In this document: positions 1 to 64,000 of the stretch, in pieces | Position numbering within the stretch: the first letter of the stretch is position 1 | Layout: the number at the start of each line of letters is the position of its first letter | NCBI GenBank assembly: GCA_963825135.1 | Contig: CAWGRW010000009.1 | Coordinates: forward strand, 2,688,001-2,752,000 | Source of the DNA: an uncultured bacterium | Lineage (GTDB): Bacteria; Desulfobacterota_D; UBA1144; Nemesobacterales; UBA2774 | Reading direction: 5' to 3' | Length of the DNA stretch: 64,000 nucleotides | Position numbers and translations under genes: made by a program | The notes under the pieces: generated by a model | Seen by the model: the letters and a program-made list of their open reading frames with translations, nothing else | Database searches by the model: none | What the model was told of the DNA's origin: nothing

Positions 1-1
1 G

Positions 2-289
2 ATACCGAAAGACCCGGACCACCACGGATACATATCGGAGCACCACAGCTACGGTCAGAACGACACGATAGCGGGGGAATACGCGGAGGACCTCGCGGCG
101 TACATGCTCGCGACCACCCTCGGAGCGCCGTTTGACCCGGACAAGAGTTACGACGAGCAAAAGGACATCTGGAAGATAAGCGGCCACACCGTAAAGACCA
201 TGAACAACACCCAGACCTCCGTAGGGGATAAGAGCGGGCTCTGGACGACGGTGATCGCGGCCGTGGTATTCGCCGCCTACCAGCAATAG
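2..289 (+). CDS. Pyruvoyl-dependent arginine decarboxylase, C-terminal part (5' truncated by window edge)
   Basis: Frame from base 2 reads IPKDPDHHGYISEHHSYGQ...AGEYAEDLAAYMLATTLG...WTTVIAAVVF, typical of bacterial pyruvoyl-dependent arginine decarboxylases. Confidence 0.8.
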   Translation: MPKDPDHHGYISEHHSYGQNDTIAGEYAEDLAAYMLATTLGAPFDPDKSYDEQKDIWKISGHTVKTMNNTQTSVGDKSGLWTTVIAAVVFAAYQQ

Positions 290-371
290 CCCCTCGCCGG
301 ACCGTGTCGCGCGCCTGAACCCTGCCCGCGTACTAACCGCCTCGGGAACACTCAGTGAATCGACAATCGGC

Positions 372-938
372 TTACGGCTGTCTGTAGACGGGGAGGCTGT
401 CGAATTTTATCTCGTCGAGCCTGGGATGTTTCCTGTCCCCCTCGGACAGTATCGGGTCCCTGACCGGCCAGTCTATATCGATGCCGGGGTCTGACCACAA
501 TATGCCGTAGTCCTCGTCAAGGGCGTAGAACTGCGTGCACTTATATATAACGTCGGCCGAATCGCTCAGTACGGCGAACCCGTGGGCGAACCCCTCGGGG
601 ATGTAGAGCTGACGGTTGTTAAGCGGCGAGAGATAAACGCCCGTCCACCTGCCGAACCCGGGCGACCCCACCCTTATATCTACCGCGACGTCGAAGATCT
701 CCCCGGTAACGGCCATGACCAGTTTTCCCTGGGGATCCTTCAGCTGGTAGTAAAGCCCGCGCAGTACGTTCTTCACGGAATGGGAGTGTATGTCCTGGAC
801 GAACGTCATTCCGAGACCCGAGGACAGGTATTCGTCGAGGCTGTATATGTCTTTATAGAAACCCCGCGAATCCGAGCGCACCTCGGATTCTATGATCAAT
901 ACTCCGGGCAGGTCTGTCTCTTTAACTGTGAGGGGCAT
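372..938 (-). CDS. rfbC: dTDP-4-dehydrorhamnose 3,5-epimerase family protein
   Basis: VLRGLxYQ, QGKLV, DVAVDIRxGSP, QLYIPEGFAHGF and WSDP motifs of RmlC. Confidence 0.9.
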   Translation of the reverse strand: MPLTVKETDLPGVLIIESEVRSDSRGFYKDIYSLDEYLSSGLGMTFVQDIHSHSVKNVLRGLYYQLKDPQGKLVMAVTGEIFDVAVDIRVGSPGFGRWTGVYLSPLNNRQLYIPEGFAHGFAVLSDSADVIYKCTQFYALDEDYGILWSDPGIDIDWPVRDPILSEGDRKHPRLDEIKFDSLPVYRQP

Positions 939-997
939 TATCGTTCAAACGCGGCTCTGATATTCACACTAGGGCGGCACGAGAGCGCGCGAAGTTT

Positions 998-2653
998 TTA
1001 ACCGCCGAGCATCTCCTTCGCGGCGTCTATAGTTTTTTCCGTAATATTTATTCCGCCTATCATCCGGGCGAGCTCGCTCACCCTCTCGTCCCGCCCCAGG
1101 CTCTTTATCCTCACCTGCGTCTTCTTATCCTCGAGCGTCTTCGTAACGAGCAGGTGCGTATCGGCGAACTTCGCCACCTGCGGGAGGTGCGTGATGCATA
1201 TCAACTGACACGAGCGGGAGAGGTTCTTTATTTTTTTCCCCACCGTCTCGGCCACGGCCCCCCCTATGCCCGAATCCGCCTCGTCGAATATTATCACCGA
1301 GCCCCCGTCCGACTTCGAGATGAGCTCCTTTATCACGAGCATTATACGCGAGAGCTCTCCTCCCGAAGCGACCCGCGCGAGGGGCCTGGGCTCCTCGTCG
1401 GGGTTAGCCGAGAAGAGGAACGAGACGTCGTCCTTCCCGTCGGCTGAAATGTCCTTCTCCGAAATTTCCGCGCGGAACCTGGCGCCCTTTATACCGACCT
1501 CTTTCAACTCCCGCTCGAGCGAGCTTCCGAGCTTAAGCGCGGTTTCTTTTCTAAGCTTCGAAAGTTGTTCCGCCTTTGACAGAAGCTCGGCGGAGATTTT
1601 ATGCGACTCCTCCCGGAGCCTCTCGAGCTCGCCCTCGCACCCAGCGATGCCCCTGAGCTCCCTCCCTATCTCCTCCCTCTTCAAGAGGATGTCCGCGATA
1701 GTGTCGCCGTATTTCCTCTTGAGGTCCCTTATCCCCTGGAGCCTGTCCTCCACCGCTTCGAGCCTGCCGCTCTCCGTGCCGAGGCCCGACGCGTAGTCTC
1801 TCAGCGTGAACGCGGCGTCCTTTAACTGGAGCACGGCGTTCTCCATCGAGCCCGCCGTCTCCTGGAGGGAAGCGTCTATCCTGCCCGCGTCCTCGATCTC
1901 CGAGAAGAGTCTTTGCAGGGAACCGAGGAGGGAGGGCTCGTTCTCGTAAAGGGCCTCGTACGCCCCGCGGGCCGCTGAGAGGAGTCTCTCGCCGTTGAGG
2001 AGCCTCTTCTTCTCGTCCTCGAGCTCGGTGTCCTCCCCTTCCCTGAGGAGGGCGTCGTCTATCTCGGCGCACTGAAATTTTAGGAAGTCTTCTTTCTGAA
2101 AAAGGTTCTTCTGGCTCTCGGCGAGCCTTTCTATCTCTCTGTTGGTATCCCTGTAGCGGGTGTAAATCTCTTTTAACCCGGAAACGAGGGCCCCGAGTCC
2201 CCCGAACTCGTCGAGCACCCTGACATGGTTCTCGGGCCTGAGCAGGCTCTGGTGCTCGTGCTGGCTGAATATGTCTATGATTCCTTCCGAGGCGCGCTCC
2301 AATACAGGGAGCGTGGCAATGCCCCCGTTGATGAAGACCCTGCTCCTGCCCTTTCTGTAGATTACGCGCTTTATAAGGAGCTCTCCGCCCGATACGTCCA
2401 GGCCCAGGGAGTCGAGCCTGTCGCGGAGCGCCCGGTTTCCGGATATGTCGAAGAGGGCTTCCAGGTGGGCCTCTTCCCTGCCCGTCTTGATATATTCGGG
2501 CGAGACCCTGTCCCCCAGTATAACGTTCACGGCGTCGACTATGACGGATTTGCCCGCCCCGGTCTCCCCCGTGATTATATTGAGACCCGCACCGAAGGCG
2601 ACCGAGATTTCGTCAATGACGGTAAAATTCCTGAGACTTAGGCCGAGGAGCAT
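998..2653 (-). CDS. recN: DNA repair protein RecN
   Basis: Walker A TGETGAGKS, ASGGELSR signature, FDEAD Walker B, CITHLPQVA; 551 aa. Confidence 0.97.
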   Translation of the reverse strand: MLLGLSLRNFTVIDEISVAFGAGLNIITGETGAGKSVIVDAVNVILGDRVSPEYIKTGREEAHLEALFDISGNRALRDRLDSLGLDVSGGELLIKRVIYRKGRSRVFINGGIATLPVLERASEGIIDIFSQHEHQSLLRPENHVRVLDEFGGLGALVSGLKEIYTRYRDTNREIERLAESQKNLFQKEDFLKFQCAEIDDALLREGEDTELEDEKKRLLNGERLLSAARGAYEALYENEPSLLGSLQRLFSEIEDAGRIDASLQETAGSMENAVLQLKDAAFTLRDYASGLGTESGRLEAVEDRLQGIRDLKRKYGDTIADILLKREEIGRELRGIAGCEGELERLREESHKISAELLSKAEQLSKLRKETALKLGSSLERELKEVGIKGARFRAEISEKDISADGKDDVSFLFSANPDEEPRPLARVASGGELSRIMLVIKELISKSDGGSVIIFDEADSGIGGAVAETVGKKIKNLSRSCQLICITHLPQVAKFADTHLLVTKTLEDKKTQVRIKSLGRDERVSELARMIGGINITEKTIDAAKEMLGG

Positions 2654-2658
2654 CGACT

Positions 2659-4008
2659 CTACTCGATGAAGCTTTTAAGTATCACTCCCACATCGGAGTC
2701 CTCGAGCTTTTCGAGGGCCCTTTTCTCTATCTGCCTTATGCGCTCCCTCGTAAGCCTGAAGTGCTTTCCTATCTCGTCCAGAGTGAAGGTAGTCTCGAAC
2801 CCTATCCCGAACCTCATTTTAAGTATCTGCTCCTCGCGCGGCGTGAGCGTGGAAAGCGCGTCCTTTATCTTCGACGTGAGCGTGGCCTTCGCTACGGCGT
2901 AATCGGGGGAGCCCGACACGTCGTCCTGTATGAAATCGAGGAGCGTGGTTTTCTCGCCGTCCAGCACCGGGGAATCGAGCTGCACCACTTCCTTCGTGGC
3001 CTCGAGCACCCTCTTCACCCCTTCGACGGAGATACCGGTCTTCCTCGAAATCTCTTCCGGCAGCGGCTTTCTTCCCATCTCCCTGTTCATGGCCGAGCTT
3101 ATCCTGTGGACCTTCGTCGCCTGCTCGAGCACGTAAACGGGCACCCTTATCGTCCTCGTCTGGTCCAGCAGCGAGCGTGAGATCGCCTGGTGTATCCACC
3201 ACGACGCGTATGTGGAGAACTTGTAGCCCTTGGTGTGGTCGAACCTCTCGACCGCCCTCATGAGCCCCACGTTCCCCTCCTGAATGAGGTCGGGGAGAGG
3301 GAGGCCCCTGCTCATGTATCTCTTCGCTATGCTCACCACGAGCCGGAGGTTCGCTTTTATGAACCTTTCTTTAAAACGCCTGGCCCTCATCAGATAGACC
3401 TTCGAGAGGAGCGTCGATCTCCTGATGCTCTTCTTGGCGGCCTCTCCGTCGAGCTTCCTGAGAGCCGATTTAAGCTTCTTGGCCTTGGCGCTTTTCAGGC
3501 GCCTCGCGACGCCGCCGCGGTTTAGGCCCTCGACCTCCGATATGGTGCCCTCGAGGGCTTTCCCGAGACGTTTCTGAAATACTCCTTCGAGCATCGTCCT
3601 CATCTCGGCGGCCCTGGCCTCGCACCTCTTTATCTTGGCCGATACCTCTATCTCCTCTTTCGGCGTAAGGAGAGGCTCCATGCCCATTTCCTTGAAATAC
3701 ACCTGCAGGAGCCTGAATTCCTCGTCAGGGGCGAACTGCTTTCCGCTTTCCTCCGCCGGCTCGTCCTCGGGATTCTCTTCCTTCAAGTCGATTTCGGCTT
3801 CGGAGAGCTCGACCAGGACCTTCTCGTCGATTTCGATCAGGAACTCCTCCTCCTGCGTAACGCTCTCGACTTCGTCCCGGAAATTATCGTATTCCTGGCT
3901 CGTAAAATTCTCTTTTTTCTTTTCCTTCTTCTTGGATATCGGTCCGCTTCTCGACGCCTTTCGGCCGGATGCAGGAAGTGCTTTACTTTTCAGCCTGGGT
4001 TTTCTCAC
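2659..4008 (-). CDS. Sigma-70 family RNA polymerase sigma factor (RpoD/RpoS-like regions 1.2-4)
   Basis: ANLRLVVSIAKRY, DLIQEGNVGLMRAVERFD, YKFSTYASWWI, TRERIRQIE. Confidence 0.93.
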   Translation of the reverse strand: MRKPRLKSKALPASGRKASRSGPISKKKEKKKENFTSQEYDNFRDEVESVTQEEEFLIEIDEKVLVELSEAEIDLKEENPEDEPAEESGKQFAPDEEFRLLQVYFKEMGMEPLLTPKEEIEVSAKIKRCEARAAEMRTMLEGVFQKRLGKALEGTISEVEGLNRGGVARRLKSAKAKKLKSALRKLDGEAAKKSIRRSTLLSKVYLMRARRFKERFIKANLRLVVSIAKRYMSRGLPLPDLIQEGNVGLMRAVERFDHTKGYKFSTYASWWIHQAISRSLLDQTRTIRVPVYVLEQATKVHRISSAMNREMGRKPLPEEISRKTGISVEGVKRVLEATKEVVQLDSPVLDGEKTTLLDFIQDDVSGSPDYAVAKATLTSKIKDALSTLTPREEQILKMRFGIGFETTFTLDEIGKHFRLTRERIRQIEKRALEKLEDSDVGVILKSFIE

Positions 4009-4036
4009 TTTCCATCCTCCTCTAATTTAGATGGCA

Positions 4037-5329
4037 CTACTCTCTAATCTGCCCTTCACCGAAAACGACGAACTTCGTCGTCGTAAGCTCGAGCGCGCCC
4101 ATGGGGCCGAAAGCATGGAGCTTGGAGGTGCTTATGCCTATCTCCGCACCGAGCCCAAGCTCGTAGCCGTCGTTAAACCGCGTGGACGCGTTGACCATGA
4201 CGGCCGATGAATTTACGCCGCTTATAAACTTTTGCGCATTCGTGTAGTTCTCCGTGATTATCGACTCCGTATGCAGGGAGCCGTATTTCTCTATATGGCT
4301 TATCGCCTCGTCTATGTCCTTCACCACCCTTACGCTCAATATGAGGTCGAGATATTCCTCGTACCAGTCCGCTTCCTCCGCTTTCTTGACGCCGGGGAGT
4401 ATTTCCCTGGTCCGCTTGCAGCCTCTGAGCTCGACCCCCTCTTCCTCGAACCTCTTCCCCATCCCGGGCAGAAATTTCCCCGCTATCTTTTCATGGACCA
4501 GCATGGTCTCCATCGCATTGCACACGCCCGGACGCTCTACCTTGGCGTTGACGCACACCCTCTCGGCCATTCCCAAGTCGGCGCTCTCGTCGACGAAGAT
4601 GTGACACACGCCCTTATAGTGCTTGAGCACGGGTATCCTCGAGTTCTCGGAAACGAACCTGATTAGTCCCTCGCCTCCCCTCGGGATGATGAGGTCTATG
4701 TACTCCTCGAGCTTCAGCATCTCGAGGACGGCTTCCCTGTCCGTGACCGGTATAATCTGCACCGCGTCCTCGGGCAGGCCCGCTCTCTTCAAGGAATCCC
4801 TCAGCACTTCCCCTATCGCGAGGTTCGACCTCAACGTCTCCGATCCGCCCCGGAGGATTACGGCGTTTCCCGATTTAACGCAAAGCCCGGCGGCGTCAGC
4901 CGTCACGTTCGGTCTCGATTCGTAAATTATGCCTATCACGCCGAGCGGTATCCTCATCCTGCCTACCCGGAGGCCGTTCGGGCGCTTCCACATGCGCACT
5001 ATCTCTCCGACAGGGTCTTCAAGGGCCGCCACCTGCCTCAACCCGTCCGATATCCCGGACAGGCGGTCCCGGGTCAGCGTCAGCCTGTCTATCATGGCCG
5101 GCGACAGCCCTTTGGAGCGGGCGTCGTCCGCGTCCTTTTTGTTCTCTCCGATTATATACTCGGCCCTGTCGATAATCCCGTCGGACATTCCGAGAAGGGC
5201 ATCGTTTTTCGGAGCCGCGTCGGCCCTGGCCAGTTCATGCGAAGCTTTACGGGCCCGCTCCGCGATATCCGCCAGGAGCTTCGATAGTCGGGTATTCTTC
5301 AGTTTATTTTTCGCTTTAATATCAGACAT
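4037..5329 (-). CDS. proA: Gamma-glutamyl phosphate reductase
   Basis: [46 protein letters not shown]. Confidence 0.97.
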
Positions 5330-5568
5330 TTAGACAGATCTATGGTCCTAGAGCTGGTAATTAAATCATAATACAACCGGCTGCAAAAAGTCAAGCCTAT
5401 TTTTGCCGTATGGCTGTGAAAGGTGTCAAACGGTGATCGGCGCACTCGAGACCCCGCATTAGTCGACGGCTCGACAAAGTTATATCCGTGCTCGGGCAGC
5501 GCCGTCCGGGGGAACCGTTCCCCGGGAGGCCGGAACCGAAATGCCGTTCGAATTCCCGCCGGCCGGAT

Positions 5569-6510
5569 TTAGAAATCGGCACGGCTCCTGAAATAATCGA
5601 GAGTCCTTATAAGCCCTGTTTCGATGTCTATAACGGGTTTCCAGCCGAGCATCTTCACCGCGAGCGATATGTCGGGCTTCCTCCTTCGCGGGTCGTCTTC
5701 GGGAAGGTCGCTGAAAATAATCCTCGAGCCCGAACCCGTTAACCTGATGATCGTTTGCGCGAGGTCCCGTATAGAGACTTCTTCCGGGTTCCCGGCGTTC
5801 ACCGGTCCTGTAAACCCGTCCGGGCTCCGCATCATCCGTATAATCGCCTCGACCGTATCGTCCACGTAGCAGAAAGACCTCGTGTGGGAGCCGTCTCCGT
5901 AAATCGTTATATCCTCTCCCCTCATGGCCTGCACCATGAAGTTGCTCACGACCCTGCCGTCGTCGGGGAGCATCCTCGGGCCGTACGTGTTGAATATCCT
6001 GAGCACCTTTATCTCTACGCCGTGCTGACGGTAGTAATCGAAGAAAAGCGTCTCCGCGCACCTCTTCCCCTCGTCGTAGCACGCCCGCGGGCCGATCGGA
6101 TTTACGTTGCCCCAGTAGGTTTCTTTCTGCGGATGCTCCGCGGGGTCTCCGTATACCTCGCTCGTGGACGCCTGGAATATCCTTATCCCGAGCCTCTTTG
6201 CGAGCCCGAGCATGTTGATGGACCCCGAGACGTTCACCTTCGTAGTCTGGACCGGGTCCGACTGGTAATGGACGGGGGACGCGGGGCACGCCAGGTTATA
6301 GATTTCGTCGACCTCGAGGTATAGCGGGAAGCAGATATCGTGCCTCAGCACCTCGAAATACGGGTTTCCGAGGAAGGGTTTGACGTTGTCCCTGGTCCCG
6401 GTGAAGAAGTTATCGACGCATATAACCTCGTTCCCTTCGGCCAGGAGCCTTTCAGAGAGGTGGGACCCGATGAACCCTGCCCCGCCCGTTATGAGGACCT
6501 TTTTCCTCAT
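5569..6510 (-). CDS. UDP-glucuronate decarboxylase (UDP-xylose synthase) family SDR
   Basis: [50 protein letters not shown]. Confidence 0.93.
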
Positions 6511-6555
6511 TCCATATATTCCTTTTCCGTTTTAGCAATTAAGACTATTTTATCG

Positions 6556-7158
6556 CTAGTCGGAATTCACAACGCCCTTGCTCCGGAGGTACCCGATTAT
6601 GAGGTCGGCTCCTTCGGACAGGGTCATCTTGTCCGTCTCTATCACGATCTCGGGCTTGAGCGGGGCCTCGTACGGGTCGTCTATCCCGGTGAACCCCTTT
6701 ATCACGCCCTCTCTCGCCTTCTTGTAAAGACCCTTGACGTCCCTCTTCTCGCAGACCTCGAGCGGCGCGCTAACGTGTATTTCCACGAACTCGCCCGACT
6801 CGACGAGCGCCCTGACCGCGTCCCTGTCCCTCCTGTAGGGACTCACGAAAGCGGACAGCACTATGCATCCCGCCTGTATGAAGAGCCTCGACACCTCCCC
6901 GATGCGCCTGATGTTCTCGGCCCTGTCCGCCTCGGAGAACCCCAGGTCCTTGCAAAGACCCATCCTTACGTTATCGCCGTCCAGGATATAGGTCCTGATG
7001 CCCGAGCTTATGAGCCGCTTTTCGACCTCGTTCGCGAGCGTGGATTTACCCGAGCTCGGGAGCCCGGTAAACCATAGTATAATCGAGCCGTGACCGTTCA
7101 GTTTCCGCCTGTCCTCTTTGGTTATCTCGTGGTTATGAGGGATAACAAATCTCTGCAT
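6556..7158 (-). CDS. cysC: Adenylyl-sulfate kinase
   Basis: WFTGLPSSGKST, LDGDNVR, DRAENIRR, FTGIDDPYE. Confidence 0.96.
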   Translation of the reverse strand: MQRFVIPHNHEITKEDRRKLNGHGSIILWFTGLPSSGKSTLANEVEKRLISSGIRTYILDGDNVRMGLCKDLGFSEADRAENIRRIGEVSRLFIQAGCIVLSAFVSPYRRDRDAVRALVESGEFVEIHVSAPLEVCEKRDVKGLYKKAREGVIKGFTGIDDPYEAPLKPEIVIETDKMTLSEGADLIIGYLRSKGVVNSD

Positions 7159-7360
7159 TAAAACCTCCTGTCTACCTGTCGGTAAGAATTATCGGTAAAA
7201 TGATTTTTGGGACAAGAGTTTAAGGGAAAATACGGAAAGGTCAAAATTTATTTCCGGCAGCGCCCGGTCGGGTCCCTGTACCGCTCCCGTTTTATCCGGA
7301 CAGATTCAAGCCGGGATCATGAATAGCTCAAAATCCCTGACTCCCTTACGCCGGATAGAC

Positions 7361-7385
7361 AAAAAAGGGTGACCGCAGTCACCCC
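7361..7385 (-). terminator. Rho-independent terminator downstream of IPTL-CTERM gene
   Basis: GGGTGAC-cgca-GTCACCC hairpin followed by a T-run on the minus strand. Confidence 0.7.
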
Positions 7386-7414
7386 TGGTTTGTATCCATT
7401 TTATTCAGATTATG

Positions 7415-8096
7415 TTAAGCGGCTGCTTTCCTTCTTCGAATAACCATAATAAATCCAATTATTCCTAAAATACCCGCCGTAGCTATCAGGCCCCATTCGG
7501 AAAGGGTGGGTATGGGCGACGACATCGACCCCGACCCGGCCGTGTAGACGATGCGCTCAAAGGAATCCGAACTATTCAGGTCTTCTGTAGCTCCGCATCG
7601 ATACCCCCCTACGCCCTCATTGCACGTGCCAACACAGCCTTTCATCGTTTGCACCGCTGTCATCCTCATCGCAATTGAATTTTTCTACGCTATCGCCTGC
7701 TCTGACAAATCCCCACGAGTCTTTGCCGGGGGTGTTAAAATACCATCCGACGCCGTTGGCTACGTGTAGAACGTCAGAATTATCGCCCGTATCGAAAGTG
7801 ACGTCGCTCCTGTCGCCCTGGGCAAGCAGGGTCAGTGTAGTGCTTCCGGTCGACCGGCAAGACAGCAACAACCGGCTCCCATGACAGACCCTTAAGACGT
7901 TTTCGGCGTCCAGATTGTTACTATAGGTATCCCGGTAACACTCGGTCCATCCGCCCCCGGTTACAGTGTTTACAGGCACATCTGTTTGCGGTCCGACGGG
8001 CAGGTAGGTTTGAGCGTTTGCTTCAAGGTTATAGAAGGCAAGTGCCGTCAATAGAAAAACCGCTAGTGGTAAATATTTGATTCCATTTTTCATCAT
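7415..8096 (-). CDS. IPTL-CTERM sorting domain secreted protein (split by +1 indel near 7625)
   Basis: Signal peptide in ORF 7617..8114 (RBS before 8096). Removing one base joins LCWHV to NEGVGGYRCGAT...IPTLSEWG-TM-RRRKAAA in ORF 7415..7669. Confidence 0.85.
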
Positions 8097-8245
8097 CCGT
8101 CTCCTGGAATACAACGCTGCAGAGATTATATAACATATCGGGGATGTTAGTCAATCCGGTTTCCGGTATGTACTCAATCGGGAGCAATCCCGGCATCGGT
8201 CATTATTGACAGCCGTCGAGCGGATCAGTCTATTCGTAGGAGGGC

Positions 8246-9289
8246 TTACTCCGCCTTCCACCAGATATTGGGGAACATTTCCCTGAGCCCCCTGTCGCCT
8301 TCTCCCGGCGGCTCGAGCCCGAGCGCCCTCATGTCGGCGTCCACCATTATCCTGACGAGGTCCCTGAATTTAACCCGCGGTTCCCAGCCCAGCTCTTTTC
8401 TAGCTTTTGACGAATCCGCCCTCAGTCCCCTGGAGTCGGTGGGGCGGAAATACCTCGGGTCTATCTTCACATGCTCGCCCCAATCGAGCCCCGCGTAGGA
8501 GAAAGCCTCCTCCACGAACTCCCCGACCGTGTGCGACTCCCCCGTGCCTATGACGTAGTCGCAGGGCGCGTCGTTGTCGAGAATCTTCCAGATCATTTCC
8601 ATATACTCGGGCGCGTAGCCCCAGTCTCTTTCGGGCTTCAGGTCCCCGACGATGAGGAATTTGTCTTCGCACGCTACTATACGCGCAACCGCGCTCGTAA
8701 TCTTTCTCGATACGAATATCTCTCCCTTCCTCGGCGATTCGTGGTTAAACAGTATGCCGCTTGAGGCGAACAGACCGTGCGCCTCTCTGTAGTTTACCGC
8801 CGAGAGGTGAGACATGAGCTTCGCGCACGCATAGGGGCTGTGAGGACGGAAGGGGGAAGACTCGTTCTGGGGAGGGGGCGTCGAGCCGAATATCTCGCTC
8901 GACGAGGACTGACAGAACCTGCAGCCGACGCCGCTCTGCTTTATGGCCTCCAGGATAGTCAACGAGTTCAACCCCGTGATGTCTCCGCTGAACTCGTGCA
9001 TGTCGTATCTGACGTTGACGCGGCCCTGTGACCCGAAGTGATAGACCTCGTCCGGATTTATCCCGTAGATGAGCTTTGTGAGCTCCCCCGAGTCGTATGT
9101 ATCGCAGGCATGGTAATGGAGCGGGGCGCTTTCGCTCCCGCCGCCGAGCTCGCTGCGGTCTATATATTCGTCGCTGGATTTATTAGGCCCGCTGACTATC
9201 CCATGCACCTCGTACCCTATCGAGAGCAGGAACTCCGTCATGTAAGACCCGTCCTGACCGGTAATGCCGCTTATTATCGCTCTCTTCAT
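8246..9289 (-). CDS. gmd: GDP-mannose 4,6-dehydratase (divergent)
   Basis: GITGQDGSY, SPYACAK, GILFNHESPR, RDWGYA, YFRPT. Confidence 0.85.
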   Translation of the reverse strand: MKRAIISGITGQDGSYMTEFLLSIGYEVHGIVSGPNKSSDEYIDRSELGGGSESAPLHYHACDTYDSGELTKLIYGINPDEVYHFGSQGRVNVRYDMHEFSGDITGLNSLTILEAIKQSGVGCRFCQSSSSEIFGSTPPPQNESSPFRPHSPYACAKLMSHLSAVNYREAHGLFASSGILFNHESPRKGEIFVSRKITSAVARIVACEDKFLIVGDLKPERDWGYAPEYMEMIWKILDNDAPCDYVIGTGESHTVGEFVEEAFSYAGLDWGEHVKIDPRYFRPTDSRGLRADSSKARKELGWEPRVKFRDLVRIMVDADMRALGLEPPGEGDRGLREMFPNIWWKAE

Positions 9290-9538
9290 TTTAATCCGCG
9301 TTCACTCAGATTAAGGGATAATCCTGCCGCCGCTCCCGGACCTTCCCGTCCGCCGCGTTTGCCGCGGACCGATATCCACATTCGTATGTGCGGCCGGAAA
9401 TTAAATGATCGAATGATCCCTCTGTGTTTAATTTTATACCCTTATTCACCGCGGGGTACACGTCGGGGAAGAAGATGGAAAAATTGTGTGAAATGGAATA
9501 CCGGACGGGGAGGAAACACATCTCTGAAGTAGCTGCTA

Positions 9539-9568
9539 TCACGCCCGGCCGGAGAAGGCCGGGCGTGA
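9539..9568. terminator. Strong hairpin after the sxtK-like gene
   Basis: TCACGCCCGGCC-ggagaa-GGCCGGGCGTGA, perfect 12-bp stem. Confidence 0.6.
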
Positions 9569-9575
9569 ATAATAT

Positions 9576-9755
9576 CTAAAATAGTGTATATATGAAAGGA
9601 GCCACGGCGGAGCTCTGGGCAAATATGATAAGTAACGCGAAGAGTATCAATATAACAATCATCGGCGTTATCCACCACCATTTATTCTGTATAAAGAACT
9701 GCAGCAGCTCTCCCACTATTCCCATTCTCTCGGTAATGCCCTTTAGGAATGACAT
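9576..9755 (-). CDS. Small membrane protein, SxtK-like / DUF5989 family (59 aa; absent from ORF track)
   Basis: Hand translation MSFLKGITERMGIVGELLQFFIQNKWWWITPMIVILILFALLIIFAQSSAVAPFIYTLF, with GGAGG RBS. KWW..P and C-terminal APFIYTLF are family hallmarks. Confidence 0.88.
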   Translation of the reverse strand: MSFLKGITERMGIVGELLQFFIQNKWWWITPMIVILILFALLIIFAQSSAVAPFIYTLF

Positions 9756-9824
9756 TTGAATATTCCCTCCGATAAGTGAATAAAGTATAACAGTATTTTA
9801 TAGGATTCTGTCGGCCCGCGCCAA

Positions 9825-11612
9825 TCAGGGCAGCTTGTCTTTATCTACAATATAGTTCCCGAGCACGAGCAAATCCATCCCGCTCTTGTTAAACGAGTTA
9901 AACGCCTCTGCGGGCGTATTCACTATGGGCTCGCCTTTAAGGTTAAAAGAGGTGTTGAGCACGACAGGCACGCCCGTCGCGTCGCCGAACGCCTCGATCA
10001 GGCTGTAGTACTTCGGGTTTAACTCCTTGTTTACGGTCTGGAGCCTTCCGGTCCCGTCGACGTGGGTGATCGCCGGAAGGACGTCCCTCTTGTTTTCGCG
10101 CACGTCCGTGACGTACAGCATGAAGCGCGCCGGGTAGTGTTTCGCCGGATCGTCGAGCGCGAAATAGTCCCCCGCTTTCTCCACGAGCACCGAAGGGGCG
10201 AACGGCCTGAAAGGCTCCCTGAATTTTATCTTGACGTTCACGATGTCCTTCATGTCGGCCCTCCCGGGATCGGCTATGATGCTCCTGTTCCCGAGCGCGC
10301 GCGGACCCCATTCGAACCTGCCCTGGTGCCAGCCTATGACCTTTCCCCGCGCGAGGTTATCGACGACCCTCTCGATGAGCTTCCGGTCGTCCTCGATTCT
10401 TTCGTACGGTATGTTGTTTTCCTTGAGGAATTCCTCGGTATCGGAAGCGCTGTGCTCTTCTCCCCAGTACGCGTGCTCCATGACGAACTTCCTCGGCTGA
10501 CCGAGCAGAGCGTGATAACCGTAGAGGGCCGCGCCCAGGGCTCCGCCGCCGTCCCCCGCGGCCGGCTGTATATATATATCGTCAAACGGGGTCTCGGAGA
10601 GTATCTTCCTGTTCGCCACGCTGTTGAGTGCGACGCCCCCGGCCATGCAGAGCTTGCTCAGGCCCGTCTCCCTGTGAGCGTACCCCGCCATCTTGACCAT
10701 TATCTGCTCCGTCACCGCCTGAATGCTCGCGGCGATGTCGGCGTAGTACTGGTTCTGTATCCCGAGCTCGTCGTAATTGGAAGGCTTTTCCCCGAAATAG
10801 GACGGGTATCCGGTCGAGGGGGTGAAGAAGTGCGCCTTCTGGTCCCTCGGGTTGCCGAACAGTTTTTCGAACTTCTTGTTGAAGGTCTTTTCAGACGAAT
10901 AATGAAAACTAAAATAATCCATATCGAGCTCGAACCCGCCGTCGTCGTCCACGTGGACGAGCTCGTAGATCTTGTCCACGTATTTAGGCTGGCCGAAGGG
11001 CGCCATCCCCATCACTTTGTATTCACCCTCGTTCACCTCGAAGCCGAGGAACGCCGTAAACGCGCTGTAGAGAAGCCCGAGGGAGTGCGGGAACCTTATC
11101 TCCTTAATCAGCTTTATATCGGTCCCTTTGCCCACGCCTATGGCGGCCGTCGTCCATTCGCCCACGCCGTCGACGGTCAGAATAGCGGCTTCCTCGAACG
11201 GAGAGCAGTAGAAACTGCTCGCCGCGTGCGAGAGGTGGTGCTCGCTGAACAGCACCTTCGAGGCGGGCACGCCGAGCTTCTTAAGGAGCAGGTGCTTTAC
11301 CCAGAGCTTGTCTCCGAGCCAGGTGACCATCGCTTCCCTGAAGAGCTTCATCGAGCGCGGGAACGAATACATCGAGCAGAGCAGCAGCCTCTCAAACTTG
11401 ATAAAGGGCTTTTCAAAAAACATCACGTAGTCGACGTCGCCCACCTCTAATCCCCCCGTCTCGAGACAGAACTCAATCGCGTTCTCGGGGAACTCGTAGT
11501 CGTGCTTAATGCGGCTGAACCTCTCTTCCTCAGCCGCGGCGACGAGCACTCCGTCTTTTAGAAGCGCAGCTGCGGCGTCGTGAAAATAACATGATATTCC
11601 AAGGATATTCAT
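9825..11612 (-). CDS. O-carbamoyltransferase, NodU/CmcH (SxtI-like) family
   Basis: HDAAAA, AEEERFSR, EHHLSHAAS, GEYKVMG, EWGPRALGNRS, KFREPFRPFAP, LNTSFN. Confidence 0.95.
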   Translation of the reverse strand: MNILGISCYFHDAAAALLKDGVLVAAAEEERFSRIKHDYEFPENAIEFCLETGGLEVGDVDYVMFFEKPFIKFERLLLCSMYSFPRSMKLFREAMVTWLGDKLWVKHLLLKKLGVPASKVLFSEHHLSHAASSFYCSPFEEAAILTVDGVGEWTTAAIGVGKGTDIKLIKEIRFPHSLGLLYSAFTAFLGFEVNEGEYKVMGMAPFGQPKYVDKIYELVHVDDDGGFELDMDYFSFHYSSEKTFNKKFEKLFGNPRDQKAHFFTPSTGYPSYFGEKPSNYDELGIQNQYYADIAASIQAVTEQIMVKMAGYAHRETGLSKLCMAGGVALNSVANRKILSETPFDDIYIQPAAGDGGGALGAALYGYHALLGQPRKFVMEHAYWGEEHSASDTEEFLKENNIPYERIEDDRKLIERVVDNLARGKVIGWHQGRFEWGPRALGNRSIIADPGRADMKDIVNVKIKFREPFRPFAPSVLVEKAGDYFALDDPAKHYPARFMLYVTDVRENKRDVLPAITHVDGTGRLQTVNKELNPKYYSLIEAFGDATGVPVVLNTSFNLKGEPIVNTPAEAFNSFNKSGMDLLVLGNYIVDKDKLP

Positions 11613-11662
11613 ATAGTCACCGTCTCGGGTTAAGTCCCGTCAAACCGTCTAGCCGGTCAGAG

Positions 11663-11938
11663 TTAAAACTGCCTCGCCGCCCTTTCCATGGGAGTAGTGC
11701 CAGGTTTTTCTTCCTTTATCTGCCAGCCTTTTTTCGCGTCCTTCTTTATCTCCAGGGGGTCCGTAAATAATCTGACCATGACAGCGAACGGCATGAGAAG
11801 GACGAAATAAAAGACGGTGAGGATTACCCTGGCGTTGAAATCCCCTATCTTTCTCGCGATCTTCTTCCATCCGTTCCAGATCCTCCTCAAGAGGTGCTGC
11901 CGCTCTGAACCCTTCTTCCTGTCGCTGTATTTACCCAT
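11663..11938 (-). CDS. SxtJ-like small membrane protein
   Basis: W..IARKIG.FNARVILTVFYFVLLMP...DPL...W...RQF, directly upstream of the carbamoyltransferase. Confidence 0.75.
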   Translation of the reverse strand: MGKYSDRKKGSERQHLLRRIWNGWKKIARKIGDFNARVILTVFYFVLLMPFAVMVRLFTDPLEIKKDAKKGWQIKEEKPGTTPMERAARQF

Positions 11939-12229
11939 CGCTATCCGATCACTCCCGGTGAAATTGATATAACTTACAGCCGTTTTTGCGATTAATAAAC
12001 CGGTTTGAAGTTTTAAGCAGCTAGTAAGCTACCTGAGAATCCTTTTCTTGGGAAGCTCCTGCGTCGCCGGGACCCGGCCGCTCCGCCCGGTAACGCTAAT
12101 CCGAAGCCGTACGCGGGATACCGAATAACCGGCTCGGCCGTCAGACGAGGACAGGTCCGCATGTTACATATTATGATATGATACAAGACGGTTAAGCCCG
12201 GCTCCGGGAATACGAATTCCCGGCGGGGA

Positions 12230-14479
12230 TCATCCGCCAACCGTGTTGGTGGATTCGATCTTGTAAGTGAGCTCCTGAATCTTCCACGCCCCTTCTGACC
12301 AGAAGAGCCTCCAGTTTATGCTTCCGCGCGAATTCTTGAGAGCCCCCGTCCGCTGGTCCTTGAACGTTACGTAGAAATATCCCCTCACGAGACCGAGGGT
12401 ATTCTGAAGGGATACCCTGCTCACTTTAACCTCGTAGTTGATGATGTCGAGCCTGGAGAAATTAGAGCTGTAAGTGTCAAGCACCCTCGATATGCCCACC
12501 CCGTTCTCAACCGCGCTGGGAGAGAACAGGGCTCTTACGCGGTCTATGTCCTTGCTCTTGTAAGCGGACACATACTCGGAGACGAAAAGATTTAGCGACG
12601 CGTTGTCGGGTGCGGGGGAGGACGGGACGGGTTCCGGGGCGTTAAGCGCCGTGTCCCTGATCGCGACGGCGGACTCGGCGAGCTTCGGGTTGAAATCCGC
12701 GGTAATATCCGTTTTCACCGGGGGCTTGACGGGCGTTACGGTCTTTCCCGCCGCGGTATTTTTAATTAACGGCTCGGGCAATTTATCAGCCTTTGCAATT
12801 TTCACGGGCGCGGGCTCCGCCTTTTTTACCTCCGCTGCTTTATCGGCAGCTTCCTCATGGGGGCGGGCAATACCGTCGCCCGCAATTAACAGCTTTTCCC
12901 CTACACCGATCTTATTGTTTTCGAGATCGTTCAATCGTGAAAGCTCTCCGGTCGTGGTGCCGAACTTATGCGCTATGGTCCAGAGCGATTCGCCTTTCTT
13001 CACGGTGTGGTACGTCCCCGGAGCGGGAGTCTCCGCCTTTTCGGGCAATTTTATTTCCGTCACTCCCTCGGCGGCTTTCCCGGCATCTTCCGATTTCTTT
13101 GCAAGCTCGGTTTCAGGCGCGGATTTATCTTCGCTCCGTGCAGAGACGGCGTCGTTTCCGGATAAAGCCTCCGGGGCGCTGACCTTGGGCTCCGGTAACG
13201 TTGAGGACGCTTCAGGGGTTACGCCGGCTAGAGATTTCTTTTCTTCAGCCTTCTTCGCTGATAAAGCCCCCTCGGCGGCCTCTTCGGTCTTTGCCTGCAG
13301 CGGGGATTTCGCAGGCGACGTTTCCGGGGCCGCGATATCGACAGGTTTCTCCTCTTTTTCCGCTACCCCGGCCTCGGGTTCCGCGAGCTCTCCGACTTCG
13401 ACAGCTTTTTCCTCCGCTTTTTCGATCCCGGCCGCGGCTTCCTCGGCAGGAGCTTTCTCTATCGCTTCTTCAGGGCTGATTTCCGTGATTTCAAGCCTTT
13501 TTTCCAGGGCGGGTTCGGTCTCCAAAACAGCTTCCGTGCCGGTTACAGGGACGCTCGCCGTTTCGTCTCTCTTTGCCGCCGCGTCCCCTTTAGCCGGGGG
13601 CTCGGCTTCCGCCAATTCGGTTTTCGTATCCGCCGGTGCGCTATTGACGACCGGGGGGTTTTTAGCGGCGGTTTCCACCTGGACCGCGGTTTCGCCCCTG
13701 TCCGCCTCCTCGGGTTCCCGGCCCTCGTCGGCGATTATACTCTCGGCCGTATGGGCGGGCGCGAGCGGCTTTATCCCGGATACGCGTTTATCGACCTTCT
13801 CGGAATCGAGGAGATCGCCCTTGTAGACCGTGTTAGGCATGTCAGGCGCCTCTAACTCCCTGGCGAACCTTTCTTTGTCCTCCTTGGACTTGAAAATGAG
13901 CCCCGACCCCGAGGCGTACATTACGACGAAAAACACGACGACCATGAGGGACGCCGCGTAGTAGTATTTCTTCATTTCGCGCTGCGGGACTATGACGGGC
14001 ATGGCCGGGAGGCTCTTGTTGTCGTAGGCCTCCCTCTTCGCGCTGTTGCTCAGGACCTCGTAGGCTTCGTTTATCTTTTTGGACGTATCCAGCCCCTCGG
14101 CGCCCGCCTTGTCCGGGTGGTGGGACTTCATGAGCTCGATCCAGCTCCTCCTCATATCTTCTTCGGAGGCATTCCGGGGGACGTTGAGCGTCTTGTAGTA
14201 ATCGAGCGAATCCGATTGATAATACTCATAATAAGGGATGAAATAGCCGAGGACGGTCTTCGACTGCTCTATTATGAAGTCCTCGCTCAGCTTTCGTCTG
14301 TCGGCCAGGTTTTTGAGCAGATTGAAATTCGGGGAACGCTGACCCGAGGATATGTCCTTCAGGATATGGTAGTAATAAACCCTGTCCATGGAGAATCTGT
14401 CGGCGACCTCCCTGATATCCTTGGCGTCGATCAGCTCCGATACGATCCTCTCGTATTTTCTCTTATCAAGAATTATCAT
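12230..14479 (-). CDS. Membrane protein with J-domain, single TM, Ala/Glu/Pro-rich linker, LysM and NTF2-like C-terminal domain
   Basis: DYYKTLNV...HHPDK...INEAYEVL (J-domain); hydrophobic segment AASLMVVVFFVVMYA; YHTVKKGESLWTIAHKFGTT..L..LN (LysM); C-terminal ...WKIQEL domain. Confidence 0.85.
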   Translation of the reverse strand: MIILDKRKYERIVSELIDAKDIREVADRFSMDRVYYYHILKDISSGQRSPNFNLLKNLADRRKLSEDFIIEQSKTVLGYFIPYYEYYQSDSLDYYKTLNVPRNASEEDMRRSWIELMKSHHPDKAGAEGLDTSKKINEAYEVLSNSAKREAYDNKSLPAMPVIVPQREMKKYYYAASLMVVVFFVVMYASGSGLIFKSKEDKERFARELEAPDMPNTVYKGDLLDSEKVDKRVSGIKPLAPAHTAESIIADEGREPEEADRGETAVQVETAAKNPPVVNSAPADTKTELAEAEPPAKGDAAAKRDETASVPVTGTEAVLETEPALEKRLEITEISPEEAIEKAPAEEAAAGIEKAEEKAVEVGELAEPEAGVAEKEEKPVDIAAPETSPAKSPLQAKTEEAAEGALSAKKAEEKKSLAGVTPEASSTLPEPKVSAPEALSGNDAVSARSEDKSAPETELAKKSEDAGKAAEGVTEIKLPEKAETPAPGTYHTVKKGESLWTIAHKFGTTTGELSRLNDLENNKIGVGEKLLIAGDGIARPHEEAADKAAEVKKAEPAPVKIAKADKLPEPLIKNTAAGKTVTPVKPPVKTDITADFNPKLAESAVAIRDTALNAPEPVPSSPAPDNASLNLFVSEYVSAYKSKDIDRVRALFSPSAVENGVGISRVLDTYSSNFSRLDIINYEVKVSRVSLQNTLGLVRGYFYVTFKDQRTGALKNSRGSINWRLFWSEGAWKIQELTYKIESTNTVGG

Positions 14480-14950
14480 GTATCCCCTTGTCGTCCTATT
14501 CCGCAGATGACCCGCGAGCGTTAACGGGTACTGCTATTACTTTATCATATATAGAGAAAATTTCTTTCCCGGCGAGGCCGCATAACCTTCCCGGTCACGG
14601 AGCCGTATCCGCGTAAGGCGTCTTCGAAAGCGATTCCCGAGATGTATTGCAGGAACAACGATTGATAGATTCCGGCACCTCCGCGCAAGACTCCATCATC
14701 CTGAAGCGGACCGGGTACTTATATTCCGCTCGCCGAATAAGTATTAGCTAACTAATCGGATTGGGCAAGTTTTTTTTATAAATTCATCAAAATCGCGCGA
14801 TAGAGCATAAAAACACCCGTTTAACCGATGTAAACGGCCCGGTGCGCCGTCAAATCCTCCCAGGCGGCCCGAGAATCCGGGGGCGTGATATTTGACAAAA
14901 CGGTAATTACGGAAAAAATTAAGAGGCAAAAATATGCCGGAGGAAGGACA

Positions 14951-15391
14951 TTGGAACGCACACTATCGATAATAAAGCCCGACGGAGTCGAGAAAAACGT
15001 AATCGGGGAAGTCATAAGCAGGTTCGAGAAGAACGGGCTCAGGATTGCGGCTCTGAAAATGGTCAAGCTCACGAAGAAGGACGCGGAGGGCTTTTACATC
15101 GTGCACAAGGATAGGCCCTTTTACGGGAGCCTGACTGATTTTATGTCCCGGGGCCCCGTCGTGCTCATGGTGCTCGAAGGGCAGAACGCCGTCGCTAAAA
15201 ACAGGGAAATAATGGGCGCCACCAACCCCGCCCAGGCGGCGGAGGGGACGATAAGAAAGGACTTCGCGACGAGCATCGAGGAGAACACCGTCCACGGCTC
15301 CGACTCCCCCGAGTCGGCCGCGTTCGAGATCGGCTACTTCTTCAACGCGTTTGAGCTTTGCGGGGGGGATAAAGCGCTAAATTGTTGTTGA
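14951..15391 (+). CDS. ndk: Nucleoside-diphosphate kinase
   Basis: [28 protein letters not shown] start after AGGA-rich RBS. Confidence 0.96.
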
Positions 15392-15406
15392 CTAGGGATT
15401 GAAAGA

Positions 15407-15482
15407 TGGATTCCCGATAAAGTCACTCGGGAATGACAGAAAGATGAGATTGCCGCGGTTCCTACGGAACCTCGCAATGACA
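15407..15482. repeat. Two short palindromic intergenic repeats (ATTCCC...GGGAATGACA and GAGATTGC...CTCGCAATGACA types)
   Basis: Related motifs recur at 23407-23437, 40420-40635 and 59055-59200. Confidence 0.7.
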
Positions 15483-15495
15483 AAGTATTGGATCT

Positions 15496-16171
15496 TTAGA
15501 GTATCTCCCTCATCTCCGCGTTGAAGACCTCGCCGAAGGAGCGTACGAAGGAGCGCGTGACGACTCCGAAGTCTATCTCCTCTCCGAGAATGTCCTTTAA
15601 CGACGTAATCATCACCCCCTCGAGGCCGCATGGGACGATCATCGAGAAAGTAGCTCAGGTCCGTGTTCACGTTAAACGCGGAGCCGTGCATCGTTATGCC
15701 GCCGCTCACGGAAACCCCTATCGACGCTATCTTCCCCCCGTAGGCCCACACGCCGGGATACCCGTCCATGGTCACGCCCTTTATGTCGTAATCCCCGAGC
15801 ACGCGGATTATCGTCTCCTCGAGCGCGCGGACGTACGCCTTCGCTCCGAGTCCGAATGAACGGAGATCGATTATCGGGTACGCGACGAGCTGCCCCGGGC
15901 CGTGGAAGGTAACGTCCCCTCCCCTCTCCGTCTTATATGTCTCGACGCCCCGCTTGCCGAGCTCGTCCTCGGAGAGGATTATATTCCCCCCGCGCCCGAA
16001 CCTGCCGTCCGTGATGACGGGCTCGTGTTCCAGCAGAAGGAGATACCCGCCCGCCCCCGGCCCTTCCCTGCGGAGCCTTTCCCGGCGCTCTTTCTGGAGC
16101 GAGAGTCCGTCCCGGTAGCGGACTGCGCCCAGGTACTGCCATCTTATCGTTCCTTTCGCGCCGGAGTCCAT
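15496..16171 (-). CDS. lipB: Octanoyltransferase LipB (+1 indel near 15650)
   Basis: LLLEHEPV, RGGDVTFHGPGQLVAYP, KIASIG, HGSAFNV. Removing one T restores the catalytic IVPCG and a stop at 15496. Confidence 0.92.
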
Positions 16172-16304
16172 GACCCGGTAGAGTCTAAACTATCGCCCGC
16201 CGCTTTCCACTCCGCTTGCCTCCCGCCGGGTACTCGAATATACTGACCTCGAAACGGTCCCCGGTAAAACGGGCGTCGTTTTTGTCCCCGCAATCCCCAC
16301 GACC

Positions 16305-17309
16305 ATGAAACAAAAACCGGGAAAAAAATCAGGCGCCGAAGAATTCTCCGGCTATCTCGCCTCGGGCGCACCCGCCCCGGTGCTCGTATTCACCGGAGAC
16401 CAGCCCTATCTCATGGACAATGCCGTCGCCGGTCTCAGGCAGACCGTCCTCGGCCCGTCGGGAGACGTCAACTACATAGTATTTTACGGGGAAAGCGCTT
16501 CGGGCAGGGAGATTGCCGACAACGCGAGCACCTACCCGATGTTCTCCAAAAAAAAGCTCATCGTTGTGAAAAACGCGGAGAAGCTCCCGGCGAAGGAGCT
16601 TTCGGCGCTCGAGCCCTACTTCGCGTCCCCGTCCCCGGCCTCCTGCCTCGTGCTCATGTTCTCAGACGGCAAGAAGCCGAAGCTCGGCGGCGGGAAGAAC
16701 GTGACGGCGTTTGACTTCTCTCTGGAGAAGGGGAACACGGCGTCCGCCGTCAGGGAGGAGGCCGGGAAGCTCGGATACGAGATAACGAGGGCGGGCGCTG
16801 AGGCGCTCATAGGCCTCGTCGGGGACGACCTTCAGGAGATACACAACGAGCTCGTTAAGATTTCCATATACAAGGGCGACAAAAAGACCATAGGCCCCGA
16901 GGACGTGGAGGCGCTCACGAAGAAGACGAAATTCGCCGACATATATCAGCTCATCAACGCCATATCGCGGAGGGACAAGCGGACCGCGCACAGGGTGCTC
17001 GGCGAGCTAGAGGCTGCCGGCGAGGAGCCGCTTTCCATACTCGGGCTCATAAGCTGGAGGTTCAGGCTCATATGGAGGGCGAAGGAGCTTCAGGACAGGA
17101 GGCTCGGCCAGGCCGAGATGTTAAAGGAGCTCAAGATCTCTCCCGGGCAGTTCTATTACCTGGGCGAGGACCTGAAAAAGTTCAGCTACGCGGACATAGC
17201 GCGCATAATGGAGGCGCTTGCCGAGTGCGACAAGAAGCTCAAGCTGAGTTATGTGCCCAGGAGCTTCATGCTGACGAAGCTCGTCATCGAGCTGTGCGCC
17301 AGGGGCTGA
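16305..17309 (+). CDS. holA: DNA polymerase III delta subunit
   Basis: PMFSKKKLIVV, NELVKI, EEPLSILG; convergent with rpsT, a common neighbour. Confidence 0.88.
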   Translation: MKQKPGKKSGAEEFSGYLASGAPAPVLVFTGDQPYLMDNAVAGLRQTVLGPSGDVNYIVFYGESASGREIADNASTYPMFSKKKLIVVKNAEKLPAKELSALEPYFASPSPASCLVLMFSDGKKPKLGGGKNVTAFDFSLEKGNTASAVREEAGKLGYEITRAGAEALIGLVGDDLQEIHNELVKISIYKGDKKTIGPEDVEALTKKTKFADIYQLINAISRRDKRTAHRVLGELEAAGEEPLSILGLISWRFRLIWRAKELQDRRLGQAEMLKELKISPGQFYYLGEDLKKFSYADIARIMEALAECDKKLKLSYVPRSFMLTKLVIELCARG

Positions 17310-17316
17310 GGGGGTG

Positions 17317-17607
17317 CTAGGAAGCGGGGGCCGATGCCGATTTTGAGAGCTGATGCACCCTCTTGGCGAGCCTTCCGGTCTTGCGCGAGGCCGTTTTCTT
17401 GTGCATTACGCCCTTGGACGCCGCCTTCTTGAGCCTCGATTCCGTTTCCCTGAGGATACCTTCCGCGGCCTTTTGATCCCCGTTGTCTATGAATGCGGTG
17501 ATCTTCTTTACCTGAGTCTTCAAGTCCGATTTTACTATGGTATTCCTGTCCCTTCTCTTGATGCTCTGACGGTGCTGCTTTATTCCGGATTTAATTCTTT
17601 TAGCCAT
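17317..17607 (-). CDS. rpsT: 30S ribosomal protein S20
   Basis: IKSGIK..RQS, KAASKGVMHKKTASRK. Confidence 0.93.
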   Translation of the reverse strand: MAKRIKSGIKQHRQSIKRRDRNTIVKSDLKTQVKKITAFIDNGDQKAAEGILRETESRLKKAASKGVMHKKTASRKTGRLAKRVHQLSKSASAPAS

Positions 17608-17765
17608 TAATATGTATCCCTCCCGCGGATAATCCCGTTAATTTTGCCGGGAATCGGGGATTTGTCAAATGATTCCGGGCGGAATCGGGCATATACACAC
17701 TCGATTATTTTATTGCCCGGGCGAATTATGGTATATTCCACCTCAATTTACGGAAGGAGGCCCGG

Positions 17766-18413
17766 ATGAAATTCTTTCTCGATACCGCGAATCTAGACGA
17801 GATCAGGGACGCCGCAAGCTATGGCGTGCTCGACGGCGTGACGACGAACCCTTCCCTCGTGTCCAAGGAAGGCGAGCAAAAAGGGTTCAGGGACTTAGTC
17901 AGGGAGATATGCGAGATCGTCAAGGGGCCCGTGAGCGCCGAAGTTTTATCGACCGACATAGAGCGCATGCTGGACGAGGCCCGTGAGCTGGCAGGGATAC
18001 ACGAGCACGTCGTGGTGAAGATGCCGATGACCGAGGACGGCATAAAGGCGACGAAGATAGTCTCGGACGAAGGCATAAACGTGAACGTTACGCTAATATT
18101 CTCACCGTCTCAGGCGTTAGTCGCCGCCAAGGCCGGGGCCGCCTACGTGAGCCCGTTCGTAGGCCGCCTCGACGACATATCCGAGTTCGGGATGGAGATG
18201 GTCGGGGACATAGTGCAGATATTCGGCAACTACAATATAAAGACGGAAGTGCTCGTCGCGAGCGTGAGGCACCCCTTACACGTAGTCGAGGCGGCTAAAA
18301 TGGGTGCTGACGTCGCGACCATGCCGTACAAGGTGTTCAAGCAGCTCATCAGGCACCCGCTCACGGATATAGGATTGGAAAAGTTTTTAGCAGACTGGGG
18401 AAAGGGTAAATAG
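17766..18413 (+). CDS. tal: Transaldolase / fructose-6-phosphate aldolase
   Basis: [38 protein letters not shown]. Confidence 0.93.
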
Positions 18414-18427
18414 CCCGGAGAGCGCGT

Positions 18428-19196
18428 TTAATCATCCTTCCCCTTAACAGCCGCGATCAGGAATTCCTTATTGCCCTCGGCCCCTTCTATGGGCGAGGGG
18501 ATGACGCCTAAAACCCCGACCCCGAGACCCTTGACGAATTCGGTAATTTTATCGACCACCTCCCTGTGCTTGGACTCGTCCCTCACTATTCCGCCCTTCC
18601 CCACCTCGCCCTTGCCGACCTCGAACTGGGGCTTTATGAGCGCGATGAGTACGCCGCCCGGTTTGATGAGCGCGAGAGCGGGAGGAATGATCATAGTGAG
18701 CGAGATGAATGAGACGTCGATTACCACTATGTCGGCGGGCTCGGCTGATGTCAGCGGGCTTAATGTAGCGGGCGTTTAACTTCTCCCTGACCACGACGCG
18801 GGGGTCCTGCCTCAGCTTCCAGTCGAGCTGTCCGTAGCCGACGTCTACCGCGTAAACTTTTGCCGCCCCGTGTTTGAGCAGGCAGTCGGTAAAGCCCCCG
18901 GTGGAAGCGCCTATGTCCACAGCCGTACAGCCCGCCGGGTCTATGCCGAATTCCTTTAACGCCGCTTCGAGCTTGAGACCGCCCCGGCTCACGTATTTGA
19001 GCGCGGCGTCCCTGAGCGTCACCTCCTGACCGTCCTTCACGAGAGCGCCCGCCTTGTCCGTCCTCACGCCGTCCACGTACACGTCCCCGGCCATTATCAC
19101 GGCGCGCGCCTTTGACCTCGACTCGGTAAGCCCCCTCTCGACGAGGACCGTATCGAGCCTCTTTTTAACAGCGGCGCGTTTATCTGTTTTGTTCAT
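18428..19196 (-). CDS. tlyA: TlyA family rRNA (cytidine-2'-O)-methyltransferase (indel near 18745)
   Basis: RLD..LV.RGL, YVSRGGLKL, DIGASTGGFTD in one frame; DVSFISL, LIKPQFE, GNKEFL in the next. Confidence 0.93.
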
Positions 19197-20092
19197 CAGT
19201 GATTTCTGCAGCCGAGATAGAGCGCAATCTGTCTTAGGGGCTCGGCCCTTTCGTCGAACTCCGCCAGGGCGAGGACCGCCTGACGCGTGAGCTCGGAGGC
19301 CTTTGCTTTCGATTCCTCGATCCCCGCGACTCCGGGGTGGGTGGACTTGCCGTGCCTCTCGTCGTTCCCCCTCTCCTTCCCGAGGTCCCCTTCCCCTTCT
19401 ATGTCGAGTATGTCGTCTATTATCTGAAACGCGAGCCCGACGGACTCGGCGTAGGAGGCGAGCATTTCGAGCTGGTTCTTGTCGGCCCCGCCTATCCGCG
19501 CGCCCGCCGTGACCGACGCCCTTATCATCGCCCCCGTCTTAAGCGCGTGCATACGCTCGACCCGGGGGAGCGTTACGTCTTTAGTCCCGGCGAGTGCGAG
19601 GTCCATCACCTGCCCCTCTATCATCCCGCGGGAGCCGGCGGCGAGGGCTATGTCGCCCGCGACGTCGCATATCACCTGCGCGCTCACGCCCCTCGCGAGC
19701 CCTTCGGTGACCAGCATCCCGAACGCGTCGGTGAGGAGCGCGTCCCCGGCCAGTATCGCGGTCGATTCGCCGAACACCCTGTGGTTCGTAGGCACGCCCC
19801 GCCTCATCGCGTCGTCGTCCATCGAGGGCAGGTCGTCGTGTATGAGCGAATACGTGTGTATCATCTCTATCGCGCAGGCAGCGGGCATGACCTTTTCGGT
19901 GTCGGCCCCCACGGCCTCTCCCGCCGCTATGGCGAGTATCGGGCGGAGCCTCTTGCCCCCCGCAAGGGCGCTATACCGCATGGACTCCAGCAGACGCGAC
20001 TGACTCCCGCCCCCGGCCAGAAGGAGCATGTCGAGCTCCCTGTCCACGAGCTCACGGTTTTTCTTGAGATAGGCCTTGATATCGAATGCCAT
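19196..20092 (-). CDS. ispA: Farnesyl/geranyl diphosphate synthase
   Basis: GGKRLRP, HDDLPSMDDD..RRG, FQIIDDILD. Confidence 0.95.
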   Translation of the reverse strand: MAFDIKAYLKKNRELVDRELDMLLLAGGGSQSRLLESMRYSALAGGKRLRPILAIAAGEAVGADTEKVMPAACAIEMIHTYSLIHDDLPSMDDDAMRRGVPTNHRVFGESTAILAGDALLTDAFGMLVTEGLARGVSAQVICDVAGDIALAAGSRGMIEGQVMDLALAGTKDVTLPRVERMHALKTGAMIRASVTAGARIGGADKNQLEMLASYAESVGLAFQIIDDILDIEGEGDLGKERGNDERHGKSTHPGVAGIEESKAKASELTRQAVLALAEFDERAEPLRQIALYLGCRNH

Positions 20093-20098
20093 GACGGG

Positions 20099-20326
20099 TC
20101 AGATCTCGGGCTCGAAATCCTCTAATGCAGTCTCGCCGTTCTTCTCCACGAGTATCTCGACTTTCTTCCTGATTTCATTCAGCTTTTTCTGGGAAAAGGA
20201 GATGAGCTCCGTCCCCTCCTGAAAGAGCTTTATCGAGTCCTCGAGCGGCAGGTTCCCGCTCTCGAGCTTCTTTATGATTTCTCTCAGCTCCCTCAAGGCG
20301 TCCTCGAATTTCATCTTGGATTTCAT
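20099..20326 (-). CDS. xseB: Exodeoxyribonuclease VII small subunit
   Basis: FEDAL.EL..II.KLESG.LPLEDS; xseB-ispA synteny. Confidence 0.93.
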   Translation of the reverse strand: MKSKMKFEDALRELREIIKKLESGNLPLEDSIKLFQEGTELISFSQKKLNEIRKKVEILVEKNGETALEDFEPEI

Positions 20327-20441
20327 AAGGAGGTATTTTATCTTTGAAGAGGACTCCGCACAAGACGGCGGAACCCCGGCGTATATAAGGCGTCCGCGTT
20401 TCGCCGGGCAAGAGGGCTATATTTACCGCCCTTCAGGGAAT

Positions 20442-20476
20442 AAAAAAAGGGCGGTACGCATAGAGCGCCCGCCCCG
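20442..20476 (-). terminator. Rho-independent terminator
   Basis: GGGCGG...CCGCCC stem with a T7 run on the minus strand, after the lipoprotein gene. Confidence 0.55.
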
Positions 20477-20526
20477 GTTATTCGTTAATTGACGTTAACC
20501 TCGGTCAACGAGTGTCGTTTCTATGC

Positions 20527-20820
20527 CTACTGCGCCTTCTTTTCCGCGTCGTCGGCGGCGCTGTCGGGCGCTGCGTCCTGGACTGATTCGACGGTCTCAT
20601 CGACCTCTACCTCGTCCACTTCCACTTCGGTTCCGCTCGTATCCTGTACCGTGGTCTCCGCGCTTGGCTCCGCCATGCCTTGATCGGCGGGGGTTTCCAC
20701 CTCATCGACTTCTACCTCTTCCACCTCGGCAGGCTCCTCGGCCTGTTTGCAGGCGGCCACTCCCAAAACGAGCACGCTCGCGCAAAGAATTATGAAATAC
20801 CTGCTGAAAATCGACTTCAT
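20527..20820 (-). CDS. Small acidic lipoprotein, unknown function
   Basis: AAAGGAGG RBS; MKSIFSRYFIILCASVLVLGVAA-C lipobox; EVEVDEVE repeats. Confidence 0.75.
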   Translation of the reverse strand: MKSIFSRYFIILCASVLVLGVAACKQAEEPAEVEEVEVDEVETPADQGMAEPSAETTVQDTSGTEVEVDEVEVDETVESVQDAAPDSAADDAEKKAQ

Positions 20821-21049
20821 ACCCGTACCTCCTTTGTGAAATTGAATTCCTGTCCGGGGGGTGTGCGGCCCCCCGGTAGTGAAACAACATACTATATTTA
20901 TATGCCTAAATCCATATCTTTTCACACCATTCCGTATCGGCCTCAGGGCCGGGATTTTCTCTTGAAAAACAAACGACTTCCGGCGGCGGGTGAGCACCCG
21001 CGGGCATACGATCTCTACATCCCTCCGGCTCAATCAACTGCTCAAGCCC

Positions 21050-21590
21050 AACCCGTTCGTGCTGAGCTAGTCGAAGCACGTTACCGACATTACAGAATTT
21101 GCGGCACACAATGTGTGCTCATATACGATTCTTCCGTAACTCCTCTGCCATCGCCAGGGAACGAGCCCAACCCCTTCACCCTGAGCCTGTCGAAGGGTGA
21201 TTATTTCCCGACATTACAGAATTTGCGTGAAGAAAATCGATTGTACGAGCGTTAAAAATCTTACGTGGGGTGGGGTAGAATTGGAAGATTTAGCGAGTAC
21301 ATGAGATTTTTAGCACAATTCTGTAGTCGGATGATTTTTGCTTCTTTTCATCAAGGAAAAGAAGGATAATAAAACAGCCTCTCACCTTTCTAGTCTTTTC
21401 ATAAAACACACTACATGTGTGTCACGATTGATGATAGAGATCGGGTGTTTATCACCCCCACCTATATCCTCCCCCCTCAAGGGGGAGGAAAGGAATATAG
21501 ATCGCGGCTGGAAGCCGCTCCTGCAAATTTAGGAGTGTCATTTCACAAACCCGTCCGTCCTGAGCTTGTCAAAGGATGAACGGGTTTACC
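21050..21590. repeat. Mosaic of several short palindromic (REP-like) repeat families
   Basis: CTGAGC..GTCGAAG units at ~21051, 21171, 21549; CCCCC..GGGGGAGG unit at ~21455; TCGCGGCTGGAAGCCGCTCCT (GTAG-like) at ~21502. Confidence 0.75.
21208..21330. mobile_element. 123-bp MITE-like element, copy 1 (conserved block extends to ~21420)
   Basis: Imperfect terminal inverted repeats CCGAC(AT)TACAGAATT / AATTCTGTAGTCGG; near-identical copy at 23490-23612. Confidence 0.6.
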
Positions 21591-21682
21591 ACCCTGCCCC
21601 GCCTACCCTCATCAGAGGAACCGGGGACGCAATCCCATTTTAATAGACAGCCGGGAGAAATTATCATATTATTCCCGAATCT

Positions 21683-23397
21683 ATGAAAACGGCACAAGAT
21701 CTCAGGGAAGCGCTCAGGAAAATAGACGGCAGGGGTTACGCCTCGTATAAGGACATCGCGGGGGAATACGGTTTCGACGAGTTCATCCTCTACGTAGACC
21801 GCGTGCAGGGGGACCCGTTCGCCTCCCCTTCCCGCGTGAGGGCCAGGGTCTATCAGGATACGGCCCGGTTTCCGAAGGACGCCTACACGGGCAAGAGCCG
21901 GGAGACCGCGCTCAGGGACTTCATAGCCAGGGCGTTCGGCTTCGCGGCGGAGAGGTTTTCGCTCGGCAGCAGGGGCAGCGGCGGGAGCGGCCTCGTAACG
22001 ATGAGCAGACCGGGCCAGGAGATACTCGAGCGCTCGTCGGTAGTCGTCACGCACCTCTACGCGGAGGCGAGGTTCGGTATGGGGCTTCCCGCGTTCGGCC
22101 GCTCCGTCGCCGGGAAGCACGCGGAGGCGATGTTCTTCGAGGAGCTCCCGAAAATAGTCAGGTTTTCGATGATCTTCGGGAACCTCGACCGGGACGCGCT
22201 CTACCGGCACATAGAGACGGCGGAGGACGCGGACTTCCTCAGGAACGAGATAGAAGGACTCGGCTGCGTCGCTTTCATAGCCGAGGGAAGCGTGCTCCCC
22301 CGCGCAAGCGGCGTGGACCCGGGGCCGATGAGCGCCGGGGAAGCGGTCCCGTTCGAGTCCCCCCCTTCGCTCAGGATGGACGTGGAGCTCCCGAACAGGG
22401 GACAGATCACCGGCATGGGGATACCCAAAGGCGTGACTCTCATAGTCGGGGGCGGGTATCACGGCAAATCGACCCTCCTCGAAGCGGTATCCGAGGGCAT
22501 ATACAACCACGTACCGGGGGACGGGCGCGAGTTCGTGGTCGACGAACCCGAACGCGGTCAGGATAAGGGCCGAGGACGGGCGAAGGATCGAGAAAGTGGA
22601 CATATCCCCCTTCATATCGAACCTGCCCTACGGGAAGGACACGAAGTCGTTCTCGACGGAGGACGCGAGCGGGAGCACGTCTCAGGCGGCCAACATCCTC
22701 GAATCCCTCGAAGCAGGGGCGCACGTGCTGCTCATCGACGAGGACACCTCGGCAACTAACTTCATGATAAGGGACCACCGGATGCAGGAGCTGGTATCGA
22801 AGGACAGGGAGCCTATAACGCCGTTCATAGACATGGTGAGGAGCCTCTACACTGACCAGAGGGTCTCTACGGTGCTCGTGATGGGGGGCTCGGGGGACTA
22901 CTTCGACGTGGCGGACCACGTCATATGCATGACGGATTATAAATCGTCGGACGTCACGAAGGAGGCGCTCGGGATAGCGAAGCGGTTCGCGAGCGAGAGG
23001 AAGAAGGAAGGGGCGGGCCCGATCGGGAGGGTGACGGACAGGATACCCCTTTCGGGGAGCTTCGATCCGGGCAAGGGGAAGAAGGACGTGAAGATCTCGG
23101 CCAAGGGGCTCCGCTCCATACACTACGGGAGGCACAAGATAGACCTCCACGCCGTCGAGCAGCTCACGGACGTATGCCAGACGGCGGCCATAGGGGACGC
23201 GATAGAATACGCGCGGCGTTACATGGACGGGAAGAGGACGCTCCGGGAGGTCTCGTCGCTCGTGATGATGGACATAGCGAGGGACGGCCTCGACGTGATA
23301 AGCCCCCGCGATTTCCGGGAACTACGCGGAGTTCAGGAAGATAGAGCTCCTGGCCGCGATAAACCGGCTGAGAACGCTGGAAGTCACGCAGAAGTAA
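21683..23397 (+). CDS. ABC-ATPase domain-containing protein of unknown function (indels near 22540 and 23310)
   Basis: VQGDPFASPS, GGGYHGKSTLL, DASGSTSQAAN, LLIDEDTSATNFMIRD; corrected C-terminus AAINRLRTL. Confidence 0.88.
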
Positions 23398-23489
23398 CCG
23401 CTCTTCTGTCATTCCCGAATTCCTTAATCGGGAATCTCGTCTTTTAAACCCGTTCGTGCTGAGCTTGTCGAAGCACGCATTTTTTCTTC

Positions 23490-23612
23490 CCGACATTACA
23501 GAATTTGCGTTAAGAAAATCGATTGTACGAGCGTTAAGAATCTTACGTGGGCCGGGGTAGAATTGGAAGATTTAGCGAGTACATGAGATTTTTAGCCAAA
23601 TTCTGTAGTCGG
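23490..23612. mobile_element. 123-bp MITE-like element, copy 2 (conserved block extends to ~23706)
   Basis: Direct repeat of 21208-21420, preceded by the same CCGTTCGTGCTGAGC..GTCGAAGCACG palindrome. Confidence 0.6.
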
Positions 23613-23831
23613 ATGATTTTTGCTTCTTTTCATCAAGGACAAAGAAGGATAAAAGAACAGTCTTTGCACCTTTCTTTGTCTTTTCATAAAACCACACTAC
23701 GTGTGTTCATCAAGGAAAAGAAGAAATAACATTTGCCTTTCTATATCATTCCAAGCTGCGAAGCAGACGTGGCGATCTGTCTTTTTTCTTGAGATTACCC
23801 GCTGACAATCATATGTTGCGTATACCTGTTT

Positions 23832-24773
23832 CTACCCGCCGTACGCGGCGACTGTGATCTTCATCACGTCGACGTTCGACTGTTTGCCCGGCGGCGTTCG
23901 GGACGATGATCAGGGAGACGAGACCCCGGCCTTTCTGTAGGCCTCGAGCCTCTCCCTGCACCTCTCGGCGGGCCCTACCAGCGCGACCGCGTCTAACATC
24001 TCGTCCGAGAACACCTCGGCCGGGTCCGCGCCGCCCTTTATCCTGTCGATCACGTCGCCGAAGCCGTTATTCGTCATGAGCCTCTGATAGAACGGGAACC
24101 GTAGATATCCCGAGAGTCCGCGCTTGCCCGCTTTTCTGGCGAGCTCGAGGTCGTCCGATACGACGGACGGTATGCCGAGCGTGATGTCTATTTCCGACGG
24201 GTCTCTGCCCGCCGCCTTCGCTCCCTCGGCCACCCAGCCCGCGAGCTTCTTTATGTATTCCGGCGTGGACATGTAGGGCATTATGCCGTCCGCGACCTCG
24301 CCCGCGAGCCCGGCCGCCCCCTTCGCGAGCCCGGCGATATACACGGGCACCTTGGGAAGCTCGCGCTTGAGCGTGAGCTGGGGCGCCGTCCCGTCCATGA
24401 ACGATTTCACAGCCTTCACGTATCCCCTCATCTTCTCTACCGGGTCCCCCATTACTATCTCGTACCTGTCGTTCACGGGCTTGTGGCTTACGCCGAGACC
24501 CAGCACCATCCGTCCGCCCGATACTTCCTGGATCGTCATCGCAGTCGCGGCGACCATGACCGGCTGGCGCATGTAGATGTTCGTTATCCACGTTCCGACC
24601 TTGATCCCGGTCGTCGCCTCGGCGAACACCTGCGCGTTCGCGAGCCCGTTATAGGGCGGCACCTCGGGCGAGAATATGGCTTCGAAGCCTCCTGATTCCG
24701 CTTCCAGTGCGAGCGCGCGGAGGTCCGATACGCTGCATCCCCATACGGGGGAAATCGTGGCTATCCTGGGCAT
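23832..24773 (-). CDS. LLM-class flavin-dependent oxidoreductase (indels at 3' end)
   Basis: AE..GF, ATTGIKVGT, SGGRMVLGLG, PVYIAG, AGEVADG. Confidence 0.85.
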
Positions 24774-24810
24774 AGTATTTCTCCTTTAAAGTGTATCCAG
24801 TCTTTTATTA

Positions 24811-25708
24811 TCAATACTGGTTTATGACTTCCCTGTAAAAATCGGGCCTGAGAAGGGACTCGTCCCCGCTCGCGATGCACCGTCCTTATCTTGCTTAGCA
24901 CCTCTTCCTTGTCCCCGGGGAACCTGGCCTTCACGGGCAGGTAGTTCGAGATGTGGTTCGAGAAGAAGTACCCGTCCGTAAGCTCGGTGTTCTCGACGAG
25001 TATTTCGAGCTCCTTTATCATCCGGAACTTGTCCGGAAGCTCGAACTCCCCCCTCTCCCACTCCTCGTACACGGGCGCTCCGGGCCTCAGCTGAAGCGAC
25101 AGCGCCCCCACGTACTCCGGGTCGCACGCGGTAAGAAGTTTTCCGGTCGCCTCCGCGTGCTCCGCGCTCCTCTCCACTCCGCCCATGCCGAGGAGCACCA
25201 TCGCTGAGTTCATTACCCCCGCTTCCTTTAGCATGTGTGATGCCTTCACGGTCTCGGCGAAGTTGGCCCCCTTCTTAATTCTTTCAAGGACAACGTCGTC
25301 CCCGCTCTCGAATCCGATATACACCATGTCGAGTCCGAGGGCCCTCAGCTCTTTCAGGTTCTCGACCCCTTTCCTGAGAATATCGCCGACATTGGCGTAC
25401 ATCCTTATGCGTTCCAATCCGGGAGCTTTTTCCCTGAGGTATCCCATAATATCGATGAGCTTCTTCTGCGCGAGCACGAGCGCGTTGCCGTCGGCTATGA
25501 ACACGCGGTCGTCAATGAGGCCGGATTCGGCAGCCTCGTCTATTATCCGCTTTACTTCTTCCATGGGGCGGGCGCGGAACTTCTGCTCCTCCCCCCTGTA
25601 CATGGCGCAGTAGGTGCACTGGTTGTGAGAGCACCCTATCGTCGCCTGGAGTATGAAGCTATTGCCCTCGCTGGGCGGCCTGAAGTATGGCGTTACGTAT
25701 TCTATCAT
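24811..25708 (-). CDS. Radical SAM protein (indel near 24878)
   Basis: CSHNQCTYC (CxxxCxxC), RPPSE, ADGNAL, YIGFESGDD, SNHISNY. Confidence 0.9.
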
Positions 25709-25760
25709 ACTATTAGTATTAACTATTTTTTAGAACTTTGCAAACCCGGCCCGCACAATC
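25622..25760. repeat. Left direct repeat of AT-rich island (5' end and upstream region of radical SAM gene)
   Basis: 25622-25685 aligns to 29793-29856 with 6 mismatches in 64 nt; weaker similarity continues. Confidence 0.85.
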
Positions 25761-25839
25761 AATACGGTATTAAGCGGATTATTCGGCAATACTCAGCATG
25801 TAAAATCATCTTACTTCATGGCTTAAATATAGTCTTATT

Positions 25840-27044
25840 CTACGTTCTTTTAAAAACGCAGCTCAACTTGCGCCCCACATATCTTAGTATTACTTTAAAG
25901 TAATTGTATGCATCCATTATAGAAGGTATCGGGTCCCGTATCGATAGGACGGCAAAGGTATTTACACCTCTGATTGAATTGAGCCACTCTTTGAGTGTTA
26001 ATTCGCCTCTATTATAATATGCTCTCGATGCCAGAAGGTCTCTCCCGAAAGAAATCCATTTGACGCCGGTATGCTTTGGTGCTGTATAGGGCGGCAAGTG
26101 CATATCCAGAGCATCACAATACATCGTATATAATATCGGTACTCCGCTGGCTTCAACTTGACCTATGCTCGTATTCGGCCGTCCGACATCCGGTTCTATT
26201 ATAAAATGTTTGCCGCTCTTTTCATCGATTTTTATTTCGAGAGATATGATTCCTTTGTATTGAATACCACTATATATATCAATTGATTCTCTCGGGACCG
26301 GATCATTAAGACAATTTTCTACTAAACTTGCTTCCCCCAATTCTATAGGCCATTGCCGCAGCTTGCGCGATGTATAATTGATTATCCGCTCATGGTTCTT
26401 ATCAAAATAGTAATAGTATTGGTATATATTAGAATCTTTCCCGTCGATCCATTCCTGGATGATGAAGGTGTCAGCCGCCCTTAAGCAATTATCGTATACG
26501 GCATACAGTTCTTCCGGGCTTCGTATTTTTAATACCCTTTTGTCGAAGTATTCGGACCAAGTTTGTGTCGGCCTGGGCGGTTTTACTATGCATGGGTATG
26601 TCACTCTGTTCGCTATCTCTTTTATGTCCGATTTATTACTGATAAGCAAGTGGGGGGTATTGAGAAACCGCCACGCGTCAGGTACTGGTAGAGCTTAACC
26701 TTGTCTATAAGCAAATCAATAACTTCGTGGTCGGCGATTACAAATCCATACCAGTCCTTAAGCGCTTCTCTAAATCCGGATACGGCGAGAACGCTATCGT
26801 CACTGCACGGAAAAAGCGCGGACTTTCCTCCTAATTCTTTACCCAGTTTCAGTAATGTATTTATCAGTTCTTCATTTGATGTGTTAGCAGTTAGAACTTT
26901 TTTACATGAATTAGTCCTGCAGCAAAAATTATCGGGGTTATCCGCAATACCAATTACCGGTATTCCGTATCGAGCCAATATCCTGGATGTTTGCAAACCT
27001 GTGACCGAGTCAAGTTTGATAATTACGGCATGCGGTCTCTGCAT
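25840..27044 (-). CDS. ATP-grasp carboxylate-amine ligase, D-aspartate-ligase-like (indel near 26650)
   Basis: LFPCSD, DK..LY, YPCIVKP, IIQEWIDG, RKLRQWP, EIKID. Confidence 0.75.
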
Positions 27045-27130
27045 TATTTCTTGGCGTCCCCATATAATTGTAGTGCCGGCGGAGGAAACAAAGGTCTTCG
27101 CGCGTTATGAAATATTCCGGATTTTTATAA

Positions 27131-28283
27131 TCAAAAATCATGTAAATAAATCATCTTATAATCCCAGCTGGTTGAATCGAGTAAATTCAGGCCTTGAAAT
27201 TCAAGCTTATTATTATCTTTACCCAAGAGCCGGATCAAAATAGTTCGATGGGGGTTTTTTACGCTTTTTGCGGAGCTGTCTTCTTTAAATCCCTTCGATA
27301 CTAAAAAATCATAGCTGTCCCGGTCCAGCATATCCGCCCAGGTTGAAATTGATCCGTAATCTATGAGCGACATCAGGGTATTTAAGAGCTCGATTTTTAT
27401 TGAGGAGTCGGCCGCCTCTAATTCAAATAAATTATGCGCGCCTCCGGATTCCATACTGTATATATGGCTCTGTAAGGTAAGATAGCCTTTTAAGCAATCA
27501 TCATACCAGTACAGGAAAAGGTATTTTGAAAGCGGGTTGTTGTATCTCCAGCGAAAAAACTGCTCATCCCTTACCTGTGTAATTTTGTTTTCGGGGAGTG
27601 TGCTGTCAACGAGGAGGGCCATTTCCGCCGGTTTGGGTTTATCGTCTATCGTTATGCGGGGAGGAAGCTGAGTCCCCGGATTATGACAGATCATATCGAT
27701 TCTTTGTGAATTGTTCCTTTCGCTCCTTTTCAAGAACATGCCGATCCCGGCCTTTCTCAATAATCTTTCTGGCGTACGGACCTGCCAATTTCTTAGCTAG
27801 TGTCATTGCCCTTGATTCAATTGTTCGGAATTGCTTTTTCATAATCTTAATTTGTCCAACGCTCTTCCAACCCCTGGATAATGAAATCATAGCGTTTAAG
27901 GGGGTCGCATTGAAGCTAAAAAAGTGTTGAGCTCCCATCCTCTCCAAATCTTCCAAGACGAAGTTAGCCAGCTCTTTGTATATACCCCTGTTTCTGTATC
28001 CCTCCAGTATCAGGAGGTCCGCAGAACATAACGCGCTAAAATGAGCCGGCGCGTCTTTTATCCGCCAAGTACTTTCATACACGCCCGCCATTGCCACAAT
28101 CTTATCTCCCGCACGAACAAAATATATTATGGGTTGTTTAGAATGGGGCCGGTCTATGTAGTTCCATTTTACATAGGACCTGAATACATCAAAATCCAGA
28201 CCCCAGTTGATCGTCTTGAGCCTGGCGATTTGATCAATTTGGTTTTCAAAATCATCGGAATATCTTAAAATTTCATGTTTCAT
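27131..28283 (-). CDS. GNAT family N-acyltransferase (indel near 27760)
   Basis: W.Y..RP, ADL.I...YRNRGIY acetyl-CoA-binding motif; second half RD..FF.WRY.NP. Confidence 0.7.
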
Positions 28284-28319
28284 TTGGGCGCAGCCGGGTC
28301 AGGGCATAGAACACTGAAT

Positions 28320-28580
28320 TTATGTTCCGTAACTCTTTACGAAATTTAATATGCTGTCTACGGTGTCCCATTCCTTCATGAAGTCGATGGTCGTCAGGTC
28401 TAGTGGAGCCCGGACTTCCTCCTCAATCAGCAGCGCCAGCTCCAGCAAATGGAGGGATTCCAAGAGTCCGGAAGTTAAGAGCGGCGTGCTGTCGTCGAAT
28501 TCTTCGGGAAGAGACTTTCCGGAGTCCTTAATTTTAGCATCGATAAAATCGGCGAGTATTGTTTTAAAATGTCCTGACAT
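28320..28580 (-). CDS. Acyl/aminoacyl carrier protein
   Basis: 86 aa, acidic; DDSTPLLTSGLLES(L) with the phosphopantetheine-site Ser; DTVDSILNFV. Confidence 0.75.
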   Translation of the reverse strand: MSGHFKTILADFIDAKIKDSGKSLPEEFDDSTPLLTSGLLESLHLLELALLIEEEVRAPLDLTTIDFMKEWDTVDSILNFVKSYGT

Positions 28581-28590
28581 TTGAAAGTCC

Positions 28591-29599
28591 TTAAACCGAA
28601 GTGTCGAGCTCCTTCCAGCTCACGGGTTTTGCCATTGCAACCACGACCTTTCTCCGGCCCGAAAACGGCTTCCTACCGTGAGCGACGAGCATATTGTCCA
28701 ACACCAGAAGATCGCCCGGCTCCCATCTGAAAGCAACTGTCGCTGAATCATATGCTTTCCTCAGTTCGTCAATCACGTCCTTGCCGATTCTCGTACCGTC
28801 GCCATAGTAGGTATTGTTCGGAAGGTCTTTCTCTTTGAAGAATTTAAGAAGCATCTGCTGCAGTTTCGGCTCTATTGCATATACGTTAAGCACGGCAGCA
28901 TGGTTGAGCCACAGCATTTCTCCGGTAACGGGGTGCTTCGCGACCGCGGGCCTAAGCTGTTTCGTTCTTACTTTTTTCTCGTCCATCCATTCAAAATCCG
29001 TCTCCGATTCTTTACAGAACCTTTCCATCTCGGCTCTGTCCTGTGTTTGGTAAACTTCCTGCCACGTAAAGCCGAAAGGTCCGCCGGCCAGATTTCTGAC
29101 ATATAAAACACCTTTCTCCTCGAACGGTTTTCTTATCGAGGGGTCTATCCGTTCGTAGACCTTCCTTACGTCCGCTATCGGCGTTTCCCCCCCATTTTCA
29201 GCGGCCTCAATACAGTAAAAGAAAATCCTCATCGGGAATTTTGCGGCGAATGAGCTTTCGTTATGAAGAATTATCTCCAGCTCCGGCGGGTAATTGGTAG
29301 CCGTGTATACATTGCCTTTGACCTGAGTCCTGTGAGTGGCCCTGTCGTTATAATCAATCAGGCCTCCGTAGCAGTCCCTGACCGCCGATTCAAAGTCCCC
29401 GATGCCGTCGATGCGAAACCCCCTGAACAATATCCCCCCGTGTTTTAATAAATTCGCTTCTATTTCGTTTTGATTTAATTTGAGAAAATCGTTTAAAGCC
29501 AGTCCTCCCGCGCTTCGGGGTAACGACAAGCGCCAGTTTTTTATCGTCGTCAAAAAAACCTGTATTTACTTCGATGTTTTCATTAATTCCGATTGTCAT
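28591..29599 (-). CDS. TauD/TfdA family Fe(II)/2-oxoglutarate dioxygenase, SyrP-like (indel near 29510)
   Basis: HGGILFRGF, LHNESSF (H-x-E), GGETPIAD, HPVTGE, DNMLVAHGR. Confidence 0.88.
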
Positions 29600-29792
29600 A
29601 CCTACCCTTGTTTTCCAATCGAAGGAAGGAATAGTCAGTAAGCACGAATCATTATGCTTCTTTCATAAAATTAGTGAGCAATAACGCTTATTATTTGAAT
29701 TTTACTGCTTTGTCGGTATTTATCAACTTTCGAGCCCCATAAACAGGTCCGGCTCAAAAGACAGGCAGTTACAGCATGTTAAGGAGTTACTC

Positions 29793-29920
29793 GTTGTGGG
29801 AGCACCCTATCGTCGCCTTGAGAATGAAGCCATTCCCCTCGCAGGGCGGCCTGAAGCATTGGCATTAAGTATTTATATGAATATTGCGACTCCCGGGCAG
29901 ATTGCCAAACCCCGGACTGC
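29793..29920 (-). pseudogene. Decayed copy of radical SAM gene 5' end (right direct repeat of island)
   Basis: Translates FRPPCEGNGFILKATIGCSHNE* versus FRPPSEGNSFILQATIGCSHNQ in the intact gene; no intact start. Confidence 0.85.
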
Positions 29921-30014
29921 AGGCGATGAACCGCTCAAAGTATGCTATAGTCCATGAAGATTATTGTTTGTGAGCGGTAGCATGGTACTCATCAGGCCGA
30001 TATAGGATACCGCA

Positions 30015-30875
30015 ATGCCGATCGATAAGCTCATCAATGTTCTAATCACGATAACTCTCTTCGAGATGATGGTGGCCATCGGCCTGAGCGTGAGCATTAA
30101 AGAGCTAATCGGCGTCGCCGGGAACCTCCGCCTCGTGACGCGGGCCGCGCTGGCGAATTATGTTTTCGTCCCCATAGCCGTTCTGGCTTTATTGTCTTTA
30201 TTTCATCCCGATCCCCTGGTTGCCGCGGGGTTTCTCATCGTCGCCGTATGTCCGGGGGCACCCTACGGGCCGCCCTTCACAGCTATCGCCAAGGGCAATG
30301 TATCGGCGGCGGTCGGCCTGATGGTAATTCTCGCCGGATCGTCCGCAGTCCTCGCCCCGGCACTCCTTTATTTCCTCCTGCCCCTCATGGGGGGAGGCGG
30401 AACGCTGAGCGTGGATGCGGGCAGGATCCTGATCACGCTTCTCATGACCCAGCTCCTGCCTTTATGTATCGGGCTCTTCATTCGACACCGTCGTCCTGAC
30501 ACCGCCGCAAGGCTCCGGAAACCGTTTACCCAGCTAAGCAAGGTCCTCAATCTTCTTGTGCTCGGCTTTATCCTTGTAGTCCAGTTCCATGTGCTCTCTG
30601 CAGTCAGACCGAGAGGTTACGCCGGGATGATCGCGCTCCTGGTCCTTTCACTTGCGGCAGGGTGGCTTCTGGGCGGACGCGAGAGCGCCAATAGGAAAGC
30701 TATGGCGCTTGCTACATCAGTTCGGAACGTCAGCGTGAGCCTCGTGATTGCGACCGGGAGCTTCCCCGGCACGCCGGCTGTCACGGCGGTGCTGGTATAT
30801 GGCATCTTCCAGACTTTAGCATCGGCCCTGATTGCACTCGGATGGGGCCGACTGAGCAAGGAGCCGCATCCGTAG
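30015..30875 (+). CDS. Bile acid:sodium symporter family transporter
   Basis: AIGLS, ANYVFVP, CPGAP, AKGNV, TSVRNVS; multiple TM segments. Confidence 0.85.
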   Translation: MPIDKLINVLITITLFEMMVAIGLSVSIKELIGVAGNLRLVTRAALANYVFVPIAVLALLSLFHPDPLVAAGFLIVAVCPGAPYGPPFTAIAKGNVSAAVGLMVILAGSSAVLAPALLYFLLPLMGGGGTLSVDAGRILITLLMTQLLPLCIGLFIRHRRPDTAARLRKPFTQLSKVLNLLVLGFILVVQFHVLSAVRPRGYAGMIALLVLSLAAGWLLGGRESANRKAMALATSVRNVSVSLVIATGSFPGTPAVTAVLVYGIFQTLASALIALGWGRLSKEPHP

Positions 30876-31079
30876 CGGGAATTATAACCCTATGACGGCA
30901 AAGATTCCGGCAGTTCGGCTCGTTCAAACCGTTAAACAGAAAGTTGCCCATTGTGTTGACTCATGCATATCAATTATAATAATTCCTAATAAGCGCTGAT
31001 AGCTATTCAATCATTCTCCGATTGATGCGGGTTGTGTATTAATCTTGAATAGGCCGGGGAAAAAGGAGCATGCATTCAG

Positions 31080-32465
31080 ATGAAAATTAAACCCGTAACC
31101 AAAGAAGAGAGGCGTAAACAGGGAAAAGCCCTTCGCGAGAAGTGTCCGCGCTCCTCACACGCGGAATGGAATCCGCAGCCGCGCCCTCAGACCGTCGCTG
31201 ATCTTCTCGAAGAATCAAATGCCGACAGGATCCCCGGACTCATCGCAATCCGCTACGGCAGGATGGCCCAGACTCCATTCACCTTCTTCCGCGGCTCGGC
31301 CATCATACAGGCGCGCGACCTGATCAATTCTCCGAACTCGGGTATCACCGTTCAGGCCTGCGGCGACTGCCACCTGATGAATTTCGGCGGCTTCGCTACG
31401 CCAGAGCGGAACCTTGCATTCGATATCAACGATTTCGACGAGACTTTTCCGGCTCCGTTCGAGTGGGATATAAAGCGGCTTGCGGCGAGCATCGTGGTAT
31501 GCGCCAGGGAACGGGACTTCTCAAAAAAGGACGCGGATAAAGCCGTCGGGGCAGCCGTCGAGTCGTACAGAACGCGTATGTCGGAATACGCCGATTTGAC
31601 GCTTTTAGAGCTCTGGTACTCGAAAATCACCTTAGACGACATGATGGAGGCTTTTAAAGAGCATGAGGACACGGTAAAAAGGATAGAGAAGAAGAAAGAG
31701 GAAGCGCAGTCCCGAACCTCCGAGGCTTTATTTCCCAAGCTTACCGATGTCAAGGACGGATTAAGAAGGATCGTGGATAACCCTCCGTACATCTTTCATT
31801 TCAAAGAGAACGTTCCGGAGTTCGAAAAGGCCGCAATTAAGTTCAGGGAGCACTACGAGAAAACGCTGCAATCAGACCGACGGATTTTATATAATCGCTA
31901 CATCCCCGAAGACATAGTGGTAAAGGTCGTCGGAATCGGCAGTGTGGGCACACGATGTGTTGTCTCATTGCTGCTTGCGGATGAGAATGACCCTCTATTC
32001 CTGCAGATCAAGGAAGCGCGCCGGTCGGTGCTCGAGCCTCCCGGCGCAAAGAGCCGTTTTAAAAACCAGGGGCAGCGGGTGGTAGACGGTCAGCGTCTCC
32101 TTCAGGCGATGAGCGACATCTTCCTCGGCTGGTCCCGGGTCCCCGGCGGGCACGATTATTATGTCCGCCAGCTCCGTGACATGAAGATATCCGCAGAGCC
32201 CGAAACATGGTTTCCGGAGACCATGATAGACTATTCGACGATGTGCGGATGGGCACTGGCGCGGGCGCATGCAAAGTCCGGGGACGCTCAAATGATAGCC
32301 GGATACCTTGGATCATCCGACCGATTCGACGACGCCGTAGCGGCGTACGCCGAGTCTTATGCCGATCAGGTAGAACACGACTTCGAGGCCTTCAAGAAGG
32401 CGATCAGCAGGGGCCGTTTTCATACGGATATAGACGAGTCGAGCGAATTCAGCTTTCTCTTGTAG
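31080..32465 (+). CDS. DUF2252 domain protein
   Basis: RYGRM..PFTFFRGSA, CGDCHLMNFG, FDINDFDE, KVVGIGSVGTR, RQLRDMK, LARAHA.SGD. Confidence 0.9.
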   Translation: MKIKPVTKEERRKQGKALREKCPRSSHAEWNPQPRPQTVADLLEESNADRIPGLIAIRYGRMAQTPFTFFRGSAIIQARDLINSPNSGITVQACGDCHLMNFGGFATPERNLAFDINDFDETFPAPFEWDIKRLAASIVVCARERDFSKKDADKAVGAAVESYRTRMSEYADLTLLELWYSKITLDDMMEAFKEHEDTVKRIEKKKEEAQSRTSEALFPKLTDVKDGLRRIVDNPPYIFHFKENVPEFEKAAIKFREHYEKTLQSDRRILYNRYIPEDIVVKVVGIGSVGTRCVVSLLLADENDPLFLQIKEARRSVLEPPGAKSRFKNQGQRVVDGQRLLQAMSDIFLGWSRVPGGHDYYVRQLRDMKISAEPETWFPETMIDYSTMCGWALARAHAKSGDAQMIAGYLGSSDRFDDAVAAYAESYADQVEHDFEAFKKAISRGRFHTDIDESSEFSFLL

Positions 32466-32534
32466 CCTCCCGTTTAAGAAATTTGTCTTAGATTGCGCTT
32501 AGTTTTGCATAAACCAGTTGGAAGGGAGATAACC

Positions 32535-33092
32535 ATGCGTATTGTCATCCGTACGCTTCAGGGGTTCATGCTGATGTTTCTTATCTTCTCGCCTATGCAT
32601 TCCGCTAATGCGGCGAGTAAAAGCGAGATTAACCGCAAGGTCACGGCCGCGTTGAATACGCTCTACGAGACGACGCCCGGGGCAGAAACCCTCGCGGGCA
32701 ATGCAAAGGGGATACTCGTCTTCCCGGACATCGTGAAGGCCGGTCTTATAGTCGGAGGCCAGTACGGGGACGGCGCCATGCGCATGAAAGGAAAGACGGT
32801 CGCTTACTACCGGTCGTTTGCGGGTTCGTTCGGATTGCAGGCGGGCGTGCAGTCATTCGGCTACGTATTGTTGTTCATGGACGATAAATCGCTCGAATAT
32901 CTGGAAAATAGCGACGGCTGGGAAATCGGCACCGGACCGAGCGTCGTCGTCCTGGACAAGGGATTCGGAAAGAATCTGTCGTCGACGACCCTGAGGAAGG
33001 GCGTCTACGCCTTTATCTTCGATCAGAAGGGGCTAATGGCCGGCATCGGTCTCCAGGGCTCGAAAATAACCAGGATCACGCCTGACAAGTAG
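32535..33092 (+). CDS. Lipid-binding SYLF (Ysc84-like) domain secreted protein
   Basis: Signal peptide; AKGILVFP..KAG..VGGQYG.G, SFGLQAG, KGLMAG..LQGSKI. Confidence 0.85.
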   Translation: MRIVIRTLQGFMLMFLIFSPMHSANAASKSEINRKVTAALNTLYETTPGAETLAGNAKGILVFPDIVKAGLIVGGQYGDGAMRMKGKTVAYYRSFAGSFGLQAGVQSFGYVLLFMDDKSLEYLENSDGWEIGTGPSVVVLDKGFGKNLSSTTLRKGVYAFIFDQKGLMAGIGLQGSKITRITPDK

Positions 33093-33214
33093 TGACGGTA
33101 TGTTCTATCCCGGAGACCGAAGGCAGCCCGCGAGAACAGACAACATCGCTCGTGGTTGTGATGTAATCAAGAACGCCTCATCAGGACCAATCGAGTGACC
33201 AGGAGGCATAAAAA

Positions 33215-35020
33215 ATGATCCTTCAGAGAATATTCACCCGACCCGGTTCCATTCCGTTTTTGGTCATAGCGGCCGCGCTCGTATCGGCGGGCCGCGCGCT
33301 CGGAATCGAATCGGATGTCACGGTCCCGAAATGGGGAATGATTCTTATCGGCCTCTTCGGGGGTCTCGCTATTTTCCTGTTCGGCATGGACCAGATGACG
33401 GACGGACTTAAGGCGGTCATGGGCGACGGCATGAGCACGCTCCTGTCGAGGCTCACAAAGAACAGGTTCATGGCGACCGTCACGGGCGCTATCACTACCG
33501 CTATCATACAATCCTCGTCCGTGACCACGGTTATCGTCATCGGGTTCATATCCGTCGGCCTTATGACGCTTGAGCAGGTCATCGGCGTCATCCTGGGCGC
33601 TAATATAGGCTCGACCATCACGGCCCAGATGATCGCGTTCAATATAACGCAGTACGCGCTCCTGCCTGTAGCCATAGGCTACGGGATGCGGTTCGTGTCA
33701 AAGTCCGAAAAAACCCGTATTTACGGCGGCATCCTCATGGGCATAGGGCTTGTCTTTTTCGGGATGGGAGTGATGAGCGACGCGACCCATCCGCTCCGCA
33801 CATATCAGCCGTTCATCGACGTGATGAAGGAAATGAGCAATCCGCTCCTGGGTATCAGCGCAGGCCTGATATTCACCGGTCTGGTGCAGAGCTCGGCCGC
33901 GACCATAGGCATCGTCATCGTGCTCGCTTCGCAGGGGGCAATAACGCTCGACGCCGGAATAGCGATCGTCCTGGGCGCGAACGTAGGCACATGCGTGACT
34001 GCCGTACTCGCGGCCATAGGCAAGCCCGCGCCCGCGAAACAAGCCGCGGCCGCGCATATCCTGTTCAACATAATCGGCGTGCTTATATGGCTTCCCTTCA
34101 TCGGCTACCTCGCTATGCTCGCCGAAGCCGTCTCTCCGGTGAGCGCGAATCTGTCCGGGACCGAGCTGCTGGCGGCCGACACGCCCCGTCAGATCGCAAA
34201 CGCCCACACTCTATTCAACGTTGCTAATACGCTCATCTTCATAGGCATAATCGGGCCGTTTGCGAGCCTGATCAAGCGGCTCATCCCCGAGCGGCCCGAG
34301 GTTCTGCCCGAGTACGCGCAGCCCAAATACCTGGACGAAGCATTATTGCAAACACCTGCGCTAGCCATCGAGCGCATACGTCTCGAAGCGGTGCGTCTCG
34401 GGGGATATGTGGAGGAATTAATAGAAGCGGCAAGGCCCGCCGTGCTCTCAGGCGGCGGGGAAGACCTGGACAAGATCGTATCCCGTGAAAAGGAGCTCCG
34501 TATGCTGCACGACGCGATCATGGATTACGCAAGACGGCTCTATTCCACGGAGATGAAGTCGTCTGAAACGAGAAGGCTCGAGGCTTTGATCACAGTGACC
34601 GTCAACCTGGAGCACGTCGGAGAAACAATAGCCGTAAATATGGTATCAATCGGCAGGGAGCGGCTTGAGCAGCGCTTTACGTTTAGCGAGGAGACGATCA
34701 GCCGGTTCCAGCCGTATTCGTCTAAGGTCAGGGAGGCTTTTCATACGGCAATTGAAGCCCTCGAACTGAAGGATGCCCGGCTTGCCGTGAGGGTCGTCGA
34801 GATGAAGCCGGACGTCGAAAGGCTGGCGGACGAGATAGTCGAGCACCTCTCCCGCCGCCTGGTCAGCGACGATCCTAACCGGGCAGTGCTTTACAGAGTC
34901 GAAAGCCAGTTCGTAGAGCTCATTCAGCGCATATATTATTTTGCCGGTATGATAGCCAATGAGATAGCACAGGAAGCCGGGTATGGGAAAGCGTCCGTCA
35001 CACCCGTGCTATCCATTTAG
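33215..35020 (+). CDS. Na/Pi cotransporter family protein with PhoU-like C-terminus
   Basis: QSSSVTT, GANIGST, QSSAAT, GANVGTC repeats; IANAHTLFN. Confidence 0.9.
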   Translation: MILQRIFTRPGSIPFLVIAAALVSAGRALGIESDVTVPKWGMILIGLFGGLAIFLFGMDQMTDGLKAVMGDGMSTLLSRLTKNRFMATVTGAITTAIIQSSSVTTVIVIGFISVGLMTLEQVIGVILGANIGSTITAQMIAFNITQYALLPVAIGYGMRFVSKSEKTRIYGGILMGIGLVFFGMGVMSDATHPLRTYQPFIDVMKEMSNPLLGISAGLIFTGLVQSSAATIGIVIVLASQGAITLDAGIAIVLGANVGTCVTAVLAAIGKPAPAKQAAAAHILFNIIGVLIWLPFIGYLAMLAEAVSPVSANLSGTELLAADTPRQIANAHTLFNVANTLIFIGIIGPFASLIKRLIPERPEVLPEYAQPKYLDEALLQTPALAIERIRLEAVRLGGYVEELIEAARPAVLSGGGEDLDKIVSREKELRMLHDAIMDYARRLYSTEMKSSETRRLEALITVTVNLEHVGETIAVNMVSIGRERLEQRFTFSEETISRFQPYSSKVREAFHTAIEALELKDARLAVRVVEMKPDVERLADEIVEHLSRRLVSDDPNRAVLYRVESQFVELIQRIYYFAGMIANEIAQEAGYGKASVTPVLSI

Positions 35021-35232
35021 AAACGCCTGTAGCGCTTCGGGCAGGGACATTTAAGAGGACTATTGCAATCCGGTTTACCATCTTCACATGGATCGGGCGG
35101 CAATCCCGGACAGCCGGGCTTTCGGGAGGCGATTCCACAAAGTTGACAGAAAAATATACGCAGTAAGATAGTATTATAGATAAGATAATATGAGCTCCGA
35201 GGGGGGGTCGAGGTTGAGGAGGCATTGTAATC

Positions 35233-36165
35233 ATGAGAGAGATAAAAAGGATAATATGGGCCAGCGACGGCTCGAAGGAATCATTGGAAGCGCTTAACTA
35301 TGCAATATATCTCGCCCGGAGATCCCGGGCCGAACTGACGGGCATATACGTGATCGAAATGCATCCGAGGCTCTTATACGACTACGCGAGGGACCCCGAC
35401 AGCGACCTCTACGGATGGGTGGAGCAAGCGGCCGCCAGCCACAAGGCGAGACTCGCTTCGGAGGCGGAGAACGCGGGCGTTGAGGGTCTCCCATTCCGTA
35501 CCTCCGTCTTGATCGGAGACCCGAGCGTGGAAATCGTCAAACTCGCGCGCCGCAGGAAGGCCGACCTCATAGTATTGGGGATACGCGGTCTCGGCCTAAT
35601 AGACAGGATGCTGGTCGGGAGCACGGCGTTGAAAGTTTTAAGACAGTCCGGTATTCCCGTCCTCGCCGTTAAGAAAAGGGACAAAACAAGTGCGATAGAG
35701 ATACGGAACATTCTCGTCCCCCTGGATATATATGAAAAAGAAGAATCCGCCCTGAGCTGCGCAGTAGATTTGGCGCAGGCGTTCAAGGCGAATATCTCGG
35801 TCGTGTACGCCTACAGGCTGTTCGCTTACGCCGCCCTCGAAGAAGGAGAACCCCCGGTCGGAATAAATGAATTGGGCGAGGACGCGCTGAAGTTTTTTTC
35901 CGCAGAACTGGCGGCGCGGGTCGAGGAACCGAGACAAAGGCTTAAGACAGACGGCACAGAGGCCGGCAAACCGGGGATCACGACGGATCAGATCGAGGGA
36001 ATAAACCCCGCGATGGGCATTGTCGAGTACGCGGACAATAAGGAAATGGACTTGATAGTAGTAAACACCCATGCGAGAAAGGGGATTAAAAAGTTTATCA
36101 TGGGGAGTGTTACCGAGAAGATCGTTCAGGAGTCCGCCTGTCCGGTATTGGTCATCAAGCCGTAG
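35233..36165 (+). CDS. Universal stress protein (tandem UspA domains)
   Basis: ADLIVLG..G....LVGSTA..V and DLIVV...IMGSVTEKIV..SACPVLVI. Confidence 0.9.
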   Translation: MREIKRIIWASDGSKESLEALNYAIYLARRSRAELTGIYVIEMHPRLLYDYARDPDSDLYGWVEQAAASHKARLASEAENAGVEGLPFRTSVLIGDPSVEIVKLARRRKADLIVLGIRGLGLIDRMLVGSTALKVLRQSGIPVLAVKKRDKTSAIEIRNILVPLDIYEKEESALSCAVDLAQAFKANISVVYAYRLFAYAALEEGEPPVGINELGEDALKFFSAELAARVEEPRQRLKTDGTEAGKPGITTDQIEGINPAMGIVEYADNKEMDLIVVNTHARKGIKKFIMGSVTEKIVQESACPVLVIKP

Positions 36166-36263
36166 CACACGGGTCTCTATGCAGGAGCTTCACGCAATGT
36201 TATAATCCCTGCTAATTCCGATTATCAATGATTACGTCGGCCATACGTTAAATAGAGGGGACG

Positions 36264-37019
36264 ATGATTATGCGAAGAATTAATTATAAAACGCTTGCGG
36301 GCGGCTTTATCTGGCTGAGTTTGGCGCTCATATTCATCATGCCGAAAACCGTTCGGGCGCAGTATGAGTTTACAAACGACGAAGCGCAGTTTACGACCGA
36401 ATATCCGGGCCTCGCAGTCCAGGACTTCAGGGGACTCGGCGTGACGCCGGGGTCGGATAGCAACTGCACCGCGCCCGTAGATGAATTAAGCAACGACGCG
36501 TGCTTTTCTCCCGGCGATATACTCCCGGGGATCGAATTCTCGGCTTTCCCCCAGGGGGATATTGCACTATTGGGCGCGTTCGTAGCCAATAACCCTTTCC
36601 CCGCGCTCGCGACCGACGAATTTTTGGATACGCTGGTTATAGGTTTCCTGAACGGAGACGTCAAGCAGGTGGGCATCGACCTCTGCTGTTTCGCAGAGGG
36701 GGGAGCGCCCTGCAGTGAAACCCTGAACGTAAACGTATTCAACGAAGACGACGTACAGATAGGCTCAACGACGGTTATAGCCACGGACGAGTGCGACAGC
36801 TTCCTCGGCATATCGTCCGATAAGTTCATATTGAGGGTCGAGATCTCGGGACCGGACGATATTTTTCCGGGCGTCGACAAAGTGCTCTTCGGCAACCGGG
36901 TCGGGGAGAACGTCCCGACTCTGAGCGAATGGGGGATGCTCTCGGCCGCAGCGGGATTGGGATTGATCGGACTGTTCTTCGTTGCGAGGAGAACTAGGGC
37001 CGTGAGGCGGGCCGGATAA
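36264..37019 (+). CDS. IPTL-CTERM sorting domain secreted protein
   Basis: Signal peptide; C-terminal VPTLSEWG + TM + RRTR. Confidence 0.85.
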   Translation: MIMRRINYKTLAGGFIWLSLALIFIMPKTVRAQYEFTNDEAQFTTEYPGLAVQDFRGLGVTPGSDSNCTAPVDELSNDACFSPGDILPGIEFSAFPQGDIALLGAFVANNPFPALATDEFLDTLVIGFLNGDVKQVGIDLCCFAEGGAPCSETLNVNVFNEDDVQIGSTTVIATDECDSFLGISSDKFILRVEISGPDDIFPGVDKVLFGNRVGENVPTLSEWGMLSAAAGLGLIGLFFVARRTRAVRRAG

Positions 37020-37066
37020 ATCAACCCCGGACCGGATACCTGTTGAAGCTCCCGCCCGGATATATC

Positions 37067-37094
37067 TTTACAAAGACAGATAAGCCGTTATAAT
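37067..37094 (+). promoter_or_regulatory. Sigma-70-like promoter
   Basis: TTTACA-16 nt-TATAAT, 9 nt before the ATG at 37104. Confidence 0.5.
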
Positions 37095-37103
37095 TCTGCG
37101 GTC

Positions 37104-37256
37104 ATGAGCGAACAAGAGAAAAAAGACGGACAGAAGAAGCTATTCGAGCTTTCGGAGCGCGAGAAATCGGGCGCGCTTTACATCATGGGCGTGGCAATAC
37201 TCATATTCTCTATCGTATTCCTCGCCTCCCTCACCAACATAGTGCTCCATCCCTGA
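37104..37256 (+). CDS. Small single-TM protein (50 aa; absent from ORF track)
   Basis: MSEQEKKDGQKKLFELSEREKSGALYIMGVAILIFSIVFLASLTNIVLHP; host-like codon usage; promoter upstream. Confidence 0.65.
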   Translation: MSEQEKKDGQKKLFELSEREKSGALYIMGVAILIFSIVFLASLTNIVLHP

Positions 37257-37260
37257 GTGT

Positions 37261-37761
37261 TCAGGCGGCCGATACCCACCTGATAAGGAGCGTTACGAGG
37301 CCGTGAGGGTCGAGCGGCCCGCCCGCGTTGTCCTTGTAAACTACTGCGCTATCTTCCTTGCTGAAATTAACCTTGATGAGCTGGATCGCTGACGAGAGCT
37401 TGCCCTCGCCGTCCTTTTCGGTCCTCCTAATCTTTCCGATCACCGTGAGCAAGTCGGGGTCTTCGTCGAACAGGACGACTATCCTCGATGGGGAGAATAC
37501 CGAGAAACCGCCCCTCCTGCCGGGTATGGACAGGAAGAGTCCGAGGAAATCCGGCGTGAGCCTCTGGAGCGACAGCCTCATGCCCGGCGAGGCGTCGTTA
37601 AAAATAGTTACCGCACGCCTGGTGAGCACGTAAAACTCCTCTACGGCAGCGAGGAATACCTTGTCTTCGTCCGTGAGCGGGGGTATTGCCGCAGGTGTAC
37701 CTTCACCCTTCTGCACGCTCCGTGCAATCGTCCTTATATCATTTTCGAAATCGTCGGCCAT
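37261..37761 (-). CDS. Hypothetical protein
   Basis: 166-aa ORF with GAGG RBS and host-like codon usage; no recognised motif. Confidence 0.65.
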   Translation of the reverse strand: MADDFENDIRTIARSVQKGEGTPAAIPPLTDEDKVFLAAVEEFYVLTRRAVTIFNDASPGMRLSLQRLTPDFLGLFLSIPGRRGGFSVFSPSRIVVLFDEDPDLLTVIGKIRRTEKDGEGKLSSAIQLIKVNFSKEDSAVVYKDNAGGPLDPHGLVTLLIRWVSAA

Positions 37762-37959
37762 TTATAGTCCTCGTTATTTAGAGTCCCCCGCCCGGGAGCG
37801 AAGGCTCCCGCCATAGCGATGACAAATTATAATCGCGATAACACGGACGTAAAGCACTATGGATATTCGAACTCGGAGGATCGTCCGTCCGCCCCTGATT
37901 TTTTTATCTATTATCAGCGTGCCCCGTGTGCTAGGATATAAATAAGAGGAGCAGAGATT

Positions 37960-38166
37960 ATGGCTAATGAATCCACGAGAGTTTCATTTGTGATTGATTC
38001 GGAGAAGCGCGTTTCGCTCGATAAGATCGCCTGCGCCTACGGCAAGAACCTGAGCGCGGTCATAAACGAGGCGATAAACAATTACATAGACATCCACGGG
38101 CGGTATGCGAGCCTTGCGCAGATAGAGGCGGACGCCTCCGAAGACGGGGACTTCGCGACCGACTGA
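37960..38166 (+). CDS. CopG/ribbon-helix-helix family protein (antitoxin-like, possibly truncated)
   Basis: RVSFVID....LDKIA......S.VINEAI..YI and C-terminal GDFATD; GAGGAG RBS. Confidence 0.6.
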   Translation: MANESTRVSFVIDSEKRVSLDKIACAYGKNLSAVINEAINNYIDIHGRYASLAQIEADASEDGDFATD

Positions 38167-38247
38167 GGGAACGAATCGCATTCCGTTCTTATGCGCCGTC
38201 CCGGATTGAAATCACATGCGAATCTGGTACTGTAACTCCCTGTTCAT

Positions 38248-40218
38248 GTGTGCTCCGGGGGGACATTCCAGTTGAAGACCAAACCGCTTTATGCGAGGGT
38301 TGCCGGGATAGTTTTACTCGCGGCGGCTTTGTACGGGTGCGAAACAGCCGGGTCCGACCTCTCGCTCAAAGGCAGGGTTATTGCCGGGGACGAGCCCGTA
38401 TCGGGCTCGAGCGTGACCCTCTACGCGGCGGGCACCGTAATATCCGAGACCCTGGGCGGCGGCTCGACCGACAGCGAGGGGAATTTCAGCATAAAATTCA
38501 GAAGACCGGCCGAGAGCGGCATCATTTACGCCGTCGCCCGCGGGGGAACGCCCCGGGGGAACGCCTCGCCTAACGAAGCGCTCGCGTTCCTCACCATAAT
38601 CGGCGAAGTCAACGGCAGGCCGGACAGGGTGACGCTGAACGAGCTTACGACCATAGCGTCCGTGTGGACGAACGCCCGGTTCCTGAGCGGGAGCGCGATA
38701 ATAGGAAACAGCACCGGCATATATAACGCAGCCGGGAACGTACGGAACATAGTCAATATAGAGACCGGCGCGCCGGGCGGGGTTATAGTGAACGCCGTGA
38801 ACGGCTCCCCTGCCGGGGCGCTCGCATCAACCAACACGCTGGGCGATATTATCCACGCGTGCGCGGTTCACTCGCCCGCGGACGCCTGCGAAAAACTCTT
38901 CTCCGCGGCGACCCCTCCCGGATGGTCCGCACCCGGAGACACCATTTCGGCGCTCCACGACATAGCGCTTAACCCCTGGAACAACATCGATGGAATATTC
39001 TCTCTCCTGTCCATGGGCGAGCCCTATTCCCCGGTGCTCAACTCGCCCCCTTCGTCGTGGGCGGTCGCCCTTAAATACACGGGCGGCGGACTCGACTCGC
39101 CCGGAGCTTTAGCCATAGACGCGGACGGCGACGTCTGGGTGACTAACAGCCTCCTGTCAGGCCCGGAGGACTGTCCGTCCGACGGGTCCGGGGCGACGAA
39201 GCTCGCTCCCGACGGCACGCCGCTCTCCCCGGCTTCCGGATTTACCGGAGGAGGCATAGACGGCGCGGGCTCCGGCATCGCCATAGACCAGACCGGGAAC
39301 GTATGGATAGGGAACAGACGGGGGAACAGCGTATCCCTGATCACCCCCGACGGCTCGCCACTCTCCCCGGACGGGACGGGCTACAAGGCAAACGGCAATA
39401 CTAGCAGGGTCGAGGGGGCGATAGTCGATTACGACGGGAACGTATGGTTCATCAACGGCAGGGCTTCTGACGAGTGCCCCGGATGCGGGAATTCGCTGAT
39501 ATTATTCCCCGGCGGGGACCCCAATAACGCGGTGACGTTCGTATACCCCGGCACAGATACGCTCGACTGGCCTTTCGACATGGCGCTCGACCTCGAAGGG
39601 GACATATGGATAACGAACGGCGCGGGCGGCACCGTGACCAGCATCGACCCTCTGGGGAACCCGGCGTATCAGTCCTTACCCGGATGCTGCGGAATAAGCG
39701 GGCCCAAGGGCCTCGCCGTCGACAGCGTCGGCAACGTGTGGATAGCGAACTTCACGGGCGGGGAAGGCGCCGGCGCGGGGAGCGTCACGCTCCTCGACCC
39801 GTACGGAGCGAACGCCCCGGGATCGCCGTTCACAGGCGGCTTACAGGGCCCCTGGGGAATAGCGATAGACGGGGACGACAACGTCTGGGTAGCCGACTAC
39901 AACGGGGGCGTTCTAGTGAACCTCTGCGGGGAGAGGAGCGAGAACTGCCCTCAGGGGCTTGCTACGGGGGACGCGATATCTCCCTCGGCCGGATACGACG
40001 GCGGGGGCGCGCTCCAGCACGTTACCTCGGTCGCGATAGACCAGGCGGGGAACGTCTGGGCCGCCAACAACGTGAACGACCCCGAAGCGTGCGCCAGGAT
40101 GACGGAAGAAGGCTGCAGACAGGTGTCCACCGAATGCGGAGGGGACGGGGTGGTGGTCTTCTTCGGACTCGCTGCCCCTGTCGATGCGCCCCTTATCGGC
40201 CCTCCGAGGCAGCCGTAG
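38248..40218 (+). CDS. Secreted lipoprotein with NHL-like beta-propeller repeats
   Basis: Lipobox LYGC; repeated P.G(I/L)AID..GNVW(I/V)AN motifs; true start may be TTG at 38272. Confidence 0.8.
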   Translation: MCSGGTFQLKTKPLYARVAGIVLLAAALYGCETAGSDLSLKGRVIAGDEPVSGSSVTLYAAGTVISETLGGGSTDSEGNFSIKFRRPAESGIIYAVARGGTPRGNASPNEALAFLTIIGEVNGRPDRVTLNELTTIASVWTNARFLSGSAIIGNSTGIYNAAGNVRNIVNIETGAPGGVIVNAVNGSPAGALASTNTLGDIIHACAVHSPADACEKLFSAATPPGWSAPGDTISALHDIALNPWNNIDGIFSLLSMGEPYSPVLNSPPSSWAVALKYTGGGLDSPGALAIDADGDVWVTNSLLSGPEDCPSDGSGATKLAPDGTPLSPASGFTGGGIDGAGSGIAIDQTGNVWIGNRRGNSVSLITPDGSPLSPDGTGYKANGNTSRVEGAIVDYDGNVWFINGRASDECPGCGNSLILFPGGDPNNAVTFVYPGTDTLDWPFDMALDLEGDIWITNGAGGTVTSIDPLGNPAYQSLPGCCGISGPKGLAVDSVGNVWIANFTGGEGAGAGSVTLLDPYGANAPGSPFTGGLQGPWGIAIDGDDNVWVADYNGGVLVNLCGERSENCPQGLATGDAISPSAGYDGGGALQHVTSVAIDQAGNVWAANNVNDPEACARMTEEGCRQVSTECGGDGVVVFFGLAAPVDAPLIGPPRQP

Positions 40219-40271
40219 GAATTGGTTGAGGTATCAGTTGTATCCTGCTTTATTACCTATACTTATACATC

Positions 40272-40635
40272 GACCTTCGACCCTTCGACTCCGCGCAGGG
40301 CAGGCTCCTGCTCAGGATGAACGGATTTATTTTTTTTAATGTACCCCCTCACCCTAACCCTCTCCCACGCTGGGGAGAGGAAACAAATATACGTCCTTCG
40401 ACAGGCTCAGGACGGATAGATGAGATTGCCGCGTCGCTTCGCTCCTCGCAAAGACAATATAAGCCTGTCGTCGCGAGGCTACGCATACAGCCGCGTCGAT
40501 CTCGCTTTTTCATGAGATTGCCGCGCTGCTTCGTAATCTGGTATTTGATCTCCTGTGCGGCGGTTAAAGTGCTTATTTGCGATCAGCCAGGGGCGACCGA
40601 TTGCTCTTTTTCATCGCAATCGTTGCAATGACATA
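40272..40635. repeat. Cluster of REP-like palindromic repeats
   Basis: CTTCGAC..GCTCAGGA, CCCTCACCCTAACCCTCTCCC..GGGAGAGG and GAGATTGCCGCG..CTCGCAA units, as at 15.4, 21.0-21.6 and 59.1 kb. Confidence 0.75.
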
Positions 40636-40714
40636 AATTAAGGGAATATTAATCTCCTTGACTGATCCGGGCGAATGTTTATCATAAGAGTATCGGTAAA
40701 TACGCTACGGAGGC

Positions 40715-42400
40715 GTGCATATAAGTAAAATATACGGAAAGACGTCAGGACTCACGAGAAGTGAAACAGGCAGCCTTGAAAGGCTTTACAGAAGGAAAAT
40801 CCCACCGAAAGAAATAATAACACTGGAACTTGCCAGGACCCTCACCAGGCTCACGCACGAGATGAGGAGGGGTATCTCCGTCCTCATAGACAGGAAGGGG
40901 AAGGTCTCCGCCGTATTCCTCGGTGACTCCCACGAGCTTCCGTACGACGAGGTGCTGGGGCGATCGAGGGAGGCCAAATACAGGCTCAGGGGCTCAAGGC
41001 TCGTCCACACGCACCACAAGAATTCCGCTTTGAGCGAGCACGACCTCGTGACGCTCGTAAACGAAAGGCTCGACCTGATGGGGCTTCTCGAAGTGAGGCC
41101 CGACGGCGACCCGGGCGCGTTCCATCTCGCGCACGTGCTCCCGCCGAATAACGACGGAAAGAAATGGCGGGTGGAGGAGTACCGGGACCTCGGACAGGTG
41201 GACCTCAACTGCGACGAGCTCATAAGCGGCGTCGAGCAGAGCCTCGAAAAGTCGTATCACGAGCACGGGGGCGCGAAGGACCTCGAAGGGGTGCTCCTCG
41301 TGGGGTACTCGAAGAAATACCGCGCGGAGGCCGAGGAATCGCTCGAAGAACTGAAATCGCTCGCCAAATCGGCCAACAAGGCCGTGCTCGGCACGATCGT
41401 ACAGATAAGAAGGGAGACCGACCCCAGATACCTGATCGGAAAGGGAAAGCTGCAGGAGGCGGTACTCGCGGCGAAGCAGGTCGGCGCAGAGAAGATCATA
41501 TTCGACGTCGAGCTTACGCCCACGCAGGTAAAGTCGATATCGGACGAGACTAACCTCACGGTCATGGACAGGACCCAGCTCATTCTCGAGATATTCGCGA
41601 GGCACGCGGCCACCGCCGAGGGGAAGCTGCAGGTGAAGCTCGCCCAATTCAAATACAACCTGCCCCGCCTGGTCGGGCGCGGCATAGAGCTCTCGCAGCT
41701 CGGAGGCGGCATCGGGACGAGGGGCCCCGGCGAGAAGAAGCTGGAAGAGGAGAGGAGAAGGATCAGAAAGCAGATAGACAACCTCGAGAAAGAGATCACG
41801 CAGCTAAGCAAGAGGCGGGAGAGGACGCGCGAGAAGAGAAAGGAGACGGGGATACCGACCGTCACGTTCATAGGCTATACGAACGTCGGAAAATCTACCC
41901 TCTTCAACGCGCTCACCAACAGCGGGGTAATCGTCGAGAACAAGCTGTTCTCGACGCTAGTGCCGACTACCAGAAAGATAATGCTCCCCGGAGGGAGGGA
42001 GATACTCATTACCGACACTGTGGGGTTCATAAGCGACCTCCCGAAAGAGCTCGTCAACGCATTCAGGGCGACGCTCGAAGAGCTCGGGGGCTCGTCGCTC
42101 CTGCTGCACGTGGCGGACGCGAGCGACCCGATGGTGGACGAGAGGATAGAGTCCGTCAACAAAATACTCTCCCAGACGGGCTACGATGCGATATCTCGGA
42201 TGATAGTGCTCAACAAGGCCGACAAGACGCCCCCCGACGCGGCCAGGAGGCTTGGCAGGGTTTACGCCGCCCCGCTCATTTCGGCGCGGCAAAAGGACGC
42301 CATACCGGAGATGCTGGGGCTTATCGAGGACAGGATATTCGGGACGAGCCCCGAAGACGAGGCGCGGGGACAGATGGCGTGGGGCCTCAATACCGCATAA
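40715..42400 (+). CDS. hflX: GTPase HflX (long form)
   Basis: DRTQLILEIFA, GIGTRGPGE, GYTNVGKSTL, DTVGFI, NKAD. Confidence 0.95.
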   Translation: MHISKIYGKTSGLTRSETGSLERLYRRKIPPKEIITLELARTLTRLTHEMRRGISVLIDRKGKVSAVFLGDSHELPYDEVLGRSREAKYRLRGSRLVHTHHKNSALSEHDLVTLVNERLDLMGLLEVRPDGDPGAFHLAHVLPPNNDGKKWRVEEYRDLGQVDLNCDELISGVEQSLEKSYHEHGGAKDLEGVLLVGYSKKYRAEAEESLEELKSLAKSANKAVLGTIVQIRRETDPRYLIGKGKLQEAVLAAKQVGAEKIIFDVELTPTQVKSISDETNLTVMDRTQLILEIFARHAATAEGKLQVKLAQFKYNLPRLVGRGIELSQLGGGIGTRGPGEKKLEEERRRIRKQIDNLEKEITQLSKRRERTREKRKETGIPTVTFIGYTNVGKSTLFNALTNSGVIVENKLFSTLVPTTRKIMLPGGREILITDTVGFISDLPKELVNAFRATLEELGGSSLLLHVADASDPMVDERIESVNKILSQTGYDAISRMIVLNKADKTPPDAARRLGRVYAAPLISARQKDAIPEMLGLIEDRIFGTSPEDEARGQMAWGLNTA

Positions 42401-42431
42401 AAAAAAGCGGCGGCTCCTGGCAGCCGCCGCT
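42399..42431 (-). terminator. Rho-independent terminator between hflX and the MaoC gene
   Basis: GCGGCGGCT-cctggc-AGCCGCCGC stem with a T8 run on the minus strand. Confidence 0.7.
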
Positions 42432-42469
42432 CATTCACTCATCATTCATCAAAGCAAGCTAAGGCAGTA

Positions 42470-43384
42470 CTAGACCTCTACTTCCGCCGTTCCGCCCTTT
42501 ATCACTTTAACGTTGTCGCTCTTTCTGGTTACGTCGAAACCGAGGATTACGTGCCCGTTCTCCCTGCCCTTCTCCCATCCGTCGACTATTATCGTGTCGC
42601 CCGGATAGACCGGAGCGGTAAACCGGACTCCGAGGGATTTCAGCTTCGACGGGTCGCTGTCCAGATAACTTTCTATTATCGCCCTCATCGTCATGGACAT
42701 CGTGCAGAGGCCGTGGACTATTATGCCGCTCAGACCGGCATCTTTGGCCACCTTCTCGTCTATGTGTATGGGGTTCATGTCGTTAGACGCCTTGGAATAT
42801 CTGTACGTTATGTCGGACGGAATCCGTATTATGTCCCTGAACGCAATCGGCGGCTCTGCGGGGGCTTCTTTTTTGGGCTGTCCGTTGGAGGGGGCCGTTT
42901 TCGGCTTCTCGCCGCTGCCGATACCCCTTATGAAGAGACCCCAGTCGGACTCGACCACCTTCTCGCACTTGCCGTTCGTCGTGAGCACGTTTATCTTGAG
43001 GAGCTCGCCCGAGCCCTTGTCCTCTATGTCCACGATCTTCGTCCTGAACGTGAGCTTATCTCCGGGCCTTATGGGCCTGTAGAATTTCATCGACTGGTCG
43101 CCGTGCACGAGCATGAGCACGTTCTTCTTCGCCTCCTCAACGCCCCCGTGGAGCTCGGGGTCGCTCCATACCCGCTCCAGTATGGGGAGCTCGTACGTTA
43201 CGGCGTAGCTCGGCGGCGCCATGCCGGCCGGGCTTTCGTGGCTGAAGTTAAACGCCCCGTTATAGTTGAAATAACTGAGGTTCCTCGCCCCTATCGCCCA
43301 CGCGTAGTCTATCACTTCCTCGGTGCTTACTACGTGCATCGACGGCTCGTATTCTTTTCCTATGAAGCTCTTGTTCAGTCCCAT
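42470..43384 (-). CDS. MaoC-family double hot-dog dehydratase
   Basis: LVHGDQ..F.RP, Y...S.D.NPIH.D, IVHGLC, RFTAPVYPGDT. Confidence 0.9.
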   Translation of the reverse strand: MGLNKSFIGKEYEPSMHVVSTEEVIDYAWAIGARNLSYFNYNGAFNFSHESPAGMAPPSYAVTYELPILERVWSDPELHGGVEEAKKNVLMLVHGDQSMKFYRPIRPGDKLTFRTKIVDIEDKGSGELLKINVLTTNGKCEKVVESDWGLFIRGIGSGEKPKTAPSNGQPKKEAPAEPPIAFRDIIRIPSDITYRYSKASNDMNPIHIDEKVAKDAGLSGIIVHGLCTMSMTMRAIIESYLDSDPSKLKSLGVRFTAPVYPGDTIIVDGWEKGRENGHVILGFDVTRKSDNVKVIKGGTAEVEV

Positions 43385-43775
43385 GATTCGTCTCCTTTCT
43401 CTATGTGTTTAACCTTCCTCAGGCCGCATAGTATATTTCGCTGTTTTATAACACTCTTTACCGCGTTAGCTTACAATATTGCGTTGTGTGAAGAAGTTCG
43501 GAAGAACTGATATGTAGAAATAGGCCGGTATTGCGGGGAACCGATAAACCGCCTGCAATTATTGTCTTATCCCCAAACCCCCGATAAGCGCTCCGTTGAG
43601 GCACGTTCATTCTAGATATATAAATTAATCAGAAAAAGGGGTTCTTGTCAAGAGGTTTATTCGCAACTGCAAATACTTTTTGGGGCGTTTTAGACGCGGA
43701 TGCGAGGGGGCAAACGCCGGCCGACCGACAATGCGATTGATGCCCCCGGTAAATGCCCGGCACGACTGTCGGCTT

Positions 43776-43810
43776 TCAATTGGCCTATCTCCTTCTTAAT
43801 ATTCAATTAC
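43776..43810. promoter_or_regulatory. 35-nt block identical upstream of two IPTL-CTERM paralogs (copy at 44511-44545)
   Basis: TCAATTGGCCTATCTCCTTCTTAATATTCAATTAC is exact in both copies, upstream of TTG(T/C)AC...TGTTAT(C/A)AT promoter-like motifs. Confidence 0.6.
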
Positions 43811-43906
43811 TGAGTGTAAATATCATTTGTACTACGAAGCCTACAGGTGTTATCATCGTACCAGTTTATATACGCACACAGCAAACTTATTAAAGGGGGA
43901 TCGAGT

Positions 43907-44356
43907 ATGAAAACTTTTAGTTTTCTTATATTATTAACAGTTCTGTTTGTCGCTGATTATGCCCTGGCGCAAAGCTGCCCTTGCGATACCCTGGAATTGG
44001 CAAACGGGACCACCGGAAACGATATCATTGAGATTCTTTGCCCAGGCGGTAGTCCCGGCGAAGGCACCGTTTACACAGTAAACTCGGATTCAGCCGGAGT
44101 TGTATCAGAAAGTTTTTCTTATGCTGCGGCACTTAACGAAGCGGTATGTGAAATCGGTGAAGCCAAAGTGCAGAGTGATTTTTTGCCGCTTACCGACCAG
44201 GAATTTGAGAGTTGCAAGGCACGTTTGGCCGCGGCCTGCGGCCCGGTCAGGAACCCTATTCCCACACTCGGCGAATGGGGCATGATAGCGATGGCGGGGG
44301 TCCTGGGGATAATCGGGTTGATCGTTACCGCGCGCAGAAGGAAAGCAGCAGCGTAA
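43907..44356 (+). CDS. IPTL-CTERM protein, CPCDT family paralog 1
   Basis: Signal peptide; CPCDT.L.NG..GND...LCP; IPTLGEWG-TM-RRRKAAA. Confidence 0.88.
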   Translation: MKTFSFLILLTVLFVADYALAQSCPCDTLELANGTTGNDIIEILCPGGSPGEGTVYTVNSDSAGVVSESFSYAAALNEAVCEIGEAKVQSDFLPLTDQEFESCKARLAAACGPVRNPIPTLGEWGMIAMAGVLGIIGLIVTARRRKAAA

Positions 44357-44397
44357 ACAAAGGATTTAAGTTTAAAAAAAAGCGTAAACAACGTAAA

Positions 44398-44426
44398 CAA
44401 GAGGGAGCCGAAGCTCCCTTTTGTTT
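44398..44426 (+). terminator. Rho-independent terminator
   Basis: AGGGAGC-cgaa-GCTCCCT followed by TTTGTTT. Confidence 0.7.
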
Positions 44427-44642
44427 CGTGAATCTCGCCCTTAATATACATTTCCCTGCCCTCAGGCGTCAGTTTACAACCCGGTAAAGACTCAGCGCGA
44501 TTGTCAGTTGTCAATTGGCCTATCTCCTTCTTAATATTCAATTACAAAGTGGTGAAATGTCATTTGCACTACAAACCTGCAGGTGTTATAATCGTATGAA
44601 TTAGTATGCGCGCCTTGCAAACCACTAAATGGAGGATCGAAT

Positions 44643-45095
44643 ATGAAAGGTTTTAGCTTTCTTATATTATTAACAATCCTGGTCGTATCCGATTATGCCC
44701 TGGCGGGAAACTGCCCGTGTGATACCGAACAATTGTCAAACGGGCTCACCGGCAACGACATCGTACATATAGACTGCCCCGACGGTCAAATCGCCGAAGG
44801 CAATATCTGGGTATTAAATCCAGGTGTGGTTGCGATTGGCGGTGAATTTACATATCAGGTACTGTCAACCGACCCTCCGATATGTGAAATCACCGACTTT
44901 ATTAATCCTCCTGTTGACGTGAAGCTTACCGATGAGCAGCTTGAGGGATGCAGAGCGCGTCTGATACAAGGATGCAAACTAATCCTGGAGACCACAATCC
45001 CCACACTCAACGAATGGGGCATGATGGCGATGGCGGGGGCTTTGGGGATAATCGGAATGGTTGTCGCTTCGCGCAGGAGAAAAGCGGCAGCGTAA
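44643..45095 (+). CDS. IPTL-CTERM protein, CPCDT family paralog 2
   Basis: Signal peptide; CPCDT; IPTLNEWG-TM-RRRKAAA. Confidence 0.88.
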   Translation: MKGFSFLILLTILVVSDYALAGNCPCDTEQLSNGLTGNDIVHIDCPDGQIAEGNIWVLNPGVVAIGGEFTYQVLSTDPPICEITDFINPPVDVKLTDEQLEGCRARLIQGCKLILETTIPTLNEWGMMAMAGALGIIGMVVASRRRKAAA

Positions 45096-45128
45096 ACGAG
45101 GGATTTAAGCTTAACAATAATTGCAAAC

Positions 45129-45159
45129 AAAAAAGGGAGCCGAGGCTCCCTTTTTTTTT
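45129..45159. terminator. Bidirectional terminator between convergent IPTL-CTERM genes
   Basis: A-run, GGGAGC-cgag-GCTCCC, T9. Confidence 0.8.
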
Positions 45160-45178
45160 ACGTTATTTGTGAGCTTTT

Positions 45179-45658
45179 TTAAGCAGACGCTTTTCTCCTG
45201 CGCGCGGCGGCGTAGAGTCCGATCATGCCCAGGACCACTACCATCGCTATACCACCCCACTCCGAAAGCGTGGGGACGTTAGTGACTGAGTGCAGGTTAC
45301 ATCTCCGGATCAATCCTTCCCTGCAAATTTCGTATTCTTCGTCACTGAGCTTAAATCCTTCTTCACCTATTGACTCTTCAAATATTGAACATACAAGATC
45401 ACTGCCGTCGAAAGATACGGAATAACCCAGCTCCAGTTTTTCACCCGAAGGCCTGACAATTTCAACTTCATCCGGAATCAATATTGAATCGTTACCCGCC
45501 GCGAGATCTCCGCCGGGACACAGAATATCGACGATTTCGTTGCCGCTATTACCATTCGGCAATTCGGCGGTATCGCACGGACAAGAAGATATTTGTCCGA
45601 ATGCGTATGGAGCTACGAATAATACTGTTAATAACACAAGCAGGTTAATGCTTTTCAT
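45179..45658 (-). CDS. IPTL-CTERM protein, CPCDT family paralog 3
   Basis: AAAGGAGG RBS; CPCDT; VPTLSEWG-TM-RRRKASA. Confidence 0.88.
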   Translation of the reverse strand: MKSINLLVLLTVLFVAPYAFGQISSCPCDTAELPNGNSGNEIVDILCPGGDLAAGNDSILIPDEVEIVRPSGEKLELGYSVSFDGSDLVCSIFEESIGEEGFKLSDEEYEICREGLIRRCNLHSVTNVPTLSEWGGIAMVVVLGMIGLYAAARRRKASA

Positions 45659-45912
45659 CTCAATCCCTCCTTTGATGAGTTTAGTATGCAATCAATAAAT
45701 TAGAGTGATTATAGCATTTCCAGGTTCGCGGTACAAGAGACGTGTTCCCGCCGAATTACTAAGGATATACAGGCATGTAACCCGTTCATACTTTGACCGG
45801 CTCAGGACGAACGGGCGGCGAGTCGCCGCAGACAATCGAAATTGCCGCAAATGTCGGATTGCGCCGAAGGGATTCGGAAGGATCGTATACGAGCGCAGGT
45901 TCTGCGCCTGGC

Positions 45913-46905
45913 CTAGAAGAGCGTCACGACGCCGAGCGCCGTGCCGAAGACGCCTAAAGGCGCCAGGTCATCGAGCGTGTCTATGCTCTTGTCCACCTTC
46001 AGCAGCGTGTCCTGGGCGTCCCTGTAGAGCTTATCGTCGTTCACGAGCTGACCGAGCGTGCCCTTGCCGGAATTCACCTTCTCCAGTATCTGGTTCAGGT
46101 TCGTGGCCGCGCCCGTGGCCTCGTTATAGAGCGTGGCGTCGTTAAGGAGCTTGCCGATCGTGCCGTTCGGGTTGTTGAGCTTCTCGGACACGTTACCCAG
46201 GCCCGAAAGAGCGGTCTTGGCGTCCGCATAGAGCGTGTCGTCGGTCAGGAGCTTCCCGAGCGTGCCCTTGCCGGCCCTGAGGGAAGAGGTTATCTCGTTC
46301 ACGTTCGAGAAAACGCCCTTCGCGTCCGTGTAGAGGGCGTCGTCCTTGAGGAGCTTTCCGAACGTCCCTTCGCCGTTCTCGAGACCCTTGAGGACGGCAT
46401 CGAGGTTGTTCACAATGCTCGTGAGCTGTTCTTTATTGTCGCCCAGCACGTCGAAAGCGCCGAGCGCGGACTGAATCGAGCCCACGGCGGAGTCCACCTT
46501 TACCAGTATGTCGTTTATGTCCGCGGGCTCTTCGCTCGGAAGAATTGAACCCGGCGGCGCCACGGGGCTCTCCGGGCTTCCGAAAGACAGGTTGATGTAG
46601 CTCGTCCCGAGGAGGCTCGTGAGCCTGATCGTCGCGACGGAGTCCGTCTTTACGCCGCTGTCTTTAATCACGGTCATTTCGACCTCGATCTTCCTGTCGG
46701 CGAGCCTGATTTTCGAGATCTTCCCGACCGCGAACCCCTCGAGCTTCACGGGGTTGCCCACCCGGAGCTCGTCGATCGACTGAAAATACGTCCTGAGCTT
46801 GTAATCGCTCCCGAAGAACGGCAGGTCCCCTACGAAATCGAAGACGGCGAGCAGTATCAGGAGGCCGACCACGAAGAATATTCCCACTTTCACGTGCTTG
46901 TTCAT
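45913..46905 (-). CDS. mlaD: MlaD/MCE family protein with helical extension
   Basis: KVGIFF TM, L.VGNPV...G..VG.I, LLG..YI; GTLGKLL.DD.LY repeats. Confidence 0.88.
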   Translation of the reverse strand: MNKHVKVGIFFVVGLLILLAVFDFVGDLPFFGSDYKLRTYFQSIDELRVGNPVKLEGFAVGKISKIRLADRKIEVEMTVIKDSGVKTDSVATIRLTSLLGTSYINLSFGSPESPVAPPGSILPSEEPADINDILVKVDSAVGSIQSALGAFDVLGDNKEQLTSIVNNLDAVLKGLENGEGTFGKLLKDDALYTDAKGVFSNVNEITSSLRAGKGTLGKLLTDDTLYADAKTALSGLGNVSEKLNNPNGTIGKLLNDATLYNEATGAATNLNQILEKVNSGKGTLGQLVNDDKLYRDAQDTLLKVDKSIDTLDDLAPLGVFGTALGVVTLF

Positions 46906-46911
46906 GTGCCT

Positions 46912-47745
46912 CTACCTCCTCGCCTGCTCGAACTGGGGTGTGATGAATTCCCGGACGGCGTTGTCCTTGCAGCACCTTATATCATCCGGGGTTCCGTACT
47001 CTATAATCCTGCCCTCGCTGAGGATGGCTATCCTGTCGGCGACGTAGAAAGCGAGGTCTATGTCGTGCGTGACGACTATCTGGGTAATTTCGATCTTGTG
47101 TTTTAAGTCCCGGATGAGGTCCCCTATGGTGCGGGTCATCATCGGGTCGAGCCCGGAGGTGGGCTCGTCGAACAGTACGAGGTCGGGGTTCATTACGAGG
47201 GCGCGCGCCATGGCGACCCTCCTCTTCATCCCCCCCGATAGCATGGAGGGCATTATGCTCTCCTTCTCCTCGAGCCCGACTATCTCGAGCGCGCTCGACA
47301 CGAGCTGACTAATCCTCCCGTCGTCGAAGACCTTATGCTCCTTGAGATAGAGCGCCACGTTCTCCTCCACCGTGAGGGAGTTGAACAGCGCCGAGCTCTG
47401 AAACACCATGGATATTACGTGGTTCTTCTTGAAATCGGGGTCGTTGATGTCCTCGCCTGCGATGAGTATCCTGCCCGCGTCCGGTTTTTCGAGCCCTATT
47501 ATGTGGCGGAGCAGCACGCTCTTGCCCGTTCCGCTCTTCCCGAGTATGACGACCGTCTCTCCGGGGCGGACGTCGAGGTCGATCCCCCTGAGCACGCGGT
47601 TCTCTCCGAAGGACTTAGTGAGCCCCGAAATCGAGACCCCCACGCGCGCTGATTTGAGGTAGCCCAGGAGCACGTCGCCCGCCCTGCTCCCGTTCCCCGG
47701 CAGGCCGGAGTTATTCCTGTTTTCGACGCTTTCACGCATGTCCAT
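46912..47745 (-). CDS. mlaF: MlaF-like ABC transporter ATP-binding protein
   Basis: [39 protein letters not shown]. Confidence 0.9.
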   Translation of the reverse strand: MDMRESVENRNNSGLPGNGSRAGDVLLGYLKSARVGVSISGLTKSFGENRVLRGIDLDVRPGETVVILGKSGTGKSVLLRHIIGLEKPDAGRILIAGEDINDPDFKKNHVISMVFQSSALFNSLTVEENVALYLKEHKVFDDGRISQLVSSALEIVGLEEKESIMPSMLSGGMKRRVAMARALVMNPDLVLFDEPTSGLDPMMTRTIGDLIRDLKHKIEITQIVVTHDIDLAFYVADRIAILSEGRIIEYGTPDDIRCCKDNAVREFITPQFEQARR

Positions 47746-47749
47746 TAGT

Positions 47750-48517
47750 CTAATCCAATTTGAAAAATAATAAAATCCTCGTGGCGTAATAATCGAATAC
47801 GAGCACCAGCACGAACGAAAGCACCACGGCTTTCGTGACGGACGTCCCTATCTCCCTCGGCCCGCCCTTGGTCTTGAGCCCGACGTAGCAGCTTACGATG
47901 GATATGATTACGCCGAACAGCATCGCCTTGATGAGCCCGTTGCAGAAAGCCGTGAAATCCACCAGGTCGGCCAGGTTCCTGTAATAGACCCCGAACGAGA
48001 GGTGGACTTCGGGGTTTATGGTCGAAACTATCGCTCCGCCGAACCAGCCGATGACGTCCATGTATACGACGAGCACGGGGAGGGCGAGCACCATGGCGAT
48101 GAACCTCGGCATGACGAGGTATCTGACGGGGTTGATGTCCATGGTCCTGAGCGCGTCGATCTCCTCGTACACGCTCATGGACGCGAGCTCCGCCGCCATG
48201 GCCGAGCCTACCCTGCCGGCTATCAGTATCGACGCCATCACGGGGCCGAGCTCCTTGACGAGCGAGAGTCCGACGAGCCCGCCGACGTTTTCCTCTACCC
48301 CGAACCTCGCCAGCGTGGGGCCCGCCTGAAGGGCGAGCACGCCGCCCGAGAAGAGCGCGATCAGCGCCCCGACGGGGAGGGTCTGGTACCCGATCACGAG
48401 GAGCTGGTCCAGTATCTTGTCCGTGTTTTTAAACGCGGCCTTACACCAGTAGAGGGTCTCGAGCAGGAGACTGACGAGGCCGCCCGTTACCTTGAAGAAT
48501 GACATTACGCCGTTCAC
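47750..48517 (-). CDS. mlaE: MlaE-like ABC transporter permease
   Basis: ELGPV, AGRVGSAMAAEL, EEIDAL..M..NP..YLV.PR, TKGGP..IG..VT.AVV. Confidence 0.92.
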   Translation of the reverse strand: MNGVMSFFKVTGGLVSLLLETLYWCKAAFKNTDKILDQLLVIGYQTLPVGALIALFSGGVLALQAGPTLARFGVEENVGGLVGLSLVKELGPVMASILIAGRVGSAMAAELASMSVYEEIDALRTMDINPVRYLVMPRFIAMVLALPVLVVYMDVIGWFGGAIVSTINPEVHLSFGVYYRNLADLVDFTAFCNGLIKAMLFGVIISIVSCYVGLKTKGGPREIGTSVTKAVVLSFVLVLVFDYYATRILLFFKLD

Positions 48518-48521
48518 TGCG

Positions 48522-50016
48522 TTATCCTCCGCCGCTGCCGCCGGGTTCTTTCCCGGACTTCGTTTTAGAAATAGTAACCGGAATAAAGAGAATGCGCAGG
48601 GTCTTTTTTTCGGGCGTGAACTTGTAGCCCAACAGACCGCCCAGGAGATAGAATTTGGACCTGTTCTCGGACTTCTCGAACGATATCACGGGTATTATCG
48701 GTCTCAGCTCGAACCTGACACTGTCCTTCGTCCGCTCGGTCCTGATTGTATTCCAGAGTATGGAAGACTGCTGGTTCCCCTCGGCGTCCATGCGCCAATC
48801 GACAAAATGCCAGAACGGGGACCAGTTCCTCTCCCTCGGGGGGTTGTCGGAGAGGAAGGGCTCGAGGAGCGACAGGAAATGCATGGTCGATACGCCGTCG
48901 GGCGTAGTCCTGTAGCTGAAGAAAGGCCAGAAATGCACCGACTTGGCGCTCTTGCCGCGCTCGTTGAAGGGGGTATCGGTCGTGTCCTTCAAAATGAAGA
49001 GAGCGAAAGTCCTCTTCGTCCTCATGTAGTCCTTGAATAAGTATTTCTTGTATCCTAAAACGGGCCACATCAGAAACCCGGTTTCGTATTCGTCCTCGAG
49101 CCTCCGCGAGTAGAACGGGAAGACCCTGTTCGTATGCACGGAGCCCCTGGAGAATGTAACGATGGGCCAGGGGACGTCCCACCTCCTCACGTCCACGGTT
49201 CGTATCGTCGATTACGTTAAAGAAAGGCCAGAGGTAAGTCCTCTGTTTCCTGCCGGGCGCGTCCGTGCCGTAATAAAAGGGGAGCAGAGCAGTCGAGCTA
49301 AGCTTCTCGCCGTAGAAGTCCCTCTCCCTGTGCATGTATATCGGCCAGAGCGCGAACTCGTCCTCGAAATCCCCCTCCTTCTCCCTGTATCCGAATACCG
49401 GCCATAGCCTGCCGCCCCTTACTCCGCCCCCCGAGTACACCCCGACGAAGGGCCAGAGGAAGTTGTAGTTCGTAGCGCCCTCTTCCTTAGTCCGGAGGTA
49501 GAGAGGGAAGAGCGCGAAGCTTATCTCGTCCTTGCCGAACTTGTTCACGAGCTTCCCGTAAACGGGAAAGAGGGCGAAGTAGCTCTGTCCGGGCTCCTCG
49601 TATTTCCCGCCGAACAGGAACGGGAAGAGCATGTATTTATATTCCCTGAACCCGCTCGGCCGGAGGTCGGAGCTGTAATAGAAAAGGTATTCGAAGACCT
49701 GGAACTTGGTGTCCCCCTCGAAAGTGCGGTGCGTGAAGAAAGGGTAGAGGAAATCGAACGCCGTCCTGTCCTTGGCGTAATCGTGATAGTCGTAGAAGAG
49801 CGGACGGAAGCCGTATTCTTTCGTGTCCGGGGTCTTCTTGTACGATATAAAGGGGCCGAGCGCGTCGATTGACCTGGTGCCCGAAGCCTCGTCCCTGTCT
49901 ATGTACAGGAGCGGGCCCAGGTTGAGCACCTCCTCGGCCGCACCGGCGAGGGGCAGAAGGAGGTGCAATATGAGCGCGGCGATAGCGGCTATGGCTCTCG
50001 GGCTGGGCGGAGGCAT
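48522..50016 (-). CDS. Secreted aromatic-rich repeat protein (indel near 49196)
   Basis: Signal peptide; many L(F/W/Y)P(F/V/L)(Y/F) repeats across both ORF halves. Confidence 0.75.
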
Positions 50017-50127
50017 TCACTTAAATGTAACTCATCCCGTCTTAATATCTTAATTGGGGAATTGAATTGATGTTCATGATGAGGATGTTGATTCCCGGCC
50101 TTATCTGAATCCTGTATCTGCGAACCC

Positions 50128-51216
50128 TCACACGTACCTCCGGGGGACGCGCTTCCCCGTAATCGACAGCACCTCGTAGGATATAGTGCCGGCCCAGGAT
50201 GCTACGTCGTCCGCGGAAACGAGCGAGTCCCCGAACAATACGACCTCGTCCCCGACGGATACGCCCGGGACGTCGGTAACGTCTATCATGATGAGGTCCA
50301 TGCACACCGTCCCGACGACAGGGGCGAGCGCGCCCCTTATCGAGACCTTCGCGCGGTTAGAGAGCCTCCTCATGTATCCGTCGGCGTACCCGATCGGAAG
50401 AGTCGCTATGACGGACGGGCGCACGGTTATAAAAGTGCCGCCGTAGCTCACCGGCGTGCCCTCGGGGACCCTCCTCACCTGTATGACGACCGTCTTTAAC
50501 TTCATCACGGGCCTGAGAGAAAGCCCGCCCGCGCCGTCCGAGCCGTAGAGCATTATGCCGGGGCGGACGAGGTCCATGTGTGTCTCCGGGTATCGCCTGA
50601 GAGCGGCGCTGTTGGCAGCGTGTACGTAGCGGGGCATAAACCCCCTCCCCCGGATCATGCCGACCAGGCCCGAGAATTCGTCCAGCTGCGCGCGGGTAGC
50701 CTCCGGGGACTCGGAAAACGCGGAGGCAAGGTGCGTGAACGCGCCCTCCATGACTATATTCTTATACGCGGCGAGCTCCGTAAGGAACTGACCCGCCTCA
50801 TCGGGCCTTACCCCGAGCCTGGCCATGCCCGTGTCTATCTTCAGATGATAGGGGAGCTTCCTGCCGGCTTTCGCGGCTTGGGCGTCGAGTGCCCGGGCCG
50901 CATCGAGGGAAAAGAGGCACGGGGTCAGCGAATATTCCGCCGCGACGGGCGCCTCTTCGGGTCTCATCCCGCCCAGGAGGAGAATCGGTATCTCTATCCC
51001 GTAGTCCCGGAGCTCGACCGCCTCCTCCACCGTCGCCACGCCCAGCATGTCCGTCCCCGCCTCTTCGAGCGTCCTTCCGACCTCCACCGCGCCGTGCCCG
51101 TAGGCGTCGGCCTTTACGACGGAAAGCACCCCTACCCCCTCCCAGAGGAACCCTCTTGCCACGTTGAAATTATGAATTAAAGCGTCGAGATCGATCTCAG
51201 CCCAGGTAGGTCTCAT
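50128..51216 (-). CDS. alr: Alanine racemase
   Basis: VVKADAYGHG, HLKIDTGM.RLG, VRPGIMLYG, VSYG, GYADG, CMD. Confidence 0.97.
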   Translation of the reverse strand: MRPTWAEIDLDALIHNFNVARGFLWEGVGVLSVVKADAYGHGAVEVGRTLEEAGTDMLGVATVEEAVELRDYGIEIPILLLGGMRPEEAPVAAEYSLTPCLFSLDAARALDAQAAKAGRKLPYHLKIDTGMARLGVRPDEAGQFLTELAAYKNIVMEGAFTHLASAFSESPEATRAQLDEFSGLVGMIRGRGFMPRYVHAANSAALRRYPETHMDLVRPGIMLYGSDGAGGLSLRPVMKLKTVVIQVRRVPEGTPVSYGGTFITVRPSVIATLPIGYADGYMRRLSNRAKVSIRGALAPVVGTVCMDLIMIDVTDVPGVSVGDEVVLFGDSLVSADDVASWAGTISYEVLSITGKRVPRRYV

Positions 51217-51305
51217 GGATTCATGTAATTATCCGAATATTAAGAATGGGGTCAATAAATCAGGATACAGGATGCACGGTGCATCTGGTCTTTTTTTTAA
51301 TTCGT

Positions 51306-51408
51306 TCGCGCCAAGATGGCGCTCCTACAAGAGATGGGCGCTCTACCTCTGTAGGAGCGGCTCCCAGCCGCGACCACAGTTTATCGCACCAGGATGGCGC
51401 CCCTACGG
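51306..51408. repeat. Three GTAG-family REP-like palindromes
   Basis: TCGCGCCAAGATGGCGCTCCTAC, GTAGGAGCGGCTCCCAGCCGCGA, TCGCACCAGGATGGCGCCCCTAC. Confidence 0.7.
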
Positions 51409-51431
51409 AGGCAGGACTTCGGAGTGCGCGC

Positions 51432-51476
51432 TTGACAGAATCCGCGGCCGGTATATAATTTAGACGAGTCTAAATT
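51432..51476 (+). promoter_or_regulatory. Promoter with overlapping DtxR/MntR-type operator
   Basis: TTGACA-16-TATAAT overlapped by the perfect 9-2-9 palindrome AATTTAGAC-GA-GTCTAAATT, just upstream of the regulator gene. Confidence 0.8.
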
Positions 51477-51494
51477 GTAATTTAGAGCGGGTAA

Positions 51495-52160
51495 ATGATC
51501 AGTCCGACCATAGAGGATTATTTAAAGGCTATATACAAGCTCGAAAAGCACCACGGGCGCGTAACCACCTCGGCCATAGCCGAGAAGCTCGCCGTGTCGG
51601 ACCCCACGGTCACGTCCATGATAAAGAAGCTCGCCAGGGAAAAACTCCTCAAGCACGTCTCTTACCACGGCGTCGTCCTTACGGAAAAGGGGGAGCGGAT
51701 AGCGATCGGGGTCATAAGGAAGCACCGCGTGGTCGAGCTTTTCCTAAAAGAGATACTGGGACTCGACTGGGACAAGGTGCACGTCGAGGCCGAGAAGCTC
51801 GAGCACGTAATATCGGACGAAATCCTCGACAGGATGGACCGCGTCCTCGGACACCCGACGATAGACCCGCACGGCGACCCGATCCCGACCGGCGAGGGGA
51901 AGGTCGAAAACGTCGGGAGGAACAGGTGCCTGGCCGACATGGACGTCGGCGACGCGGTCGAGATCAGCCGCGTGAGCGACGACGACCCGGACAAGCTCCG
52001 GTTTATGGCCGGGATAGGCCTCTACCCGCGCGTAAAGCTGCGGATAACGGATAAATCCCCGTTCGAAGGAGACATCTCCATCAAAGTGGGCTCGCTCTCT
52101 CACCGCCTGCCGAGGGACGTCGCCAAAAGCATCTATGTCACGCAAACGGAAAAAACCTGA
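51495..52160 (+). CDS. mntR: DtxR/MntR family metal-dependent repressor with FeoA domain
   Basis: EDYLKAIY, RKHRVVELFL, EAEKLEH, DPHGDPIP. Confidence 0.9.
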   Translation: MISPTIEDYLKAIYKLEKHHGRVTTSAIAEKLAVSDPTVTSMIKKLAREKLLKHVSYHGVVLTEKGERIAIGVIRKHRVVELFLKEILGLDWDKVHVEAEKLEHVISDEILDRMDRVLGHPTIDPHGDPIPTGEGKVENVGRNRCLADMDVGDAVEISRVSDDDPDKLRFMAGIGLYPRVKLRITDKSPFEGDISIKVGSLSHRLPRDVAKSIYVTQTEKT

Positions 52161-52176
52161 AGGAGGAGCCGCATAG

Positions 52177-54087
52177 TTGTCCAGAATTCGTTCCGCTTCC
52201 GATAATCAGAACTCCCTGGCTGAGGTGTTCGAGACCGTAAACGTGCCCGGTATCGGCTCCAGGTGGCGTCAGTGGCTCGCTTTCAGCGGCCCCGCCCTGC
52301 TCGTATCGATAGGGTACATGGACCCCGGCAACTGGGCTACCGACCTCGCGGGAGGGAGCCGCTATAATTATCAGCTCATCTGGGTGCTGCTGATGTCGAA
52401 CCTCATGGCGATACTGCTGCAGAGCCTGTCGGCGCGCCTGGGCATCGTGGCCCGGCGCGACCTGGCGCAGGCCAACCGCGAGGAGTACCCCGCGCTTGTC
52501 AACATACCGCTCTACGTCCTGGCCGAGATCGCGATAATAGCGTGCGACCTCGCGGAGGTGCTGGGCTCGGCCATAGCCTTGAACCTCCTGTTCGGACTCC
52601 CTCTGCTCTACGGCGTCCTTATCACCGCGCTCGACGTGCTGGTGCTGCTCATGCTGTCCCGGTTCGGCATACGGAAGCTCGAAGCGCTGATACTATCGCT
52701 GATAACGACAATAAGCGTGTGCCTCCTCATCGAGATAGTGCTCGCTAAACCCGAGTGGGGAGGGATCGTGCGCGGGTTCGTCCCGTCGCTTCCCAACAAG
52801 GACGCGCTCTATATCGCAATAGGCATCCTGGGCGCGACCGTCATGCCGCATAACCTCTACCTGCATTCTTCCCTCGTGCAGTCGCGAAAGATCGGAGACG
52901 ACCGCGCGAGCATAAAACGGGCGATAAAGTGGAACACCATCGATTCGGCCCTCGCGCTGAACATAGCCCTTTTCGTAAACGCGGCCATACTTATAATGGC
53001 GGCTGCGGTATTCTACAGGAGCGGACACCACGACGTGGCCGAGATCAAGGACGCGCACCGTCTGCTCGAGCCCCTCCTGGGGGCGTCTATCGCGCCTATC
53101 GCCTTCGCGGTCGCGCTTCTCGCCTCGGGACAGAGCTCGACGATTACGGGCACGTTCGCGGGTCAGGTCATCATGGAAGGGTATTTGAACCTCCGTATCC
53201 GTCCCTGGCTGAGACGGATGATCACGCGGCTCCTGGCCATACTGCCCGCGGCGTTCACGGTGTGGTATTTCGGCGACAACTCCACGGGGTCGCTCCTCGT
53301 GCTGAGTCAGGTGATGCTGTCGCTCCAGCTCCCGTTCGCAATAATCCCGCTCATACATTTCGTATCGGACAGGCGGCGCATGGGCGAGTTCGTCTCCCCC
53401 CGGTGGCTGAGCATGCTGGCCTGGATCACGGCGGCCATTATCGTCGTGCTCAACGTGAAGCTGGTCATGGACGAGATTCAGGGCTGGCTCAGCGGCTCGG
53501 GAGGGAACTCCTTGACGGTCGCGCTCACCGTCGTGCCCATAAGCATAGCGGTCGGAGTCCTCCTCCTCTACATAACCTTCCTCCCCTGGATAAGGAGGTA
53601 CGTGATGCCCTGGGTCGGGGTGCACGGTCCCGCGGCGGCCCCGGATACGGAGCTTCCGACGGTGGAGCCGTACAGGCGCGTGGGGGCGGCTATTGATTTC
53701 TCCGACGGGAGCATGAGGCTCCTCGCCGAGGCGGAGCGCATGGCGCGGGGCACGTCGGCGAAGATATTTTTACTGCACGTGGTCGAAAGCCCCGCCGCGC
53801 AGGTCATGGGACAGGAGGCCGCCGACCAGGAGACGCTCAGCGACAGGGGGCGGCTCGAGGCGCTCACGAAGAGGCTCCGCGACGCGGGCTATGACGCGGA
53901 ATGGAGGTTAGGCACGGGGAGCCCGGCCGCGGGGCTCGCGCGGATAGTCAACGAGCTCGAACTGGACCTCGTGATACTGGGCGCTCACGGTCACTCGGGC
54001 ATATCGGACATCATCCACGGCACGACTGTCGACGCGCTCCGTCATCAGGTACGCGCAAGCATACTGGTCGTGCCGCTGAAGGCGTGA
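52177..54087 (+). CDS. mntH: Nramp Mn2+ transporter MntH with C-terminal USP domain
   Basis: GYMDPGNW, MPHNLYLHS, GQSSTITGT..GQ.IMEGY; C-terminal ILGAHGHSGI.D. Confidence 0.93.
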   Translation: MSRIRSASDNQNSLAEVFETVNVPGIGSRWRQWLAFSGPALLVSIGYMDPGNWATDLAGGSRYNYQLIWVLLMSNLMAILLQSLSARLGIVARRDLAQANREEYPALVNIPLYVLAEIAIIACDLAEVLGSAIALNLLFGLPLLYGVLITALDVLVLLMLSRFGIRKLEALILSLITTISVCLLIEIVLAKPEWGGIVRGFVPSLPNKDALYIAIGILGATVMPHNLYLHSSLVQSRKIGDDRASIKRAIKWNTIDSALALNIALFVNAAILIMAAAVFYRSGHHDVAEIKDAHRLLEPLLGASIAPIAFAVALLASGQSSTITGTFAGQVIMEGYLNLRIRPWLRRMITRLLAILPAAFTVWYFGDNSTGSLLVLSQVMLSLQLPFAIIPLIHFVSDRRRMGEFVSPRWLSMLAWITAAIIVVLNVKLVMDEIQGWLSGSGGNSLTVALTVVPISIAVGVLLLYITFLPWIRRYVMPWVGVHGPAAAPDTELPTVEPYRRVGAAIDFSDGSMRLLAEAERMARGTSAKIFLLHVVESPAAQVMGQEAADQETLSDRGRLEALTKRLRDAGYDAEWRLGTGSPAAGLARIVNELELDLVILGAHGHSGISDIIHGTTVDALRHQVRASILVVPLKA

Positions 54088-54209
54088 TTGAAGGGCATAG
54101 GACGCTCGAATTCATAGTTCGGCCCCTATGACATAAAGGTTGTTTGGGTCTCTCGTATATGATAGCATTTCAAGATGTAAGGGATTATAGACTTAAAGGA
54201 GGAATTTAT

Positions 54210-54752
54210 ATGAGATACGTACTAAATTCGATTAGTTTTTTAATCCTTACAATGCTTCTGAGCGCGGGCTCGCTCGTGCTCGGTACTGGCCGGGTTATGG
54301 CTCAGCCATCTTGCGTCATAACAATTGAAAAAGTAGCGGACCCCGCCGACGACACTCCGTTTGGTTTCTCGGAAGGCGGGGATTTTGGCGGCACATTTTC
54401 ATTAAGGGACCCGAGCGATCCTACAAGACCTCTTGGAATAGATATAGGTCAAACACTGACTATAACGGAAGACGTCGTTCCCGATGGATGGACACTCGAC
54501 AGCATAGAGTGCGTGGAAGGGACAACCAGCTGCGGAACCACTTCTTGCCTCACCGCCACCGTGGACGGGAACCGCGTCACATTCGAATGTCTGGATGATG
54601 ATACGGCGTCCTGTGTTTTTACAAACGTTATAGCGCCCGTAGCGCCCTCCGACATACCGACCCTCTCCGAATGGGGGCTTATAGCCATGGCGGGAATTCT
54701 GGGCATAGCCGGATTCATGGTCGTAATGAGAAGAAGGAAGGCAGCCGCTTAA
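54210..54752 (+). CDS. IPTL-CTERM protein, tandem pair copy 1
   Basis: AAAGGAGG RBS; signal peptide; C.ITI.K, GW.L.SI.C, CVFTN; IPTLSEWG-TM-RRRKAAA. Confidence 0.88.
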   Translation: MRYVLNSISFLILTMLLSAGSLVLGTGRVMAQPSCVITIEKVADPADDTPFGFSEGGDFGGTFSLRDPSDPTRPLGIDIGQTLTITEDVVPDGWTLDSIECVEGTTSCGTTSCLTATVDGNRVTFECLDDDTASCVFTNVIAPVAPSDIPTLSEWGLIAMAGILGIAGFMVVMRRRKAAA

Positions 54753-54836
54753 GAGATACATTGTTTGATTAGATTATTTATGATAGAATTGCATCCGTAC
54801 AAGCAGTAGTGAAGCTGCTTAAAGGAGGAATCTAAT

Positions 54837-55379
54837 ATGAGATACGTATTAAATTTGATTAGTTTTGTTATCCTTGTAATGATAGTGGGATTAGGCTCCC
54901 TGGCGCTCGGCACGGGCCGGGCCGTGGCTCAGGACTGTAAGGTATCGATTACAAAATCGGCGTCTCCCGCGAATAACTTTACATTTGTGTTCGTTGCAAC
55001 GGGGGAGAGTGGTGAGTTCACCTCCGAATTAAAGGACCCGGACTCGCCCGAAACTTCTTTCGGAATGAACGTAGGCGAAACGGAGACCGTAACGGAAGAA
55101 GATGCCAATGGATGGGCACTTGAAAGTATCGTTTGCACGGAAGGAGTAACCAACTGCGGAGGTCCGGGGGAGTTCGTCCCATGCCTCACCGCTACAGTAG
55201 ACGGGAACAGCGTCACATTCGAATGCCTGGATAGTGATACGGCGTCCTGTGTTTTTACGAATGTCGTAGCGCCCTCCAACATACCGACCCTCTCCGAATG
55301 GGGGCTTATAGCCATGGCGGGAATTTTGGGCATAGCCGGATTCATGGTCGTAATGAGAAGAAGGAAGGCAGCCGCTTAA
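54837..55379 (+). CDS. IPTL-CTERM protein, tandem pair copy 2
   Basis: Paralog of 54210..54752 with the same architecture. Confidence 0.88.
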   Translation: MRYVLNLISFVILVMIVGLGSLALGTGRAVAQDCKVSITKSASPANNFTFVFVATGESGEFTSELKDPDSPETSFGMNVGETETVTEEDANGWALESIVCTEGVTNCGGPGEFVPCLTATVDGNSVTFECLDSDTASCVFTNVVAPSNIPTLSEWGLIAMAGILGIAGFMVVMRRRKAAA

Positions 55380-55422
55380 AAAAGACTATCCATATATATA
55401 TACAAACTCAGGCTATACAAAT

Positions 55423-55450
55423 AAAAGGGGGCGGAAGCCCCCTTTTTTAT
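55423..55450. terminator. Rho-independent terminator
   Basis: AAAAGGGGGC-ggaa-GCCCCCTTTTTT. Confidence 0.8.
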
Positions 55451-55550
55451 TTATCCGACGTACGCATGCAGACCGGGCGAAAGGAGAGCCGTTTCCGCGC
55501 GCTCCTCATCGCAGCTCACGCGGAGTCCGTTTTTCATCGAGGCGCGGGCT

Positions 55551-55727
55551 CTATATGTCGCGTATGGCCTTCTGACACTGCTCGACAACCTCGGCGGGGA
55601 TTACATCCATGCCGTGCGCTTCCTTGGCATGCTTTGCCGCCTGATTCATGATATCCTCTGCCGTCTCCCCCTTTGCCTCGAAGTCGCAGTCAACTCCGAC
55701 GTCCCTGCAGCGAAGTACTTTCGTCAT
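55551..55727 (-). CDS. DUF1059 family small metal-binding protein (58 aa; absent from ORF track)
   Basis: MTKVLRCRDVGVDCDFEAKGETAEDIMNQAAKHAKEAHGM...AIRDI, with AAGGAG RBS; C..C..H..H pattern. Confidence 0.85.
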   Translation of the reverse strand: MTKVLRCRDVGVDCDFEAKGETAEDIMNQAAKHAKEAHGMDVIPAEVVEQCQKAIRDI

Positions 55728-55971
55728 GATTAGTCTCCTTTGTAAAGCGTATTTTTTCGTAGTTAAGAGTATATGCTCGATAGAGGAGCGAACGCCAGCC
55801 CTTCCGGAGTATCAGCGGCAGCGGATCGGGCTCAGGCTCAGGCGTAGGGACTCCGAATAATAGCGGCCCGTCGAATCGAAAGGCGAGCGCGCTCCCGCTC
55901 ATACTCATGTCCGTTGTCCTGATTTCGGACAACCGTCTATAATCCACACTTGCAGGTATTGTCCGTCGTTA

Positions 55972-55988
55972 TTGAAAATAATTTTCGG
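55972..55988. promoter_or_regulatory. Candidate Fur-family operator
   Basis: TTGAAAAT-A-ATTTTCGG resembles the deltaproteobacterial Fur box TGAAAATnATTTTCA; upstream of the peroxidase locus. Confidence 0.45.
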
Positions 55989-56047
55989 CACTGTGCTTGC
56001 ACTATCTAATTGAAGGTGAAAGTTCATTCCATAAAGGGAGAGACCGG

Positions 56048-56353
56048 ATGAAAGAGGACAATACCGCAGGGTACGGACAATATTTCGGCTACTCGGTTAC
56101 GGCCGCGCTCATGCTGGCGTGGATACTTGCCGCGTGGACCGGGTTCATGCTGGGCGTCGTGCCCTATTCGCCCGGAGACGACAAGGTGACGCTCCTGCTC
56201 GGATACACGAGGGCGGAGTGGGGTATTATACATTCATGGCTGAGCGTGATTGCCGTATTCGTCACGGCCGTGGAGATAGTGATAAGCCGGAAGTTTCTCA
56301 GGGAAGGCTTAGGTTATCTTACCGAGGCCGAGAGCAAGCAGGCCGCAGACTAA
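56048..56353 (+). CDS. Small two-TM membrane protein (DUF4405-like)
   Basis: TG..L, LLG.TR.EW..IH.W motif. Confidence 0.6.
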   Translation: MKEDNTAGYGQYFGYSVTAALMLAWILAAWTGFMLGVVPYSPGDDKVTLLLGYTRAEWGIIHSWLSVIAVFVTAVEIVISRKFLREGLGYLTEAESKQAAD

Positions 56354-56404
56354 ACCGGGCATCACACCGTCCGCGCGGCACATTAACAATCGAGAGGTTC
56401 GAAT

Positions 56405-57478
56405 ATGAAATTAAAATCAATGATTATGATTCTGGGGGTCCTGGCGATCATCACGCCCTGGGCCTCGCACGCGGAAGACGATATGATGAAAAAGGCGGCC
56501 GCGCTCTTCAAGCCCATACCGGCAGCCGCTCCCGAGGACAAGGAAAACCCCGTAACACCCGAAAAGACGGAGCTCGGGAAGATGCTCTATTTCGATCCGA
56601 GGCTCTCGGCCTCCGATCTCATTAGCTGCAATACCTGTCATAACCTGGGCACGGGAGGCGTGGACCTGCAGGAAACATCCATCGGACACGCCTGGCAGAA
56701 GGGTCCGAGGAACGCGCCTACCGTGCTAAACTCCGTATTCAATATCGCTCAGTTCTGGGACGGGAGGGCCAAAGACCTCGCCGAGCAGGCCAAGGGCCCC
56801 ATGCAGGCGACCGTGGAGATGAGCAACACCCCCGAGCGGGCCGTAGAGACCCTGAAGAGCATGCCCGCGTACGCGGATCATTTTAAAAGATCGTTCCCCG
56901 GAGATGCGGACCCGGTAACGTTCGACAATACGGTTAAGGCCATCGAGGCGTTTGAATCGACGCTCCTTACCCCGGATTCCCCGTTCGACAAATATATCGG
57001 CGGGGACGGCTCCGCGCTCACAGAACACCAGAAGGAAGGCCTCGCCCTGTTCGTGAACAAAGGGTGCGCCGGGTGCCACAACGGCATCAACGCGGGAGGC
57101 GGCGGGTATTTCCCGTTCGGCCTCGTGGAGAAACCCGCGGACGAGGTAAGGCCTCCGGGAGACAAGGGGCGCTTCGCCGTGACCAAGACGAAGAGCGACG
57201 AATACGTCTATAAAGTCCCCACGCTCCGCAACATTACGCTCACAGCGCCTTACTTCCATTCGGGGAAGGTGTGGGACTTAAAAGAGGCCGTTTCGATAAT
57301 GGGCTCCGTACAGCTGGGGATGAAGCTCACGGAAGGGGAAGTGGACAGCATAGTCGATTTCCTCGGGGCGCTCACGGGGACGCAGCCGGAGGTAGTATAT
57401 CCCGTACTTCCGCCGAGCGGCCCCGACACACCGCGCCCGGTGCTCGATATACCGTCCACAAACGGCAAGGGACGTTAA
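56405..57478 (+). CDS. ccp: Di-heme cytochrome c peroxidase
   Basis: Signal peptide; CNTCH and CAGCH heme motifs; QFWDGRA; KVPTLRN; PYFHSG. Confidence 0.93.
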   Translation: MKLKSMIMILGVLAIITPWASHAEDDMMKKAAALFKPIPAAAPEDKENPVTPEKTELGKMLYFDPRLSASDLISCNTCHNLGTGGVDLQETSIGHAWQKGPRNAPTVLNSVFNIAQFWDGRAKDLAEQAKGPMQATVEMSNTPERAVETLKSMPAYADHFKRSFPGDADPVTFDNTVKAIEAFESTLLTPDSPFDKYIGGDGSALTEHQKEGLALFVNKGCAGCHNGINAGGGGYFPFGLVEKPADEVRPPGDKGRFAVTKTKSDEYVYKVPTLRNITLTAPYFHSGKVWDLKEAVSIMGSVQLGMKLTEGEVDSIVDFLGALTGTQPEVVYPVLPPSGPDTPRPVLDIPSTNGKGR

Positions 57479-57689
57479 GGCCCGACATTAGTCCTGTCCC
57501 GGCGAAGGGATTCTCGGTTCGTACGGGAAACCGGTAATTCCTGTTAAGAGTCTGCGCAGAGCGAATACCCTATCGCTATAACCCTAAATATCTATATAAT
57601 TCTCATAGGCGTCTCTACGGAAGGCGCCGCTCACAAGGCAAGTCCCCATAGACCACAGTGCCGACATCCACATAAACGGGAGGACAGAT

Positions 57690-58947
57690 ATGTACGAGCT
57701 ATTCAATTCGGCCGCGTTCAGGGAGGCGATAGTCCAGTTCGAGAGGGCGAGCAGGCTCCTGACGGACGACGACGGACTCGAAAACAGGTTCAGGCTCCCT
57801 CAGAGGACGCTCGTAGTGAGCTGTCCAGTGCGTATGGACGACGGCACTATAAAGGTATTCGGCGGGTACAGGGTGCAGCACAACCAGACCCTCGGGCCTT
57901 ACAAGGGCGGCATACGATACCACCCGGACGTGGACATGGGGGAGGTAGCCGCGCTCGCGATGAATATGACGTGGAAGTGCGGGCTCGCGGAGCTGCCGTT
58001 CGGGGGCGCGAAGGGGGGCGTGTCGGTCGACCCGCGCACGCTGTCCCAGGGCGAGCTCGAGAGGCTCACCAGGAGGTACACGGCCGAGATACTCCCCGTA
58101 ATCGGCCCGAACAAGGACATACCCGCGCCTGACCTCGGGACGAACCCCCAGGTAATGGCATGGATCATGGATACGTACAGCGTGGCGCAGGGGTACACGG
58201 TCCCCTCCGTCGTCACGGGAAAGCCGGTCATCATAGGCGGCTCGCTCGGGAGGGAGGAGGCGACGGGATACGGGGTCGCTTACGTGACCGAGGACGCGCT
58301 CAGGAGATTCAAGAGGTACTCGGACTCGATAAAGGTGGTGATTCAGGGGTTCGGGAACGTCGGGAGCCACACCGCGCACAAGCTCGACGATATGGGGATC
58401 ACTGTCGTAGCCGTGAACGACGTCTACGGGGGCATATACAACCCTAACGGACTCTCCGTCGAGGATCTGATACGAACCGTCAGGGAGAAGGGAAAGGTGA
58501 ACGAGTACGTCAAACGGGGACAAGGTGACGAACGACGAGATGCTCGCGCTCGAATGCGACGTGCTCATACCGGCGGCGCTGGGGAGGGCGATAACGAAGC
58601 AGAACGCGTCCGGGCTCAAATGCGGGATGGTGGTCGAGGGGGCGAACGGCCCGACTACGGCGGAGGCGGACGACATACTCCGGGAGAGGAACATACCCGT
58701 GATACCGGATATACTGGCAAACGCCGGGGGGCTTATCGTGTCGTATTTCGAATGGGTTCAGGGGCTCCAGGAATATTACTGGTCGAGGGAGGCCGTGCAC
58801 GACGAGCTCAAGAAGCGCATGAAGAGTACGTTTATCAAGGTAGCCGAGTACGCGGAGAAAGAGGGCGTGTCGATGCGTCTCGCCGCGCTGATGCTCGGCA
58901 TAAGCCACGTATCCCGGGCCAAAAAGCTCCGGGGACTTTATCCGTGA
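57690..58947 (+). CDS. gdhA: Glu/Leu/Phe/Val dehydrogenase (indel near 58510)
   Basis: GPYKGGIRYH, GGAKGG, DIPAPD, QGFGNVG; second frame EGANGP, LANAGG.IVSYFEWVQ. Confidence 0.92.
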
Positions 58948-59240
58948 GGTTTATATTTGCGAAGAACGGTTCTGAGCGAGCGCAAGAACCGGTCGCTGCT
59001 GGCCGATTGCAATTAAGAAAGTTACCCACGCGCCATACCAAATGAATCCAGCAACCGCGGCAATCTTATGAAAAAGCGAGATCGCCACGACCAAAAAGTT
59101 TTGGATTTAGTATCGAATTGCCATAAGGTATCGTTTCACTGGAATCATCCAGGGGCAACCGATTCCTCGCACGCTCGAAATCGTTCTCGCGATGACAAAA
59201 AAAGAGGTGTCATTGGTTCGTCACTCTGTGTCTTCAAAAT

Positions 59241-59462
59241 TCAACTAGCTTCTTCGTATTCAATATATTCCGCCATGCTTGATGGAGCGGGAACTTCAAG
59301 ACCATCCTCAATTAATCCCCGAATATGAAATGGAATTGCGTCTTTCATAAGCTGCAAGGTTTCTTCAATCGTATCGCCGACTGCCACACAGCCGGGTAAA
59401 TCGGGGCAAAACGCTCCGTAGGTTCCGGTTTCGCTCCGCTCAACTATTATTAAATATTCCAT
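59241..59462 (-). CDS. hicB: HicB family antitoxin (solo)
   Basis: Y.AFCPDLPGC.A.GDT.EE......AI..H...L.E.G..VP. Confidence 0.85.
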   Translation of the reverse strand: MEYLIIVERSETGTYGAFCPDLPGCVAVGDTIEETLQLMKDAIPFHIRGLIEDGLEVPAPSSMAEYIEYEEAS

Positions 59463-59570
59463 TATTTCTAGCTCTCCCCTTTCCATTAATATCCTGCCTT
59501 CACAGCGGTGTCAATCCCGACATTTCATTCTCACCTGGCGGTTCATACATAAATAAGTCACAATCTCTAC

Positions 59571-60644
59571 ATGCCAAACAAACCCGGCACCATAACTTTA
59601 GGCATAATCGGCTGCGGGGGAGTGACCGAGACATTCCACCTGCCCTCGCTCAAATCACTGCGCAACATTGAAGTTGTCGCGATCTCGGATGTCGATAAGA
59701 AGAAATTAGACAGGCTGGCCGAAACTTTTGAAATCAGTAATCTCTATGAAGACCCGCACGAGCTGATAAACCGCCCGGAAATAGAAGCCGTCGCCGTATG
59801 CGCCCCTTCCGAATATCACTTCGCGCTAGGTATGGCCGTGCTCAATGCGGGCAAACACCTCTTCATCGAGAAACCCGTTGCACTAAGCCTGGAAGAAAGC
59901 GGGCAGTTGATAGAAAAAGCCGGAGAGTCTTCCGTTAAGGCGTTTGTCGGATTCAATCTCCGCTGGCATCGTAATGTGAGGAAAGCGAAAGAGGTCATTG
60001 AGGAAGGGAAGCTGGGGCCTGTAAAACTGGTGCGGAGTGTAATCTCCACGAATCATCCGATGATCACCGAATGGAGGAAAAACCGGGGGCTCGGAGGCGG
60101 GGTTATACTGGAACTCGCAATCCATCATTTCGATTTACTTAGGTATTTATTTAATTCGGAAGTGGAAGAAATCTACGCGAGGAGCGTCTCAGGAGATATA
60201 CAGGACGAGGCAGCATCGGTTACGCTGAAAATGTCAAACGGCATTCTGTCGTCGTCCGTCTTTTCGTTCCGGTCAAGTCACGGAAACGAAATCGAGGTAT
60301 ATGGAGAGTCCGGGAGCCTGAAGATATCGCCCTACGACATCGACGGACTCGAGATAAGGCCGAGCTCGGCCGCGCCCGGCAGATTTATTTCCATGATCGG
60401 GAGACCTTTTCATACGGTCATGCAGACAGCCGGAAACGCAGGGGCGCTCAGTCACGGAGGAATTTTCAAAGAGTCTTACTATCGCGAATGGCAAAGCTTT
60501 GCAGATTCCGTGATTTATAATAAAAATACAGAATGTAATCTGGAAGACGGAAGGCGCTCGCTCGAAATCGCTCTCTCGGCGGTCGAATCCGTATCGACGG
60601 GCATGCCGGTAAAATTATCCAACCTGCCCGGCGAGCCCGGATAA
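59571..60644 (+). CDS. Gfo/Idh/MocA family oxidoreductase
   Basis: GIIGCG, GKHLFIEKP, GFNLRW, GGGVILELAIHHFD. Confidence 0.9.
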   Translation: MPNKPGTITLGIIGCGGVTETFHLPSLKSLRNIEVVAISDVDKKKLDRLAETFEISNLYEDPHELINRPEIEAVAVCAPSEYHFALGMAVLNAGKHLFIEKPVALSLEESGQLIEKAGESSVKAFVGFNLRWHRNVRKAKEVIEEGKLGPVKLVRSVISTNHPMITEWRKNRGLGGGVILELAIHHFDLLRYLFNSEVEEIYARSVSGDIQDEAASVTLKMSNGILSSSVFSFRSSHGNEIEVYGESGSLKISPYDIDGLEIRPSSAAPGRFISMIGRPFHTVMQTAGNAGALSHGGIFKESYYREWQSFADSVIYNKNTECNLEDGRRSLEIALSAVESVSTGMPVKLSNLPGEPG

Positions 60645-60724
60645 AGAAGCGGCTGATTATATTTTACAATTCTCTGTATGACTGGATATTATTTGAAAAA
60701 AAATGATCCGGAGTTTACTCAGCT

Positions 60725-61680
60725 ATGAATATTTCTAATGGTCCCGAAATGTCGGTCGTGCTAATTACTCCGGATACCTACGGGACAATAAGGAGAACCG
60801 TCGAATGCCTGAAAGCACAGACCGTCAAGGACAAACTGGAATTGGTGATCGTCGCGCTGTCCGCGAGCGGGCCCGGAATAAGCCCGGAGGAGTCGGGGTT
60901 TTTCACGGGTTTCAGGTCGTGAAGCCCGGGGAGATAACTTCTTACGGCGAGGCATTGTCGGCGGGCGTGAGAGCCGCGTCCGCGCCTGTCGTCGCCTTCT
61001 CGGAAGACCACGTATTCCCCGACCCGCACTGGGCCGAGGCGTTGATCGGATCGCATAGGAACGGCTGGTCTGCGGTCGGGCCTGTAATATGCAACGCGAA
61101 CCCGAAGAGCCCGGTCGGATGGGCGGATATCCTGATGGGCTACTCGCCGTGGCTATATCCCAACGCCGGGGGAGAAATGAATCATCTTCCCGGACACAAC
61201 AGCAGTTACAAACGCGATATCCTGCTTGAATACGGCCCCGAGCTCGACAGTTTTCTCGAAGCTGAGAGCGTTTTGCATTGGGACCTCGTCTCGAAAGGAC
61301 ACAAGCTCTATCTCGAGCCCGCGGCTAAAATATATCACCTGAACTTCGGCGTTTTCTCCACGTTCCTGAGCGTCAACCGTCTAATGGGACGGATGTTCGC
61401 CGCATCAAGGTGTCAGTCGTGGCCGAAGGGCAAACGATTACTCTTCGCATTCGGCTCACTGCTCATCCCCTTCGTGCGCTTTTACAGGATTTCACGGAAT
61501 TATTCAGGCAGCCTCGGTCTTCTCAAATCGAAGCCGCAGGTCTGTCCGATACTGATCGCAGGGCTCTTCGTGAGCGCGTTCGGAGAGATGACGGGCTACG
61601 TCTCAGGCCCGGGCAACTCCATACAAAAAACATTCGAATACCATTTCCACCGCGACAAGCACGCAAAGAAGGAATCATAA
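60725..61680 (+). CDS. Glycosyltransferase family 2 (indel near 60900)
   Basis: MSVVL...L..QT, VAFSEDH, GHNSSYKR. Confidence 0.75.
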
Positions 61681-61881
61681 AAAAGCTTGAGACGCACCCT
61701 CTACCACCTCCGCCTGCATATTGGTCATGATGTTCGGCACAAGCCGCATGCAGAGAGCGAAGAAGCACCGTATAAATTTTATTATTGAGAGGGGATGAAT
61801 CTTCCGAACAGCTTAGGAATCTTATATATATATGACCTTTAACCAGCTAAACTATACAGCTTCAGAATTTATGGTGACTCC

Positions 61882-62810
61882 GTGAACGCTATCATTTCAG
61901 TAAAAAACCTGAGCAAGACATACGCGTCGGGCTTTCAGGCACTTCGGAATATCGATCTCGACATACGGAGGGGGGAGATATTCGCGCTTCTGGGTCCGAA
62001 CGGCGCGGGAAAGACGACGCTCATCAGCATCATATGCGGTATTGTGAACCCGAGCGGGGGCACGGTGCTTGCAGACGGCCACGACATCATTTCAGACTAC
62101 CGCGCGGCACGCTCGAAGATAGGCCTCGTCCCCCAGGAGCTCGACGACGGACGTATTCGAGACGGTCAGGGACACGATGAACTTCAGCCGGGGGCTCTTC
62201 GGAAAGCCGCCAGACCCGGCCCATATCGAGAAGGTCATGGGCGACCTGTCGCTCAGGGACAAGGCCGACACGAAGATACAGGCGCTCTCGGGGGGTATGA
62301 AGCGCCGCGTGCTCATCGCCAAGGCCCTCTCGCACGAGCCCACAATACTTTTCCTCGACGAGCCGACAGCAGGAGTCGACGTCGAGCTCCGCCGCGATAT
62401 GTGGGAGATGGTCAGGGCGCTCAGGGAGGACGGCGTGACCATAATACTGACGACGCACTATATAGAAGAAGCGGAGCTCATAGCCGACCGCATAGGGATC
62501 ATAAACAAGGGCGAGATTATACTCGTCGAGGACAAGACGGCGCTCATGCGGAAGCTCGGGAAGAGGCAGCTGAAGTTATATCTCCAGAACCCGATAGCCT
62601 CTATCCCCTTCGAGCTCGGCGGTCTCGACCTCGAACTATCGGCGGACGGGGGCGAGCTCGTATACACGTTCGACGTGCACGGAGAGGAGACGGGGATAGC
62701 GCCGCTCCTTAAACGCCTGAGCGAGCACGGGATAGATTACAGGGACATACATTCGAGCGAGAGGCTCTCTAGAGGAGATATTCGTGAGCCTCGTCACTGA
62801 GAAACGATGA
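61882..62810 (+). CDS. ABC-2 type transporter ATP-binding protein, YadG-like (indels near 62142 and 62763)
   Basis: [33 protein letters not shown]; corrected stop overlaps next start (ATGA). Confidence 0.9.
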
Positions 62811-63586
62811 ACTTCTACGCGATACGGTCGATATATATTTTTGAGATGTCGCGCACGTGGCGGACGCTGATGCAGAGCATCGCGTCTCCCATACTCTCGA
62901 CCTCGCTATATTTCGTGGTCTTCGGCGCGGCTATCGGATCGAGGGTGGGGGATATCGAAGGGGTAAGCTACGGCGCGTTCATCGTCCCCGGCCTCGCCAT
63001 GCTGACTATAATGAGCGAGAGCATCTCGAACGCGTCTTTCGGCATATACCTGCCGAAATTCACGGGCACGATTTACGAGGTCCTCTCGGCGCCTGTCTCA
63101 TACATCGAGATCCTGATCGGATACGTGGGCGCGGCCGCGACGAAATCCGTCATACTGGGCACGCTCATACTGGCCACGGCGCGCCTGTTCGTCCCCTACG
63201 GGGTCCTGCACCCGTTCTGGATGGCGGGGTTCCTCCTCCTCACCGCGGTCACGTTCAGCCTGTTCGGTTTTATAATAGGCATATGGGCGGACGGCTTTCA
63301 GAAATTACAGATAGTGCCTCTGCTGATCGTAACGCCGCTTACGTTCCTGGGGGGGAGTTTTTATTCGATATACATGCTGCCGCCTATATGGCAGAAGATC
63401 ACGCTCTTTAACCCCGTCGTCTATCTCATTAGCGGGTTCAGATGGAGCCTGTACGGGGTCTCCGACGTGAACGTGGAAATAAGCCTGGGTATGACCGTTC
63501 TGTTCCTCGCCGTCTGCATCGCCGCCGTATGGTGGATATTCAGGACGGGTTACAGGATCAAGAGCTCGAGGGGGAGCCGGGCGTAA
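62807..63586 (+). CDS. ABC-2 type transporter permease, YadH-like
   Basis: [35 protein letters not shown]. Confidence 0.9.
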
Positions 63587-63609
63587 GTACGCATTCTCCC
63601 GATCCGCCC

Positions 63610-63999
63610 TCAATACTCCTCGGGGTCTAACTTCAGCGCCTCGTTGAACCTGTTAATCATGTTGTATAGCGCGGCGATCATCGTAATCTCGACCACCTGG
63701 GAATCGCTCCAGTGCTTCTTTAGCTCGCCGTACACGGCGTCCGGGATGCTGCCTGGATTTATGGTCAGCGCTTCGGCGTAACCGAGCGCCGCCTTCTCCG
63801 CGTCGCTTATGTGCGCGCTCCCCGGATCGTTCATCTCCGTAATCTCATCGGGCGTAAAGCCCATCTTCGCGCTTATCTGCTCGTGCGCGTGGCAGCAGTA
63901 CCTCGAACGATTAAGTTTCGACACCCTGAGTATGATCCTCTCCTTCAGCTTCGGGTCGAGCTCGTCCGGCTGCTGGACTGCGGCGACGAACGGGCCTAT
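63610..63999 (-). CDS. Carboxymuconolactone decarboxylase/AhpD-like protein (5' truncated by window edge)
   Basis: LDPKLKERIILRVSKLNRSRYCCHAH, E.AAL.YA..LT, YNMINRF. Confidence 0.8.
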   Translation of the reverse strand: MGPFVAAVQQPDELDPKLKERIILRVSKLNRSRYCCHAHEQISAKMGFTPDEITEMNDPGSAHISDAEKAALGYAEALTINPGSIPDAVYGELKKHWSDSQVVEITMIAALYNMINRFNEALKLDPEEY

Positions 64000-64000
64000 G

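Follow-up and report, generated by a model that had tools for sequence, protein, structure and literature searches.

A carrier protein, a SyrP-like dioxygenase, a tandem GNAT and an ATP-grasp ligase make up a low-GC islet and a gene unit that recurs outside NRPS clusters

What does a SyrP-like dioxygenase act on in a genome with no nonribosomal peptide synthetase (NRPS) to serve? The question is raised by a 64,000-nucleotide stretch of DNA from an uncultured bacterium (contig CAWGRW010000009.1, positions 2,688,001 to 2,752,000), which we call the window. A row of four minus-strand genes at 25840-29599 encodes a TauD-family dioxygenase, an 86-aa carrier, a tandem GNAT and an ATP-grasp ligase, and the coordinates reproduce exactly the co-oriented arrangement with gaps of 10, 36 and 86 nt given in the original prediction. 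That prediction proposed an undescribed NRPS-free pathway with no condensation or adenylation gene in the window. The NRPS-free part stood: the genome, which is 94% complete, has 0 Condensation-domain matches, and the nearest of its 10 AMP-binding matches ends about 286 kb before the start of the window, leaving no candidate partner adenylation enzyme within about that distance. The word undescribed was an overstatement, because NRPS-independent thiotemplated assembly has been published for closthioamide and butirosin (PMC7183216).

The four genes form a discrete islet whose GC content is 0.44, compared with 0.54-0.58, and whose insertion point is the 5' end of a radical-SAM gene. At the upstream edge, a partial duplicate of the 5' end of this gene lies at 29789..29856 on the minus strand (tblastn match to radical-SAM residues 36-57). 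The original copy of the repeated segment, made up of the first codons of the intact radical-SAM gene and the region preceding them, lies at the downstream edge (25622..25746, minus strand), where the GC content climbs from about 0.37-0.46 to 0.55-0.64; it was identified by alignment and by blastn, which matched it to sequence lying upstream of TauD in a related locus, L001. The same duplicate of the radical-SAM start is found upstream of TauD in L001 (blastn and alignment) and in L205. The radical-SAM and LLM genes past the downstream edge are host flank and lie outside the cassette. A sigma-70-like promoter match some 100 nt before TauD begins (29699..29726, minus strand; TTGATA-16-TAAAAT, 10/12 matches) is weak evidence of a promoter, and the region contained 14 promoter-like sites versus 8.1 ± 3.1 in shuffled sequences.

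The first gene (28591..29599, minus strand) is frame-broken and encodes a TauD/TfdA-family Fe(II)/2-oxoglutarate dioxygenase of a SyrP-like clade. Its long frame matched PF02668 with an E value of 8.9e-44 and 150.8 bits against a cut-off of 27 (155.7 bits for the L001 protein), and it is 94.7% identical to L001 over residues 32-335, intact orthologues being 335 aa long. The predicted H-x-E...H iron ligands (H112, E114 and H307) and the candidate 2-oxoglutarate-binding arginines R309 and R316 are all readable in the window translation, and at least 97% of the 115 family members in our alignment retain them. Relatives at 41-50% identity adjoin a frame of at least 700 aa in 74/75 loci, and this was a C-A-T NRPS module in all five sampled, which supports the SyrP-like assignment. 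Three homologues at 54-56% identity carry PF02668 and PF00550 within a single protein, and relatives that are ≥64% identical form a clade restricted to this cassette. No NRPS stood beside TauD at any cassette locus examined; the free carrier takes that place. SyrP-type stand-alone TauD/TfdA beta-hydroxylases belong to NRPS pathways such as those of syringomycin and cupriachelin-type siderophores (PMC7100376, citing Singh et al. 2008), and the same source describes enzymes of this type as proposed to hydroxylate carrier-bound Asp (PMC7100376). The cassette enzyme shares the Pfam family and the H-x-E...H and arginine set with them and is 41-50% identical to NRPS-adjacent members, and a carrier-tethered amino acid would be its expected substrate; it differs in that their partner is an NRPS thiolation domain and its own would be a free 86-aa carrier in a genome with no NRPS. 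It is this family kinship of TauD that suggests an amino acid as the tethered group.

The carrier gene (28320..28580, minus strand) is the one gene of the four with an intact frame and encodes a stand-alone protein of the type II peptidyl carrier protein (PCP) type. A profile built from eight orthologues found PltL, a type II peptidyl carrier, at E = 4.6e-5, and Ser42, the presumed phosphopantetheine site, aligned to the PltL attachment serine and was invariant in 8/8 aligned sequences, as expected from the predicted conserved Ser. This is the pattern expected of phosphopantetheine carriers, which are small helical proteins with a conserved Ser in a (D/E)-S-L motif. Pfam PP-binding (PF00550) gave no match at E ≤ 0.01 to the window and L001 carriers, and fused carrier-GNAT relatives matched it in two of six cases, at 19.2 and 17.4 bits, below the cut-off of 20.8. 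NCBIfam matches to carrier-protein models were weak and included an ornithine-lipid carrier model, NF052616, at 29.5 bits against a cut-off of 130. By sequence, the carrier looks like the aminoacyl carriers PltL and DltC, a likeness that supports the free-standing aminoacyl-type carrier that had been proposed. The genome encodes one phosphopantetheinyl transferase (PF01648, 72.3 bits, C9:2018186-2018446).

The GNAT gene (27131..28283, minus strand) was recovered as two tblastn segments in different frames. An AF2 model (pLDDT 83.7) confirmed the two-lobed architecture; intact orthologues are 380-383 aa long. The closest folds were Eis2 (9mva, Z 20.5), Eis (3sxn, 19.3) and N-myristoyltransferase (2p6e, 19.0), all thioester-dependent N-acyltransferases. 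FemA (1lrz) followed at Z 12.3 and rank 43, and Pfam FemAB did not match. Pfam gave a signal (Acetyltransf_1/Acetyltransf_9) on the N-lobe, and in the window protein Acetyltransf_1 was found on that lobe alone; sequence searches of the PDB and NCBIfam with the GNAT returned no match. The pyrophosphate-binding loop of a catalytic GNAT lobe reads R/Q-x-x-G-x-G/A. At this position R97, G100 and Y102 are invariant in our alignment, giving R-x-x-G-x-Y, with tyrosine where the motif has G or A. The protein resembles the Eis/NMT tandem GNATs (9mva, 3sxn, 2hv2, 3n7z, 2p6e) and a tandem GNAT of the clavulanic acid cluster (2wpw/2wpx) in its two lobes, its chain of about 380 aa and Z scores of 17-20.5 over about 275-310 residues, but it shares only 9-15% sequence identity with them and, unlike them, is paired or fused with a carrier. 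Among the matches listed in an HMM search, 10 of 150 GNAT relatives were 471-493 aa long, with an N-terminal extension that matched the cassette carrier profile (E = 3e-13 to 4e-17) and kept the DS(L/Q/S) serine motif. The pairing, and the fusion in more distant relatives, suggest an acyl-carrier rather than an acyl-CoA donor.

The last gene (25840..27044, minus strand), also frame-broken, gave no Pfam match; its NCBIfam matches (PRK12767) were below threshold, and it reached no curated family cut-off. Its AF2 model (pLDDT 89.4) has the predicted ATP-grasp fold, with 2pn1 as best match (Z 26.6), and it is COG3919-like; intact orthologues are 398-409 aa long. The narrower label of D-Asp-ligase-like was not supported. 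It goes back to the automatic names of homologues at 41-45% identity, which are called carboligase or D-aspartate ligase, and relatives at 37-50% identity lie in exopolysaccharide-type rather than peptidoglycan loci, with genes for a 2-hydroxyacid dehydrogenase, a PEP-mutase family protein, a polysaccharide deacetylase and GT2/GT4 glycosyltransferases. The carrier profile matched nothing around 73 such relative loci (0/73). With this context, and with no carrier nearby, a role as carboxylate-amine ligase is easier to reconcile than one in thiol loading. The fold (Z 20-26.6) is shared with the carboxylate-amine ligases 2pn1 (CPS-like, of unknown function), PylC and the L-amino-acid ligases 3vot, RizA and BacD, but the gene context of the cassette enzyme is neither peptidoglycan nor pyrrolysine synthesis.

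We compared 31 loci, the window and 30 that were fetched. The unit recurs in other genomes outside NRPS clusters: the carrier is directly upstream of the GNAT in 20/25 assessable loci, and TauD is directly upstream of the carrier in 17/19 (counting the TauD fragment of L214). A single intact carrier has one to three GNAT paralogues beside it. The cassette is intact in related uncultured bacteria. The predicted four-gene unit thus proved recurrent, but the ATP-grasp is not part of its invariant core. It stands in an operon-like row with the carrier in the window and in L001, L114, L115, L116, L119, L204, L205 and L206, is confined to one subclade of cassette loci, and is missing from at least seven carrier-GNAT or TauD-carrier-GNAT loci that have downstream sequence (L117, L120/L210, L212, L213, L215 and L218); this rules it out as a loader for all of them. 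Beside the trio, annotated loci showed no recurring activating enzyme of another kind. In L116 and L218, TauD is immediately preceded by orthologous genes for a sulfotransferase (65% identity) and two GT32-like proteins (55-58%), and an arylsulfotransferase and a sulfate ABC importer adjoin the cassette in L213 and L215, respectively. The original prediction had left the recipient as a surface polymer, lipid or small molecule; the sulfotransferase and glycosyltransferases of L116 and L218 lend some support to a surface glycoconjugate.

Is the copy in the window functional? Relative to intact orthologues, four 1-nt indels break three of the four genes: insertions near 29507 (TauD) and 27765 (GNAT) and deletions near 26643 and 25873 (ATP-grasp), the last of which alters about 12 codons at the C terminus. 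The relatives covering these sites (L001, L003 and L004) share none of them. Short-read contigs from four runs, which represent relatives' sequence (0 contigs were ≥99% alike to the window), read the other length in 3/3, 3/3 and 2/2 of the runs that had a listed indel within a few bases of the site. These observations are what would be expected if an ancestor had acquired the cassette and four real indels within 3.76 kb had recently inactivated it, leaving a decaying pseudogene array with no present function here. Such a history also gains from the density of tblastn frame switches against a close relative, G001, which was higher in the cassette (2 in the 3.3 kb covered) than in the rest of the window (3 in 37.3 kb; Poisson P ~0.03), and from the GNAT, which is intact in all but this one of 13 related genomes that have it. 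The window branch has 56 unique amino acid changes versus 17 for L001, and its ratio of nonsynonymous to synonymous changes is higher (32/49 versus 8/29).

Against decay, housekeeping genes are broken in this assembly as well: in an S4/FtsJ methyltransferase, profile positions 1-86 and 89-179 fall in different frames, and a LipB-like gene is without its last ~45 profile positions, while a relative's copies of both are whole. Consensus indel errors are the simplest reading of those breaks. The broken cassette genes keep all family-invariant residues, with 38/38 invariant and 31/32 near-invariant columns in the GNAT (69/70 conserved) and 31/31 and 36/37 in the ATP-grasp (67/68), and the TauD metal ligands can still be read. 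Neutral change is expected at roughly 1:3 synonymous to nonsynonymous. The window-unique changes are mostly synonymous (49 versus 32), which is far from this ratio and, with the conserved columns kept, indicates that the genes were under selection. On balance we lean, by a little, toward consensus or assembly errors rather than real decay; the pseudogene history has somewhat less than an even chance, and in this organism the cassette may be nonfunctional.

For the chemistry, our best reading, which we hold tentatively and at less than even confidence, is that a carrier-tethered amino acid is hydroxylated and then transferred by the Eis/NMT-like GNAT. The genome's single phosphopantetheinyl transferase would convert the carrier to its holo form, and an amino acid would be loaded on the Ser42-phosphopantetheine. 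Loading of a stand-alone PCP with Asp or Glu by an ATP-grasp enzyme has precedent (PMC7183216); in the subclade of the window the loader would most simply be the cassette ATP-grasp acting through an acyl-phosphate, by analogy with CtaD and BtrJ. The SyrP-like TauD would hydroxylate the tethered amino acid, and the tandem GNAT would use the resulting hydroxy-aminoacyl thioester on the carrier to N-acylate an acceptor amine, in related islands probably on a sulfated glycoconjugate.

The direction of GNAT transfer could also be the reverse. GNAT loading domains of some polyketide synthases, such as that of CurA, charge carriers. By analogy, the GNAT might charge the holo-carrier from acyl- or aminoacyl-CoA, TauD would modify the unit and other enzymes would use it, and the ATP-grasp would be a separate carboxylate-amine ligase working on the released product or the acceptor. 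This would account for an invariant core of carrier and GNAT that extends to single-polypeptide fusions, for loci with the trio and no ATP-using enzyme, and for the more distant ATP-grasp relatives with no carrier nearby (0/73 loci); in L117, genes for a ketosynthase, a HAD phosphatase and a class-III aminotransferase come after the trio, and their products could extend a carrier-bound unit. We nevertheless regard it as unlikely, given that the closest folds (Eis, NMT, MshD and glucosamine N-acetyltransferases) N-acylate amines, that one to three GNATs per intact carrier are easier to explain by several acceptors than by several donors, and that no CoA-ligase recurred at cassette loci.

Less probable still is that the carrier holds a fatty acyl group, from which the GNAT would make an aminolipid in the manner of an N-acyl-amino-acid synthase, with TauD hydroxylating the lipid and the ATP-grasp adding an amino acid. 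A precedent exists in acyl-ACP-dependent N-acyl amino acid synthases with the GNAT fold, and the weak NF052616 match, the ketosynthase near the L117 trio and a PAP2-like membrane protein and GDSL lipase encoded in the L116 island point the same way. However, that match is far under its cut-off, the best solved relatives of the carrier are aminoacyl carriers rather than fatty acid ACPs, the whole wider TauD family is NRPS-associated, and no acyl-ACP synthetase or dedicated fatty acid synthase genes recurred at cassette loci. That the four genes are left over from a larger NRPS or PKS cluster, an alternative raised by the original prediction and in keeping with the otherwise NRPS-linked TauD family, is very improbable and is contradicted in this genome by the sharp compositional borders and duplication scar at a single insertion point, by the lack of any Condensation domain and by the lack of an NRPS neighbor at every cassette locus.

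The preferred reading, a hydroxylated aminoacyl unit passed from the carrier by the GNAT, has close counterparts in the NRPS-independent thiotemplated pathways of closthioamide (CtaD/CtaE/CtaF/CtaG) and the butirosin side chain (BtrJ/BtrI/BtrK/BtrH) (PMC7183216; PMC11350588). As in those pathways, a stand-alone carrier adjoins an ATP-grasp, likened here by fold and gene context, without adenylation or condensation domains, and a carrier-bound amino acid would be tailored and then passed on by a stand-alone transferase. The transferase there is a papain-like ligase and here a tandem GNAT, and the tailoring enzyme there is a PLP decarboxylase and here a TauD hydroxylase; neither a PLP decarboxylase nor a papain-like transacylase was found among annotated cassette neighbors. 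A further difference is that many loci do without the cassette ATP-grasp, whose nearest relatives have no link to a carrier. In dapdiamide biosynthesis, the Fe/2OG oxygenase DdaC modifies a substrate tethered to a carrier, alongside ATP-dependent amide ligases and an A-T didomain loader, and there is no GNAT. Compared by description only, both are small clusters that combine a non-heme iron oxygenase for a carrier-tethered substrate with an ATP-grasp-type amide ligase, and they differ in the A-T didomain loader of dapdiamide and the GNAT of the cassette.

A broader and improbable possibility is that the carrier and tandem GNAT form the core of an unrecognized, widespread NRPS-free relay without a dedicated ATP-dependent loader, in which the GNAT, drawing directly on an already activated donor such as aminoacyl-tRNA or acyl-CoA, would load or unload a carrier of its own, the SyrP-like hydroxylase and sometimes the ATP-grasp would edit the tethered unit, and the unit would decorate sulfated surface glycoconjugates. 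As part of the best explanation, and with the same reserve, we take the locus to be a horizontally acquired, lineage-restricted cassette that would use a carrier thioester-bound substrate without an NRPS. By analogy with closthioamide and butirosin, it would be a variation on a known NRPS-independent thiotemplated logic.

The four co-oriented genes of the cassette lie on the minus strand at 25840-29599, separated by gaps of 10, 36 and 86 nt, exactly as the original prediction described. The first (29599..28591) encodes a TauD/TfdA dioxygenase that matched Pfam PF02668 at an E value of 8.9e-44. Its translation has the residue set H112-x-E114...H307 with R309 and R316; in an alignment of 115 homologues, at least 97% keep these residues. 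The second (28580..28320) encodes an 86-aa protein whose copy in the window gave no Pfam match, and we assigned it as a carrier protein from a profile of eight orthologous carriers. This profile hit PltL, a type II peptidyl carrier, at an E value of 4.6e-5, with the invariant Ser42 aligned to the PltL serine, and gave a weaker match to the D-alanyl carrier. We dropped the ornithine-lipid carrier family as its home, as the NCBIfam match reached 25 to 30 bits against a cut-off of 130. The third gene (28283..27131) encodes a GNAT protein with Pfam Acetyltransf_1 on its first half and an AF2 model (28 sequences, pLDDT 83.7) of a two-lobed GNAT, for which the best fold matches were Eis2 (Z 20.5), Eis (19.3), a tandem GNAT of M. 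abscessus (19.2) and N-myristoyltransferase (19.0), with FemA at only Z 12.3. The window's copy of the fourth gene (27044..25840) had no Pfam match, and its AF2 model (34 sequences, pLDDT 89.4) has a standard ATP-grasp fold closest to 2pn1 (Z 26.6), followed by PurK, PylC and L-amino-acid ligases. A PDB sequence search returned no match for either the GNAT or the ATP-grasp protein.

The cassette is single-copy in this genome and has a GC content of 0.443, compared to 0.579 and 0.539 in its 4-kb flanks. A 68-nt segment upstream of TauD (29789-29856) duplicates the 5' end of the radical-SAM gene that lies downstream of the cassette, and the same duplicate is present in the close orthologous locus L001 and in another relative's locus, L205. 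Since all three share this scar, the cassette must have entered at the start of the radical-SAM gene in a common ancestor. We considered the radical-SAM and luciferase-like (LLM) genes as cassette members and rejected them: their GC is host-like, they lie behind the cassette only where the neighbouring genes are shared too (among these loci, the window, L001 and L205 carry the scar), and they are missing from L116, L117, L119 and L120. They are flank and not cargo. Of the 12 loci in which we measured GC, 10 have a cassette that is poorer in GC than both flanks. In L116 the glycosyltransferase block upstream is just as low, and in L218 the GC of the cassette slightly exceeds that of both flanks.

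We tallied the cassette genes by profile searches in 30 fetched loci and the window (L210 duplicates L120). The TauD clade (at least 64% identity), the carrier and the GNAT co-occur in every close locus. The carrier is directly upstream of a GNAT in 20 of 25 assessable loci, and TauD is directly upstream of the carrier in 17 of 19, a count that takes in the TauD fragment of L214 and has L212 and L215 as its negatives. Five loci are without a carrier (L122, L216, L219, L220 and L221), the last three being only 23-27% relatives. The ATP-grasp gene is present in 14 loci and is missing, despite downstream sequence, from L117, L120/L210, L212, L213, L215, L218 and others. Loci hold one to three GNAT copies, and additional, partly decayed carrier or GNAT sequences lie within the cassettes of L114 (5481-7306), L119 (11119-11364) and L116 (9145-10310), which suggests that the cassette may grow by tandem carrier-GNAT duplication followed by loss. 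We found the GNAT in 13 of 41 genomes, this one included. Within the genus, 6 of the 9 other genomes have it, as do 11 of 24 in the family, and 16 genomes from other families of the order gave only one 56-aa fragment. The records that carry the cassette are titled as Candidatus Dadabacteria, Thermodesulfobacteriota or "delta proteobacterium" MAGs.

Intact orthologues are 335 aa (TauD), 380-383 aa (GNAT) and 398-409 aa (ATP-grasp) long. Relative to these, the window's copy has four indels, none of them at a long homopolymer: one extra nucleotide each near 29507 and 27765, and one missing nucleotide each near 26643 and 25873. The relatives' loci L001, L003 and L004 are without these indels, as are short-read contigs from four public runs. 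At three of the sites, the runs for which an indel is listed no more than a few bases away all read the other length (X1, X2 and X4 near 26644-26649; X1, X7 and X2 near 27764-27765; X1 and X4 near 29507-29509), although the reads are those of relatives, with no contigs at least 99% alike to the window and 0.20 of sampled words in the best run. We lean toward the four indels being assembly error or very recent events. That the copy has really decayed and is dead in this genome is a serious alternative, which we put somewhat short of even. In tblastn comparisons with G001, the genome of a close relative, there were 2 frame switches in the 3.3 kb of cassette covered and 3 in 37.3 kb of the rest of the window (Poisson P ~0.03 by our own arithmetic), but two of those three fall in housekeeping genes. 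The window branch has 56 unique amino acid changes compared to 17 in L001, and among the 13 GNAT-bearing relatives this genome alone is without an intact copy. However, the GNAT and ATP-grasp proteins retain all 38 and 31 invariant columns of their families and 67 of 69 near-invariant columns, the window-specific single-base changes are far from neutrality (49 synonymous versus 32 nonsynonymous), and the assembly consists of 17 contigs, one of them 2.79 Mb. The count of non-3n indels in window-wide blastn alignments, which mixes compensated pairs with intergenic gaps, is too noisy for a background rate and does not show in which of the compared genomes the fault lies.

These two housekeeping genes are whole in G001 and broken in the window. 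An S4/FtsJ (TlyA-like) methyltransferase gene (~18431-19196, minus strand) changes frame near 18750 and is split into Pfam FtsJ positions 1-86 and 89-179, and a LipB/LplA-like gene (~15392-16171, minus strand) is cut short near 15650, so that ~45 profile positions are missing at its end. Indel errors in the assembly consensus probably account for both breaks.

Separately, a gene of ~480-497 aa without a Pfam family (~48522-50016, minus strand) switches frame near 49195; both frames are open in the window, and a relative's copy is a single 497-aa frame. Comparison of window positions 30001-50000 with G001 gave matches on many contigs at ~40300-40640 and ~43880-45900, where short stretches such as ~40336-40383 match at 85-98% identity and one of 2 kb at 65-77%, which suggests dispersed repeats or a multicopy element. 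The same parts of the window matched G001 contigs C4, C5, C10, C11 and C17 (L080-L113) at different identities, which suggests that more than one strain was binned together in this MAG.

A word-indexed search found only 45 GNAT homologues, and an exhaustive profile search found 473 cluster representatives at an E value of ≤1e-30 and 1111 at ≤1e-10. Ten of 150 listed relatives (P0327, P0341, P0344, P0347, P0353, P0355, P0362, P0384, P0407 and P0431) are 471-493 aa long. They begin with an extension of ~100 aa that the profile of the cassette carrier hits at E values of 3e-13 to 4e-17 and in which the serine motif is retained. Pfam PP-binding fell just below threshold in two of six of these carrier-GNAT fusions, and one fusion is titled as coming from a Gammaproteobacteria MAG. 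All of the GNAT-family proteins that we looked up, fusions included, have generic source names only. On the TauD side, three homologues of 54-56% identity are TauD plus PP-binding fusions in precomputed Pfam annotation; the fusion query matched mostly cyanobacteria, Pseudomonas and Herpetosiphon.

From these associations, we tentatively propose as the most likely mechanism that an amino acid would be charged onto the holo-carrier, that TauD would hydroxylate it while carrier bound, and that the Eis/NMT-like GNAT would then pass the group on, with an amine on a small molecule or glycoconjugate as the acceptor. The ATP-grasp enzyme of this subclade would serve in carrier loading or in forming a further amide. 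ATP-grasp enzymes that load Asp or Glu onto a free PCP are established in closthioamide and butirosin biosynthesis (PMC7183216; PMC11350588; PMC4431377). The wider ATP-grasp family has 503 matches, with automatic names that include "carboligase" and "D-aspartate ligase." We surveyed the neighbours of 73 ATP-grasp loci at 37-50% identity and found as recurring genes a D-2-hydroxyacid dehydrogenase (32 loci), a PEP-mutase-family protein (26), a polysaccharide deacetylase (15) and GT4 and GT2 transferases, with no match to the carrier or GNAT profile in any of the 73. Judged by this context, the ancestral enzyme was more probably a carboxylate-amine ligase that acted in glycan modification, and a loader role like that of CtaD (closthioamide) or BtrJ (butirosin) becomes less likely for the cassette enzyme. 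A predicted ATP-grasp-carrier complex scored 0.00 in both runs, without controls, and counts neither way. That the GNAT itself is the carrier loader seems unlikely. Still less probable is a fatty acyl group on the carrier with an aminolipid as the product; beside TauD relatives of 41-50% identity, an open frame of at least 700 aa adjoins TauD in 74 of 75 loci, and all five of those sampled are NRPS condensation-adenylation-thiolation modules, so that by kinship the tethered substrate would be an amino acid. We give very little credence to the four genes being an NRPS remnant; no Condensation domain was matched in this genome. The partner enzymes sought for the carrier were found in part, with one PPTase in the genome but no adenylation enzyme nearby, the nearest of ten AMP-binding genes ending ~286 kb before the window start.

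The gene neighbourhoods give some indication of what the acceptor may be. Directly upstream of TauD, L116 and L218 have an orthologous low-GC block (L116:83-7558 and L218:1745-6272) with one sulfotransferase gene, 65% identical between the two loci, and two GT32-like genes, at 55-58% identity. L116 additionally has GT2 genes, a PAP2-like membrane protein, HTTM and GDSL-lipase genes, and a phage-type integrase downstream at 16357-17274. Other loci have an arylsulfotransferase (L213), a sulfate ABC importer (L215), a kinase and an MFS transporter (L119/L120), or a ketosynthase, an HAD phosphatase and a class III aminotransferase (L117). No partner beyond the four genes is universal among the cassette loci. 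The sulfotransferase and glycosyltransferase link in two loci points to a possible role in the cell-surface chemistry of poorly known uncultured lineages.

The claim of an undescribed NRPS-free pathway stands in part. The logic of a free carrier with an ATP-grasp enzyme and no NRPS is already published for closthioamide and butirosin (PMC7183216), but we found the combination of a SyrP-like hydroxylase with a tandem GNAT and a carrier of its own, fusions of carrier and GNAT included, nowhere in the titles, abstracts and cited passages of the literature searched. The finding matters less for this genome, because its copy may be broken or misassembled. If the proposal is true, the cassette would be a compact, mobile route for making and attaching a hydroxylated amino-acyl group, in which a free carrier and a double GNAT stand in for NRPS condensation chemistry. 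Since the GNAT family is large, partly carrier fused and generically named, it could mark many overlooked carrier-dependent tailoring systems, which would escape the usual cluster-finding tools, as these look for A, C and KS domains.
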